A DNA stretch of 63,332 nt, filler included, from Sphacelaria rigidula (lineage: Eukaryota): NCBI GenBank assembly GCA_964200075.2. It is 7 parts of 7 records of this genome, joined end to end, with 100 filler letters (N's around TTAATTAATTAA, not from the genome) between each part and the next. Parts side by side here need not be neighbours in the genome. Positions count along the whole stretch, not along the records: positions 18,125 to 27,086 come from CAXNAA020009638.1; 6 more parts are not named here. One strand, 5' to 3'. Numbering within the stretch: the first letter of the stretch is position 1; every line of letters begins with the position of its first letter. The position numbers and the translations under genes were made by a program. Below are positions 1 through 63,332 of the stretch, piece after piece. The notes under the pieces are model-generated. The model was not told the DNA's origin, ran no database searches, and saw only the letters and a list, made by a program, of their open reading frames with translations.

Positions 1-525
1 CGACCACAAAGAAAACAGTTCTTCCGTTTGAAATCCTGACTCTGAATCTGAAACTACACCCTGAATCTCACGAATATAGTGTTATTATTCCCTCTGCACG
101 GATTTCGTGACTTTTGTGCTGGCCCACTAACCAACTGGAAACACACTTTGCACATCGTATGGTCGCTACTGGACCACTGTATAGTCGCCATAGCACTCTC
201 AAAAGAACTCGGATAACCTGAGATGCTCCACCGCCGAAACGGTTCCCCGCTCGTACAACTTACAAAGCACGAACAAAATCGGTGATTGGGCCTCCCTTCG
301 CCAGCTCTGCCGCAGGAACGCGCATACAAACACATACTATTCTCGCGTTGCGACGATATGACTTCGTTCGCTATGACGAGATCCTTGACTAGAACCAAAC
401 AAAGCTCTCAAAGAAGGTGTAGTATTATCGCAGGCCAAAGCTCTCGTACACTGTAAACAGGGGATTCTCGAAAATGGGGTTGAAAACAATTGAGGTTCAA
501 CTCAAAAGCCGTGCTTTCCCTGAAC

Positions 526-1236
526 TGTGACAAAAATACGCCGTCACGTTGAGTTGGAAGTGATGACATCGATAATGACTGGGGGCACGGAGATTCTGGA
601 GGGTTCTGGATAATGACCGGGGACACGGAGATGGTATGTATCTGCAGGTAACACGGGATCTTACAAATTGGGGATGGATCTTTTATTGGGGATGAAAAAC
701 CCGGAGAATTAAAATCTTCGTATTCACACCAAATCTCCGAGATATTGTTCCAATTCTTAACCTACTGATAGCTATTGACAACTGCTACACGGCAGACAAA
801 TTTGAATCTCGATCACCAAACAGTTGGGGTACCGGATGAAAAAACATTTTTGGGGAATTCTGGGTGTCCGAACGGACGCGAAAATGGTTCTGAAATTGGT
901 TCTTCACCTAGGACCCCAATATTTCGATGATCGAGATCCAAATTTCTATTGCGTGTAACAGTTATGAATAGCAATCAGTAGGCGAAGAAGTGGAACAATG
1001 TTTCGAAGATTTGGTGTGAATGCGAAGGTTTTAGTTCTCCGGGTTTCTCATCCCCAATAAAAGATCCATCCCCAATTTGTAAGATCCGGTGTTAGGTCTA
1101 GAAAGCTGGTGCCCTGGAAGGTCACTCCTGAATAATGAGAATGTTGTAAAGGCTGACAACTGAAACTGAGGCCAGTAAGACTGGAGAGTCCCTCAAAAGC
1201 AGTGATCTAACAGTGCTTCCACTGGCTGGCGTCACA
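526..1236 (+). repeat. 5' LTR of Gypsy-1 (contains MITE 650-1093)
   Basis: Aligns to 5589-5853 once the MITE is removed; TG...CA ends. Confidence 0.85.
650..1093. mobile_element. MITE with long TIRs, AACAC...GTGTT termini, 4-bp TSD AGGT
   Basis: TIR AACACGGGATCTTACAAATTGGGGATGGATCTTTTATTGGGGATG matches the far end. AGGT at 646-649 and 1094-1097. The other LTR shows the empty site (CTGCAGATCTAG). Confidence 0.9.
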
Positions 1237-1665
1237 CTATCGATATTAGTGCTAGTGCTACGGTTAGTGCTAGAAAGCTGGTGGAATGGATTTCGGCGGA
1301 GACGTCTGGTAGTTGTGTGAACCTGATATACCACGGACGCGTGGAGAGGGTACTAGCTGCGGCAGCAGCAGAAAGGCGGCTGGCCTGTGATTGATCTAGG
1401 CTGGAGACTTGCTGAAGCTGCGTGCAGCGGGAGTTTGGAGGCTCCTACGACTCTGTGGTGCGGCGTCGAAGCAAGGAAAGTGCAATTCGCGAAGGTCCGC
1501 TGGCATGCATAGGTTCGCAGGTAGCTGGTTACAGCTACAGCTATGGCTACCGGCTCACGAGGTACGTCAACCGCGACACCCGTGGTCATGCGGGAAGAGT
1601 TGCGACCTCCTTAATACGGGGACAGGTACTCAGAGAGTGCATCTCGCACTTTTCACACGAGGTAT

Positions 1666-2337
1666 TTGGAATACAAGAAGCGTGTGGAGCCCGCTAATGC
1701 AGGGGGTGCCATGCGGCAACAGATCGTGACAATGGCTCAACAAGAGCCAACTCATGTACAGAGAGTGTTCGCTCGTTTGGAACATAATGAGAGCACAATC
1801 ACCCCGCCGCAATTAATTACGGCGATCAAAAAACATGCTGGGCATGCGGCGACGGAGGTAGATCTGGCCCAAGCGTCCGCGGCCGTGGCGGAAGCTGTCG
1901 CCGTAGTTTCTCGGGGGAAAACGATGTTGAAGCGGGTGGAGCCTATCCTGTTCATTTTGGAGAAGTACTTCACGGAAAATCCAAACCTGGAACTAGTATA
2001 TCGTTCCCCTGATCGTGAGTTCATTCCTGGCCCGGCCGCAGTAATCTCGAAGGCTTTGGTGGAGGGGCTGGCACCGGAAAGATTCAAGCAAGCCGTGCTT
2101 GTCAAGCTGGAGCACCAAACAGACTGGAAGGCCGACCCGTACCTGGTGATTGGTACCGTCGTGGCCGAGGCCAAGGAGTGGCGGGAAATAGTGGTGTTCG
2201 GCCAGTCGTCCACCCCTTTGCCGAACTCCTCGCGCAACCATGGCTTGAAATCGGCCGGTCGCGCCGCGAGTATTACTTGCCACCGCTGTGGCCAGGTCGG
2301 GCATTACGCGTGCAATTGCCCAACGCCTTCCGGTTGA
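1666..2337 (+). pseudogene. gag: Gypsy-1 gag with CCHC zinc knuckle (5' part probably frameshifted into ORF 1422-1697)
   Basis: CHRCGQVGHYACNC (CX2CX4HX4C) near the C-terminus; lies inside the LTRs. Confidence 0.8.
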
Positions 2338-2787
2338 GAGTCTGGGCAGTCAAGTGCCGCGCGCCATCAGTATCGTCTGCACAAGGGCAAAGGACGAGGT
2401 AATCGTGGTGGTGGCGGCGGATCCTCCGGCGATGGAGGGTCGCAGTCGAGCCCCCAGCAGCAGCCGCAGTAGCAGCAGAATCAGCAGCGGCAGGGGCAGC
2501 GGCGTGAGCATGGGCCTGGCTCTGGGTCCGGCGCCGCCGTAGGTGCTGTTGCTCCACAGCGGGCGGTGCAGGTGGGCTCGACTTCTACCGAGTCAAACAT
2601 TGCGCCAGCGCCGGTGGTGGCGCCGGTGGCAACATCGGCAGCAGCGCCAGGCGCGATGCCTGTTGACGCGCTGGTCGGAGGTTCGCCAAATTCTTGGTTT
2701 GTTGGCTGGGGGGCGTACCCACCAGCAGTGCCGTTTGAACCTGGCGGGGCGTCTTCGCCTGAACAGCTTGCGCAGCCGTAGCGTCAA

Positions 2788-5515
2788 GTGGGATTTGCGG
2801 CGCAGAGGTCAGCGGAAGAAGTTCCCGTGGAGCTTGCCGACAGATGCATTCCGGCGGAGCTATGTCTTCTGAATCAACGGCAGCGTGGAGCCATTGGGGT
2901 TCGATCTGTGTTGGATTCTGCCACCCATTTCACTGGTCTGCCGGTGCAGATGGTTGAGATGCTGGAGCGACAACTCCCGGGTGTGCCGCTGCGCATCCCG
3001 TTTTCGCTTGGGGCGCGACAGGCAGTCACCACGTCAGGTCAGCATGTTTCAGCCACGGAGCGTACTGTTCCGTTGTCGCTAGCCTTCAAGACTGCTTGGG
3101 GGCTGGCGCCGTTGCCTCCGATCTCGTTTGCGATTATGCCAGGGTCGGATGGCTTTGTCTTTCTGGGGCTGCCGACGATACAGGATCTAGGAGTCGACCC
3201 ATATAAGCGGTTGAAGGATTCCATCATGACGCGGGTGTCTCCGCCTAGTCCGCACGTGTAGACGCCCGCCTTTTGGGGCAGTCGTCGCGTGGGCTTGTCG
3301 GTGTTTCAGGAGGCTGGAAGGCAAGTGACCGAAGAGCGGGATGCGGCGGGGGAACGCTTCGTAGAGCGCGGCCCGGAGATGTTAATGATTCCGGCGGAAG
3401 AGAAGTCCGCTAGGAAGGTCGCGCTGGAGAAGAGCGTGACGGATGCCGGGACGACAGACCTCAGCATCTCAAAAGGGAGAGCCTGCGCGGCATATTGCAT
3501 TGCCGCGCCAATGCGTTTCGTTGTGCGCTATGGGGTGGTTCCCCTACGCGCGTGGAGCCCGTACGGGTTCAGCTAAAACCTGGGGCGTCCGCGGTGAAGA
3601 CGAAGCCGCGGCGGTGTGATCCAGTGAAGTCGAGTTGGTTGGCGTTGTGCATGGCGGCGCTTTTGGCGCTCGGGTTGGTGTTCCTGAATTCGCAGGCGGG
3701 ATGGTCTAGTCCGGATATGGCGTTTCCGAACAAGGCTGCATCGTGGACGGAGGGCAGGCTGCAGGCGTGGGCGGCAGCGAAGGATCTGGTGGCTCATGCC
3801 GTGACGCGGTTCCATCCTCGTCCTGATTGTCACGTGTCAATGTTTGCGGATGTATTCGAGTGCCATTGGGGTAGTTTGGTCATTCAGGTGCCTACAGTCA
3901 AAATTCAAAGTCCTGGGCGCGCTGTGGCTGTGTATAGTCCGTGTGAACCTGATGACTCGATGCCGTCCAAATCTCTTGTCCGCCAAGCGCAACGAAAAGA
4001 CCTTGGGGCCGAAGATGCAGATGTGAAATCTTTCGAGTCGGACGTAGGGACTGCTATCTTCGACAACGAAGGTCTGTTTTGTGTGCATGTGCGTGGGCGA
4101 ACCGTTTAGTGGATTCCGAGTTCTGACAAGCAGTTTCAGGTATGTCTGATGATTTGCGCGCGCAGGCGCGACGCCGGGCATCGTGATGTGGCTGCGACGC
4201 TCGTGCACTTGCAAGAGGTTTGTGTCTCGCAGGGGGTAGAAACTCATGTGCACGAATATTTCCGCCAGTATCTTCACTTTGCTGACTCGAGGGCCGGCGA
4301 TGTTGTTCCCCGCCCGCTCGGCGAAACGGTCCATGGGATCACGCCGAAAAACGTCGTTCATTTTGACTTCTTGTACGTGGGCGAGAGTGGCCCGCTAGCT
4401 TCCCAAGGTTTGTCGGAGGATGCTGGGTTTCGATACATTTTGGTAATCACGGATGATTTGAGCAACTTTGTGGCTCTGGAACCAGTAGCAGTGTGTACTG
4501 CCGAATCGAGCGCTGCTTCTTGGCTGAATTGGTGTAAACATTTGGTGGTGCCGCGTGTGTGGCTGAGTGATATCGCCACGCATTTCAAGAATGCGATCTT
4601 GGCCTGATTGCGAGAGGCTTTGCGCGTTGATCACCCGATTGCGGTAGCGTATCCTCTGTGGTCTAACGGCACGTGCGAACGCATGGTCAAGGAAGTAGTT
4701 CGTGCTCTTTGCATCCACTCTTCCCGAGCAGCGTAGAGCGGGGTCCGATTGTGTGGATGTCTTGCCGGCGGTGCAATGGGCGCTTAATACAGCGTATCGT
4801 CGTCGTTACGATAGTACGCCGTACCACGTGATCTTTGGTCGTGCCCCTCGGACATCTTTCTCGGTGCTGGCGTCTTCGTCGGCGGGGGAATGGAAGTTTG
4901 ATGTTTTGGACGATGTTCTAATTACGAGTGCATTATAAGGAATCTTGGAGTAGCAAGAACATTTCCACGTTCAAGTGCAGGAACGTGTTGCCGCTGAACG
5001 TGCGCGAAGGCGTGAGGGGTCCTCGTCGGGGCTGGATTGTGGAATTTTGAGGTAGGCGACTATGACTTGTATGCACGCGTGCGTCGTCTGGGGTTTACGC
5101 CCAAGTTGATGGCGACGTAGACTGGTCCATTGAGAGTGGTTGGTGCTCACCACCCGCACGTGTTTGAGATTTAGACCATCGTTTCGGGTCTTGTTCAGAC
5201 CGCCCATGTAGCTCGTTTGCGTTGTTATGCTGACTCGCAGCTTAATATTAGGGCTGACGTTAAGGATGTGTTCCAGCACTCTTGCAATCAGGGGCAATTT
5301 CAGATGGCTGGTATTGCCCGAGTGGTAGAAGCAGATGATCGTTCGTTGATCGTGTTGGTCGACTGGGTTGATTCCGAAGTTGAGGAGCGCACGTGGGAGC
5401 CTTCAAGGATATTTTTGAGGCCGCTCCGGAATTTCTCACGAAGGAGTTGCGTAAATTGCGCGTGACTCGTGCCGTTGCTGCTCGCATTACGAGTGAATTT
5501 AGTATTCAATTGTGA
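2788..5515 (+). pseudogene. pol: Gypsy-1 pol remnant: protease, truncated RT, integrase, chromodomain
   Basis: VLDSATHFTG...FVFLGLPTIQDLG (protease). PVRVQLKPGA...WSSP (RT N-terminus). VVHFDFLYVG...ILVITDDLSNFV...VWLSDIATHFKN...SNGTCER (integrase core). LIVLVDWVDSEVEERTWEP (chromodomain). Many stops and frameshifts. Confidence 0.85.
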
Positions 5516-5588
5516 CTTACTCATCGTTTTGGCGTTTTCTATGTTTCAAGCTGTTGATCGATTTTCGTCAAACGCGCTTTCCCTTACC

Positions 5589-5853
5589 TGTGACGAAAAT
5601 GCGCCGTCACGTTGAGTTGGTAGTGTGATGATATCGATAATGGCTGGGGGCACGGAGATTCTGGAGGGTTCTGGATAATGACCGGGGACAAGGAGATGGT
5701 ATGTATCTGCAGATCTAGAAAGCTGGTGCCCTGGAAGGTCACTCCTGAATAATGAGATTGTTTCAAAGGCTGACAACTGAAAATAAGGCCAGTGAGACTG
5801 GTGAGTCCTTCAACAGCAGTGATCCAACAGTGCTTTCACTGGCTGGTGTCACA
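5589..5853 (+). repeat. 3' LTR of Gypsy-1
   Basis: TGTGAC...GTCACA, ~265 bp, homologous to 526-1236. Confidence 0.85.
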
Positions 5854-6780
5854 GACCTAAATTCATTACAAATGACTTTCATATGGACGACCTCATCCCT
5901 CGCGACGCCCCTAAAACTATTTCGGGGGATACCTAGCATTCCGTTCCCCCAAAGGGTACGTGCGAAAGCAAGATTTTGGGGCTAAAAAGCGTCTTGGGTT
6001 TATCCCGAAATCAAGGCAAACGTGTGCTCTCGCACATTCTACCCTTTCAGGGAAAGGAAGGCTAGAAATCCCCCGAAACAGGTCCAGGAAGGTCGGGAGG
6101 GATGAGGTCCTCCATATGAAAGTCATTTGTCATGACTATAGGACAGGGAAAGAGCGACGTTTGACTTGAATTTCATTTCTAATTTCGATCCCATTTTCGA
6201 GAATCCATTGTTTGTGGCATTTTCGCATGTCGACCTCCAGCGTAGCCGTATATCCTCGTTTAGTCTAACTACACAGCTATAGAGTCAAACAGCTTCAACA
6301 CCCCAACTGGATTTGAGAAGTTGTACGTTTTCCACACACTGAATTCAGCTAAGTGATAGAAGTAGTACAGCTGAACTCACACAGCTGGTGCAAGCCAAAC
6401 TCGACTCGAGCAGTTAGTTCAAACCACACTAAACTCGAGCAAATTGTACACGTCGCACCCATTGAAAACAACTTGCCGTGGGTTTGCCCTCTACTATCGA
6501 AACACCTATACATCTCTTATTTTTTCGATCTTGGAACGTTTGGGGGTGATCTATTCAAAACGAAAATGACCTTCCAGTCAGTCGTATCCATATATGTTCC
6601 CCCCGCAGGACGCCGATCCAACAGTGAACTGAACTGTCGTTCATTTTTGTGCTAGACCTCGAAAGATCAAGAGACACGCGCACAAAACAAAATCTGTGAT
6701 ACTTGAGGTGAACGAGTAGACGCAAATAATGTGGCGCGTTAAATCATGATAGAAGACGCATCTTACTAAACCTCAATCGC

Positions 6781-7006
6781 GAAAAATGCGTGGGAGTGTG
6801 AATTGTGAGAGGATCGCGTGCTTAGGCGACCGCGTCATAGTTGAAAACACCTCAGGATGGACGTTTTCAAAACCAATCGGGCCACTCCCTGCAGAAACCA
6901 CGCCACTGACCCTTACCCCATCACTGACCCTAGCCCTAACCCAACCCATAGGATGTGTATTTTCCGATGCGATCTCCTGAGCACGCGATCCTCCCACGCA
7001 TTTCCC
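6781..7006. mobile_element. MITE (telomere-repeat family), diverged copy; partial inverted copy follows at ~7047-7170
   Basis: TIR ATGCGTGGGAG...GGATCGCGTGCT / AGCACGCGATCCTCCCACGCAT; internal degenerate CCCTAA units. Confidence 0.7.
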
Positions 7007-7193
7007 GGATAGCCGCGCGGATTTTGGATCGAGTCGGAGTTGAAACAACCCTATGGATAGGGTGAGGGTAAGTGTTGGGGTTAGGGTCAGGGGCGCGAGG
7101 GGTCATGACAAACGACGATCATGGCGTGTTCAGATTTCAATGCGGCCCAAATAGCACGCGGTCTTCTCAGGTACTATACCAGCAGCATTGCCC

Positions 7194-7404
7194 TGTAATG
7201 CGTGAGAGGACCGCGTGCTTAGCGGACCGCATCGGAATTTAAACATCCCTATTGTTAGGGTTGTGGTTAGTTTTAGTGTTGAAATTGTGGTCAGGGGCGT
7301 GGTACCCCCAGGGACTGACCTGATTGGTTTTGAAAAACGTCGATCCTGAGGTGTTTTCAACTACAGCGCGGTCCTCTCAGCACGCGGTCCTCTCACGCAT
7401 TACA
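7194..7404. mobile_element. MITE with TGTAA...TTACA termini, 4-bp TSD GCCC (Ginger-like), internal TTAGGG-like repeats
   Basis: Perfect TIR TGTAATGCGTGAGAGGACCGCGTGCT; GCCC at 7190-7193 and 7405-7408. Confidence 0.85.
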
Positions 7405-8554
7405 GCCCATAGCAGAGGTACAGACTTTGCTGCTGATATTTCCGTCATGCTGCGGCTCCTGAATCAGCTGCCACACAGTTGTTCAGGGTGCGACATACAC
7501 CACAACGAGTTCGCAACATATGTGAAGGTATCGAATATCTCGCAGCAGGGAGTCAGACTTTCGATCGCGAATAAAAACTTCTCTCTTCCTCACCCTTCTC
7601 GAAGGTTGGCTCCCACCACCCTCAACTTCAAGTGCGCCAAGATGCCTTTATTGTCACTCGACCGCGGGTTCACGTCACAACAGCCGCCGAAAATAGTGCA
7701 CCAAAATAACCGAGATCACTCACCAGCAGACGCGTCCATCACGGTGACCGCGATCAGTACGAGAAGAGCGAGGCAGCGCATAATGTCTCGAGCTTTGCAA
7801 GTAGGCGATGAAAGCACTTTTGATGAAGTATAGCGAAGGTACTTGGTGAAGGGGAGGGAGATATGTGAGTGGGTAGGGGGGGGGGCTCCACCCGAGCACC
7901 AGTTGTCAGTCCCAGCAGTAGCTCTATGGCAGAACCTAGAAGTGGGAAATGTACGGTTGCAATGATGTGTGCGCGTGAGATCTTTGAAATTACAAGGTCG
8001 CGAGGAATATACAGTATCAAAGATCGTACAGCGCAGTAGTATCGGTTGCAGCTTGCGCCGGTCAGCTCTGCTGGTGTAGTTGAAATGGCGGAGATTGTCC
8101 GGAACTGCTGCCTCCGAATCTTCCCCGGACCCAAGGTCGTTCGGCTAAGCATGGTTTCAGCGACGTGGGCAGGCACTGCTCAGGGTAGTTGAACCGATTC
8201 GCGGAGTAGTACGAGCATCATCGACTACTTCAAATTCCCCGGATCCAGCTTTCCCCGGGGTATTTTGCAGGTGGTCAGGGGACCGCATCAGAGTCCACCT
8301 TGGTTGCGCCGGTTTGCGGGGAACCACAAACGCTCAAGACCTCCTCCAAATTCCCTGGGCTCCCCACGACCGAGCAATGTTTTTGTCCTGGAGCAATGCA
8401 CTTGCCAGGGCTGCTGTTGATACCGCTGAACAGCTCCCAGCTCGAGTAGGCTGCCGTACATGACCGGTTGTACAGGCGAAATATATATGTGCACGTCACG
8501 AAAGTGTCTTGGATATCGTAGACTGTGTTCAGGTTTCTCGAATATCGTAGGTAG

Positions 8555-8771
8555 TGTAATGCGTGAGAGGACCGCGTGCATAGAGGACCGCGCCGTCGTT
8601 CAAAACACCGCAGGATCGATGTTTTTCAAAACCAATCGGGTCAGTCCCTGGAGGTACCACGCCCCTAACCCTAACCCCAACACTAAGCCTTACCCTAACC
8701 CTAACCCTAACCATAGGGATAATAAAATTCCGGTGCGGTCCTCTAAGCACGCGGTCCTCTCACGCATTAGA
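8555..8771. mobile_element. MITE, same family, 5-bp TSD GGTAG, eight CCCTAA-type hexamers inside
   Basis: TGTAATGCGTGAGAGGACCGCGTGC...GCACGCGGTCCTCTCACGCATTAGA; GGTAG at 8550-8554 and 8772-8776; hexamers at 8663-8710. Confidence 0.85.
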
Positions 8772-8962
8772 GGTAGCACTGCGGGATTTTGCACTCCCCC
8801 ATCGCTGAAGACTTCCACCGACGTCTTCGATAGCTACTTTTGATCAAGGCGCACTCTGTGAGAAATACAGAGAAAAAGGTCTGCACATATCAAACATAGT
8901 TATGCGTGGAGTGATGTTCGACGGGAAGACGAAGGCAGGCCGACCCTCAAGGCGCCTACAAC

Positions 8963-9062
8963 NNNNNNNNNNNNNNNNNNNNNNNNNNNNNNNNNNNNNN
9001 NNNNNNTTAATTAATTAANNNNNNNNNNNNNNNNNNNNNNNNNNNNNNNNNNNNNNNNNNNN
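8963..9062. other. Assembly spacer (N44-TTAATTAATTAA-N44); same spacer at 18025-18124, 27087-27186, 36149-36248, 45211-45310, 54272-54371
   Basis: 100-bp N blocks with an all-frame stop linker; contigs between them are 8962 or 8961 bp. Confidence 0.97.
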
Positions 9063-9259
9063 CCAGTGCGGGTGCCGGCGTTTCTGCTCCAATCAGCCGG
9101 GGGGGGCTGGGGGGGGGGGGGGGGGGGGTCATTGAAAAATACAGTGGGACGCATACTGCTTTGTGATGTCCTTCACGTACATCGCTATTCCAACAGGCCA
9201 TGACGGTAATGAAAAACCTCTTGGGCGTGTTTGAGGAGGGGGTGACATGATGTTATCCC

Positions 9260-9348
9260 GGGGGAGGGACGGGGGTGGGGAAGGGGCGTACTCATTTGTT
9301 GCGTGCCTCAGTCGTTTGACCATCGACCACGTACCCCTTTCGAGACGA
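9260..9348 (-). mobile_element. 3' end of poly(C)-tailed non-LTR retroposon
   Basis: Minus strand reads ...GGTCAAACGACTGAGGCACGCAACAAATGAGTACG + C-rich tract; homologous to 20890, 43100 and 63263. Confidence 0.75.
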
Positions 9349-10454
9349 TGGGGGGGGGGGGGGGTTGAGAAATTCTGCAGCCGTTCGTGCGTATCTGGTC
9401 TTGGCGATACATAACAGTCTTACCTGGAACTGTTTCAAGCGCCCTCGAGGGGTATCATGCTGATGATTTACCACTGAGAAATTTCTGTGTGGTGTGTGCT
9501 GCTATTCCGTGGTAGTGTACGCCAGTGGCTTCGGTCCCATACAAGGTAAGTACTACATGCCGTAGTCTCCTCTGCACATGGGTTTCGGGGACATACTAAA
9601 TATCTGTTGCCGTCCTCGTGCGGGATGTACTGGCACAGCGAAAGCACTCGGAAGCTTCAACTACCAGAGAGATACCCATGCCCTTAGAACGACACACGGT
9701 GATCATTTTCTCCCTCTTCCGTGTCATAATTAAGCTAGATTACGATGACACAGGCCCTCAACCGTTGCGGGGACCCATGATTTGTTGATCACTTTTGATT
9801 TTTTTTTGTTTTCGGAGTTTTTCGGGTCGATTTCACTTTTTTTTTTCTTCTCGTACGCGCACCCCACCAGGTGGCCGAATGGGGTCAAAGAAATCAGTCA
9901 ACTTGAAAATGGCCGTATTTCGCTCCCTTCCCCGAGGGCAAAAAATAGCTGAAATAAGAGGTAAACACACATGCACGGTTGGCGGCAAGTTATCAAATTC
10001 CCATTTTGGGGACATTTTGGGGAGGAGGGAGATTTCTCTACATGGTAATCCAAACGAAGTCTGGGTAAGCGTCCCCGAAGTAGGAATTCTCCGACCCAAA
10101 CATCTACACAAAGTACCTGCCGTTCCCTTCCCCCCCCCATCAGTTTCCCCTGTACTTATACTTCGAAGTATATCTTCATACAGTGATGAACCCAGCTTTA
10201 GCATCTCTGACCCCGTGGTTCGGGTGTCACGATCTGCCCCCCGCGTTACCTGGTCCGGCGAAAACCCAGCGTGCTCCGTCCCAGCTCTGCAGGGATGCGA
10301 GGTCAATGGTCTTGTGACTACAGCATGCAAGATCATGGATGCACCGAACGTATCCTAGTTCTGGGTTAGAGGAACTGTACCTCGCCGACGAGACGCCCAC
10401 TTTGGCGTACTAGCTTGAATTGGCCTCCTCCTGCATAGCCTTGAAAGTTGATAT

Positions 10455-12040
10455 GTGTTTGCGTTGTCATTCCATCTATTCTGGACACCAGTCTGCATCT
10501 TTCGGTATATGTGGGCGCATCAGCCGGGTTCACACATAAGGAAGGCTAGCACAGGATTTATTCTTGTCTCTTCCAAGGGTAGGTCGAGTAGAGTATACTC
10601 GATACTCAGTATTCTTTTAGAGTCATACTTTTAGTACTCGAAGTTTGAGTAGAGTATTTGAGGTCGCACTCAACCTACTCAAAAATTCGAGTAGAGTATT
10701 TGAGATCATACTCAGTCTACTCGAAATTTGAGTAGAGTATTGAGGTCATACTCAAGTGATACTCTATACTCACGTGTTACTGAGGGTGCTTACTCAATAT
10801 TTGAGTAGAGTATTTGAGGTCGTACTTGACCTACTCAAAAATTGAGTAGAGTATTGGAGGCCGTACTCAACGTACTCAAACGTCGAGTAGAGTATTTGAG
10901 GCCGTACTCGACCTACTCAAACGTCGAGTGGAGTATTTGAGGCCGTACTCGACCTACTCAAAATCTTAGTAGAGTATCTAAGGCCGGTTCTGATGTACCG
11001 AAAACCTATAACTTCAACGTCTTCCTTCCTCTGGGGACTGTTGCGATTTTCCCCTGTCTTGCACTGTTTCCACCGCTGACTCTCCCATGGAGGCGTCACA
11101 TATGTGGCCAGGTTAGTCGCTCATTTTGATAATACCTACTCGACTACTCGTCTATTCGATTACGCGATGATGATGAGTAGCGCTTTGTACTGAAAGTGGT
11201 ATGGAAGGCGTTGCGACGTATCGATTATGAACTGCCGTGGGTGGGAGCTGGTGAAATCGGGCGCTGGGGCAGGGAGGTTCGTTCACCTGTACGCTTTTTG
11301 ATTTTTTCATGGCCATCACTCGCTTATACTCCTTGTTGGCTGTGATGTAACGCCGCCCATCTAATTGATGGCCATCGTTCGCCCATGCATTCAGCATAGT
11401 CTGTAAAGTGACGTCACGAAGTCGCCGACTGTCAGGGATACTCATCATACCCAAGGGGTACTCTATACTCAAGTATTACCGAGAGTGCTTACTCAATATT
11501 TGAGTAAAGTATTTGAGGCCGTACTCGATCTACTCAAAATTTTAGTGAGTACTTGAGACCATACTCAACCTACTCAAAATTTTAGTGGAGTATTTGAGGC
11601 CGTCCTCGACGTACTCAAAAATTGAGTAGAGTATTCGAGACCACACTCAACCTACTCGAAAATTGAGTAGAGTATTGAGGTCATACTCAAGTGATACTCT
11701 ATACTCAAGTATTACTGAGAGTGCTTACTCAATATTTGAGTAGAGTATTTGATGTCGTACCCGACCTACTCAAAAATTGAGTAGAGTATTGGAGGCCCTA
11801 CTCGACCTACTCAGATTTTGAGTAGGGTATTTGGGGCCATACTCGACCTACTCAAACGTCGAGTAGAGTAAAAACTTGAGTATTTTACTCGAGTACTCAA
11901 AAATACATACTCTACTCGACCTACCCTTGGTCTCTTCTTTTGTTTTTAGTACTTTAACTTCCTTCTGTGGTGCTTGCCTTATATTTAATCGCGAGAGCGG
12001 TTTAAGGGTTCCGTTCCCCCGTCGACCGTGAAGTCGTTGT
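10455..12040 (-). mobile_element. tRNA-derived SINE copy (head missing) interrupted by the hAT-like element
   Basis: 10455-10573 and 11930-12040 align to the SINE at 59724-60087 (CCATCTATTCTGGA...TTTCGGTATAT...CAGCCGG...CCTTCTG.GGTGC.TGCCTT). Confidence 0.75.
10574..11929 (-). mobile_element. Non-autonomous hAT-like DNA transposon with palindromic subterminal tandem arrays
   Basis: 22-bp TIR CAAGGGTAGGTCGAGTAGAGTA; 8-bp TSD GTCTCTTC (10566-10573, 11930-11937). ~39-bp repeats at 10620-10985 and 11455-11900. Internal minus-strand peptide SRRLRDVTLQTMLNAWAN resembles the end of a hAT dimerization domain. Confidence 0.85.
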
Positions 12041-13598
12041 TTTTCGACGTATGCAAATATACATGTATCATTTCACATTTTTGACCACCGTTGCCAAGTT
12101 TCCTCCGGCGGTAAGGCATTTTTTCCACGCTTTATTCTGCAGCGCACTGAGAAGGCTCAGCGGTACATCACCGTTAAGGGTTTGAGCGTCATCTGATGAC
12201 TGTGACGCTTGTTCTGGCCGCCGAAGGTCTCTCAAACTGGCCCTTTTTCGCGGGGTGTTGATCCCGAACCACAAAAGCCTCTCCAAGATGGTGGAAAACT
12301 CGAAACAGGAACCCGAACCACAAAATTTTGTTGAAGATCATGCAAAACTTGAAATATAATTACTTTTGGCGGGGTATTCTTCCCCGTGTTTCTTTTTGTC
12401 GCATTCCCGTTCATTCGGGAGCACGAACACACCGGTTGTGCCGCCAATGTCACGAGAACATGAGAGCAAAGCAGTTAAAAACCGTTGAACATTGCCTTGG
12501 CCTCAGTCAGCAGCGAAGGCAGGACCGTGCAATAGGCCGTTGACGGGTTGATGACGGCACAGCAGCACCTCAGCATAGGAATGTTTTGCTGCAAAAAACA
12601 GTCACCCTGTTAAGAAAAAAAGGCACGGTGATGTGGAAGCCACAACTGTGATGTACGAAGAACATGCCAAGAATGTTCCACGCATTCCAATTTTTCGGGA
12701 AGTGCCTCCCACTGTCATCTCTTCGTGGCACGAGCGCTACTTCGCACTCTGGCACCTCGGATATACCACACATGTCCTACGCCGGCGGTTCCGCCGTTGG
12801 CCTCCGTCCGAATTCCCATATTTCCGAACGATATCCAATGACACATTCGATGTTTTGTAACTCACGATCACCATTGTGCATTGAGATACAACAGTAGCTT
12901 CTCTTAATCGTATACTTTCGACTCACGTCACCCCCAGGAGGCCCGTACCAACCTCCCCACGGGGAACCTTGTATATATATATATATGTATATGATGCCCT
13001 GACTTTGGGCGCACCCATGCTGTTTGTAGGAATGTTATGTGCCATGAAGAAGCTGGAGCGGGGCTTCACCAAGGCTGCTTCCAGTACTAGTGTAAAAACA
13101 TCGCGACATACTTTCTTTCTTTTTTTCGCCGCAAAACCGATCAAGTAAGAGATGAATTCTGTGTGACATGGGAGTACAAGAAAACAAAATTTGCGTCATT
13201 TTTCGTATTTTTCGTATTTAGATGAGAGCCGAAAGGAAGTCCTGCTCGTTTCTCCATGCGGCGCGCACATTTGTTTTTAACGGATGGCATAGTGCACGCA
13301 TCCCCCCGACAAGTAACGCCAAAGGCTGCTCAGCTGCTGATTGCCATCCGGATTGTGCCATTGAGGGGTGTACAATACCTTCTCTGTGAGACAGTCGCAA
13401 CCGTGAAGAACGTTTCTGGTACGGCGCCTTGATACCAATGAACTGTGTACGCGCGTATCGTATTCCTTGCTCTCGAATACCTCGCGGCGTTCGGTGCCAA
13501 CCACTCGAAACAGTCAGCCAACCCACGAAACAACTGATTCACCGTTTCGCTCAATGGGTTGCAAAACGTCCGTGCTCGGTTATTTCATTCCCTTCTAG

Positions 13599-14111
13599 AT
13601 TCTGGACATTTTGGTGAAGGCAGCAAGCGAGCTGGCCGGCTGGTCTCCGCCTCAAAACAGCGGTGATGCTGAGGACAGCGGCGGCAACAGAGCCTTTCCG
13701 TCAGCCCTCATGCGGGAAGCCCGTGGCACGACTCAGGGAAGCGTCAGGCTGGACCGTGACATAAGCACCCCGAAAGTAACGACGACGACGACGACGACGA
13801 CGGCGACACTAGCAAAAACATCCAAGGCGAATAATGCAGCAAGGATACGAAACTCGGAGCTCACCGCTCCTGCAACGTCTGCCGAAGATGGTAATGGCCA
13901 TGCTGCTCACGACGATGCCGAAATAAGGCACCGGGACGGGTCGACTGCGAGAGGTCAGCGGGGACCCGAGAGGACAGCGGAGCAAGTTGCTGCTTCGGGG
14001 TTGCGGCCGTCGCGGACGCGGAGATGGGGATACAGGCGCGGACCGCGGGAGAAGTTGCGCCGAAATCTATTCGGGCGGTTCGCGCCGGTGTTTTTTTATC
14101 CTCTGGCACAG
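13599..14111 (+). CDS. TELO2: TELO2/TEL2 (TTT co-chaperone subunit) homolog, internal exon; upstream exons lie outside this contig
   Basis: Pyrimidine tract + AG at 13597-13598. ILDILVKAASELA...TRRWGYRRG...RNLFGRFAPVFFYPLAQ matches TELO2 C-terminal motifs. Donor CAG|GT, phase 0. Confidence 0.82.
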
Positions 14112-14500
14112 GTACTACTTGACAACTTGCCTGCAACGTGCGTGTAACGTATACACGCATGCATGCATGCATACACACATCTGCGTGCACTGAAATGTTT
14201 CAAATTGGCGAGATAATAATGAAAAATGAACGCCTGACCCATGCAGTGGTACGATTGCCGACATGTCGACATGTGGGATATACGGCTTTGGCCGGTGGTT
14301 GTGGTCGTCATCGTGGCCGTCTCTCTCTCTCCTCCTCTCTTCGAATTGTTCTTGACATGGGAGCTGTAATAGAAAGAACAAAAAAACGGAAAAAAAAAGT
14401 GGTGACCAGCGAGGCTTGTTCTGCTGATTGCTCGCACCGCTCGACGACAGCGAGCACAATATTCCCGCTTCCCCCTTCACCATGACCCACGATCGCGTAG

Positions 14501-14599
14501 GGTCTGATCCAAAGGTTACGAGAAAGTGCGGCGAAACCTCCAGGGGTGGATCAAGACAGCACGGATCTTCATCGTGTCTACGCTTTGCAGGGCGGATAC

Positions 14600-14631
<32 letters not shown>

Positions 14632-14784
14632 ATCAGCACTCCTGAGCGGACGGCTGCTGCACACGTTGACGTGCCTGGTGGAGCTGTGCGGAAACTGTCC
14701 CGCCACCCCGGCTCTGGCCGCTGATCTGCTCGGACTGGCGTGGCTGTTGAGGATTCGCGCGACGGAGAATCGGGAACTCAAACG
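14501..14784 (+). CDS. TELO2: TELO2 homolog, penultimate exon (alternative in-frame acceptor at 14591)
   Basis: [38 protein letters not shown] resembles TELO2 VLGRLAHTL...LLEFVWALR. Phase 0 in, phase 2 out (CG|GT). Confidence 0.8.
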
Positions 14785-14797
14785 GTGTGTGTGTGTG

Positions 14798-14860
<63 letters not shown>

Positions 14861-14903
14861 GCGTGCGTGCGTGCGTGCGTGTGTGCGTGTGTGCGTGTGT
14901 GTG
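14785..14903. repeat. (GT)n/(GCGT)n microsatellite at the start of a TELO2 intron
   Basis: Directly visible dinucleotide run. Confidence 0.95.
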
Positions 14904-16240
14904 GTGTTATTTATATGTGTCTTCCCCACACGTTTTTCATATCGGTGTGTGTGCTCGTTCGTAACACTTGATTATCATCGCTCACTTATCTATTATGTCG
15001 CGCCTCTTCAAGCTGCAGGGTATATACAGTAGCGATACAGGTGTGTGTGGCCTTTCTATCGAATCGCTTCACAATTTTGGGGTTGAGTTGTATATCCAGG
15101 TACGGTGTCATGTTCAGAGTAACCGCGCCCTCCTCAAACGCACTTATGATTCCTTCCATTGTGTGCAAATTGCGCATCCTCCCCTCCCCCCCCTCCCCCC
15201 TCCCTCCGTCACGTGCTTTACGTGTGTGTATACATGTAGAAGGACTCTGTTCCGTAGGTGGAGAACGTCACGTTATTATGTTTACCCCAATCACATACTA
15301 TCATTCCTCCCCCCCCCCCCCCTATTATATTTCCGCATCATTTTCGGACTGAATCCCAAAAATACGGTCCGAGTGACGGGCGGAGCCCACACTGGACGAG
15401 CACGCAGTGCAAAGGGAAGGTGGCGGCCGAATAAATGCCTTCATTTTGGCCGCTCTTTCTATTCTATAGCAAAGGAAAGCAGGGAGAACAAAGGCCGATG
15501 GGTACAAACTTTGGATCTACACTAAGCATGCGTCGAAACTGAACTCGCAGTAGATGATTCCAATGCTCAACATCTTGGCGTTTAGTCAACCAACTCCTTT
15601 TGCAGGCGGCTAGGTCCCGTAGCACTCGCACGTCAGTGCGCTTAACTTGGTGGCTTGACTCCAAATCTCGAACATCAAGTGCTAGTTTCCCGGAGAAAAC
15701 CTACCCAAACCATTTCCACAGCTCTTGTGAGCGCCATCCGGACCCACATATTTTCTCGTGTCACCATACGTGTTGGACCTTGGTATGTGGTTACATCCAT
15801 CCGTATCATCAAATTTCGTCGTGTCGATAAAAATATTAAAGCTGCCCGAGGAAGTGTAAGTGTTGATTCATTTCGCAGCTACGATCTCTCGCGAAATTTT
15901 CCAGGGAGAAAATGTTCTCCCAAGGCTGAAGTCAAATATCCTAAATCACTACTTCCCATCGATCTAACGAGCAACCGGAGAGTTTCTCAAGGTACGATAC
16001 GAGCAGTTAGATGTGAGGTATGTCACGCGCGGCACAGGAGAGGCATTGCATGCACTGTCAGATTGAAAACCCGTCACTTGACTCCATGTCGTGATCGTAC
16101 ACAGGTGTCCGTCAAGCTTGCCGATGTGTGAAGTACTGGCCGAAATAATCGTTCACATAATTTTCGCGTACAAGAAATACTGCAAAAGCCAGGTGTAAAA
16201 CTTCGTGTGATTACACCTCTTTTTATTCTGTGGGTGACAG

Positions 16241-16448
16241 GGCTATTCTCTTAGCTTTGGCTACGGGCATCGAGCACTCGCAAGACGGAGGCGCGTTGGC
16301 CTTGCTGCAGATGGAACCTGGCGCTTTTCTGCGCTGGTTGACGGAGTGTGCCTCGGGAACGGAACAGAGCACTCGGGAGCTCGCCGCGCTCGTGCTGGAA
16401 CACCGTAGCGTTCAAACTCTCTTGTTTCTCGGCAACGGAACATATTGA
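16241..16448 (+). CDS. TELO2: TELO2 homolog, terminal exon
   Basis: Acceptor GACAG|G completes the phase-2 Arg codon. AILLALA...FLRWLTECASGTEQSTRELAALVL...TGA matches the TELO2 end (WL..VAE.DPD..CR.LA). Confidence 0.8.
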
Positions 16449-18136
16449 GAAACATTTGCAGGGCTGATGGTTTCACCCCTGTCGAAGGTCTGTAGCGTTT
16501 ACTCTAACCTGTGGGGGAGAGAAAGAAGGGAGGGTGGGGGAGGGGGGGGGGGGGTACTTGTAAGATGTATGATACCCGTGAAATATATTTCTACAGGTTC
16601 ATTCACTGTTGTACTACAGTAAGCTCCTCTTTGCTGCGCAGGAACGTCACTTGCAGCGTGTCTCTCCGTTACGTATTGTATCGAGTACGGGAGAAGCCTT
16701 GATCTTCTTCGAAGGTGCTTAGACTGTAGGGTATGGCCCGGGGAGAGAGAGGTAGGTGGGGGTACTCGTATATCTATAGGGTCGATCTGTCGCATCTCGA
16801 GCCCGAATGATAATATATGGCCGGACACTAATGTTTGTCGGTAATATGCATCGTTGTTCTGGAAATGGTAAGAGCAAACCCCCCAGCCTGAATTTGTTGC
16901 GGCTTCAGTGTTAATGAACGGGCCGGTATATCAGGAACTGCTTGAAGTATTTGGTTCCAGCGAGTGGTATCTACAATACCAACTTGATCTAAGAACTACT
17001 TGTTCAGATTTACTCGGGCTCTGCTCTTGACCAAAATAATCTTAAGGAGTGGAATACCAAAATAGATTTAGACCACTTGTTATGACACAAAAAGTACCGT
17101 GAAGAACACGCACTTTTTGTTGCTTTTTTCAACGCTTAAAAACGCCGTAGTGACACAGTGTTGCGCTGTTCCTGTTACGGTGAAAAGGCGCCTAAAACGT
17201 CGAGAGTCCCCCTGGTTGGAGGTGTGGAAGGGGTGTTCAGTTATCCGGAATCCCGACCTTAGGGTATCCTAGCCTTTGTCCGCATGAAATCGCGAAACAT
17301 GAACGCGTGCACAATGCTCCATCACTAGTTCATGAAGACGTTGCTGAGCCGTCCGAATGTTCGGTGCCAAAACCTCATGGTGTACCTTGGCGCTGCGCGC
17401 ATTCGCAGTTGTGCACACCCAAGACACGAAGTGTATGTCGCGAAGAGAAAGATGGTTGTACGAGCAGCACATGACCTGCCACCGCACCATTGCTGGACGA
17501 CGACCTTTGAAGTGATGTGGGGTTGCCAGAAACAGCATGCTAATAGGAAAGCACCACAGTGCTGTAATAGCGATGTTACGACCTCGGCATGACGCAATCA
17601 TCTCCATACATGACTCGGCGGCTTCCGCCTTACCGATCTGTCCTTCAAACGAAAGCAGCACCACACAATCCAGCAACAACTTAAGTAACGTGTACTGCGG
17701 AGATGTGTAGATGTTGACCGCGTGAAGTACAGAAATTCCAATTTTCAATTTGGTTATTGTCTCAGGCTATTCCAGATTCGGCTATAGATTTCTGTGACAG
17801 AAAACACTCTCGTTTTTTTCGGAATACTTTTCAAAAAACGAGCAGAACCTTTCAAAGAACAACCAGAACTTTTCGAAAAACTGCTAAAAAACTGCTCAAA
17901 AGATGACCCCATTATCTTGACTATAGGGTGGTACACCCAGCACCAGACAACTCTGCAGTGGTGTATGAACTGCAGAGTACTACACTCAACACCAGACAAC
18001 ACGGCAGTATGCAGTGTTTTTTAGNNNNNNNNNNNNNNNNNNNNNNNNNNNNNNNNNNNNNNNNNNNNTTAATTAATTAANNNNNNNNNNNNNNNNNNNN
18101 NNNNNNNNNNNNNNNNNNNNNNNNTTTCCGGGCGCT

Positions 18137-18916
18137 TTGGCGCACAAAGAGGTGCCTTACGCCTCCGTAGACGCGATGTGGACTGCATTTGTAGATCAAG
18201 AACATAATTTAACGCCTGCCATTCGTGGCACACAGTGTTCTTCTGGGTCTTTGCAGCAGACTTTGCGTGCCACATCCGCGAGTACCTCCGGGTCTCGTGG
18301 ACGCACTCAGACTTTGTCCAGTAATACTTGGACACGCAATTCTGTCGGTGGATCGTTCATGTCTGTTCGTAGCAAAAAAGACCCGTTCCGCGCAAGCTTC
18401 GACGCTTGGCCATATTCGGCAGACACTTTTGATGACGTTTATGTCGTTTCCACAACTGCTTTCATCACAGATGACCCACATTTGTGGACCCCCTTGCTTT
18501 TGCCTTCGGCTCGCAAGGATGCTTTTCGTCGCAATGCTAACACATGCATCAACTGCAATGGTACTGGCCACAGTATGCGTGACTGCCCTGAACCTTGCAT
18601 CAATACTTTTTCGCTCATGAACCCTGAACTTCAGAGCAACGGGCCGGCGTGGTGCCGATGGCAAAAACGCATGCGTGAGTATCGTACACCATCTTGCCAC
18701 CATCGCCAGCCTTACCACAATCATAGCGCCTCTCGCTCAAATCGCGACCGTCGCCACACCACCAACACCATCTCAGGTACTCGCCATAGAGATAGCTCTT
18801 TCCGCCCTTCTCAGTCTTCGCATGGTCATCACCAGCGAACGGGGCCGAGTCACGACAACTCAAACCCCAATGTCAGAAACCCTGGTTCTTTCATGACGGA
18901 TCGCAACGACCCATAA
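18137..18916 (+). CDS. gag: Gypsy-2 gag (partial, CCHC knuckle)
   Basis: CINCNGTGHSMRDC; frame open from the contig edge. Confidence 0.8.
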   Translation: MAHKEVPYASVDAMWTAFVDQEHNLTPAIRGTQCSSGSLQQTLRATSASTSGSRGRTQTLSSNTWTRNSVGGSFMSVRSKKDPFRASFDAWPYSADTFDDVYVVSTTAFITDDPHLWTPLLLPSARKDAFRRNANTCINCNGTGHSMRDCPEPCINTFSLMNPELQSNGPAWCRWQKRMREYRTPSCHHRQPYHNHSASRSNRDRRHTTNTISGTRHRDSSFRPSQSSHGHHQRTGPSHDNSNPNVRNPGSFMTDRNDP

Positions 18917-20889
18917 CACACCGACGACGGCGTGAAGTCTTCGGCGCCGCCGATAGCAGAATCGAAGACTCACTAAACACACATCGCCGCTCGGGTGACA
19001 AAACACTCTCACCCAAACTCTTCGACACTATGTAGGAGATCTAAATGACGGCCGTGCTTCTCGACCCCCGTCTCTATCTTCGCACACACAGCGTAACCGT
19101 TGTGTTGACCCACCACCCAGCTCTATGCTTGGCTCCAGATTTGGTCCTCCGGAACTAAGTATAAATCTGAGGTGTGGGAAAACCAACCGTGGACCCTTGA
19201 GGCACAGGCTTCCCTCAACGGCCGCACGCACCGGTTGTAGCAGACTTCCTTCGACTGGTTCTGGTGTTGATGGCTCGAAACTAACCACTTCAAACCCTTC
19301 GACTCCTACCCGGCCTGATCGCAGTCGTTTTTCGCGCCACTCTTCTGCCGCGAAACTACCCCGACATACAGCGGACAACACTCGTCCCCTTTCACATTTA
19401 GCAGTGCCCTTTGTACCGAGCTTGCCAGCGGACAGTCCACAAGTTTCGGCCAAGCATGCCCCGATGCTGACAACATCACCTCAACTGGACGCAGTTGCAG
19501 TTTCTCAGGAAGTCTTGGAAGTTCCCAGCCATTTGTCACGGCACGAGAGGAAGCCTCGTCGTCATGCCCCCGAGGAAGCGCGCGCATTGACACGCACCCC
19601 TCCCGCCAGCGGAAAATTCTGACCTCATTCTCCCCTAAAAGCGGCGACTTTGAGCTCGATGACATTGCCAAGCATCCCAGAGGAATCCGAATCGGACTTT
19701 TCAAACGGTACCGCATCCTCCACTGACGGCCCCCGTGGCACTTCGCAGCAGTCTATTTTTAATTATGACCCTTGTACTTCCAAGCCAGTCATCTACGAGG
19801 TTGATCAAAATCCTGATTCACGCTGCCCTTCACGATCGGATCAGGCCCCCGCGCTGTTTACCGATACCTTTGAACCCCCCGCGGATCACCCGCCATCCGT
19901 TTTCACGGTCAGTCCAACTAATCCTGACCAATTCATGTTATCTGAACATGGCCCTGACCTCGTCGGTGGTAAAGTGTCCGTTGATCCTGCCACCTTCACT
20001 ACCCGCGTCGCATTACACTGCGGCCCTTACGCCACCACGCGCGCCAAGTGCGTCTCGTTGCTAGACAGCGGGAGTCCACAGACATTCATCAAAGAATCCA
20101 TGTGGAACCACATGAAGCAGACTAGCGCTGCTTCCGATGTTTGCGAAATCACCACCCAACCTCGCGTTTGGGGCGGTTTCGGCGACTCCAAAACACCCTT
20201 GACGACACGAAAATCTGTTCGTCTTAGTGTACAATTTTTCCACAATGACACACGTTCGGCTAGTCTCGCAGTCTGGGCTTACATTGTCCCTGACAGCACC
20301 ATGCATCATGCTCTCCTTCTTGGCAGAGATAGCTACATGCGGTTCGACCAACGTACGTACCGCACCCTCCCACCGTTATCGCCTCAGTCGGCGCCTCGTG
20401 GAGAACTCCGATTAGAACACTTTAGTACCCTCAGTGGTGCCTTAGCCTACAAAAAGAATGAGCAGGCTACCGGAGCGGCTTACCACCTTCGGTACAATGG
20501 CAGTTCTGGTGTCACCCTTTCCGACGAGCCTCAGCTCTTGGATGTTTTGCTTGTTCGCCGCGACGGTATGCCTGCCCTCACCGGCCACTACCTTGCGGAA
20601 TTGCTGCCTAAAGTTGGTGCGCCCGCTGGCACTGAGCATTTTGTCTCGGACGGCGAACAACTCCTGCCTCTCACACGCCATGCTAATTTGGAACCTAGCG
20701 ATGTCTTGGGCATCGCCGCGGCTCCTCTTATGCACATTCCTCTGGATACCTGTGTATCCGACCCTCCGGCGCCTGCTCCCACACCGCCGACTGATGGTTT
20801 TGTTCACTGCGTTGATGAGCCATACTTCGATCTATGCCCCTCACCCCCGACTCGGATCTCTGCGGTGGAATCCGACCGGCTCCCTGCTG

Positions 20890-20941
20890 GTCAAACGACT
20901 AAGGCAAGCAACAAATGAGTACGCCCCCCCCCCCCTCCCCC
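20890..20941 (+). mobile_element. 5'-truncated poly(C)-tailed retroposon inserted in Gypsy-2 pol, TSD CCCTGCTG
   Basis: GTCAAACGACTAAGGCAAGCAACAAATGAGTACG+C-tract; CCCTGCTG at 20882-20889 and 20942-20949. Excision joins ORF 19650 to ORF 20964 in frame. Confidence 0.88.
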
Positions 20942-22022
20942 CCCTGCTGAACCTCCTGTTGAAGTGCTTCAACGCTTATTGGTCGAGTCTCGGGAACATT
21001 TCCTGCAAATGTGGTACCAACCTTCACCTCATTTGCGTGATATCCATTTTGACCTACATGGTCCGGGCTGGGAGCCCGCCGTCATCCACGAGCTACAAGA
21101 TGTTCTCATGGAATACCAGGACAGATTTTCACGATCCAAGACGGATCTCAGGCATTGTAAAACATTGCCATTCGAGATTACCCTGCAACCTGGCGTTTCG
21201 CCAATCTCACCTCGACCATATCGAACGAATCCCCTCCTAACCAAAAAAAGTTAATGCTATTTTGGATGCATACTTAGGAGCTCGTCTGATTTAATACTCG
21301 TCTTCGTCATGGGCCTCACCCCTAGTGGTTGTTCCCCCGAAAAGATGGCAACATACGCATCACCATGAAATACAAACGACTGAATCGCGTCACTGTCGTG
21401 GGAAAACTCCCCATACCTCGCATCGACGAAGTGAACGACTCTCTCGGCGAAGGCAAAATATTCAGCACTTTCGATCTGGCATCTGGATTTTTCCAAAATG
21501 CAATTCATCCCGATACAGTCCCCTTGACAGCGTTCTGTACATCTTCAGGGCTTTATGAATGGCTTCGTATGCCACAAGGCGCTGCCACAGCCCCTGGCTG
21601 CTTTCAACGCCTCATGCAACGCGTTACTGACGGTCTCGATCATGTTATCATGTATCTGGACGATGATATCGCTTTTGATGCCTCCCCCAAGGCGCATGTT
21701 CGCACTCTACGGGAATTCCTCTCCCGCTTGCGTACACACCACTTGAAATGATCTCCATCCGAAGCTCGACTCGGAGCGACTGAATTGGGTTTTTTGGGAC
21801 ACTCTATCTCTGCTGCTGGATTGCACCCAGACACGAACAAAGTCAAGGCTATGACTGATATGCCCATGCCCACCAATATTTTGCAGCTTCGCTCGCTGTT
21901 GGGCGGACTTTCTTAGTATCGCAAATTTTTGCCCAACTTGTCCAAGCGGATCCGGCCCATCACCGATTTATTGAAGAAAAACGTGCCGTTTGTCTTCACT
22001 AAAGAAGTGAAGGCTACCGTCC

Positions 22023-22278
22023 GACTGCTGCCGAAATAGCCCTCCACCCCCGAACCGGCCAAAAAAGTGCACGAAGGCGATGATCATAAATGCCGTTAGA
22101 ACTGATTTGGTGCTACACGACGCGACTCATTTGGGCATTATAGCTGATTTTGGAATGCTACATGCCTCTCGCATAAGCGAAATTGCTGCAAACGAGCCCA
22201 GTAATGGGATCACAGCCGGTTTGTCCGCCGGTCTCCGGTGCACTTTTTGTGTGGGGGGGGGTTATCTCGGCATTAGTC
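22023..22278. mobile_element. MITE inserted in Gypsy-2 pol (GACT...AGTC termini, 4-bp TSD GTCC/ATCC)
   Basis: Imperfect TIR GACTGCTGCCGAAATAGCCC / GGGTTATCTCGGCATTAGTC. Excision restores KATVRELLKTL. Confidence 0.8.
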
Positions 22279-25200
22279 ATCCGCGAATTGCTTAAAACAC
22301 TGACCGAAAAACCGGTTCTTTCTTTTCCGGATTGGGATGCGGTACAAGACGGCTCACGTCTTTTCCAACTGCACACCGATGCTAGCACAGATGGGTTCGG
22401 CGCCGTTTTCAATCGGCCTCAACTAGATGCTCTGTCCGATCTATTTTGTACATCAGCCGCGCAACCCTCCCAAACGAGGCAAACTGGAGTCCACTCGAAC
22501 TAGAAGGCGGAGTCATAACTTGGGCTATTAAAATGGTTCGACAGTACTTGTTCCACGTGCCTTTCCACATCTATACAGATCACGGAGCTCTTGAACAACT
22601 CGCTAAGGTTGGAGAACATAACCCCGGCGTACAACGGTGGCTGGAATTCTTGACTGCTTACCAGTACACTGTTAAACACCGTCCGGGCAAAACCAACGGC
22701 AATGCTGACCTTCTTTCGCGATTGCGTCTGCCCCCTACAGCGGTAGATTTCAATCCCGCTTGCCGCTTGACTGAACCTGATGAACCAGGCGTCTACCCCA
22801 TTCGGCGTTTTTCGATGCCCATCTACGCACTTGACCTGCAATGCCCCGAAACAGGTCTGCACATGGGGGGCCCCCGCCCTCTGCCCCCTGATGCAGTTTT
22901 GGATGGCTTAGCGCCCACAGCTGCTGACTTTGCCGACTTCCGCACTTTCAGCCCTCACGCGAACATCTCGGCGCCGCCACCACAAACTGTTCACCTCATC
23001 TCCGACAACACGCGTTCTCGGTCGGCAGCTCGTGCAAATTCTTCGCGTGCCGTGATACCACCGCTGCCGTCGGCCACTTCTAGCAATGCGTCGCCGCCGC
23101 CGCCTCGTGCCCCCACGAGCCGTACAACACCTACCACAACCGGCCACGCGCCCACTGTTGTACCGACAAAGTCCGCGCCCCTTGCGCGCCCAACGCGCCG
23201 ATCACGTTCACCAGTTCGCGCTACCTCCACGCAGCCTTCTGGGAATCTCCCTGCACCTGCGCCTCTGACTCGCGATCCGCATTCGTCAGCTCCGCTTCCG
23301 GACCAAAATGTTGACGTCGGCACCCCTGCTTCCTCACCTGTGCCACCCCCTCTTGAGCCACCATGTTTGGTCGGCCCTCCGGCTGAAGGACAACTTCGAG
23401 GATTTCTCGCTACCTACTCTCACCGCGATTGGGCTCGCGATCAACAACAGGAACAGCTTTGTCGCGCGACAATGCGGTACTTACGGCTTAACTGCCACAC
23501 CCCTTTCCCGGCTGAGATCCTGACTCCAGTGGGCACGCTACCCGCCCCCACCGCCTCTGAAGTGCTCGAGCTTGCACGCAAAGGTACTATCTTCGCGACT
23601 GACGACGACGTCTATTTGCTTGTTCGCCAACCCAACTCCCATTTGAGCACGGCTGCCACAGTCATAACTGCCACTCCGGCACATTCGCGTCATGATGCCC
23701 ACATCTGCATCTATGTCCCTATCATGATGCGCCCGTGAGTCATGAAGGGCTGTCACTCTGATTTGTCCTGCCACTTAGGCGTCACGCGCAATTTTGCGCT
23801 CCTTGAACGTTTTTATTGGTGGATCGGCATGGAAGCATCCACGCGTTTTTGAATCCGACGATGTTTCAAATGTCAGGCTCGCAAAACCTCTCGACAGACT
23901 ATACGATGGCCGGTGATTTCCGTGGAGCTTCCAAACGCTCCCGGTCACTTCGTATCGCTTGACTACTCCGGCCCTTTACCCACCACTGACCGTGGTAATA
24001 CCTACATTCTGCTTTTCACCGATCGTTCGAGCCGTCACGCGGCCATGTACGCTGTTACTGCTAGCGATTTCACTGCTGCCGGCACAGCGGACATTTTCGT
24101 CCATGACTACATTAAGCACTATGGCTGCCCGAAACAGCTCCTCTCCGACAATGGTCAACAATTTTGCTCCGAACTCTCGGGTGCTTTGTACAAGCTCCTC
24201 GGCATTCGAAAAATTGCCACAAGCGCCTACCACCCTAACGGTAACGGTGGAACTGAACGTGTGAGCCACACGATGGCTCAAATGCTCTCCATGGTCGTAA
24301 ACGACCTCCAGAATGACTGGGACCTTCATCTTTCGCATGTCATGCTGTCTTAAACCAATTCGGTCAACGCGGCTACAGGCCTTTCGCCCAACGAGCTACA
24401 TCTTGGACGCTATCCTCGTCTGCCGCTTTCGAAAGACACAACTTCGATGGTCACAAAGGTCTGGAACAGGATCAGCTGTCCTACCACGACCTCACCAGGG
24501 CTCGTCAGCGCAAGGATTTCACTTTGGTGCGAGAACAACACGCTATCAACGCCTCATGCCTTGAAAGATCCAATACCGCCCTCTACAATTTGATGCATAA
24601 ACGCCCTATTTGGAAACTCGGCGATTGGGTCTGGATCTACAATAGTTTGTCCACCATCCGTCAAGGCGCTGACCGCACTGCCCAGGCAACAGTCTTGAAG
24701 ACCAAATTGTCCCTCAATTGGACGGGTCTGTTTAAGATTCTCATAGTCGGACCCTCGCCAACGTCTCCTGACGGCAAGCCTGTTGGCGACAAACTCCTCT
24801 ACCTCGATTTACCTCGTGACCTCCAAGGACATGACGCTAAATCTTGCGTCTCTGTGCATCGTTGCAAGCCTTGCACGAATCCGCATGACACTACTGACAT
24901 GTCTCAATACCTGCCTGCAGGTTTCACTCAATACGTGCTCAACAGCTACTCAACAAAATCTCCACCGTACCACGTTACCACCGATGACGTGACTGAACAT
25001 CCTCTCCACTTGGCCGTGTCCCACATTTCCGGCCACCAAATCACTCGAGGTCCTGGCCGCAAAATTGGTCTTATATGCACAAGACACACTGGCAAGGTCT
25101 TCGGCGTGCGTCTTGGGAACGCGAGTCCGACCTTCAGCCGCAACGTCGTGCTATCCATCTCCATTGGACACAATCCCCACAGCAACAGCTCGCTGACAAC

Positions 25201-26217
25201 AAGGGATATCGCAACATGAGACGCGGTGCTGCCGCCCGCGAACTCCATCGCGACAAAGGACTACGTTTTGTAACCGATGGTTACGAACTCGTACCCACCA
25301 AACAATGGGACGAAAAGATTCGCGCAACACAACAACCGCTTCCTAAAGGTGCCTACTTGTGGTATAAGGGCAGCGATTACCTCTGGCGGCTAGGTCAGAT
25401 CCACTCCGTCGATGCCCTCGCGGCCGACACGTACATCGTGCGTTTTCTCGACGACCCTAGGCCCGTTCAGCTCAAGCTTCGTCCCGATTTATACACGACC
25501 AGCCCCTCCGCACCCCGCGGTTCCTGGTGCCTACAACGCTTCAAGTCACACGGCCTACGCCGCGGCCTTCAGCGCAATATCGATCGTACACACGACATCA
25601 ATGCACCATCTTGAGTCCTATTTCCTTGCACTCCCATTATCGCGATTTTTTCTCTCTCCTCTTAGTTTGGTTTTGGTACTTCCTTCGTCCCCACTCAGGT
25701 ACGCTCTCCTCTTCACTGCGTCACCTACGATGGCTCTCCTATCGCGGTTCATCTCTGCCCTCATCGGCCCCTTCGACGACTTCCTCTGGACCCCCTTCGC
25801 CCCCTTCCATTGGCCTCTACGCTGCCACCACTTTGTCTGGCTGGCACTCGACCCTATTCGGGTCCTTGAGTTTTTGTTTTCCTGCTTGAGATCGCCACTG
25901 TGTCTTTTGCGAGGTTTTCCCTTTGTTTTTTTTTCTAGCTAGCGCGTCAAATCATTGTGTGCTTTTTCCGTCTGTTCGCTAGCTCGCAGCAGCATTGTGT
26001 GCTACTGCGCAGTCAACCGCAATTGCGTAATTACACTTATTGAGGCACCTTTGGTTTTTCTTGTTTGAGGTGTGGGAGGATCGGGCACTGGCTGGCCATT
26101 GCCCCCTTGTTTTTTTCGCGTTGTCTCTTCATGACTTGATGGGTGAGACAAGCCTCAACTTTAGTTGCTCTTGAGATTTTATCGCAACTCAAGTAGAGGT
26201 TCGTCTGGGTGGGTGAG

Positions 26218-26523
26218 TGTCATGAGGAAGGAAGATAGAGAGGCGTTATTTGTTCCTACAGACAATTTTGGGGCAGTTTGGCTCACAGATCATTTGATCT
26301 GTTCATGGGAATACTCCCATGGCTCTGGAGAAGGTTGGTGTGCAGACTGGTGTACCTAGCCCCGAGAAGGTAAACCGCCTTCTCGGGCCGAGTTCAGATA
26401 GGTTGCGTTGCATGTATCTCATGCACCCTCGCTCACTCTCTAAGCTGCCCCCTGTGCCGGACTATCTGCTCCTACTGTTTACCTTTGGTGAGAACAGTAC
26501 GCTTGGCGAGCAAGAGAATAACA
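26218..26523 (+). repeat. Probable 3' LTR of Gypsy-2 (right boundary tentative)
   Basis: Starts TGTCAT after a purine-rich tract; candidate end ATAACA; no partner LTR in the contig. Confidence 0.55.
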
Positions 26524-27834
26524 AGTGAGAATTACAAAATATCAAGCCTTCGAGCTCCTTTTGTTGGTTTGCTACTGTTGACCATCGGTCACGTGAACCT
26601 GCGTGTGTGTGAAGCACATATCTCTCGGACGCATCATTGCATCCTGTGCATAGCCTGCTGCACATTGATCTATCAAAGAAGGTTTGTGGAGTCTTGTCCA
26701 TACCTATCCTTATTACACCAGGCGCATGCTATTCAAGTCGACCGAAACACGGACGATGAAGCATGAAGCTGTGCACCGCTGATTTTTGAGTCATTGACGC
26801 AAACAATATCTGTCGACGCCTTCGAAGTGCCCTCCGTCTCAATTGATGCCCCATATTCCCCCGCAACTGTAAAGTACACGCCTTAATTGCACAGTCAAAT
26901 TGTATATAATGATGTAAGCATTTTTGTCGTGAACGCACCATACTCATATTGGTATAAAATAACCGGTAACGGCAAATATGAATAAACTGGATACACTGGC
27001 GCCCTCGTCGCCAGTTAACAACAAATTGTGAGAATTGAGGTTTAACTTCGAGATGAGGCTCAAGCCTAAAACAGTGCTTTCCCCACNNNNNNNNNNNNNN
27101 NNNNNNNNNNNNNNNNNNNNNNNNNNNNNNTTAATTAATTAANNNNNNNNNNNNNNNNNNNNNNNNNNNNNNNNNNNNNNNNNNNNTCACTGATTGACTG
27201 CTTTTCACTCTCAATCGTATCATCTACTCTCAATCTCACGAAAACACTGTTTGAAATGGTTACTCCTGAAATACAAAATGTACGGGCGTGTGTCCATTCG
27301 CGCGTTGCCATGGTTTGAAGCATAACACTACCGCTCCAGCCTGGTGTCCCTTCTCCCTTTCTCAGCAGCTGCGAAATAGTAGAGCTCGGAAATGATTTGT
27401 TTTATCATTAACCAGTTAAATAGTACATAATGGTTTGGTCATCGAGCGGCGCAGCCGCGAGCCTGATAGCCCCCCCCCCCCGGCAGAGGGGGCCCCGCCG
27501 GAGGCACGTTTTTACGCGATTTGGCTTCACTAGAGGTAAAAGACACGTTCAATTTGGGGCGATTTTCAAGGGCTATACGTCGCATACGTGGCCGGTAACG
27601 GTAAATAATGGTTTGAAACCATTATCCGAAGCTGTAAATTTTCGTTCAACCATTACCATTATCACCATTATAACGGCAATGGGCCAGTTATAACTGGTAC
27701 CATTTCCGGGCTCTAAAAAATAGTCAACCCTAACCCTTTGACCTCTCGAACCATCTACGTATTCCGAGTTTTTTTCCGCTTCACATTCTTGCGGGTTTTT
27801 GGAGTGTGGCCCTTGTAGGTGTAAGTAAAATATA

Positions 27835-28035
27835 CGTTAGGCCGTTTCTTAGCACATGAGTTTTCGATCGAAAAGGTGCGGTGGAACACAAACGTCCTGA
27901 TTTGATAGGTCGTGATTTCAACCATCTTCAAAATTAACGACGATGGTTGAAATGACGACCTATCAGATCGGGATTTTTGTTTTCCACCGCACAGTTTCGA
28001 TCGAAAACTAAGGTGCTAAGACACGCCCTTAGACG
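27835..28035. mobile_element. Foldback MITE flanked by TA (Tc1/mariner-type target)
   Basis: ~90-bp arms (CTTAGCAC...GTTTTCGATCGAAA...TGATAGGTCGT.ATTTCAACCATC and reverse complement), ~14-nt loop; TA on both sides. Confidence 0.7.
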
Positions 28036-30283
28036 TACCTAAGCGGGTACAAAAGCGTGACGAGTTGTTTCTCAAAGCTAAAAATATTTTAACCCGTGGG
28101 TTCGGCGTGCAGTTTTGTCATGGTTGAAGGAGGCGATTGCACTTTTTCTCATCTATGCTTTTCATGAATATCATAATCGTTTCTTGTTGTATGCCGAGAG
28201 GTCCGTTCGTGCATTCCTAGATGTTGTATACGTACTGCTGACGCGATCACCGTTACTGTGCTGTTACTGTTTTCTGTTTGAACGTGACGGCGAATTAGCC
28301 AATGTGCCGCCGGTCATCGATGCACCAGAAATCTTCTGCACTGGACACTGCTCGTGGGAACATTTGAATTGTTTTCTATTTAGGCATTGTCCCTCCGCGA
28401 AATACAGGTGCTCCGATCTCCGCCAGGAGCTCGTGCAACTGACGTCCAGCTGGCGTCCAGTTAGGCCGTGTCTTACGGATCTGGAAAAAAATAGCGAAGA
28501 GCAAAGCAACTGCCCAAATGCGGCATGTTGATCGGTGATACCACTGCGTGATGTCGCGGCGACCATTCAGCATGCTGCATTTGGACTGTTGCTGTGCTCT
28601 TCACTGTTTTGTCGTTTTTTCAGCCCGTGAAGACGGGCGCTTCCGGGTCCGGGGGGCGATCATGGTGTTGGCTGTTGATAATATTGGTTCCAGGGTCGGT
28701 TCGTCGGTCGTGGGTGCTGTTGCACCTGCAATTATCAAGAGTCACCGTCGTGGTTCCATGCACACGCGCAGAAACTATCGACAATATTCCTGGCGCCCTA
28801 AACACCTCTCCTTCACGTCTATAACCACGAAACACGCTCCTCCATATGTTGATTGATGATCCATGATTTCCCTTGCGCGTCTGCTGTTCCCTTGAATGTG
28901 GCCGCAATGCGGGTTGCCAAATATCTACAGAACTTCCTGGCACCGGATGGCACTGGAGACACGACCAGCACAGCCGCTTAGTGTGCACGCTTGGCTTATC
29001 GCGCACTTGCAACGTTAGCAGCTCTGGTCTTTTACTTTTAGTGGGGTTATGTTGATGGTACGAACGTTTTTTTCCATGTCCGATCTACAAAGTAGACTTG
29101 GGAGGTGTAACGTACAGGTATGCTGTAGCTATCGAATTGACGCGAGGGGTTGGCGAGTTGCGATGGTCGAGGGCTGTCCTCCATGTATGGAAAACAGGGG
29201 AGTTACTGAGGACTACAGAACTGTACATGGACTATGATCTTGCTTTGGTAGCGTGGGCGTTTTGATTTTGGATCATGTTGCGGAATGTCGACAATTTGGA
29301 GATTTCACGCATGTAAGATGACATCAGCATCGTCGATGCCCGCCTCCTTACATTGTGCGCGTACAAATAAGAAAATGATACTTTGGCACGCAGCACGACG
29401 TGTTTGTTTTTACCGGATATTGAATCGGCGCCAACTATTTCAGCAAGCCCCTAGCTCCCCGCACATAAAGAAAGCAGCTCCGACTTTCTGACGTCGGGTG
29501 TCGCTGCTTTATTCCACGCGCAGTGACACCTAGAGACACGGTGCAGATTGTACTTTGCCGTACGTACGACTGTAACGCTCATCGTAACTTCGTCAACTAC
29601 GGACTGTACTTTACTCGTATTATACTTGCTATAGTGTGTTGTGCCGTGCTACATGTTCCCGCGAGACCCCGACTCATCAAATTCTCTCTTTTTCTCGACG
29701 CACGACTATTGTTTGGGTGTGAAGGAAAGCGTTTTGTAGCAATGAGCACTCCTCTCCCACGGCCGTACCATTTTGCTTCCGATTTCATTTTCCTGCCGAT
29801 GGCATGCCCCTGTCACCAGCTGACACACGATTGCACAAAAGAGGATTGTCTCAACGCCACCGACATTCAGTCGCAAACTCTACAACGCGAAGAACCCAAT
29901 TCAGTACGTTTTCAGCAGCTGTGTTCTTCGACACCGCACGCGAAGTCCGTCCCGATCCCTTGCCTGAAGACAGCACTGTTTGTAGTGCAGTACCTGCCTG
30001 CCCCGTCGCATCGAGCAGATACGGCAGTATGCGTACCTCCCTTGGTGCCGTGAGAATCGGGGTTACGAGAGATGCAAAACAAGGAAAACAGTCATCATGT
30101 TCCAGTCGAAGATGCGACGAGGAGAACGTCAAGTTCACGAGGATAGGCATATGCATTTAGATAGATAGCACCATGTATACATGGGGAATGAACACATGTA
30201 CTTCGCGAGAAATAGTGCAGATTGCTTGATGCCTTGAAGGCGATATACTGTCACTGATTCCACTGGTCATTGGGGCAACAAAG

Positions 30284-30360
30284 GGGCTCATGGAATGAGC
30301 TCATGGAATGGGCTTGTGGCATGAGCTCATGGAATTGGCTCCTTGAATGGCATGACATGG
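30284..30360. repeat. 13-bp minisatellite (GGCTCATGGAATG-like, ~5 units)
   Basis: Directly visible. Confidence 0.75.
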
Positions 30361-31267
30361 GTGAAGATCCACCGGTTCGGAGACACGTTTCAGAGCAGAA
30401 TTAAAGAATAACGGGGTATTTATGACATCAAAAATACCCCGTATATATTGCAGAAACTTCTGATCTGGAAAAGAAACATTAGTATGTCAACTATTATTTA
30501 TTTAAGACTTGAAACGAGTATAAACAAACTAGCTTTTTTATTTTTTATTTCTAGCCCAAATGGTTTTTTTTTTTGTGTACAGTATAGCAGTCTCGCGTCC
30601 GACCGGCGGCGGAGCTGTACCTCGGGCGGTGCAGTGCTCAACAGTCAGGTGCTTTTGGGAGGGGACAAGGCAGTAACCTCAGAACGTCATCGCCACTGCT
30701 ACCACAAGGTGTGCGTGCATGCGTGCGTGTGTGTTGTGCGTGTGTGTTGTACGTGTGTGTGTTGACCATCGCTGTTCTGAAATCCTATGAGCAAACGTAC
30801 CCGCAGAGATCTCAGAACCACACTCACATTCGGTGCGGACACACTATTCCCATTTGTGTTGTCCATGACACCCTTTTTTCCTTTGATGACCGTTCGTGCA
30901 GTATATGGAGAGGCGATTGTGCTAGTGCTGACTAAGGCTTTAGACTGTAACACTGGCGATGGGGTAATGGACTATGGAGCTAGTGATGGTGTTGTCGAGA
31001 AAAGTCGGGGGTAGTATATGATTTCAAGTGTCTTGAATATAGCTACTGACGTCCCTCCCCAGATCGTAAACTGTAGTCTGCATTCAGTAAGTACATTGAT
31101 AGGTGCCCTAACTCGACTGTCTTCAGCTTCAGTGATGGAAGTCTGTGTGCTTTGTGTCTTCCCCTTTCCGCCATCTAAGAGATTGTCAGTTACGCGGATC
31201 TCTGGCTCAGGGCTCGTAAGGGCTTGAAAATAAGGAAGGGCCTGGGAGAGGAAGTATTGTGTCGAAA

Positions 31268-31491
31268 ATGGATTCCGCAAGCGACGTATCAGGGGACGAT
31301 ATAAAGCCCGACCTTCACGAGATGATCTTACGGAGAGAGAGAGTCGGTGCTGACCCAACTGAAGGCTGGAGACGCGGAACACGGGGGGAGCTGAGAAAGT
31401 CTTGCGATGCCTGCACTGCTTCAAAGACCAAATGCTGTGGAGATATCCCCTGCAATAGGTGCAAGAAGCGAAACCTCGAGTGCAAATTTAG
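31268..31491 (+). CDS. Zn(II)2Cys6 (GAL4-type zinc cluster) transcription factor, exon 1
   Basis: ATG at 31268; RKSCDACTASKTKCCGDIPCNRCKKRNLEC = C-x2-C-x6-C-x5-C-x2-C-x6-C; donor AG|GTATGT, phase 2. Confidence 0.9.
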
Positions 31492-33023
31492 GTATGTCCT
31501 GTAATCAACATGGACTTGCTTTCTCTTATTCATTTTGTTACTGTGAGCGGCATATTGGAGGTTCAAATCGAGCAAAAAGGCCGTGAGAGTCACCTGAAAA
31601 CCAACTGTCTCTGGGATAATCGTGCTCTTTGCTGTTGAATCGCGCTTGCGGTGTTCCACAGACAGAACGCTCTACAGACAGGGTAGAGCACTACTAAAGA
31701 GTACACATACATGACTAGTTCTCCACAGACAGCGCGGTCTCAGACCGCACAGGCTGCACCCAACGCACATCACCTGTCGCAAGACGGAGACACTCAAGTC
31801 AGTTGCCTACATTGTTAAGTGTTTCAATGACCAATCACGAGAGGGAATGGCGACTCTCGCCGCAATACGCAATATCTAGGCTGTACGCGTCCGCCAGATC
31901 TACAGTAGTATGCCGGCCTGCCTTCAATCTGCCACCAAACCTGCAATCGTGTTGAAGCGCACGGCCTCTGAGAAATTTAACTCTGCACATTGCGTACCAG
32001 AGAGTAGTGCCACTACTCCAGTGCTTGTCAGCACACAGTAAACAAACAGCACACACGCTACCGAGAGCATGCAATCCGGCCTACTATTGCTCGAGTTTGT
32101 AGCCGTTCTAGCCCCTTCGACTCGCTGTAATACTTATTGTCGCTCAAAGAAAAAACATCTGTGCTTGTCCTGCTTCAAATGATGAAGCTGCAACCGTTTT
32201 CATCTCGGGCCGTTGTCGGTACTGTTTTGTCTGTACTGTTTTGTCTGTACTGTTTGTTGTACGTACACCGTGACAGCAGTGGCAGCAGTAACAGAATCTT
32301 GGGATTACTTGTATATTTGAATGTACCTTCGATTGGAACTTGCGGAGCATCTCCTCTGTGTACTGACATGTTTCATGTGACTGGGTTTTGGAGACCTGAA
32401 GCCACAGGTCACGACGGTTAGAGGTTAGAGTGTTGCTCACCGACGCCCGACCCCTGCTAATTGCAGCAATGCCCAGTTGGCATGTCGGCGGGGGTGTGAC
32501 TGCATTCGGAACAACGAAGCGGTGAGGCTTTAAATGATAGTCCACGCAGTCAGCACGACTCGTGAGTTGCGAGCGAGTATCATGTCGATCCACGGTTCTT
32601 ATCGCAACGCTGGCTTGCTGACCATCGCCCTCTCAACCAAATAGTGCACTCCATATGGTCCAAGGGCGGTGCAGACAGACAGGGCAGTATATAGCCCAAT
32701 ATTTGGACTGTACCGTGATTATTTGGCAAGTGCTCTTTGCAAGTTTACTGATGTCGCGATTTTTGTTGCGTCCTCTCTCGCTCTTCCGCGCCTACTGTTG
32801 TATCTGTACATCCGTTTCCTCTTCTGATATCTTCAGTATTTCCCCGCTATAAATAGGATCCCGCGCTAACGAATTGGTTGACTAAACCTCAACCATCAAC
32901 AGCATCCCTGCCAACTATAGCGCACGAGCGCGGTCTCTTTCGACAATACATGGCATTCATTCACGTTGCTTTTGTTCTTCTCATTTTATCTGAACATAAC
33001 ATCGTTATCCCACGACGAAACAG

Positions 33024-34326
33024 CAAACGGCGACGATGCGGCCCCAAGGCCCGGCCAGTAGAGGAGAAAGACGAGAAGCGCGCGCGCACTGGGCAGCACA
33101 ATGACAGCGATAAGGACCGAGATAGCGGCGACGCGTCCACCGCTACCGCATATGCGTCCGGTCACAATCGAGAATACTTGACCCCGCCGCCGCCGCCACG
33201 CTACTCCCAAGCGAGCTCTATCTCGCGAGATAGCGTCCCGCTCACCCTTGCGGACACCAGCAACCAACGCAACATGCAGCAGCATCAGCAGCAGCACCAT
33301 CTGCCGTCCGTTCCCGGCTCTCATTCCGAAGGAGGGGGTAAGATGGGCGCGTTCACTGCTCCGTTAGCGGCAGACGAACTCTCTGGCTTAGCAAAGCTCA
33401 TTGCGCCTTCTTTGAGCGACACCGGGGGCAGCGGCAGTAGCGGCATGAGCGGACTCGGGGGGCAGGGGGACTCTTCTTCCTTCCCGGGAAGTCGACGGAA
33501 CGGGTCCACCAGTACATCACAGGGAGTACACGCATCTTTACCGGCAATCATGGGCATGAGTGATATTGGAAACACGGCTCCGACTACATCGGCAACGATT
33601 AGTTCTGCAAGTTCCTCTGGGGTAGCAAACGGCGCCATGAGCGACGCGCAGATGCGCTCCGCTGGCGATGATACGCCCTCGCTTCCGGCCTTCATGGCCC
33701 CCAGCTCTGGCTCTAAGCTGACCGCCGACAACCTCCTCGGAGGAGGGGCGTTCGGCGGTGGTGGCGATTCTACGACGACCGTAGCCGCTTCGGCGGCGGC
33801 GACCGCGGCGCAATCGGTGCTGATTCGGGGGGCTTTACCAATGGAGCCGCCGTCTCCGCGGGCGCGAGCACACCTGGCCGCGTTCCTGCGGAGCGTGGGA
33901 TCTTTTCTGCCTCTGCCTGGGACAGAATCGTTGCAAGAGGCCATGGAGCGTTGGGGGGGAGATGCGGACGCCGGCGGGGATGAGATGGACACAAGGCCGG
34001 CACCATCATCATCGCCGGCGAGACGAAGATCAAGACAGCAGCCCATGGGCCCACAGCATTGCCAGACGAGATTGCCGCCAAGACACAAGGCAGGCAAAGG
34101 TGTTGGGGAACAAAGGGGGGACAGGGCGGGTGAGGCAGAGCAGGAATTACGAGACAAGGATTCGGGATCTGGGAACGTTGAATTGGACGAGGCTTGTCGA
34201 GCGGAGGCGTGGGCCGCGATAGCGTTAGGGGCGTTGTTTTCCGGGGGGGGGGATGGGGAGGCGCGGGATTTTGCGGCACGATCTCTACGCGCGCTGCCCC
34301 GGTGCTTGGACGCACCTTTGGCTGAG
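33024..34326 (+). CDS. Zn(II)2Cys6 transcription factor, exon 2 (NLS-like, low-complexity, start of helical domain); later exons not found in contig
   Basis: Acceptor AAACAG|C gives F-S-KRRRCGPK in phase with exon 1. 1.3-kb GC-rich open frame. Donor GAG|GTAAGA. Confidence 0.85.
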
Positions 34327-35719
34327 GTAAGATGTAGCTGCTGTTTTCGGGGTTGTTTTGCAACAGGGAAGTTTGTTCGGTTGCAAATGCTCGTGTGCCG
34401 TTCCGTTGCAGGACTGCACGGACACGGCGAAGGTGTTATCTCCACCAAAAATTGCCCCCATCGCCCTAGACCTGGCGTTTTCCTAATCCTTTACGCCTCG
34501 CGGTTCGAAAATCGAGCCTCACAAGTCCGGCTACGCCATCGAATATGTGGCGGACTAGGTTGACAAGCATGGCGAACTTCACTATCAACCCAAGGAAAAT
34601 TCTCAAAGATGGGAGAAACGTAGCAAGTGCAATAGCGGGCCTGAACTTGAGGAAACCCAACGGTGTAGCGGTGGTGAGACAGGTAAGATCGGCTTGGCAG
34701 GGATACAAAAAAAATCGCGGGGACATGGTTTAAAGGTTCAGAAGCAGCACCTTTTACACCGCGCGCCACATTTAGGAGCAGAAAAAAGGTCTACATGTCG
34801 TGAGTTAATTTACTTCTACTTCAACTATGACGAAAAGGCAATTGCCCCGAAATACTTCTTTATTCCGGAGGCGGTTTCACGTGCCGGATCTGTGGGATTG
34901 CAGGGTCGTCGCTTGCGTCGTGAACGACTGGCGCCTGTGCAACAGTTTTGAGCGTTGAATTGTTGTCGGATATTTCTGACCTTACATCGGTCGCGTGGCG
35001 TTTCGCCGTGTTTCGTCGTATTTCATCGCATGGTGCTGTACCCTTTGCTCATCGCTGTACCCTGTACAGGTGGCTTCTGTTTTCCTTCTTCATGCGCTAT
35101 TCTGGCTGCAATCCTTGGAGAAGCGAAAGGTGCGCAGCTGCCAATGCCTTTGTTTGCTGCCTAAATCTACTTTCCCAGCACGTAGCTGCCTCACGTTCGC
35201 ACAACACTGTACACAGCCCGACGTACTGTACAACCGCTGCTTATGAGTACAGTAATGCCGTGATAGCACCCCCACAAACCAGCCTCATTACTTTCCCGAA
35301 GGAAATGTCCATATCGCGCATGATGGCTGGTCTCAGACGGCATGAAGCGCCTCATGTGGGCGACATTCATCAAAACAATCTCAAGCGCGGTTGGACTCGG
35401 CTTTTGTCATTCTGATTCACATGTAGATTTTGCGTCCTTAAACCAGCCACTTTTTGGGGGGAAGCTATCGCAAAATCTGTTGCAGGTACTGTTGTAACTC
35501 GGACAAAACGATTTGCCAACGGCAAACTACAAGGCCTATATCCCTAGTCCCAGGACGCACGTTCATGCTCACTGTGGTGATGTGAAAACCGTTATCGTTT
35601 TGATGTTGCACGGCGTACCGAAATCGGAGAGCGCTGCCTACCCTAACTTTTTCCTTGTGCGGTTTTTGGGGGATTTCCTCCCGGTGTGTCACTCTGAGGG
35701 CAAAATAAAGCCTGGACGA

Positions 35720-36125
35720 TGTCGCTTCGGGGGGACACGTTGTCCAGGACCTGCGAATCTAGAGTCGAAGAGCGGTCTCAAGTTGTGTGGCTGCAGAAAT
35801 GTGCAGTCCGTATGGGGAATGTTATGCCGATCAACTTCCCCCTCCCCACCCTGTGGTTGTCTGAGGAAGTGACGATACTAGATAGTGAAGCAAATAAGTG
35901 GAGGCTGTTATGCATATGCAAAATAATGAGTACGCTTCGGGCCGAATAATCTAAGCAGAATGCAGCTCGTCTTTCGTGCGACTCGCCGAACACGTCACGA
36001 CGCTCCGCGCTTGATTGATTGCGAGCCTGATCCGGCTAAAACCCAGCGTGCTTCGTCCCAGCTTGGTAGGGATGCGAGGTCAATATCGACCGCGGTGCAA
36101 ACTATAAATACCCCCCCCCCCCCCC
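35720..36125 (+). mobile_element. Decayed 3' end of a non-LTR retrotransposon ending in poly(C)
   Basis: Shares CCTG.TCCGGC.AAAACCCAGCGTGCT.CGTCCCAGCT...AGGGATGCGAGGTCAAT with 10249-10307; followed by a 15-C run. Confidence 0.55.
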
Positions 36126-36549
36126 TGGCTTTGTGGGGACGCGAGGTCNNNNNNNNNNNNNNNNNNNNNNNNNNNNNNNNNNNNNNNNNNNNTTAATTAA
36201 TTAANNNNNNNNNNNNNNNNNNNNNNNNNNNNNNNNNNNNNNNNNNNNTTCTTTCTTCTTCTCTGGCCTCTGTTTCTGGGCCGCCCCCCCCAAGGGGCTT
36301 GCTTCCCCCCCCCCCCCCCCCCCCCCTTTATGCGCCTCAAGCCCATCGAGGCTATGGCTGGTGGGACGAGGCGATCACCAGCTCGCTGATGATATAATCG
36401 TGGAGGTTTCTTTGAGGGACAATCATTGATTGAGTCACGCCACCACTCATCGCAAAGGTAGCCTTTCTCTATACTGTGGTATTGAGTAAACACCCCCAGT
36501 AAATTTCAGCAACCTTCGGTCAGTAACAGTGCATGTATTCCAAACCCTT

Positions 36550-37395
36550 TTTTTTCTGTCATGTAGCTGTCATATGTGACATGTTTCCATCATCAGATGT
36601 ATTTGCACTTTGGTGCTGGTCGCATCTGCTGGTATGCATGACTGGACACTGATCGGTCCACCGGCGCCTGGATTATTCCTGCCCGGGTTCTGGGATGCCT
36701 TCGGTTCCGCGGACACCTGAGTAGGGCTAAGTTCTCGGGTTAGTAACGAGGCGGTGTAGATATATATATATATATATATTACCTGTAAGCGCTGTGTTCC
36801 TTTGGCTAAACACCGTCAAAATGACCCTTGCTTCTTGTTTTGTGTAAAAAACTGCATCATGTGTGACACATTTTTTATGGGATGCTTTTGTACTTTGGTG
36901 CAGGCTGCATCAGTTAGGTATACCTGACTAGGCACTGGGACACCGACCGGTCGACGGGCGCTTGAGGTATTCCTGCCCGTGTTCTGGGATGCTTTCGGTT
37001 CCACTGACACTGGAGTATAGGACGAAGTCCTTACGTTAGTACCAAAGCGGTGGGTCTGATGTTTTTCTTGCGAGCGTTGTGCTCTTTGATGAAACATCGA
37101 CCTGATCTTTGCTTCGTATCATTTTGTGGCATGTAACTGTGTCTCATGTGATCTATTTCCACAAGATGCGTTGCACTTTGGTGCTGGATGCATCCATCTA
37201 CTGTTTCTACATGCCTGGACACGGGGACACTGATCGGTCCACGGGCGCCTGGGTTATTCATGTCCGGGTTCTGGGATACCTTCGGTTCCGCTGACACCGA
37301 AATAGTACAAGGTCCTCGTGGTAGTAACAAAGCGGTGGATACGATGTTTTCGGCCTGTGAGCATTGTGCTTTTTTGTTTAAACATCGTCGAAATG
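36550..37395. repeat. Three diverged ~270-bp tandem repeats downstream of the Gypsy-3 integrase
   Basis: Recurrent (C)TTTGGTGC...GCATC...GACAC.GA.CGGTC...GGCGC.TG...TTCTGGGAT.C.TTCGGTTCC. Confidence 0.8.
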
Positions 37396-37924
37396 ATTTT
37401 TTAATATTTTTGTCAGCCCTACCCCGATTGCTGAGAGGTCATCTTCCTTGGGGAGTTGCACCCCAGTCACCGTTAACATGTCAGGTATTGTTCCGTTCAT
37501 GTCTACATTGTTCTGACGTCGTTTTTTCGTTTTCTTCTCTTGTGGCTCTCCTTGATCTCCGGATTGTGACCCCGGGCTACTGCTCAACTCTTGAGCGTTT
37601 TGCTAGGACGCTCGAACAGTCTGTTGAACATTCACACCCGTTTCCGTTAGCCGGTATTTTCGGATTTCGACTCCGGATGTGAGCGCTTTGCTACTCCGTT
37701 GTCATGACAGTATATATCGAGGAGGTGTCTACCTTGTGGTGTTTCGTCAGTTCGATAGATCAGGTCAGCTGCTGGGCTGTTGCTTTTGAGTCTCATTAAT
37801 CTCCGAATTTCGACCTCAAGTTACTACTCCACCCTTGAGCGTTTTGTTAGGACGCTCGAACAGTCACACATCCGTTTCCGTTTCCCTGTAGTTTTGGATT
37901 CTGAGTCCGGATGTGAGCATCCAG

Positions 37925-38557
37925 CTAACCCCGTGTCATGACGGTATTTATCGATGAGATGTTTACATTGTGGTATTTCGCCGCCCGGTAAGTCAGGTCA
38001 GCCGCTGGGCCGTAGCCCTGGAGTCTCAACATATATTGATAGTTGTAACGACTTCTCGGACCTGGGCCTGGCGCTTGACCTACCATTTTTTCGACAGTGT
38101 AGCATTCTATTGTGGGTAGCGTTCCGTCTGGCTGGTCTATCTTCGGTAGAGGTATCTGTCTGCCCAGGAACAACTCGCTCAACTTGTCAAAGTCCGGTAC
38201 TGGCGCTGTTTCTCGCGGGTGATATTTCTTCGAATGAGCGAGATGTACTGACATTTCTCCAGAGTCGTCACCTATTTCGATTATGTACACAGCCGGCAAT
38301 CGTCTCTCGGTTATCATGAAAGGTCCTTTCCATGGTAATTGAAGTTTCGGGTTCGGCCTTTTTAAGTCCTGGTATGGTGGGTACAAGAGTGCCTTTTGAC
38401 CGGGTTCTAACGCTGGGAACGGTTGTAATTTGTCTTTGTCTCCTTGCTCGTTCGCTCCTTCTCGTAGAGCTTGACCCGCAATTTCAAATCCTCTCCGTAG
38501 GTTTTCCGTATTTCGTTGGAAAATTCTTTGGGTGTCGCGTCTTTTCCCAGATATCAA
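37925..38557 (-). pseudogene. Gypsy-3 integrase C-terminus (GPY/F) and chromodomain
   Basis: PKLQLPWKGPFMI...VYII...VHLAHSKKY and YTVEKMVG...YQYMLRLQGYGPAADLTY. Confidence 0.85.
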
Positions 38558-41500
38558 ATGTGGTGAAACTCTATCGATACAAGTTCTGGCTATCGACGTG
38601 GCCTTTCGACTTGGTATCGAAATGAGAAAGGCAACTCTGTGAGGTGGACCATTACGGACAGTACCTATCTACATAGTATTCCAGCCTTTGACATCGAAGC
38701 TGCTTTTGTGTTCGACTAAGTCTGTCGACACTCTCTCGTATGGCCGTCCTACCAGAACGTGTCCCATCGGCACATTCTGGCCGGTTGACTGACGGCTCTC
38801 GGTCTTGCACTGGCTTCAAACGGTCGAGCTTCTTAGCTGATATTTGACGGTGATATGTGGTTCAGCTATTTGCAGCGCATGGTCTTTTGGCCCGTTACCA
38901 CATATTTGTGTAAGCGATTGTTTTATTTCGGCTTTTCGTCGCTCTGCAGTAGCGCAAACAGTCGTGAGGGTGTCCGGAATAACATGAAGTTTCTCCGGTT
39001 TTTGTCTCTTATCATTATCATGAAGGTTTTCCGGGGTTTACGTGTTGGCTCGATGGGTTGGCGATTTGTACCATTTCCGTTTTATTCGTCGCCGACTACG
39101 TGCATGCTGTCCTTGAAACAATGATGCGCGTGAATGCTTGAGGTACATCAGGCGATCGAGTGTCTTCCTCGGTTATTCTTCGCGGCTCCACGACAGCTGC
39201 TGTTGTTGTTGACGGGGTATTTTCCATTCCAACTAGTACTGCCATTTCACTTCGTGGTGGCATACTGCATTTTTTGTGAGAGAGTGGAGCAGGGTTAGAA
39301 CTTTCATCCTGACTTCATAACAGTATGTTGTTTCAGTGTGCTGTATTTTGTGAGCCCTGTTGTTTTCGATGCGATGCTTTGATTTTAATACTGGAATGAC
39401 GGAATGTTCGTTCTTTCGTCTGCCAGTCGAGTACAGAGTATAGGTTTAAAAACACTCACAATGGATTTGTCTAGTAATAGACAATCCGGCCCCAGATCAG
39501 GTAATACAAACGCTTCTGCTGGCAGGATTTTTATCCCCAACGAAAGCTTGAAATTAATGAACACTTGGGATTTTTATGGGGGAGACGCCCGCGCTTCTGA
39601 GATCTTTAGATCCTGGCGGTACTGGCTTCATATCAGCTGCCATGATGGCCGGGTGTTCATTTATGAACTTTTGCTGATACACGGTATATCTGCTGCGGAA
39701 CTGATTGGGAGATTTTTCGGCGAGGGTGCCGTTTACTCTGGCTGCGGCTCTAACGCGGGTTCATGCACAGGATAGCGCTAGGGGCGCATCTGTATACCTG
39801 GCGGGTGATGATGCGTGGTATGAGTCATAACAGTGATCGTCCAAGATCGGGTTGCAGAGGGCAGAGTAGTGTTTCGTTTTGGAATAAACAGCCACTGCTT
39901 ATGCCATCGCTGTTTTTCTGGCTGCCAGTGGAACATGTGTCAGCGCGGAAGGTAACGTTACCGATTCATTGGGGTACGGCGGAGAATGTCGCCTGATGAG
40001 AGCCTCAACAAGCTGAGCTTCAATTTCGACGATGATGGCCCTTTGTGAGGTGTATTACTTTTTCCACGGCTGCTCTGACGGCTGCTTTGAACCCCACTCT
40101 CATCGTGCTCTTTTCTAGCTTCTGCTTAAAGTTTGTACGTTCACATCCTCAATTAGGGCTGTTTTGGTGCCCGCCTGGAGGAGTGATTGTACTGACTAGA
40201 AACCCCACTTCTCTCCGATATATGTATACATTTTCACAGACGGTTGACACGTTTCTCCACTTCATGCGTACTGAAGTGTGGAACATTGAACTGTCTGTAG
40301 TTTTCAACTTTTCCCAGCTTGTGGGCTGGGATGCGGTAAAACCATCCAATACACCTCTTTCTTTCGCTTGCTACATGGTAGGGAATTACAAGGTGGTGCA
40401 TTCACAGGTTGAGTAAGTTTGTTTGTCAGTGCTATTTCGAGTCACCGCGTTTTCAAAGGTCGGCCTGCTTGATTAATTGCCGTGCCTTTCGCGCGATGGT
40501 GGTGAAAGGTTGGTTTATAAATGTGGCTTCGCTGTTTAATCAGCCATTCTGGTGACATATAATGCACGCTGACGAGACTAATTCCGCGTTTTCGCTGTTC
40601 GACTAGCCATACATGTGACATATACTGCACCCTGAGGAGTCTAATTTCGCGACCTGCTATTTGATTAGTCATGCGGATGACATATAAATGCACACTGAGG
40701 GGGCTAATTTCGCGTTGGCTCAAACACATGACTCCAGTAACCTCTCAACTCGAATAATTATGCACATGACCCATACGTTTCACCTGGAGTAGCGTTCCTT
40801 GGGGGACGTTAGTGTTTCCTGTGTCGGGGAGCAGTCGGTTATCGTTTTAGTTTTTTACTTCTGCGGCGTGTCTTGCCTGAGTTCTGTTTTGGTGTCGCCA
40901 GTGTGAGGAAGGCGCTAGAGTGGTCAGAGATCTACGGGGGAGACTGCCGTCCTGATGCCGAAGGAACTCTGAGGCTGGCGATGACTTCCTCTTGTATATG
41001 TAGGCAAGAAGGGGTCAAACTAGAAGTGGTCGCCAGGAGCGACCCGGACCTTGGGGGATGTTGGACCGTCCTAATATTAGGTTCTTCCTGGCATCACCCC
41101 GAATTGTCTACTTACGTCGGCATTACGGGGTCCTAGGTAATCTGGTCCTTCCGGACCGTTCCCACCTTGTCCCTGCTTGCGCTGGTTCTTCATACATGTG
41201 TGGCGTCAGTTTCTGATATGTCACTGCAAAGAGGTATCCGACTGACAGCTCTCGGTCACTTTGCACCCGCTTCAAACAGTCGAATATTGAATATGATGCT
41301 GTGGTTCAACTAATTGTGACGTGAGGTCTTCTGGTACGTTACGGCATATTGGCGTAAGTGACGGCTTGATTTCTGCTTCTTGTCGCTTTTCAAACGCAAA
41401 CAGCCGTGAGAGGGTGTCCAGAATAACATGAAGTTTCCCCGTTTTTTCGTCTCGTGTCTTGAGTTGATATAGCCTAAGATGGTATTGCGTTCCGGGTTCA

Positions 41501-42999
41501 CATGTCGGCTCAACGGGTTGGCGATTTGTACCATTTCCGTCTTATTCGTTGCCGACCACGTACATACTGTAGTTGCAACAATGATGCGCGTGAATGCTTG
41601 AGGTACATCAGGCGATCGAGTGTCTTCCTCGGTTATTCTTCGCGGCTCCACGACAGCTGCTGTTGTTGTTGACGGGGTATTTTCCATTCCAACTAGTACT
41701 GCCATTTCACTTCGTGGTGACAGACTGCATTTTTTTGTTTTCAGAGAAAGACTGGAACGGGGTCGCACTGTACTGACTAGGCAGCCCGCTTCTCTCCGAT
41801 ACTTCTTCACTAGACGGTTGACACGTTTTCTCCACTTCCTGCGCACTGAGGTGTGAAATATTGAACTGTCTGTGTTTTCAAATCCCCTCAGTTTGTGGTC
41901 TGGGATGCGGTAAGACTATCCAATACACCTTCTTCTTTCGCTTGCTACATGGTAGGGAATTACAAGGTCGTGCATTCGCAGGTTGCGTAAATTGTGCTGT
42001 CAGTGCTATTTCGAGTCACCGCGTTTTCAGAGGTCGGCCTGCTTGATTAATTGCCGTGCCTTTTGCACTATGGTGGTGAAAGGTTGGTCGACAAGGGTGG
42101 CTTAGCTGTGTAATTAGCCCTTCTGGTGACATACAATGCACACTGACGAGACTGATTTCGCGTTTCGCTGTTTGATTAGCCACGTAGGTGACATATGAAT
42201 GCACACTGAGGGGGCTGATTTCGCGTAATCTCAAACACATACCTCTCAACTCGAATAATTACGCACATGACCCATATGTTTCGCCTGGAGTAGCGTTCCT
42301 TGGAGGACCTTTGTGTTTCCGGTGTCGAGGAGCAGTCGGTTTTCGTTTTAGGTTTTTACTTCTGCGGCCTTTCTTGCCTGCGTTTTTTTTCTGGTGTCGC
42401 CAATGTGAAGAAGGTGTATCGCTAGGGTAGACAGACTGAGGAGGAGGCTGTCTCGGGAGATGTCGCCTGATGCCGAAGGCACTCCAAGGCTGACGATGAC
42501 TTCCTCTTGTGTATATAGGCAAAAAGTTGGGTCAGACGAGAAGTGGTCGCCTGGGGCGACCAGTGCCTCGGGGGATGATGGGCCGTCCTGATATCAGGCT
42601 CTTCCTGGCATCACCCCAAGTTGTCTAGTATCGTTGGCATTACAGGGTCCTGGGTAATCTGGTCCTTCCAGATCGTTCCTACCTTGTATCTGCATGCGCT
42701 GGTTCTTCATACATGTGTGGGATCAGTCTCTGATATGTCACTGCAAAGAGGTGTCTTCCACACTCATCTCCAGCATAGAAGAAACGAAGACCCCTGAAAA
42801 TGATGGAATGATGGCCTTGATCTTTTCCATTCGCAGTTATCCTCCAAACTCAGGTCGTGATAGTCGAACGTCGACGGGAGATTCAGCTTCTGTGACTTGG
42901 GTGATTTGCGGCGGTTCTGGTCCATTCATGAGCATGTTGGTAAAAATGATCTGACCCCCGTACCCCCCACACATCCGTTTTTTTCTCTCTTTAACCCGA

Positions 43000-43170
43000 T
43001 AAAGTGTTGTGTATGTGAGAGAGGAGAGGAGGCTCGACGACCACGTTGGAAAGCACCAAAATGGTAAAGGTGTCTCTATTGGGGATAGGAACGGTGCTCC
43101 GTCTCGAAAGGCATGCGTGTTCAATGACCAAAGTACCAAGGCAAGCAACAAATGAGTACGCCCCCCCCCC
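43000..43170 (+). mobile_element. Poly(C)-tailed retroposon 3' fragment, possible TSD CCCGA
   Basis: ...CCAAGGCAAGCAACAAATGAGTACG+C13; CCCGA at 42995-42999 and 43171-43175. Confidence 0.7.
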
Positions 43171-43651
43171 CCCGAGCAACAGCACATCATTCACTGATTG
43201 GTGTATCCGATGCGCTACTACCGGAGTCTCGCCCTTAGCGTGCGTAGTGCTGTACGGCCTATCCGGTTTTGTCTAGGCAAGAGTTGTTAACTGCTCTCGT
43301 TGTTGAGGGAGGTTTTCGTACTGGACCAAGTCATTTACGATATTGTGATGGGCTGGAAGTGTCTGAGCTCAGCTGTATCAGCACTAGAACTATTACTCCT
43401 ACTGAACTTGGTCATACTTGCCAGATCCTCGCCGGGCTGGCGGCTGTCCAGCAGGTTGTTGAGCGCATTCTGCATGTTCTCCATCGGCGTGATGAGACGC
43501 AGCACGTGTCGCACGTGGCCTGCAGTCCGCAGCTCGCAGATTGCACGCTGTAACGGCAGCTTCAAAGGTTGGGGTGGAGCCAAGTCGGGGAAGAAACAAA
43601 ATGAAGGCGAAACTGTCCATTGTGTTCATAGCCTAGGTCCATTATTGAGCG

Positions 43652-44223
43652 ATCCTACGATAGGACGGGGGGTGTTTGATATCAAGGAAAAAGGGGCTCA
43701 TAGGTGTGTCAGACGACATGACACACTCGTGGTGCGCTTGTATCTGGGTGAAAACGGTGTCAAATAGTATAAATGAGTGCTATTCATAGGTAACAACGGC
43801 GTTCGAACAAGACAAATCCTACGATAGCCCCCCCCCGCCCCCCCCCTCAATAGTCTTATGACTATGGCATGCAAGATCATGAGTACATCCCTCGACACCA
43901 GTCCAAACCTATCACGAAAAAATGGTCATAAAGCGCCTGATGTGTGGGTTCAGGCTGCATGAAGCGCCTCACATGATCGACGTTGGCGAAAACGATCCCA
44001 AGTGTGGAAATCCTCAGCTGCGTTGTGCTCGGCCTCTGCCATTTCGATTTACGTGTAGATTTCGCCTTCCCAAAGCAGCCACTTTCATGGGGGGGGGGCT
44101 ATCGTAGAAAGTGTCACAACTGCTGCTGCTTCCGTGAAAGAAATGGCCCCAAATATCCCCGCCCCCCCTATCGTGTGACTACGGCATGCAAGATCACGAG
44201 TACACCCCCTATCGTAGGATGAC
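43652..44223. mobile_element. Composite repeat bounded by ATCCTACGATAGG / CCTATCGTAGGAT inverted repeats
   Basis: Same terminus at ~62731; internal module 43957-44110 also occurs at 35340-35470. Confidence 0.5.
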
Positions 44224-44526
44224 ACTATTATCGACAATTGCGTCTTCGAAGATCTCCGAATTTTTCGGACTTCTCGGACTCTGCGTTCAGACCTTTCCGA
44301 AAATGGAGCGGCTTGCGTTTTCTCCCGTTGATTCATTATGGGAGAAGTTCGAATATTCGGGCTGCAACGCAGCACTTCGGGGGGCTGTCCCGTGTGTACG
44401 CCGTGGCGCTCGTAAGCGTTCGGGAGTCATGAGGTACCTTACCAATCCCGAACGATCCAGAGATCTCCAAAACAACCGTGTCGATAATAAGGGGCTTAAG
44501 TTGCGCAAGTAACTGAGCAGATCGCG

Positions 44527-44980
44527 GTGCAGTCCGGGGTACTCGCACGATTGCAGGGATCCTGTTCGTTGTGCTACTCTCTTCTAGAGAGAGAGAAAAG
44601 GCGCCCGCATTTCCTGTACAGGGCTGTGAGTCGAGCGACAGGACCGTCGAACGTCAGAGTCATCGACGACATTCACCGGAGCGAGAGCGACATAACCTAC
44701 CAGGAGAGCGTCTCGTGGGTTCCTAAGCAGGTTTCCAGCTACATCGACGCCGACGTAACGGCCAGCCGTCTTAGACCAGCCAACGGGGGACAGCACAAAG
44801 AAGCTCTCGTCTAAGAACCCCTCCGCGCTCACCGGGGGAGTGGCAGCTCGTGTTCCAGTGAACTAGTGTGGGCTGTTTATAGCGATGGCCAGCCGACTCC
44901 CGACCGTCTTGACTGCACTTTGCCCCACACGATCGGGAATGTGGACGTGAAGTGCCTGAAGTGCAACCGAGCCAGAGGTT
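44527..44980 (+). pseudogene. SF1 (RecD/Pif1-like) helicase C-terminus fused to HNH-like nuclease domain, virus-like
   Basis: One frame with a single stop (44812-44814): RLQGS (motif V-like), FLYRAVSRATGPSNV (motif VI), QVSSYIDAD..ASR, then DRLDCTLPHTIGNVDVKCLKCNRAR. Confidence 0.7.
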
Positions 44981-47900
44981 GTTACAGGCTGGTTCAGGGT
45001 GATCACCCAAAAAACACTCATCGGCAAAACCTCACGCCGTTTTTACGGAGTTAGACCCTGAAATTTTGCACGAATGTTCTACGGGTGATTACGCAACGTT
45101 TGAAGTTTTTTTTTTTACCTTTTGACTTTTTCACCATTTTTCGGGGGTCCCAGATTTTTGGGGGAAACCTCGACCCAATCGGACCCCCGTAAAACGGTAA
45201 CAAAAAAAACNNNNNNNNNNNNNNNNNNNNNNNNNNNNNNNNNNNNNNNNNNNNTTAATTAATTAANNNNNNNNNNNNNNNNNNNNNNNNNNNNNNNNNN
45301 NNNNNNNNNNAGATGCCCAGTACCAATGTACCGCGCAGATATCGGAACGGCTTTTAATGTGAAGACAACAACAACAACAACAACGTGAATACTGGAGCAT
45401 TTTCTCTGTATTTACCGCCTCACAACATACTTGCTGCCAAACTTGATAAAGACTTTGTGTTGTAGTTCCTCTCGCGTTGTTGGCTTTGGAAACTGACAAT
45501 CTGAAAGGAGGGGATGCGGGTCTTTAGTGTTTTTCATAGCAAACGTAACATTAAGAAATATACAGTGTTTTCGTTCGAGCGCTCATCCGAAGATATGTTC
45601 ACATATGATCGGCACCACATCACAGGTGTTTGGATTTTTTATTTTTTGCTGTCAGTAGTCAAGAAAATGACTGACAACTTCCGTAATTTAATTCAATGCG
45701 TCTGAATTTAATTCAATGCGTTTGAATTTAATTCAATGCAGAGGTTACCCTTTGGGCTCGGAGCCGATGACTCGCTGACCCGCTGACCAGCAGCAGCAGC
45801 AACAACACAGAGAGAGAGAGAGCGAGACCAGGCGAAGCTGTGTCCTGAAAGAGCTCGGAACTTGGGAACGGGTCATGAATACGCCATCATCAGCAATATC
45901 TCCGAATTCGAATGTGGGAAGTGCTCGGAGGCAGAGCATCGGATCTGAAGGTGAACTCTACTGATCCTTTGCCTTGATTATGATGTTCGACCGCACTGTA
46001 ACCTGCTACCCCCGTTGAAACGTCGATGGCTGTGCTGGTCTGCTGGACTGGACTGAACTGGACTGGAGCATACAGTCAGCACCGTGCTGTTGTACTGTTG
46101 CCTTTACTGCACTACACTCCTCTCTATTGATGGGCATGGTTTGTTGAGGCTTGACGTCTGTACGTAACAGATCTTTCTGGTACATGTACCGCTGCACCTG
46201 AGACAGAGCACTACATCCAGGGTACAAAAATGTGTACAATATCATGTCTTCCGCTGAATTTTTGTTTCCCTGCGCTTCCTTAGTGCACCGTGTCATCCGG
46301 TTTCCGAAACAACCGCGTAGCCGAACTGTATAGTGTTGCACTCTACTCTGTACTACCGTAATGCTTGAATCGCTTGCGGAGAGCAATTCCCGAAACAATA
46401 TATATCATCTGTCCACCTCTTTGATGTTGACTTGATTTAGTATCACGTTCTTCATCACCCCCTCAAAATCGATACTGCGTAGAGTAGAAGCACCCAATGA
46501 AGCACGCAGTTTCAAATTTCCTGATAGGCGGCCGTTGGGTACTTCTATAGGTACTTGAATCAAAATCAGTGGCTCAATTGCATTGATGCGATATATACGT
46601 TGATATCGGTTGTGTCTGTCTATGCTTAACTGACAAGAACCTCACTGCCCTCTCTCCATCAGTGGGGGCTCGAATTCTTCGCTTTTAATAATCCTGTCGG
46701 TGCCGGCAATGGAAAAGTGCTGGTTTCGACGTGCTGTTTCATGAACAACATGTGATAAATTGTTTGCAGCTTCCAAGGACCAATATTTTCCCCAAGGCGT
46801 GTTTTTCAGACCCGCGACCGCTTCCAGCTGACGGTAAAACGCGTAAGTACTGTATCGCACCTCAATCATTCCACGTGTGGTGACGGGATTTTTGTGTGCA
46901 TGGCCATACTACTTTGTTTCTGTGATGTGGCTTAGCACACTTGCCAAGTGTTGGGCGGGTACGATCTCCGGACTACAACACAACAATATTCAGGTAGGGT
47001 GCGTCATCTATATAAATGTGTACCCCAGTGCCACACGGGACTAAATATACAGAAAATATACAGGTGGTGCTGATTTTTGTTGTATGAAATTCAAAGGCCG
47101 CGGTGCTGGTTTTTGCTGTGTGCGCAAAGTTGAACATACTTGACCCGTTGCGTCCCCTCATTCGATGAAACTAATCCGACCGCACCGGGGCGACATTTTT
47201 GATGCGAGCATGAGGTATGTCGGTGGATTCTTCTGTGGCCTTCCGACGTAAGAGTGGTTGTTGTCGGTATTTTCTTTTCCCATCTTTTTTTCTTGGTCAG
47301 CGCTTGAGATAATGAGGCATCTGAACCGGGGACGGGACGGGAGAGTTCCCAAAGGGTGAAGTGCCTACAGTAGTGGGCGGTCTAATCATTCGGAAGCGTT
47401 TGAGGGTTTCCCTCGCTTACTACTCTTCGATAGAACTCGAAATCGCTAGGGTCGGTAGATTTTGGTATGATAAACAGATCATCCCGAAACAAAGTGCTTG
47501 AATCAGTGTTAGCTGGTGTTATCGGGCGATTCGAGTCAGTACCCCGTTTATCAGGCGGGTCTTATTGACAGTGAAACATAGTTTTTCGGCTCTGGTGCAA
47601 TGAGTAGGTAGAAATAAAGTAAAATAAAACTGTACATTTCTTCACCAAATACGATCGGGTCAGTCTCGATCGACCGTAAATACCGAAGAGTAAGAATCTG
47701 GGCTGAAAGGTGACAGGACCCTCGATGACCGGTGAGCCCACAAGTCACTCAATATTGAGTACAGATGCTTTTTTTTTCTCTGATTGTAAAGGGGATACAA
47801 ATATTTTCAGATCCCAAACGTGATGAGCGGTGGCAAGCGAAAAGAGCCCGAGAAAATCGCCAATTACGAAAAAATCACAAAATGCCAAAAATGAATAGTT

Positions 47901-48298
47901 TAGACCGCCCACGCCTGTAGATCAGTGGTCAGCGCACTAACTCGCTTCCGTTGTGTTGTCTTCCACTTGGATGATCGAAGCGTCCGAATCATGAGTACTG
48001 GAACTCTTGTTCATCAATTAACAGCAACTCCGTGCAATTCCAATTTCACGAAGTGAATTTGGTTTCTGCTCCGGGAAAAAAATCGACCAACCGGTTTTTT
48101 GCGACTCGATTTTTGCGACTTTTTTTTTGCCACATTTTTACCACTCTAAAACCCATATTGATTTGTTTTTTGGGGAAAAAACTGTCGAACAGAAACCAAA
48201 CGCATCTTGCTCCAAGGGACATCTGGACACACAGCACTTGCTGCTGCCTACATAGTATCATGCTCCCAATCGAAGTCTTGAGTGAGAACGCCCAGCGT

Positions 48299-48900
48299 TT
48301 GGTGCCCATGTACAAGCATGACTATGAGTTCCGGCTGCCGATGTCTACAACGACAGTGATCGGTCGCGCGTATATCTACATGTCGCCATCATACCGAACT
48401 GCCACACACAACACAGCGAGAGGTTGCAGAGGGAAATGTTGTGGACGTGGTGTGGCTAGAAGGAATATCCAACGTTGAGGTAGTGGCAGTTCCCGAAGGA
48501 AATCCACGTGAAGCGGTACTTGTTTGGTTGTATTCAATAGACTGGCACTACAGTACAGTGAGCTAGAGTCACAACCCGTCACGCAACATGACACGACACT
48601 ATCTCAACTCCTTTTTTGCTACATTTTTCCACTCTTGAACCCCTACTTGGTGCCCATGTACAAGGATGACGGTGAGTTCCGGCTGCCGATGTTTACGACG
48701 ACAGTGATCGGTCGCGCGTATATCTACATGTCGCCATCATACTGAACTGCCACACAACACAGCGAGAGGTTGCAGAGGGAAATGTTGTGGACGTGGTGTG
48801 GCCAGAAGGAATGTCCAACGTTGAGGTAGTGGCAGTTCCCGAAGGAAATCCACGTGAAGCGGTACTTGTTTGGTTGTATTCAATAGACAGGCAGTACAGA
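48299..48900. repeat. ~250-bp direct duplication (48299-48555, 48647-48900)
   Basis: TTGGTGCCCATGTACAAG...GTATTCAATAGAC repeated at high identity. Confidence 0.9.
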
Positions 48901-51900
48901 CAGTACAGACAGTACAGTTCTGACCTGTACTGTCTGCACAGTTTACGTGTTGGGCCGGTTCATCGCCAACAAATTGCAGCGCCAAATCTGGCAATAATGG
49001 TGTTGTACGGGGACGATCACCCGATTCGCCGCCTCGCTTTTTCGTCACTCATCGCCTCTACGGACATGTTCTTCTCCACTTGCTTCGATGTACTCCCACC
49101 ACCTACCGTTTCGGTATACCCTGCGCAGGTGAACACTTCCGACATGCACGTGCAGTGCAATACAGCAACTACTCCACAAACACCGAAATAAATCGAAATT
49201 GGAAGCGTCCTGGGTACAGGGCAATCTATTCAATATAATGGCGCACTTATTCCTTTCTTGGATGCGCAGTGATTTTCAACCAAGCAGAGTTCTCTCGCTC
49301 CCACAACACACATGCTTCTCCGGAATGGAAGTCGTTCGCTTCTGCACTTAGGATTCACATGTGCCTTGAGTAGCTCAAAAGCAAGAAGTTGTGTTGCGTC
49401 AGTTCTTTCGGCCGGCCGCACGGCGATGATTCGACGGCTGGATTACGGCTCTCATCTCGCGCGGTAGATCAAGAAAACCTCCCATGACGCGATTCAATTG
49501 TCCAACCTGCTGTATCAGCACATGCCCGTACTCCCAAGGGATAGACCAATGCACGAAGGCAGCCATCACTAACACTACTACTCGTACTACGTTGGGGAGC
49601 GGCGGTGTAGTTCTCTTGATGTATGGTACACACTGTAATGGTAATCGGATGAGTATTGTCTGTATGGTACACACTGTAATGGTAGCCGGATGAGTATTGT
49701 TCTGGTTTATCAGTGACAGGTGTTTACGTCCACTTGCCTTCGGGCAGCCGTAGTGTATACGTACCTAATACTGAGATATGGTATTGCAACGTAGCACAGA
49801 AGTATAAGGAGATTGTGTCACTACGACGTTGCTAAGGTAGACGCAGCTGATAACTGGCAGTTCTGTTATCGAATTTGAATGAAATGATCGGTTGAGTAAA
49901 CCTCAACAAACTGCGAAATGTTTGTATCATCTGTCAGATAGCTACAACACTTCCTGGCTCTGCAGATATGCTTTGCTTCTTGACTCGGTCGCTGTGCAAT
50001 ACCGTAGTAACCTTCAACGTACCCCTCCTGCCTGTACAACTGCCTATACTCAAGTTGACATTACCATACTATTGAAACTGTTATGGGGGTGAATGAAGGC
50101 CTTACCGACCAAAAATCCGTTGTCAACAAGAAAAATATGAACGCGGAGGGATATTGAAGACGTATTGAGACGTCATTGACTGGTCGGACCTGTGCCGTAC
50201 CTCTGCCGAACCGAAAACACGCTCCATCCGAAGTTACCTAGGTTCAGTAGGCGACAGCTGTAATGTTTTCATCGCATAGTTCTCGATACAGGAAGCAAAC
50301 CGGCCTGTGGCACTTTACAGCCCCCCGCACACACACTAGATCTATTCAGTGCCGCGGCGGATTTGCCCAATTCGCCACAGCGGATCCGAAAAGCCCCCGA
50401 ACGTCAAAGAAAACGCGTTTTTTAGTACATTTTGGCGGTTTGCAAAGTGCTGCGGGCTCCTCGGCACGCGTTACGGAAAGCCGCCACGCCGCTGAGTAGT
50501 TCTGGTGTGTGGAACACGCATCAAACCGCAGTCCAATCCTCTGCTTCGTTGCCGAAATATCTGCGTTGAAAGATGAGCACAACAACATACTGCAACAAGA
50601 AGGACACAGCAGCAACACGAGCAGCAGCTGCTATCCTCCTTTGGTTGTAACCTTGTGCACAGGTGCACAGCAACGTCGATCACAGGGTTGTTGTAAAATG
50701 TAGTATAGCAATAGTGCATTTTGTATGAGCGCCGTCGTCATTTCGAGTGACGTGTGTACTTGCGGTTGATACTGACTGGCTCATTTAGGTTTTATTTCTT
50801 CTGCATTCAACTGACTGTGTAGTTGGTTGGTCCATTTTCCCTGTATATAGTGCTCAAAATCGGGCCCCACTTACCCCCATAGCTGTATCGTACTTCCTGT
50901 CGCCATCACCCTGGTATCTAGTGGATGACCCCCTGAAGACGGTTGCGTTTAATTCCTGACCGGCACATGGTAGAGCACCCCACTGCACGGTGCACGATCT
51001 ATTGCCATTATCCATGGTGTCTGGGGGTAACCCCGCCTCGTCCACAATGAACATTTCAACGATGCCTTGAATGGTGGGGGTGTGATGATGTTGGTGGTGG
51101 TGGGGGGTGCCTTGCCTGCCGTCCCTGCCGTGGGCAGGGCGCCTTCCGCACAGTGGTGTTCCGCCCAGCACAGACTTGACATTTCTATCAACGCAGTACG
51201 AGTACCTACTGAGAGAAATATACCTTCAATAAAAGCCCGAGACACATCCAGTGCACCGAGGCCTAACGTTATTAATCGTTTCCACAGATGAGAAATCTAA
51301 GGCCAAGACGAAGCCACGGGTAGTACAGCGCGTGACTTCTGTGCGGTCGTCTTTCAGATTCTAGAATAGAAATGCTCTCATGTAGCAATGACGTCGGTTT
51401 TTGATCCTGTGACATCGGCACCTCAGCCTTCATCTACTTCCCTGACCACGGCTGCACGCTATCGTCAAACATACCAAGAGTGGGGCGGTGCGGGGTGTAC
51501 AGCGAACACCGTATTTGTACAGCAGGTTAACCTGTTGTGCCAGCTTGTCGGAACTAGTAATTATTGGTTCATGCGCGACGGTGGGTAGAATCGAGAGGGA
51601 GCTCTTAGAGGAGAGAGCTATGATTAATCGATTACTCGTCGCGCATAGTAGCTGATCTGCTACGAATGAATCCGTTTTGACAAGGAAGACGTACCCAAGA
51701 TAAATAATCGGGAGCACCCGCTGAAAGAAAGTCGAGAAACGAAAAAGACGAAGCAGGGAGAACAACCAGAGTAAACTATGGCGGAGAAAAGGAAGAATGA
51801 AAAGGAAAAGGGAGGACAAAATGCAAATACGCCAGACAAAGTTCTGCTCACCGGTCGCGGGGGGAAAACCCCCCGGCAGGCCCCTGGCCCACGGCGTCAC

Positions 51901-53260
51901 ATGAGGAAATCGTTCAATAACAAAACAAAACAAGGGCCGTGAGGGTGGGTTGCGATTCAGATATGCAAGGGCAGGAGCAAGGCAGAAATACTATTAATAA
52001 TACGGCCTCAGAACATGCAAAAAAAGGCAAACGGAGGAAAGGAAAATAGGCTGCAGACGCGTTCTATAGGTTTGTCCCGGTATGACTGAGTAAACCCTTT
52101 CTTGATTCTACTGGCTTCACCATGTCTTGTCTTCAGGGTGGTGGTAAGAGCGTGAACCAGACTCGGGCGGAAAACTGCGCGTAGCACTCGCGCTGTACTA
52201 GCTAACGTGTTCCTTCACTCCACGCTTAGGAGCTTGCTAGCAGCTGCCAATCATGCCCACGATTTTGCTGATAAGCCCGTGAAGTTGGTGCGATATTCGC
52301 CGGTCGTGGTTTCGTCTTCACGTTTAATTGCGACCGATCACAGTTGATGACATGACACATCCCACGTTTGTGCTTACCAGCTCGACAACCGTGACGTTGT
52401 TCTGGGGGAGACTAGGTTTGCTGAAATGGCGTCATCACTGCCGACGTGCAGTTCGTGCGAGCTGCGTCCCTTTATCGCTTTACAAAAAAACATGCACCCT
52501 ACCAACGACGCACGCCCTCGCGTGGATCGCCGCCGACGTATGAAACACGACACCGGTGGGATACCGACGGTCTCCCTAATGAGCATACTCCAGATTGAGG
52601 TAACGCCCCCGGCAAATCTGACACCAACGTAACCGAGAAACAAGGAGGGGAGTATCTGAGCTTCGGCGATCCGGTCCAATCAAGCTTCCATACAAATACG
52701 AGAAGTGCGTCGAGTACAGATGATCGGGCCGTCAGCCACTCTTGGGCCAGATAGCCCAAGCGTATGGGCCGGTCTCATGGGCAACAATCCTTCTGTCTTT
52801 TGCAAGCGACCAGTTCTGTTCGACTTTTTGTTTTGTTCTGTTCCTTCTTTTTTTCAGGGCGTGTTTCAGCTTCGTTTTTGTTGGGTACGTTTATCATGAG
52901 ACCACGGCTGGACCCCTGGATGGTCACTTAAAGTGCGACAATCAATCAATCAAAAGTTGTTGATCCGTGCTACCCCCCATGGCAACTCTCGGCTTTTGAC
53001 AAGACTTTGGAACGCTCCAACATGCCATGATTCCTTGCTAAATCTGTCGACATCTACCACACTTGTACGACCAAACAAATGTACGATATGTGTCCAGGTG
53101 GAAAAGGAGATGCCGAGGAGAACGATGTGGATCGCTGGATGCTGGTAGGGGAGAAACTAACAGCAGAGGATAAGCTCTCAGAGGAGGCGAAAAAGGTTTG
53201 GCGTTGAATCGCATTTCGATATGTCAAGGAGACCTTGGATGTGCGGCCATCCTGTAATCA

Positions 53261-54118
53261 TCGTATACTACTATATAAAATATAGAGCGAAGCACGAGAG
53301 CGCAGCGTTCGCGGTAATGTGGGATTTTCCCTCATTTGTCCCCGTTTTCCCCCCCGCGTACGGACGCAGGGTGTCGAATGTTCGCTGCTGGGTATTCGTA
53401 TGATGAGTATCAACCGAGACAGCAAGTCTGGCACAAGTTGCGCCTAAATTTGTTAACGCAGCAACACCCGGGAGTGGTCACTGAACCGAAGTGAGAAGAG
53501 GCCGTGTCTCTTGGGACCGGTTCTAACTCCAAATCGAAATCCCAACCGATGCTCGTCAATTCGCGATCGCAGCGACTCCCAGCCTGCGGAACGAAAACTC
53601 GCCAGTTGGCACGACGCGTAGACTAGTCCTTCGGTATATCATTCAGTGTATATTACTCCGGTTGTCGCCCTTTCATGCGAGGTTTCGTTGGGGAGAGTAT
53701 GTATGTGATGTCTGCTTCGAAGGCGTGACTTCGCCGTGTGGCGGGAACTCTGTTACAGGCTGCTCTTTCTTCACTATAGTGTACACGTATACACGTATTC
53801 CGTGGGCATGTGTCTGTTGAGTTCATTGTCGCTACCCCGCGAACGGGAGGTTTTTTCACAGTACAACACAGCGTAGACCAATCGCGCAAATTGGCAACAA
53901 GACACTCAAATTCACGTCCGAAGAAACAGAAAAATGCACCGCGCTTTGATCTCAGCTGGGCTGCACCTAACTTCCTCCAAAATCGAAAGCGGAGCAACGA
54001 AAGGACAGGGGGCGAACGTCCACCTAGCAGCACGCAAAAGGGGTCAACAAGTCATGTCCTGCGACAACGAGAAGGTCAAACCACCTCTGTGACCAAATGG
54101 GAGGTATTTTCGCTCTAG
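53261..54118 (+). mobile_element. Possible non-autonomous Helitron
   Basis: A|TCGTATACTACTATATAAAA 5' end; CTAG at 54115-54118 preceded by a weak hairpin (alternative CTAG|T at 53623-53626). Confidence 0.45.
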
Positions 54119-54498
54119 CTGCTGAATTTTGTACAATATAGTACCTCCTCTACTTTACGCGAGGGTGCGTGCGTGCCGGAGGGGGCAAAAAGCAACGAAA
54201 GACGAGCGGGCTGTAGGAATCGGGGGGGGGGGGGGGGGGGGGGGGTGGCCGTTTTTTCACCGCCAAAAACANNNNNNNNNNNNNNNNNNNNNNNNNNNNN
54301 NNNNNNNNNNNNNNNTTAATTAATTAANNNNNNNNNNNNNNNNNNNNNNNNNNNNNNNNNNNNNNNNNNNNTGGTTTACAGTTTCACCTGAACCGTAACA
54401 AATAACATTCAAGTCGTGCCGCTTATACAGTCCAGTATCTTTTAGCGGCGATTTCAATCACACACGAAGAACTTAGACTGTCCTGTCTAAAATTGCAA

Positions 54499-54709
54499 CA
54501 TACTGTGTGAGCGGACCGCGTGCTTTCTAAACCACATCGGAGTTTAAAACACCCCGGGACCGATGCTTCTCAAGACCCCTAGGGACATTTCCTGCAGGGA
54601 CCGCGCCCCTGACCCTACCCTTATCTCTCATCCTCACCCTGACCCTGATCATAGGAATGTTTCAAGTCCGACGCGGTTCAAAAAGCACGCGGTCCGCTCA
54701 CACATTACA
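54499..54709. mobile_element. MITE of the telomere-repeat family, diverged
   Basis: TGTGTGAGCGGACCGCGTGCT...AGCACGCGGTCCGCTCACACATTACA with CCCTGA/CCCTA hexamers. Confidence 0.75.
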
Positions 54710-57224
54710 GCACCCAGCACTGTACCTTCCATGGTGGCCACGTGGTCACAAGTCTCTCGAACTATTTCCTGTTTTTTTGCCGTTTGTCAGCAAGATATAA
54801 AGACGACAATTCAAAAGACGGCGGTCGACGGGTGGAGCGATCATTTAGACGGTTCTGATCTGTGCATTATTTGCGGCCTGCTCGACAAGGAGCTTCTTCC
54901 ACGCTCCATTCGCTGCAGCAAATGCGGAATAGAAGTGGACGAGGATGGTATGTATTCGCCTGGTCGAGGAAAGTTGCCTATCGTATGCGTCAAAACCCTT
55001 CCGCTGCCAAATAGCGACTGTTACCCGCGTAGCATCTCCACACACAGCCATTTCACACGTTATTAGCGGTCGTTGGCGAATGTGTTGCGGGTGCGCAGAT
55101 GTCTCCACGCCGAACACACTCGCTTCCATTTTTCAGAAGCCCATCTATTGCCTTCTCGTGTCTTTGACAGAGGACGTCGCTGTCCAGCTCCACGACAGCA
55201 TGTCGATGTTCTGCCGTGAGTGCAAAGATCGCCAACGCCGCGGTGAATATGTCACGACCAAAAACTACGTCCGCCATAGCCCGTACGTGGTGTGCGACGG
55301 CTGCAACTGTTCCCTACACGAGGTCAGTAGCGGTCGCGATGACATATTCATGAACGTATCGTCGCATTTGGTGCATCTCCCGTGAAGTGTAGAGCCACTG
55401 CACGTAGTCAAACACGTTCTATTGCAGTATTTTGTGCACGTCTCCCGGAGCGAGCATGGTTGGTCATGTTTCGTGCCCAGCAAGCTCCATACCCTCTCGA
55501 TCACGCTCGACGTGTTGCAACCTTCGGGACATGGCGGTAGCAGGCACATCGGTGAATCTGCAGCATCGCCAACCCGTTTCCCTGGCTCGCGTATGATACT
55601 CCACTCACTGTACTCGACGTATTGAAGGACTGCGCTCTAGTGAACTCGAGAGCAGAAGGGTACGACCGGCATCCGTACTTCTGCTCGTATTGCCGGTTGG
55701 CCACGGCATTAGGTGCTGAGCACACGAAGGTGAGGCTCTCGGGATGGCAGCATTGTACTCGATCCGTTTGTGATGATGTTCCGTGGTAATGGCCCACATC
55801 TATGTGGTGGTTGATACTTGAACAGCAGCGTGCGTGGAACGTTCGCAAACTATGCTTATCCCGCTACTCTCTGCGTTGACAAAGCAAACGAATATCCCTC
55901 TCTCTTCTCGTGCCATGTTTGCGCAGAATACGGACTTGCTCAAGATAAAGCCGTCGGATTGCCTCGTCGTCGTCGGTGACGACTCGAGTGCAAGCGGAGC
56001 TCATCAATCGTTGGTAAGTTGCCTTACCATATTCTGGAGAGCTGGGGGTATTGTTGGCATCGAATCGCCGATGAACTCCTTCGGTATCCTGTGCATTGCG
56101 AATTTACTCACCACGGCAGTGTGGGATAATGCGGCAATGGTTTAATGCGCATACGCAACAATGGTCGCATTTTCTCTGCCACAAAAAGGGTCAGCGCGGG
56201 CAACAACCGATCGTGCTCACTATTCAGACCGGTTGGATTACCGGCCAACCCTGTACAAAGCGGTTCGTGCACTACTTGATTCAAAACCTTTCCTATAGTA
56301 CGGTAGCTATGTATCTCCAGAACCACGCGCGACGAAACGGACCTTACTTCAACGAATACAACAGGTACCCTCAGAAATCGACGTTTTCCCCGAAAACGCC
56401 CTCACCAGAGGAACGGAGAAGATGATCCGCAATTATGTGCGCGACCACCTTGACACGGCTGAAGCAGAAAAGCTGAAGTTCAGGCTTCTCTCCACCAAAA
56501 CGGTAAGGCTCCCTGCTGTCCACCGTCACGTGTTGCCTGTAGAGCTCCACGTAGGTGCTCAATGCCGAGCACGTTTCTTGTTCTCCTACTGACAAACACA
56601 GTGGTGTGGAAGGAGAGAGCGCAGCGTGATGGACCCGTACTCTACATTACTGGACTTTCGAACAGGCTATTCGAAGGAGGATAGCCGACCAACGAGGAAA
56701 TGTTCCGAACGCAAACGAACAACCACACTCTACATATTTTTCTGGAGCCGCCACTTTCGACACCTTCTTGAGCCCAGTTTGCTGTTGCAGCGCCCTTAGG
56801 TATCGCCTGTCTAGCCAGACCCACGAGCTTCGCACGCCTCATCGCGTACGTTTTGACGTCACTATTTCTGTATTAAACCCGCAATGAACCACAGATTGAT
56901 GAACGCTTTTGGAGGTCCAGGGTGCTTTTTCTAGATATGTGTACGTGTACCTGCACTGAGTGCTGCGTATCTTTCGAGCTAAATGCGACGGATGAGCCAG
57001 TTAGGTTTAGAGGGGCTGACTGCCGAAGTTTCGGGATAGGCTTTGCCCTTTCCTCCGGTCAGTCTAATTTGTCTTGTCAATGTCTTCATCTTCATCAAGT
57101 CTAAACTACACGGGGTCAGTATCGATGAGGATCAGCTTTTACTCGTTTGATCTAGTGAATGTCAGGGTGTTCGATTTCACGAAAAAATGGGCTCAAAGGT
57201 GATGCATCATGAATACCAAGTACG

Positions 57225-58370
57225 AGACGATGATCCGGTCCACTGCGAAACGCTGTCGTTTCACATCCACCGAACCTGCACAGAAGACGTCGAACAGTCA
57301 CGGGAACGAATCGTATCCTTGCCGAAGTCCCCGGCGTACATGAAACCACTCTCTTGGATCGCCACCATTTGGCTGAACTCGATCTCGCATCGTGGAACAT
57401 AACGATGATCTTGAACTTGGGTACCAGTATTCTGGACCGGGCAGTACTTCCCGCACATGCGTGCAATCCACGGAGTCCGATGCCCCCTGCAGGTCGATGA
57501 AGCATCTGTTTGGTCTTGCTCCTGCAGTCGGCACCCTACGAACATGATGCTGCTGGTCGATCACTCACGCCGGAGTCCGCGCTGCTCTTCCGCGATGGTC
57601 CCTGCCCCCTCGCAAAAACCACCGAGCCTGTTGGCTACAGTATCGAGGAGAACTATGCGATGCTAGCATGTGCCGCGAGCGAAATGCCGGTGCAGTTTCG
57701 ACGCTCAGCCCCATCCATATTCTTGAGCATCTCTTCGATAGTATCCTTCCTGCGATAGTTCGCCAGACCTCCACACAGTTTCGATGATGCCCTGTACGTG
57801 GTGAAGAATTTCTTAAGGCTCCACGACCGAGCCAAGCTTGGGGAAATCAGCCAGCAACTTAGCTGGTCCCGTAAATATTGCCATCAGGTGTAGCTTTCAG
57901 GGTCTCCCTCATCTTCATCCAGGTTTGGTGGATCCGCAAGTGGTGACGCTTTTGGCCTCGGCGACATGCTTTCCAGAACGGTCGGATTAAAGGTTGCCGA
58001 TGTTTTGCTCAGCAGGGTACAAAGATGCAGTTCCCATCTCTCACAGGTTAAAACTTTACATCGTACAAGTCCCCACCCCCGTCTTTGATTATTACTATCT
58101 TTGCAGCTTTCGTTTCGCCAAGTTCCATCCTCCGTTCAGGTACCTACATCAACCTCCCATACCCCCAATCGTTATGCCTGTATACTCTTGAATCATTCAT
58201 CTAGCTACTGCCCACCCCAGCGCAACGGATTTGGACCTCTTGCAAGCTATTCGCATATTGCGCTATGTGGGACTATCTCACGAAGCGATTCGCATCTCGC
58301 CCTGTCCCGCTCACTCCAGGTATCTTCGAACTTCCCTCCGATCGCAGCATCGTCGAATCACCCATTCATG
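57225..58370 (-). pseudogene. RTE-clade LINE reverse transcriptase remnant
   Basis: Across frames: TLLSKTSATFNPTVLE, NCTGISLAAHA, VANRLGGFCE...EEQRG, MFVGCRLQE, CFIDLQGASDSVD, EWFHVRRGLRQG; colinear with non-LTR RT domains 0-4. Confidence 0.85.
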
Positions 58371-58965
58371 GATATTGGGATATCGAACCACGTATCACTA
58401 CGGTACGATGAAGAATCTTTTGGTGTTCGATATCTGTGAACTTCTGTATGTTCCGGCCAAGCCGAAGTGAGGGCGAAGGGAGCGGGCTCGAGCAATGAGC
58501 GGGCGAGCGCAGCCGAGTCCGTTCACTGTGCGCCCCCCCCCTCTCCCCCTTCCCTCCCGTCTGGCTAGGGAACCCCGCGAAGGGCGCCGCTGGAGGGAAG
58601 AAAATGGGGTTGTTTGTCCTTCTTCCCATCCGAATTGGCTTACTATGATCGAGGGCTCCTAGCCCAGGAGGAACAAACGTTTCCGGGTTTGTGAACACCC
58701 AATGATCACTAGGGCCTTACCCCATTCGGACCGCAAAAATAGCAAAAAAATTGTCCCCAAAAAAAACGAGCATACTAAGAAAAATGACGTTTTCAAAAGA
58801 AGCGTCACCAGAACTACGCGGAGGATTTCCAGCAGAGTCAGGAGCATGAAACACAGGATTTCACGAGTCGCGGATGGATCTGTTTTCGACGATGAGCTTC
58901 GAGAACTGGAAAACTTCATAAAAATCGTCATTTTTTTCAAGAAATGCGCACCCTGCCGTCCAATT

Positions 58966-59337
58966 ACCCCGGTGGCTCAGCAGGTAATATCGAAAGCCTC
59001 TGAAGGTTGGGTCGTGGGTTGAATCTCGGTGCAGTCACACGATCGGGGATTTTTCTCACACTACGCCCCCCAACAGTGGAGAGCGTCTATGTCGTGGGTA
59101 CACAAATTCGACTTTGCGGGTCGACAAGGGAAATTAACCGCTGGTCCCTTTTTGTGATGAAGAAAACAAGGCAAGCACCACAGAAGGAAGGTTCAATACT
59201 GAAACAAAAGAAAAAGGAAAACAACCCTGTGTTGATCTTCCTCCTGTGTGACCCCGGCTGATGCGTCCGCATATACCGAAATGTGTAGACCGGCGTCCGG
59301 AATGAACGAGATGACAGCACAACACACAACACACACC
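58966..59337 (+). mobile_element. tRNA-derived SINE
   Basis: A-box TGGCTCAGCAGG, B-box-like GGTTGAATC, conserved body, CA-rich tail. Confidence 0.8.
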
Positions 59338-59723
59338 TAGAACAATACAAAAGCTTTCATACCGGAATATGGGTATATATTGCCGGCATAATACACATAT
59401 TTATATACATATTGATACTCTGGGACCGCAAACGTATTGCCCGCCCAATGTATAATTGATGTCGTCGAACTGCAAACATTTTCCCCGCCCAATACATATT
59501 GACACCATGGGATTGCATACATATTGCCCCATCATTATGTATTGGGGCCGTGTGGGCGACGACATAGTGCATGGCTAGCATATATTGGGCTCAAAATGGT
59601 GACAACACGTTGACCGTAAGTATATGTTAGGGTCGTATTGATGACAACATATTGCCCGGTGGATACATCGATCTCGTTGACACCCTGAAAGCTCCAACAA
59701 GCCTTGCAACGTACACTTGATAA

Positions 59724-60087
59724 TGTGTGTGAGTTGTCGTCCCATCTATTCTGGATGCCGGTCTACACCTTTCGGTATATGCGGGCGCACCAGCCGGAGT
59801 CACACAGGAGGAAGGTCAACACAGGAGCTTTTGATTTTTTACTTGTTTTTGTTCTTCATACCTTCCTTCTGCGGTGCGTGCCTTTTATTTTTTTTATCGC
59901 GAGCGGGGTTCAGCGCTCCCAGTTCCCTCGTCCACCGTTAAGTCGAATTTTGTGTGACCACGACATAGTCGCTCTCCACTGTTGGGCATGGTGTGAGAAA
60001 CAATCCCAGATCGCTCCAAGATTTGAACCCACGACCCAACCGTCAGAAGGTTTCGAGGTTACCAACTGAGCCACCGGGGCGACCGGT
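59724..60087 (-). mobile_element. tRNA-derived SINE
   Basis: Minus strand: GGTGGCTCAGTTGG (A-box)...GGTTCAAATC (B-box); homologous to 58966-59337. Confidence 0.85.
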
Positions 60088-60966
60088 TATGTGATATATT
60101 TTCTGTACAAGATGTCGACGCGTCGGTGGTCTGACACATATGTTGGCCGGAAAATATGGTAACAAGAGGGGCGACCCGGTATATATGCCTCTTAATACCT
60201 ATCTGGCCACCGATGCGGTGCCATTCATCCCCTCACAGTATGTAATATATACGTACACAAATTGGCCGCACAGTACGAAGGCAGAGAATGCGGTCGGTCG
60301 GAGCCTTTTGGTACCCCTCTGATCACCGGTGCTGTATTGCTTGTACCCTGGGCAATACAATGCGTTCCAATGTGATGCAAACACTGTACGTTGGAAATAA
60401 CTCAAGCACCATCCTCTCAATATATTATATTATATAGTGTGTCGAGATCTTCTTGGAGACAATGAAGCGACAGTGCATACTTTTCGTGTCATCATCGTGA
60501 AGTAATGCATGCCAATATGTACTGGACATGTACTTGCTACGGGGAGAAATTATTAACCCCATATTGTTCATGCCGGCCGTATATATTGAACTGTCGAAAC
60601 ACATTGAGTCAAAGCGACGCACAAAATATTGTGATGATGTATATTGAACACAAATAATGCAAATTAATGGTTTCCCCCATATATATCGCGCACACTATCG
60701 CAAAGCTATTGTGCATTCAATATACCTTGGACACACTCGCAAAGGAATGTATTGAGTGTTCTCTGCATCTGGGGATGCAACTTTCAATCGTGTCCGTGAA
60801 AATAAAAGTGCCGATCATATTAATTTCTGAACGGTTTCCAATAAACAAATTGAACCAGTAATAGATACGGCTATACCACGCACATTAGGACGGCCGATTC
60901 CCTCGTGTTTCTTTCGTCCAATATATCGGACGCATTGACGCATGATATGCTGAGGCGGCAACGTAT

Positions 60967-61426
60967 AACACTATATTCGTGAGATTCAGAACGTAGTTTC
61001 AGATTCAGAGTGGATGCTCCAGCGTTCCTGACAGTTTTTTTTTTTTTCTTGAGCGCACGCGATGTGCATGCAGCTACCGTACAGTACCCCATTCAAGGAT
61101 TTCAGCGGTCTGGTTAGTGAGATACCGCACGAAGCATTTTTACGCCTGGGTGGCATTTCGGAACTAAAACTGTTCCAGGCACTAACCGGTTTTCCTGAAA
61201 GAGGGGGTCTTTTGTTGCATTGGACTATTGGACTGACCACGTCGTTGCGATCAAGTGATGTGTCAAATTGATCGTGTGGGTGACAGCTTTCATTGAAGCC
61301 ACCGCTTCACCAGCTGGGCGCATTACTCCTCGAACTGTGGCGATGTCAAAATCGACCGGAAAGTCGATTGTTTCGGGTCTCCCTCTGAATCTGAAACTAC
61401 CCTCTGAATTTCACGAATATAGTGTT
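60967..61426. mobile_element. Non-autonomous TIR element, AACAC...GTGTT termini, 4-bp TSD GTAT; another right end at ~40-83
   Basis: ~45-bp TIR AACACTATATTCGTGAGATTCAGA..GTAGTTTCAGATTCAGAG; GTAT at 60963-60966 and 61427-61430. Confidence 0.85.
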
Positions 61427-62544
61427 GTATGCTGCCGCTTCGCGTGTCGAGTATATCGAATCGTCGACTCATTTTGACCTCGTATGGCAGCCAATAGACT
61501 ACTCGACAAATATAGCTCTATATTGACGCCTTGCCGCACCACCAGGTTACTCGGCCAATAACTATTGGGGTGGCGCGTGTCGTGATATGTTCTTCGGTCG
61601 ATAAATATTGCATGTCGCGAGCCTTGACGTATTGGTGACGCAATATATTTCGACCTGTCTCCCATGCCATCATGGTGCTCGGGGGACAGGTCAATACATT
61701 CCGCGTCGAAATATTGGGCGGGCTATATACATTACACATTGCGTTGTCCAGGGTGTGAAAACATGCAAACGCACTCTCCGGCCGTGATGTGCGACCTCGC
61801 CGATCCTCAAAAACATATTATCCGCAGTTAACTTTCAACATCCCGTGCTCACAGGGGGTCGTCAAGAGTGGGAGCGACTTTTTTGTACAGGATTGAACGG
61901 TGGTGGGGATTGTTTGGAGCAATCAAGTGAGCGAGGCCGTACATCACGGCCGAAGAATATACTTGCATCCCTCCCCAAACGTATTCCAATGCTCGCTTGT
62001 GAACATTCCTAAGGCTCATTTTAAATAACTCCACCTACCTGTGTTAAAACAGGGATAAACGAGCACATGTCACCACATTCACCATTTTGAGCAGGAAGTA
62101 CGCAACAGCTCAACAGAGAACATAAAGGCACCCCGGGCACCTCCCTATCGAATTAAGTATGCGATTATTGTGCCCACAATAATGAACGGCGTTTACCTTG
62201 AACTACGCACTTTTGAAACATACAATACGCAAACCTGGAGACGTCGGGAAAAGTGGGTATGCCAAAAGAGAACATAAATCAAAACGAAAAGTCGACGGAG
62301 AAAAGAATAGAAGCAAATTTGGCACAGGTATCCACGAGCAGAGGTGTAAGAATTATATTACCCCAAAGTAGCATGGCTAACCAAAATAAATTCCTCCATG
62401 AAGCATATTCTTGCCGAAAGTCGAGAGCAGAAAACGGCAAAACGAAGAGTGCTATGGGTAAGAGCCTAACGATCACACCCCGCCAGGTATGCGTTAAAAT
62501 ATTCCTCACTGTTCTGCTAAAAAGACAGACTTTCTCGTATAGTA

Positions 62545-62690
62545 CGGTACCGTATCGAACTTATCGTCATAATTGTCGTCATCGTTATCATGAGCGTTTT
62601 ATCGAATCCTTGTTTTCGATACGATAACGATAGCGATAACAATATTTCGATACGATATATATCGTAACTTTCGATACGAAATCTAACACT
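62545..62690. repeat. CGATA/TATCG-rich MITE end (hAT-like TAGTGTT terminus on minus strand)
   Basis: Dense TATCG/CGATA motifs ending in AACACTA. Confidence 0.45.
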
Positions 62691-63262
62691 ACCACTCATA
62701 GCTATGGGACCGGACGAGGAACACCTTAGAGTCATCCTACGATAGGGGGTGAGGGGTGTGTTTCATGATCTCACATGTCGTAGTAACATGACATTACCTC
62801 GCAAAAAAGCAGCGGAGCACATCCGGTTTTCACCGGACCAAGCTCGCAATCAGTCATCAAGCTCGAAGTGCCGTGATGTATTCGGCGAGTCGGTGAAGGG
62901 TGAGCTGTATCCTGCTCAGAGTATTCGGCCCGAAGCGTACTGAATATTTTGCATATGGATGGCAGTCTCGATTGATGTGCTTCATTGTCTGGTATCGCCA
63001 CCTTCAAAGGCCGCCACGGGTTGAACACTGCCTCATCGGTGTTTCACCATTTTTTTACGCTAGGTAGTACGATCATCCGCTTTGCACGGAGTTCAGGTTA
63101 TCCACCCCACCCAGTACGATCTAGCTCAACGACCATCAAAGTTACCACGACAAAACGTAAGCGTAAAAAGAGACGGTGATCTGGTTTCCTGGCTGAGGTA
63201 GTGAATTGTATGTTTACAACACCATTGCCAACCGACGCCAACCCTCAAGAGCAGGGGCGATA

Positions 63263-63332
63263 GGGGGGGGGGGGCGTACTCATTTGATGCTTGCCTTAGT
63301 CATTTGACCATTGACCACGCATCCCTTTCGAG
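63263..63332 (-). mobile_element. Poly(C)-tailed retroposon 3' end (runs off window)
   Basis: Minus strand CTCGAAAGGGATGCGTGGTCAATGGTCAAATGACTAAGGCAAGCATCAAATGAGTACG+C12. Confidence 0.8.

Follow-up and report, generated by a model that had tools for sequence, protein, structure and literature searches.

How does a short insert that ends in a long run of C come to interrupt the coding region of a retrotransposon, and where does the C run itself come from? These questions are raised by positions 20882 to 20949 of a 63,332-nucleotide stretch of DNA from Sphacelaria rigidula (assembly GCA_964200075.2). This whole stretch, hereafter the window, consists of seven pieces of ~8.96 kb each, joined by spacers of the form N44-TTAATTAATTAA-N44. 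From our analysis, the insert very probably stems from an autonomous LINE of a brown alga or of a close relative and is a dead copy truncated at its 5' end, inserted by target-primed reverse transcription and carrying a C tract as its tail. The element that received it has a zinc knuckle, RVT_1, RNase H and integrase in that order, which is the order of Ty3/Gypsy-type elements; the location in a Gypsy pol given in a preliminary description of this DNA is thus supported by the domains, whereas the name 'Gypsy-2' is that description's own. The coordinates of all features are collected in Table 1.

Table 1. Features of the insertion locus, of its host element and of related C-tailed 3' ends in the window
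Feature	Position	Strand	Basis or remark
Target-site duplication, 8 bp, upstream copy, CCCTGCTG	20882..20889	+	sequence; empty-site joint
Copy A, 34-nt 5'-truncated LINE 3' end	20890..20923	+	98% identity to full-length LINE L005
Copy A tail, C12 T C5	20924..20941	+	tract missing from empty site
Target-site duplication, downstream copy, CCCTGCTG	20942..20949	+	sequence; empty-site contigs
Copy B, 63-nt 5'-truncated LINE 3' end	9287..9349	-	BLAST, sequence; 87% identity to L005
Copy B tail, C-rich, degenerate	9260..9286	-	sequence
C15 tract at copy B 5' junction	9350..9364	-	sequence
Copy C, 109-nt 5'-truncated LINE 3' end	43052..43160	+	BLAST, sequence; 87% identity to L005
Copy C tail, C13	43161..43173	+	sequence
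Copy D, LINE 3' end	63275..63332	-	BLAST, sequence; 98.6% identity to L005
Copy D tail, C12	63263..63274	-	sequence
Second family, 3' end with the LINE's GGGATGCGAGGTCAAT module and C15 tail	36040..36125	+	
LINE-related 30-nt 3' end (..CACGAGTACA) and C5	44175..44209	+	by eye
Interrupted pol-region ORF of the Ty3/Gypsy-type LTR retrotransposon host	19623..21254	+	open frame after excision
Host domain zf-CCHC (gag zinc knuckle)	18125-18916		domain search
Host domain RVT_1	21326-21751		domain search
Host domain RNase H	22177-23738		domain search
Host domain rve (integrase)	23853-24353		domain search

The insert itself (20890-20941) is 52 nt long, made up of a 34-nt unit and C12TC5, and is flanked on both sides by CCCTGCTG, so that the sequence at 20882-20949 agrees with the 52-bp insert between duplicated targets reported before. 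The tail merges without a break into the CCC that opens the downstream duplication, and the filled site therefore reads C12TC8. At the other junction, the TG at 20888-89 fits the LINE and the target alike, which amounts to a microhomology of 2 nt; microhomology is always ambiguous, and so the CCC at copy A may be tail rather than duplication. In contigs of all four public runs that were compared, we found the empty site as a joint from 20882 to 20943 that skips exactly 60 nt (1, 1, 1 and 3 contigs per run, the shorter arm of the joint covering 37-50 letters), bearing in mind that these Logan contigs are k-mer assemblies in which wrong joins through long homopolymers are possible, that depth summed over them does not give a copy number and that the best-matching run may be the sample behind the window. 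The uninterrupted Gypsy site has CCC alone, just as the preliminary description had deduced for the pre-insertion site, and the long C tract hence came with the insert; the observation on which that description was built is confirmed. Cutting out 20890-20949 drops an in-frame stop and leaves one open frame of 523 codons, which includes ESDRLPAEPPVEVLQRLL. As the insert and one repeat add up to 60 nt, the reading frame is identical on either side, and the proper test of the earlier statement that excision restores the frame is the loss of the stop and the single open frame that results.

As judged from sequence comparison, the 34-nt unit is the 3' end of the ORF of a LINE with an APE-type endonuclease and a reverse transcriptase. 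Copy A contains the final nine codons (..GQTTKASNK) with the TGA stop, followed by GTACG as a 3' UTR of 5 nt, and the matching ORF end was read in L001 and L002 (metagenome contigs, of which 600 nt of flank were read) and in L005 (which, like L003, stands for a contig of genome bin G001). The ends of L001, L002 and L003/L005 all read ..NGQ[M/T]TKASNK, TGA, GTACG and a C run. The full element is ~5 kb long and has a single ORF of ~1360-1380 aa, laid out as an N-terminal region, the APE-type endonuclease, the reverse transcriptase and a C-terminal CxCx8Hx4C motif. L005 is a full-length LINE with one stop-free frame of 1382 codons, the product of which is 88% identical to the protein P0004 over residues 1-1360. 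In P0004, Pfam recognises Exo_endo_phos (170-392; 3.4e-12) and RVT_1 (740-989; 9.8e-31), P0007 has the same two domains, and GIY-YIG was absent from both in the Pfam search, which answers the earlier question of LINE or Penelope-like element in favour of a LINE. On the element strand of L005, the sole frame of at least 100 aa is 113..4261; the ~1 kb upstream holds none, and hence no separate ORF1, and no duplication was found within 1200 nt upstream. The best solved relative of the LINE is L1 ORF2p (6.6e-21), nearly equalled by an R2 protein (8.8e-20), and the nearest named proteins are gene models of Ectocarpus sp. CCAP 1310/34 and S. rigidula. The Protein Atlas gave generic EN/RT clusters only, which are uninformative on clade.

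The common end ..GAGTACG is borne by bodies of 34, 63 and 109 nt as well as by the full-length copy of ~5 kb. This algal LINE is very abundant: upstream extension beyond copy A (past 20888) into the LINE was seen in 615, 906, 849 and 1101 contigs of the four runs. Genome bin G001 yielded a single LINE copy, besides a weak match to RT and a lone C13 run. The hallmarks of a fixed 3' end, 5' truncation and a target-site duplication are thus all present, the last with its empty site at copy A; the insert, which the preliminary description called a retroposon, is a truncated autonomous LINE and not a short element of its own kind. We rejected a SINE, since the unit is coding sequence from the end of the LINE ORF and scans of the window with Rfam (gathering threshold) and for tRNAs gave 0 and 0 matches, and also the terminus of a DNA transposon, against which the preliminary description had wanted its reading checked, since the unit closes an APE+RT ORF. 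These two readings share a next-to-nil probability with an assembly or sequencing error in the homopolymer. Homopolymers are error-prone, and no independent contig bridging the filled junction of copy A was shown in the four runs, but the end with its C run occurs in four window pieces, two metagenome contigs and one genome-bin contig, with unique flanks on both sides.

With at most three mismatches allowed, the 34-mer occurs 3 times in the window, where 100 shuffles led to an expectation of 0.00, and BLAST brought the window copies to four, namely A (20888-20935), B (9269-9347, minus strand), C (43052-43174) and D (63263-63332, minus strand). The preliminary description had listed the same 3' end with a C tract on three other contigs, with variable 5' truncation. 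The contigs are indeed separate, since the pieces of the window are joined by spacers, and copies B, C and D were found there, though the tail of B is degenerate; truncation varies among A, B and C (34, 63 and 109 nt), and copy D is cut off by the end of its window piece, which leaves its 5' extent out of view. At copy C no target-site duplication is recognisable. The module GGGATGCGAGGTCAAT recurs in a second family, which is present at 10255-10345 as well as at 36040-36125, is apparently non-coding and has no other protein similarity; another 5'-truncated copy of the module begins at 36126. The ORF at 9789-10358 resembles the LINE only in its last ~15 residues (E 0.05). By eye, C(n)TATCGT stands on both sides of the LINE-related end at 44175-44209 (44162-44174 and 44205-44215), a direct repeat which we read as a second duplication starting in a C run. 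An exact-word scan for duplications at all C tracts of at least 8 nt produced no convincing case; its criteria were so strict that they missed even that of copy A, the only copy with a clean duplication and a matching empty site.

That most copies should be C-tailed was a further point on which the preliminary description made its reading depend, and it is borne out by tails at 4/4 window copies, by a search of genome contigs with a pattern free of the C tail, whose single match carries C13 (the same pattern had 0 matches in viral contigs), and by hundreds of contigs per run that pass from the unit into a C run and then into unlike flanks. Behind 20931-20944, each listed class of loose ends comprises 172-544 contigs in a run; these ends open with C runs, after which agreement drops (0.33-0.39). 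L001 and L002 are no test of the tail, since the pattern that retrieved them demanded C6 in addition to 16 nt of the 3' end.

New copies often begin in or beside older C tails. Joints at which a tail leads straight back into a new LINE copy occur in 4/4 runs, and the tail-to-head joint from 20935 to 20888 was seen in 4, 10, 10 and 17 contigs across them. C is involved at 5/6 of the junctions examined, as two duplications start in C (copy A and 44162/44205) and three 5' junctions (9350, 36126 and 43847) adjoin C tracts; copy B appears to have inserted into the older C15 tract at 9350-9364. A tailless element that inserts specifically into pre-existing C tracts, like the microsatellite-specific LINEs, would explain these three junctions out of six and the tail-to-head joints in all four runs. 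However, the 5' sides of copies A and C are free of a C tract, and the empty site of copy A has CCC where the filled site has C12TC8, which refutes insertion into a ready-made tract for this copy unless the empty-site contigs are misassembled. We consider such an element highly improbable.

The 3' end of the ORF is itself unusually conserved. Subfamilies of the LINE are 80% identical overall and 97% identical in the last 29 codons, where third positions are identical at 29/29 codons compared with 52-76% upstream, 11 of these 87 conserved nucleotides being fixed by the search pattern for L001 and L002. Relatives at 36-50% identity retain ..(C/R)(V/E)VNG.. at the extreme C-terminus. The conservation of the last 87 nt at silent sites suggests sequence-specific recognition of the 3' end, and the LINE has its 3' module in common with the second family, as expected for the 3' region of a 'stringent' LINE. 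A consensus RNA structure of the module was unsupported (-6.24 kcal/mol; compensatory pairs 1/12).

Taken together, we propose that a copy of the LINE would be inserted by target-primed reverse transcription as follows. The endonuclease would nick the bottom strand and leave it with a short G run at its 3' terminus, here ..CAGCAGGG-3'; a C tract that closes the element's RNA may pair with this run, and copying would start there. A second nick, 8 bp off, would yield the duplication, and an early stop, with the 2-nt TG microhomology, would account for the 5' truncation. Priming of the GGG of the nicked strand on an RNA C tail is what we infer for copy A, and a duplication that begins with CCC, together with the frequent insertion into older C tails, fits such priming. 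The least certain step is the source of the tail. Most likely, the C tract belongs to the RNA template: it would derive from the tract of the source copy, slippage would maintain its length, and the final ~87 nt of the ORF would place the reverse transcriptase, as their silent-site conservation suggests.

The structure of the tails bears on this step. The tail sets in exactly 5 nt past the stop codon in every copy, and its form varies among copies (C8, C9, C12, C13, C12TC8). Tails of more than 20 nt are common, as loose ends add 8-15 C after C12. Single T interruptions occur at four C-rich tracts of the window (15186, 16536, 20924 and copy B), and G and AG interruptions at two others (43828 and 9099). 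Within the window, C runs of at least 12 nt also follow several unrelated 3' ends that have no conserved module, and the homopolymers of at least 12 nt comprise 11 of C/G and 1 of A/T, with 0.02 expected from shuffles. P0008 and P0010, two of the 19 proteins listed, are read-through gene models that translate C-rich tails. The C-tracted 3' ends without the module fit tail recognition, or tails formed de novo, better than a purely templated model, and it is conceivable, though unlikely, that the C tail is made anew, by G runs that the reverse transcriptase adds or by C-tailing of RNA, and is itself the recognition signal.

If the RNA had no C tail, the reverse transcriptase or a terminal-transferase-like activity could add untemplated G to the nicked strand and then engage ..GAGUACG. 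The constant onset of the tail, its differing lengths and interruptions and the C runs behind unrelated ends would all suit such an addition, and bases without a template are known to be added as target-primed reverse transcription begins in R2, a site-specific element with a restriction-like endonuclease. R2, however, adds only a few bases, far fewer than the tails of more than 20 nt that are common here. Moreover, G addition alone leaves unexplained the preference for older C tracts and the duplications that start in C, and in many contigs 8-10 C give way to a T and then to a further C run, which weakly hints at an inherited tail. We hold G addition to be distinctly unlikely. Still less probable, in our estimate, is a nucleotidyl transferase that C-tails the RNA of the element along with other RNAs, the LINE protein reading the tail and moving unrelated RNAs in trans. 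Such tailing would agree with the C runs behind several unrelated ends, with the excess of C/G among long homopolymers and with the single T interruptions at four tracts, though not with the G and AG at the two others. Against it, we know of no cellular poly(C) polymerase, the window holds no C-tailed pseudogene of a known RNA (0 Rfam matches and 0 tRNAs), and the conserved silent sites of the last 87 nt point beyond recognition of a tail alone. The templated tail thus stays our preferred reading, at the strength given above.

In several respects the element resembles L1. Like L1, it combines an APE endonuclease with a reverse transcriptase and has a Cys/His motif at the C-terminus; it bears a homopolymer tail, is often truncated at the 5' end, makes a short duplication whose first base is that of the tail and inserts into older tails. 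Unlike L1, its tail is C and not poly(A) in every copy seen, it has one ORF without a separate ORF1 in L005, its 3' UTR is only 5 nt and silent sites are conserved in its last 87 nt. The 'stringent' LINEs with simple-repeat tails, such as the I factor with (TAA)n, the L2-clade UnaL2 and ZfL2, and CR1, are another point of comparison. With these the element shares a conserved 3' module, which is common to apparently non-coding repeats (36040-36125 and 10255-10345), and a tail other than poly(A), for which a template and slippage during copying are presumed; it differs in that the repeat unit is a single C, giving an L1-looking homopolymer, and in that C runs also follow 3' ends without the module. 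A templated tail would make the element a 'stringent' LINE whose simple-repeat tail is homopolymer C, and this is the least certain of our conclusions. Bases that lie between the target and the element's 3' end could have a source such as that known from R2, but the present LINE has an APE domain, dispersed targets and a tail of 12 to more than 20 nt.

To our knowledge, the tails of LINEs are poly(A) or short tandem repeats, and we know of no described family with a tail of homopolymer C. Our searches of the literature on tails, on RTE-X/RTEX and on brown-algal LINEs found no description of a C-tailed LINE, a blank that weighs little because bracketed 'poly(C)' is unsearchable, and the portions available to us of PMC5753468, bioRxiv 2024.02.27.582245 and bioRxiv 2024.02.19.579948 contained none. 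Within the same host group, the abundant and often 5'-truncated RTE-X and RTE elements of Ectocarpus, as described in the main text of the report, are likewise LINEs with EN and RT, and the short non-autonomous family RTEX-N1_Ec32 has the 3' end of autonomous elements (PMC12477816). Word searches of that main text found no mention of a C tail, which Fig. 1C ('terminal motifs') or Supplementary Material 3 of the report may show (PMC12477816).

The tail of L1 serves twice over, as a mark that is read by the protein and as the partner with which the nicked target base-pairs. A natural C:G version of this logic would make it possible to test cleanly how far the initiation of LINEs depends on base pairing, on recognition of the tail by the protein and on recognition of the 3' sequence, and the unusual C tail could thereby help to show how LINEs choose the point at which copying starts. 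If the tail were made anew, brown-algal LINEs would mobilise any C-tailed RNA, much as L1 mobilises poly(A) RNAs, and would be the origin of the numerous long C/G tracts of these genomes. A C-tailed LINE would account for the excess of C/G among the long homopolymers of this DNA. Such tracts can form G-quadruplexes and i-motifs and cause difficulties in sequencing; they bear on the quality of assemblies and perhaps on genome stability in brown algae.

The preliminary description had placed a short unit with a C tract between two copies of CCCTGCTG inside the pol of a Gypsy element at 20882-20949, and the sequence of the window (seven pieces of ~8.96 kb each, with N44-TTAATTAATTAA-N44 spacers between them) agrees with this arrangement. 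The domains of the host element, which run from a gag zinc knuckle through RVT_1 and RNase H to the integrase core, match the Ty3/Gypsy order, and no further copy of it was found elsewhere in the window. Excision was said to restore the frame, which holds only in part: because the insert and one repeat make up 60 nt, the frame is equal on both sides, but removal of 20890-20949 eliminates an in-frame stop and opens a single frame of 523 codons (19623-21254).

Features of the insert site, the host Gypsy element and the LINE 3'-end copies in the window
Feature	Position	Strand	Remark
CCCTGCTG, upstream copy	20882-20889		
34-nt unit	20890-20923		
C12 T C8 tract	20924-20944		then TGCTG
CCCTGCTG, second copy	20942-20949		
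RVT_1 of host Gypsy	21326-21751		
RNase H of host Gypsy	22177-23738		
Integrase core of host Gypsy	23853-24353		
LINE copy A	20888-20935	+	98% identity to full-length LINE in L005 (BLAST)
LINE copy B	9269-9347	-	87% identity to full-length LINE in L005 (BLAST)
LINE copy C	43052-43174	+	87% identity to full-length LINE in L005 (BLAST)
LINE copy D	63263-63332	-	98.6% identity to full-length LINE in L005; piece end cuts copy (BLAST)

Logan contigs from four runs (at most three samples from two studies; the run with the best coverage may be the same sample as the window itself) were placed on 19800-22200 at 88% likeness. A joint 20882->20943, skipping exactly 60 nt, is present in all four runs, in 1, 1, 1 and 3 contigs, with a shorter side of 37-50 letters and 6-7 letters assignable to either side. 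Uninterrupted Gypsy copies or alleles therefore read ..CTCCCTGCTGAAC.. with three C only, as had been claimed for the pre-insertion site, for which a long C run in empty copies had been named as the contrary outcome. Thus, C12TC5 came in with the insert and eight bases were duplicated. Among the contigs of these runs, an independent one bridging the filled junction of copy A was not shown.

The unit proved to be the end of a LINE ORF. At all three loci recovered, two from a scan of metagenome contigs (L001 and L002; the pattern included six C and is no test of the tail) and one from a tail-free scan of genome contigs (L003, extended to its whole 5259-nt contig as L005), it closes a long ORF ending ..NGQ(M/T)TKASNK, followed by a TGA stop, GTACG and a C run of C8, C9 (L002) or C13 (L003/L005). 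The L005 ORF is one stop-free frame of 1382 codons, with no other frame of at least 100 aa on that strand, and is 88% identical to P0004, a protein of 1360 aa. Exo_endo_phos (APE) and RVT_1 domains are present in both P0004 and P0007, as is, by eye, a CxCx8Hx4C motif near the C-terminus; the best solved relatives are L1 ORF2p (6.6e-21) and R2 proteins. Since the unit ends an APE and RT LINE ORF, copy A is a 34-nt, 5'-truncated LINE copy, and a SINE, a Penelope-like element and a DNA-transposon end, the last of which the preliminary description had allowed for, are ruled out.

Named relatives are only gene models from two brown algae, Ectocarpus sp. CCAP 1310/34 and Sphacelaria rigidula; in several models the LINE end is joined to host or Gypsy sequence as a chimera. 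As one sequencing run containing the sequence is also labelled 'algae metagenome', a brown alga or near kin is the most likely source of the window. In the brown-algal proteomes, the LINE C-terminus is fused to lipase_3 (P0006), to Gypsy RNase H and NADAR (P0011) and to an ABC transporter (P0014), which are likely annotation chimeras from LINE insertions. The fragment at 20890-20918 is in frame with the Gypsy ORF, and the interrupted ORF ends with the LINE's own C-terminus, ..LPAGQTTKASNK and a stop; this fit is probably coincidence. The intact eukaryotic LINE of L003/L005 (contig C43, 5259 nt) lies in G001, a 4.6-Mb bin labelled uncultured bacterium, which is probably binning contamination; outside C43, the bin has neither a further C13 run nor a further copy of this LINE, and a single weak RT hit is all that otherwise matches the LINE protein there.

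The 34-mer has three window matches at up to 3 mismatches (0.00 expected, 100 shuffles), and BLAST brings the total to four copies, bearing out the claim that the same 3' end occurs on other contigs. The contrary possibility that most copies lack C tails is not what we found: a C-rich tract follows all four window copies (C12TC8, C13, C12 and one degenerate tract), and the single match of the tail-free pattern among genome contigs carries C13, with no match among viral contigs. C tails are the rule for this LINE family. In the four runs, the bin with the unit has a summed word depth, which is not a copy number, of 1.3-8.5 million against ~2,000-12,000 in upstream neighbouring Gypsy bins, and 615, 906, 849 and 1101 contigs extend upstream of 20888 with the LINE ORF consensus. 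Loose ends behind 20931-20944 (172-544 contigs per class, among the classes listed) open with C runs, in some cases with a T followed by more C, after which agreement falls to 0.33-0.39, indicating that the flanks differ. The consensus of contigs matching all twelve C adds 8-15 further C, so tails longer than 20 nt are common, and in two read-through gene models, P0008 and P0010, the translation continues beyond ..SNK into C-rich tails. Single T interruptions recur, as in copy A (20924-20944), in P0008 (..PSPPPSP) and in large loose-end classes where 8-10 C precede a T and a second C run; they may stem from inheritance of tail structure, from C-to-T change or from misincorporation. Homopolymer runs of at least 12 in the window number 6 for C, 5 for G, 1 for T and 0 for A, that is, 11 C/G runs against 0.02 expected (mononucleotide shuffles) and one A/T run. 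Four of these 11 follow the LINE 3' module and the remainder follow unrelated sequences.

Over 609 nt, L002 is ~20% divergent from both L001 and L005, whereas the last 29 codons are 97% identical (11 of these 87 nt being preset by the search pattern), with third positions identical at 29/29 against 52-76% upstream. Even in relatives with 36-50% protein identity, ..(C/R)(V/E)VNG.. is retained at the very C-terminus. A second family (36040-36125 with a C15 tail; 10255-10345) has the module at the DNA level and shows no other protein similarity. Silent-site conservation together with this sharing points to a cis-acting 3' element, akin to that of 'stringent' LINEs; no support was found for RNA structure in the module.

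The duplication of copy A begins with CCC, which would leave ..CAGCAGGG-3' as the terminus of the nicked bottom strand. By eye, C(n)TATCGT at 44162-44174 and 44205-44215 forms a second duplication, again starting in a C run, around a 30-nt LINE-related end. The 5' junction of copy B adjoins the C tract 9350-9364, that of a second-family copy at 36126 directly follows C15, and that of a 41-nt LINE-related end at 43847 directly follows C9GC9; of the six junctions examined, that of the old copy C alone lacks C on the 5' side. Thus 5/6 junctions are C-associated, and C runs of at least 7 cover about half a percent of the window, as estimated from the tract list. In each of the four runs, 'go back' joints lead out of the tail into a new LINE copy (20935->20888 in 4, 10, 10 and 17 contigs), although their frequencies are soft, as k-mer contigs may misjoin through long homopolymers. 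Taken together, these observations are consistent with a priming end that prefers G runs. L1 favours T-rich nicks and older poly(A) tails, to which such a preference would be the analogue.

C-tailed ends are also chained and nested. On the minus strand, three units with C tails follow one another head to tail across 9099-9364: an unknown end ..TTCTCAA with C15, copy B with its degenerate C-rich tail, and ~130 nt ending ..TTTTTCAATGA with C20AGC8. Two bases (AT, element strand) at 9348-9349 separate the C15 tract from the point where copy B begins to match the LINE and may be filler at the 5' junction of this copy. In the nest at 43813-44221, a unit ending ..CCTACGATAG has C9GC9 at 43828-43846 and, where it lies on the minus strand, C10 at 44089-44098, and a ~60-nt insert (44108-44168) ending in C7 is flanked by CTATCGTAG and contains the 30-nt LINE-related end with its C(n)TATCGT duplication. 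The 11-mer ATCGTAGGATG occurs at 44211-44221 and in the 3' flank of L002 beyond its C9 tail, which suggests a recurrent target beside the tail of the ..CCTACGATAG unit.

The data establish that the element is a LINE with a fixed 3' end and 5' truncation, that a single clean duplication is matched by an empty site, that C tails are family-wide, that insertion occurs at C tracts and that the 3' end is conserved at silent sites. We infer target-primed reverse transcription, with a nick whose short G run would pair with a C tract at the RNA 3' end. As the source of the tract we rank first the template itself, copied from the tract of the source copy and maintained at length by slippage while the 87-nt module would position the RT, since this would require no new enzyme and the module fits. 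Against a purely templated tail, several C runs of at least 12 follow 3' ends without the module, and the long homopolymers are nearly exclusively C/G; addition of untemplated G to the nick by the RT ranks second and C-tailing of the RNA after transcription third.

In its tail and priming logic this LINE resembles L1, but it lacks both poly(A) and ORF1, features of L1 membership; in its 3' module it resembles stringent LINEs. [quoted passage not shown] In its main text, 'poly' never stands as a separate word and 'tail' appears solely within 'tail-to-tail', but the C tail may already be on record in its Fig. 1C ('terminal motifs') and Supplementary Material 3. Literature searched by tail or homopolymer wording, RTE-X/RTEX and brown-algal LINEs yielded no account of a LINE with a C tail, a weak blank as 'poly(C)' is unsearchable with its brackets. 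In essence, the C-tailed LINE is real, well supported and unusual, and it raises a mechanistic question that is testable.
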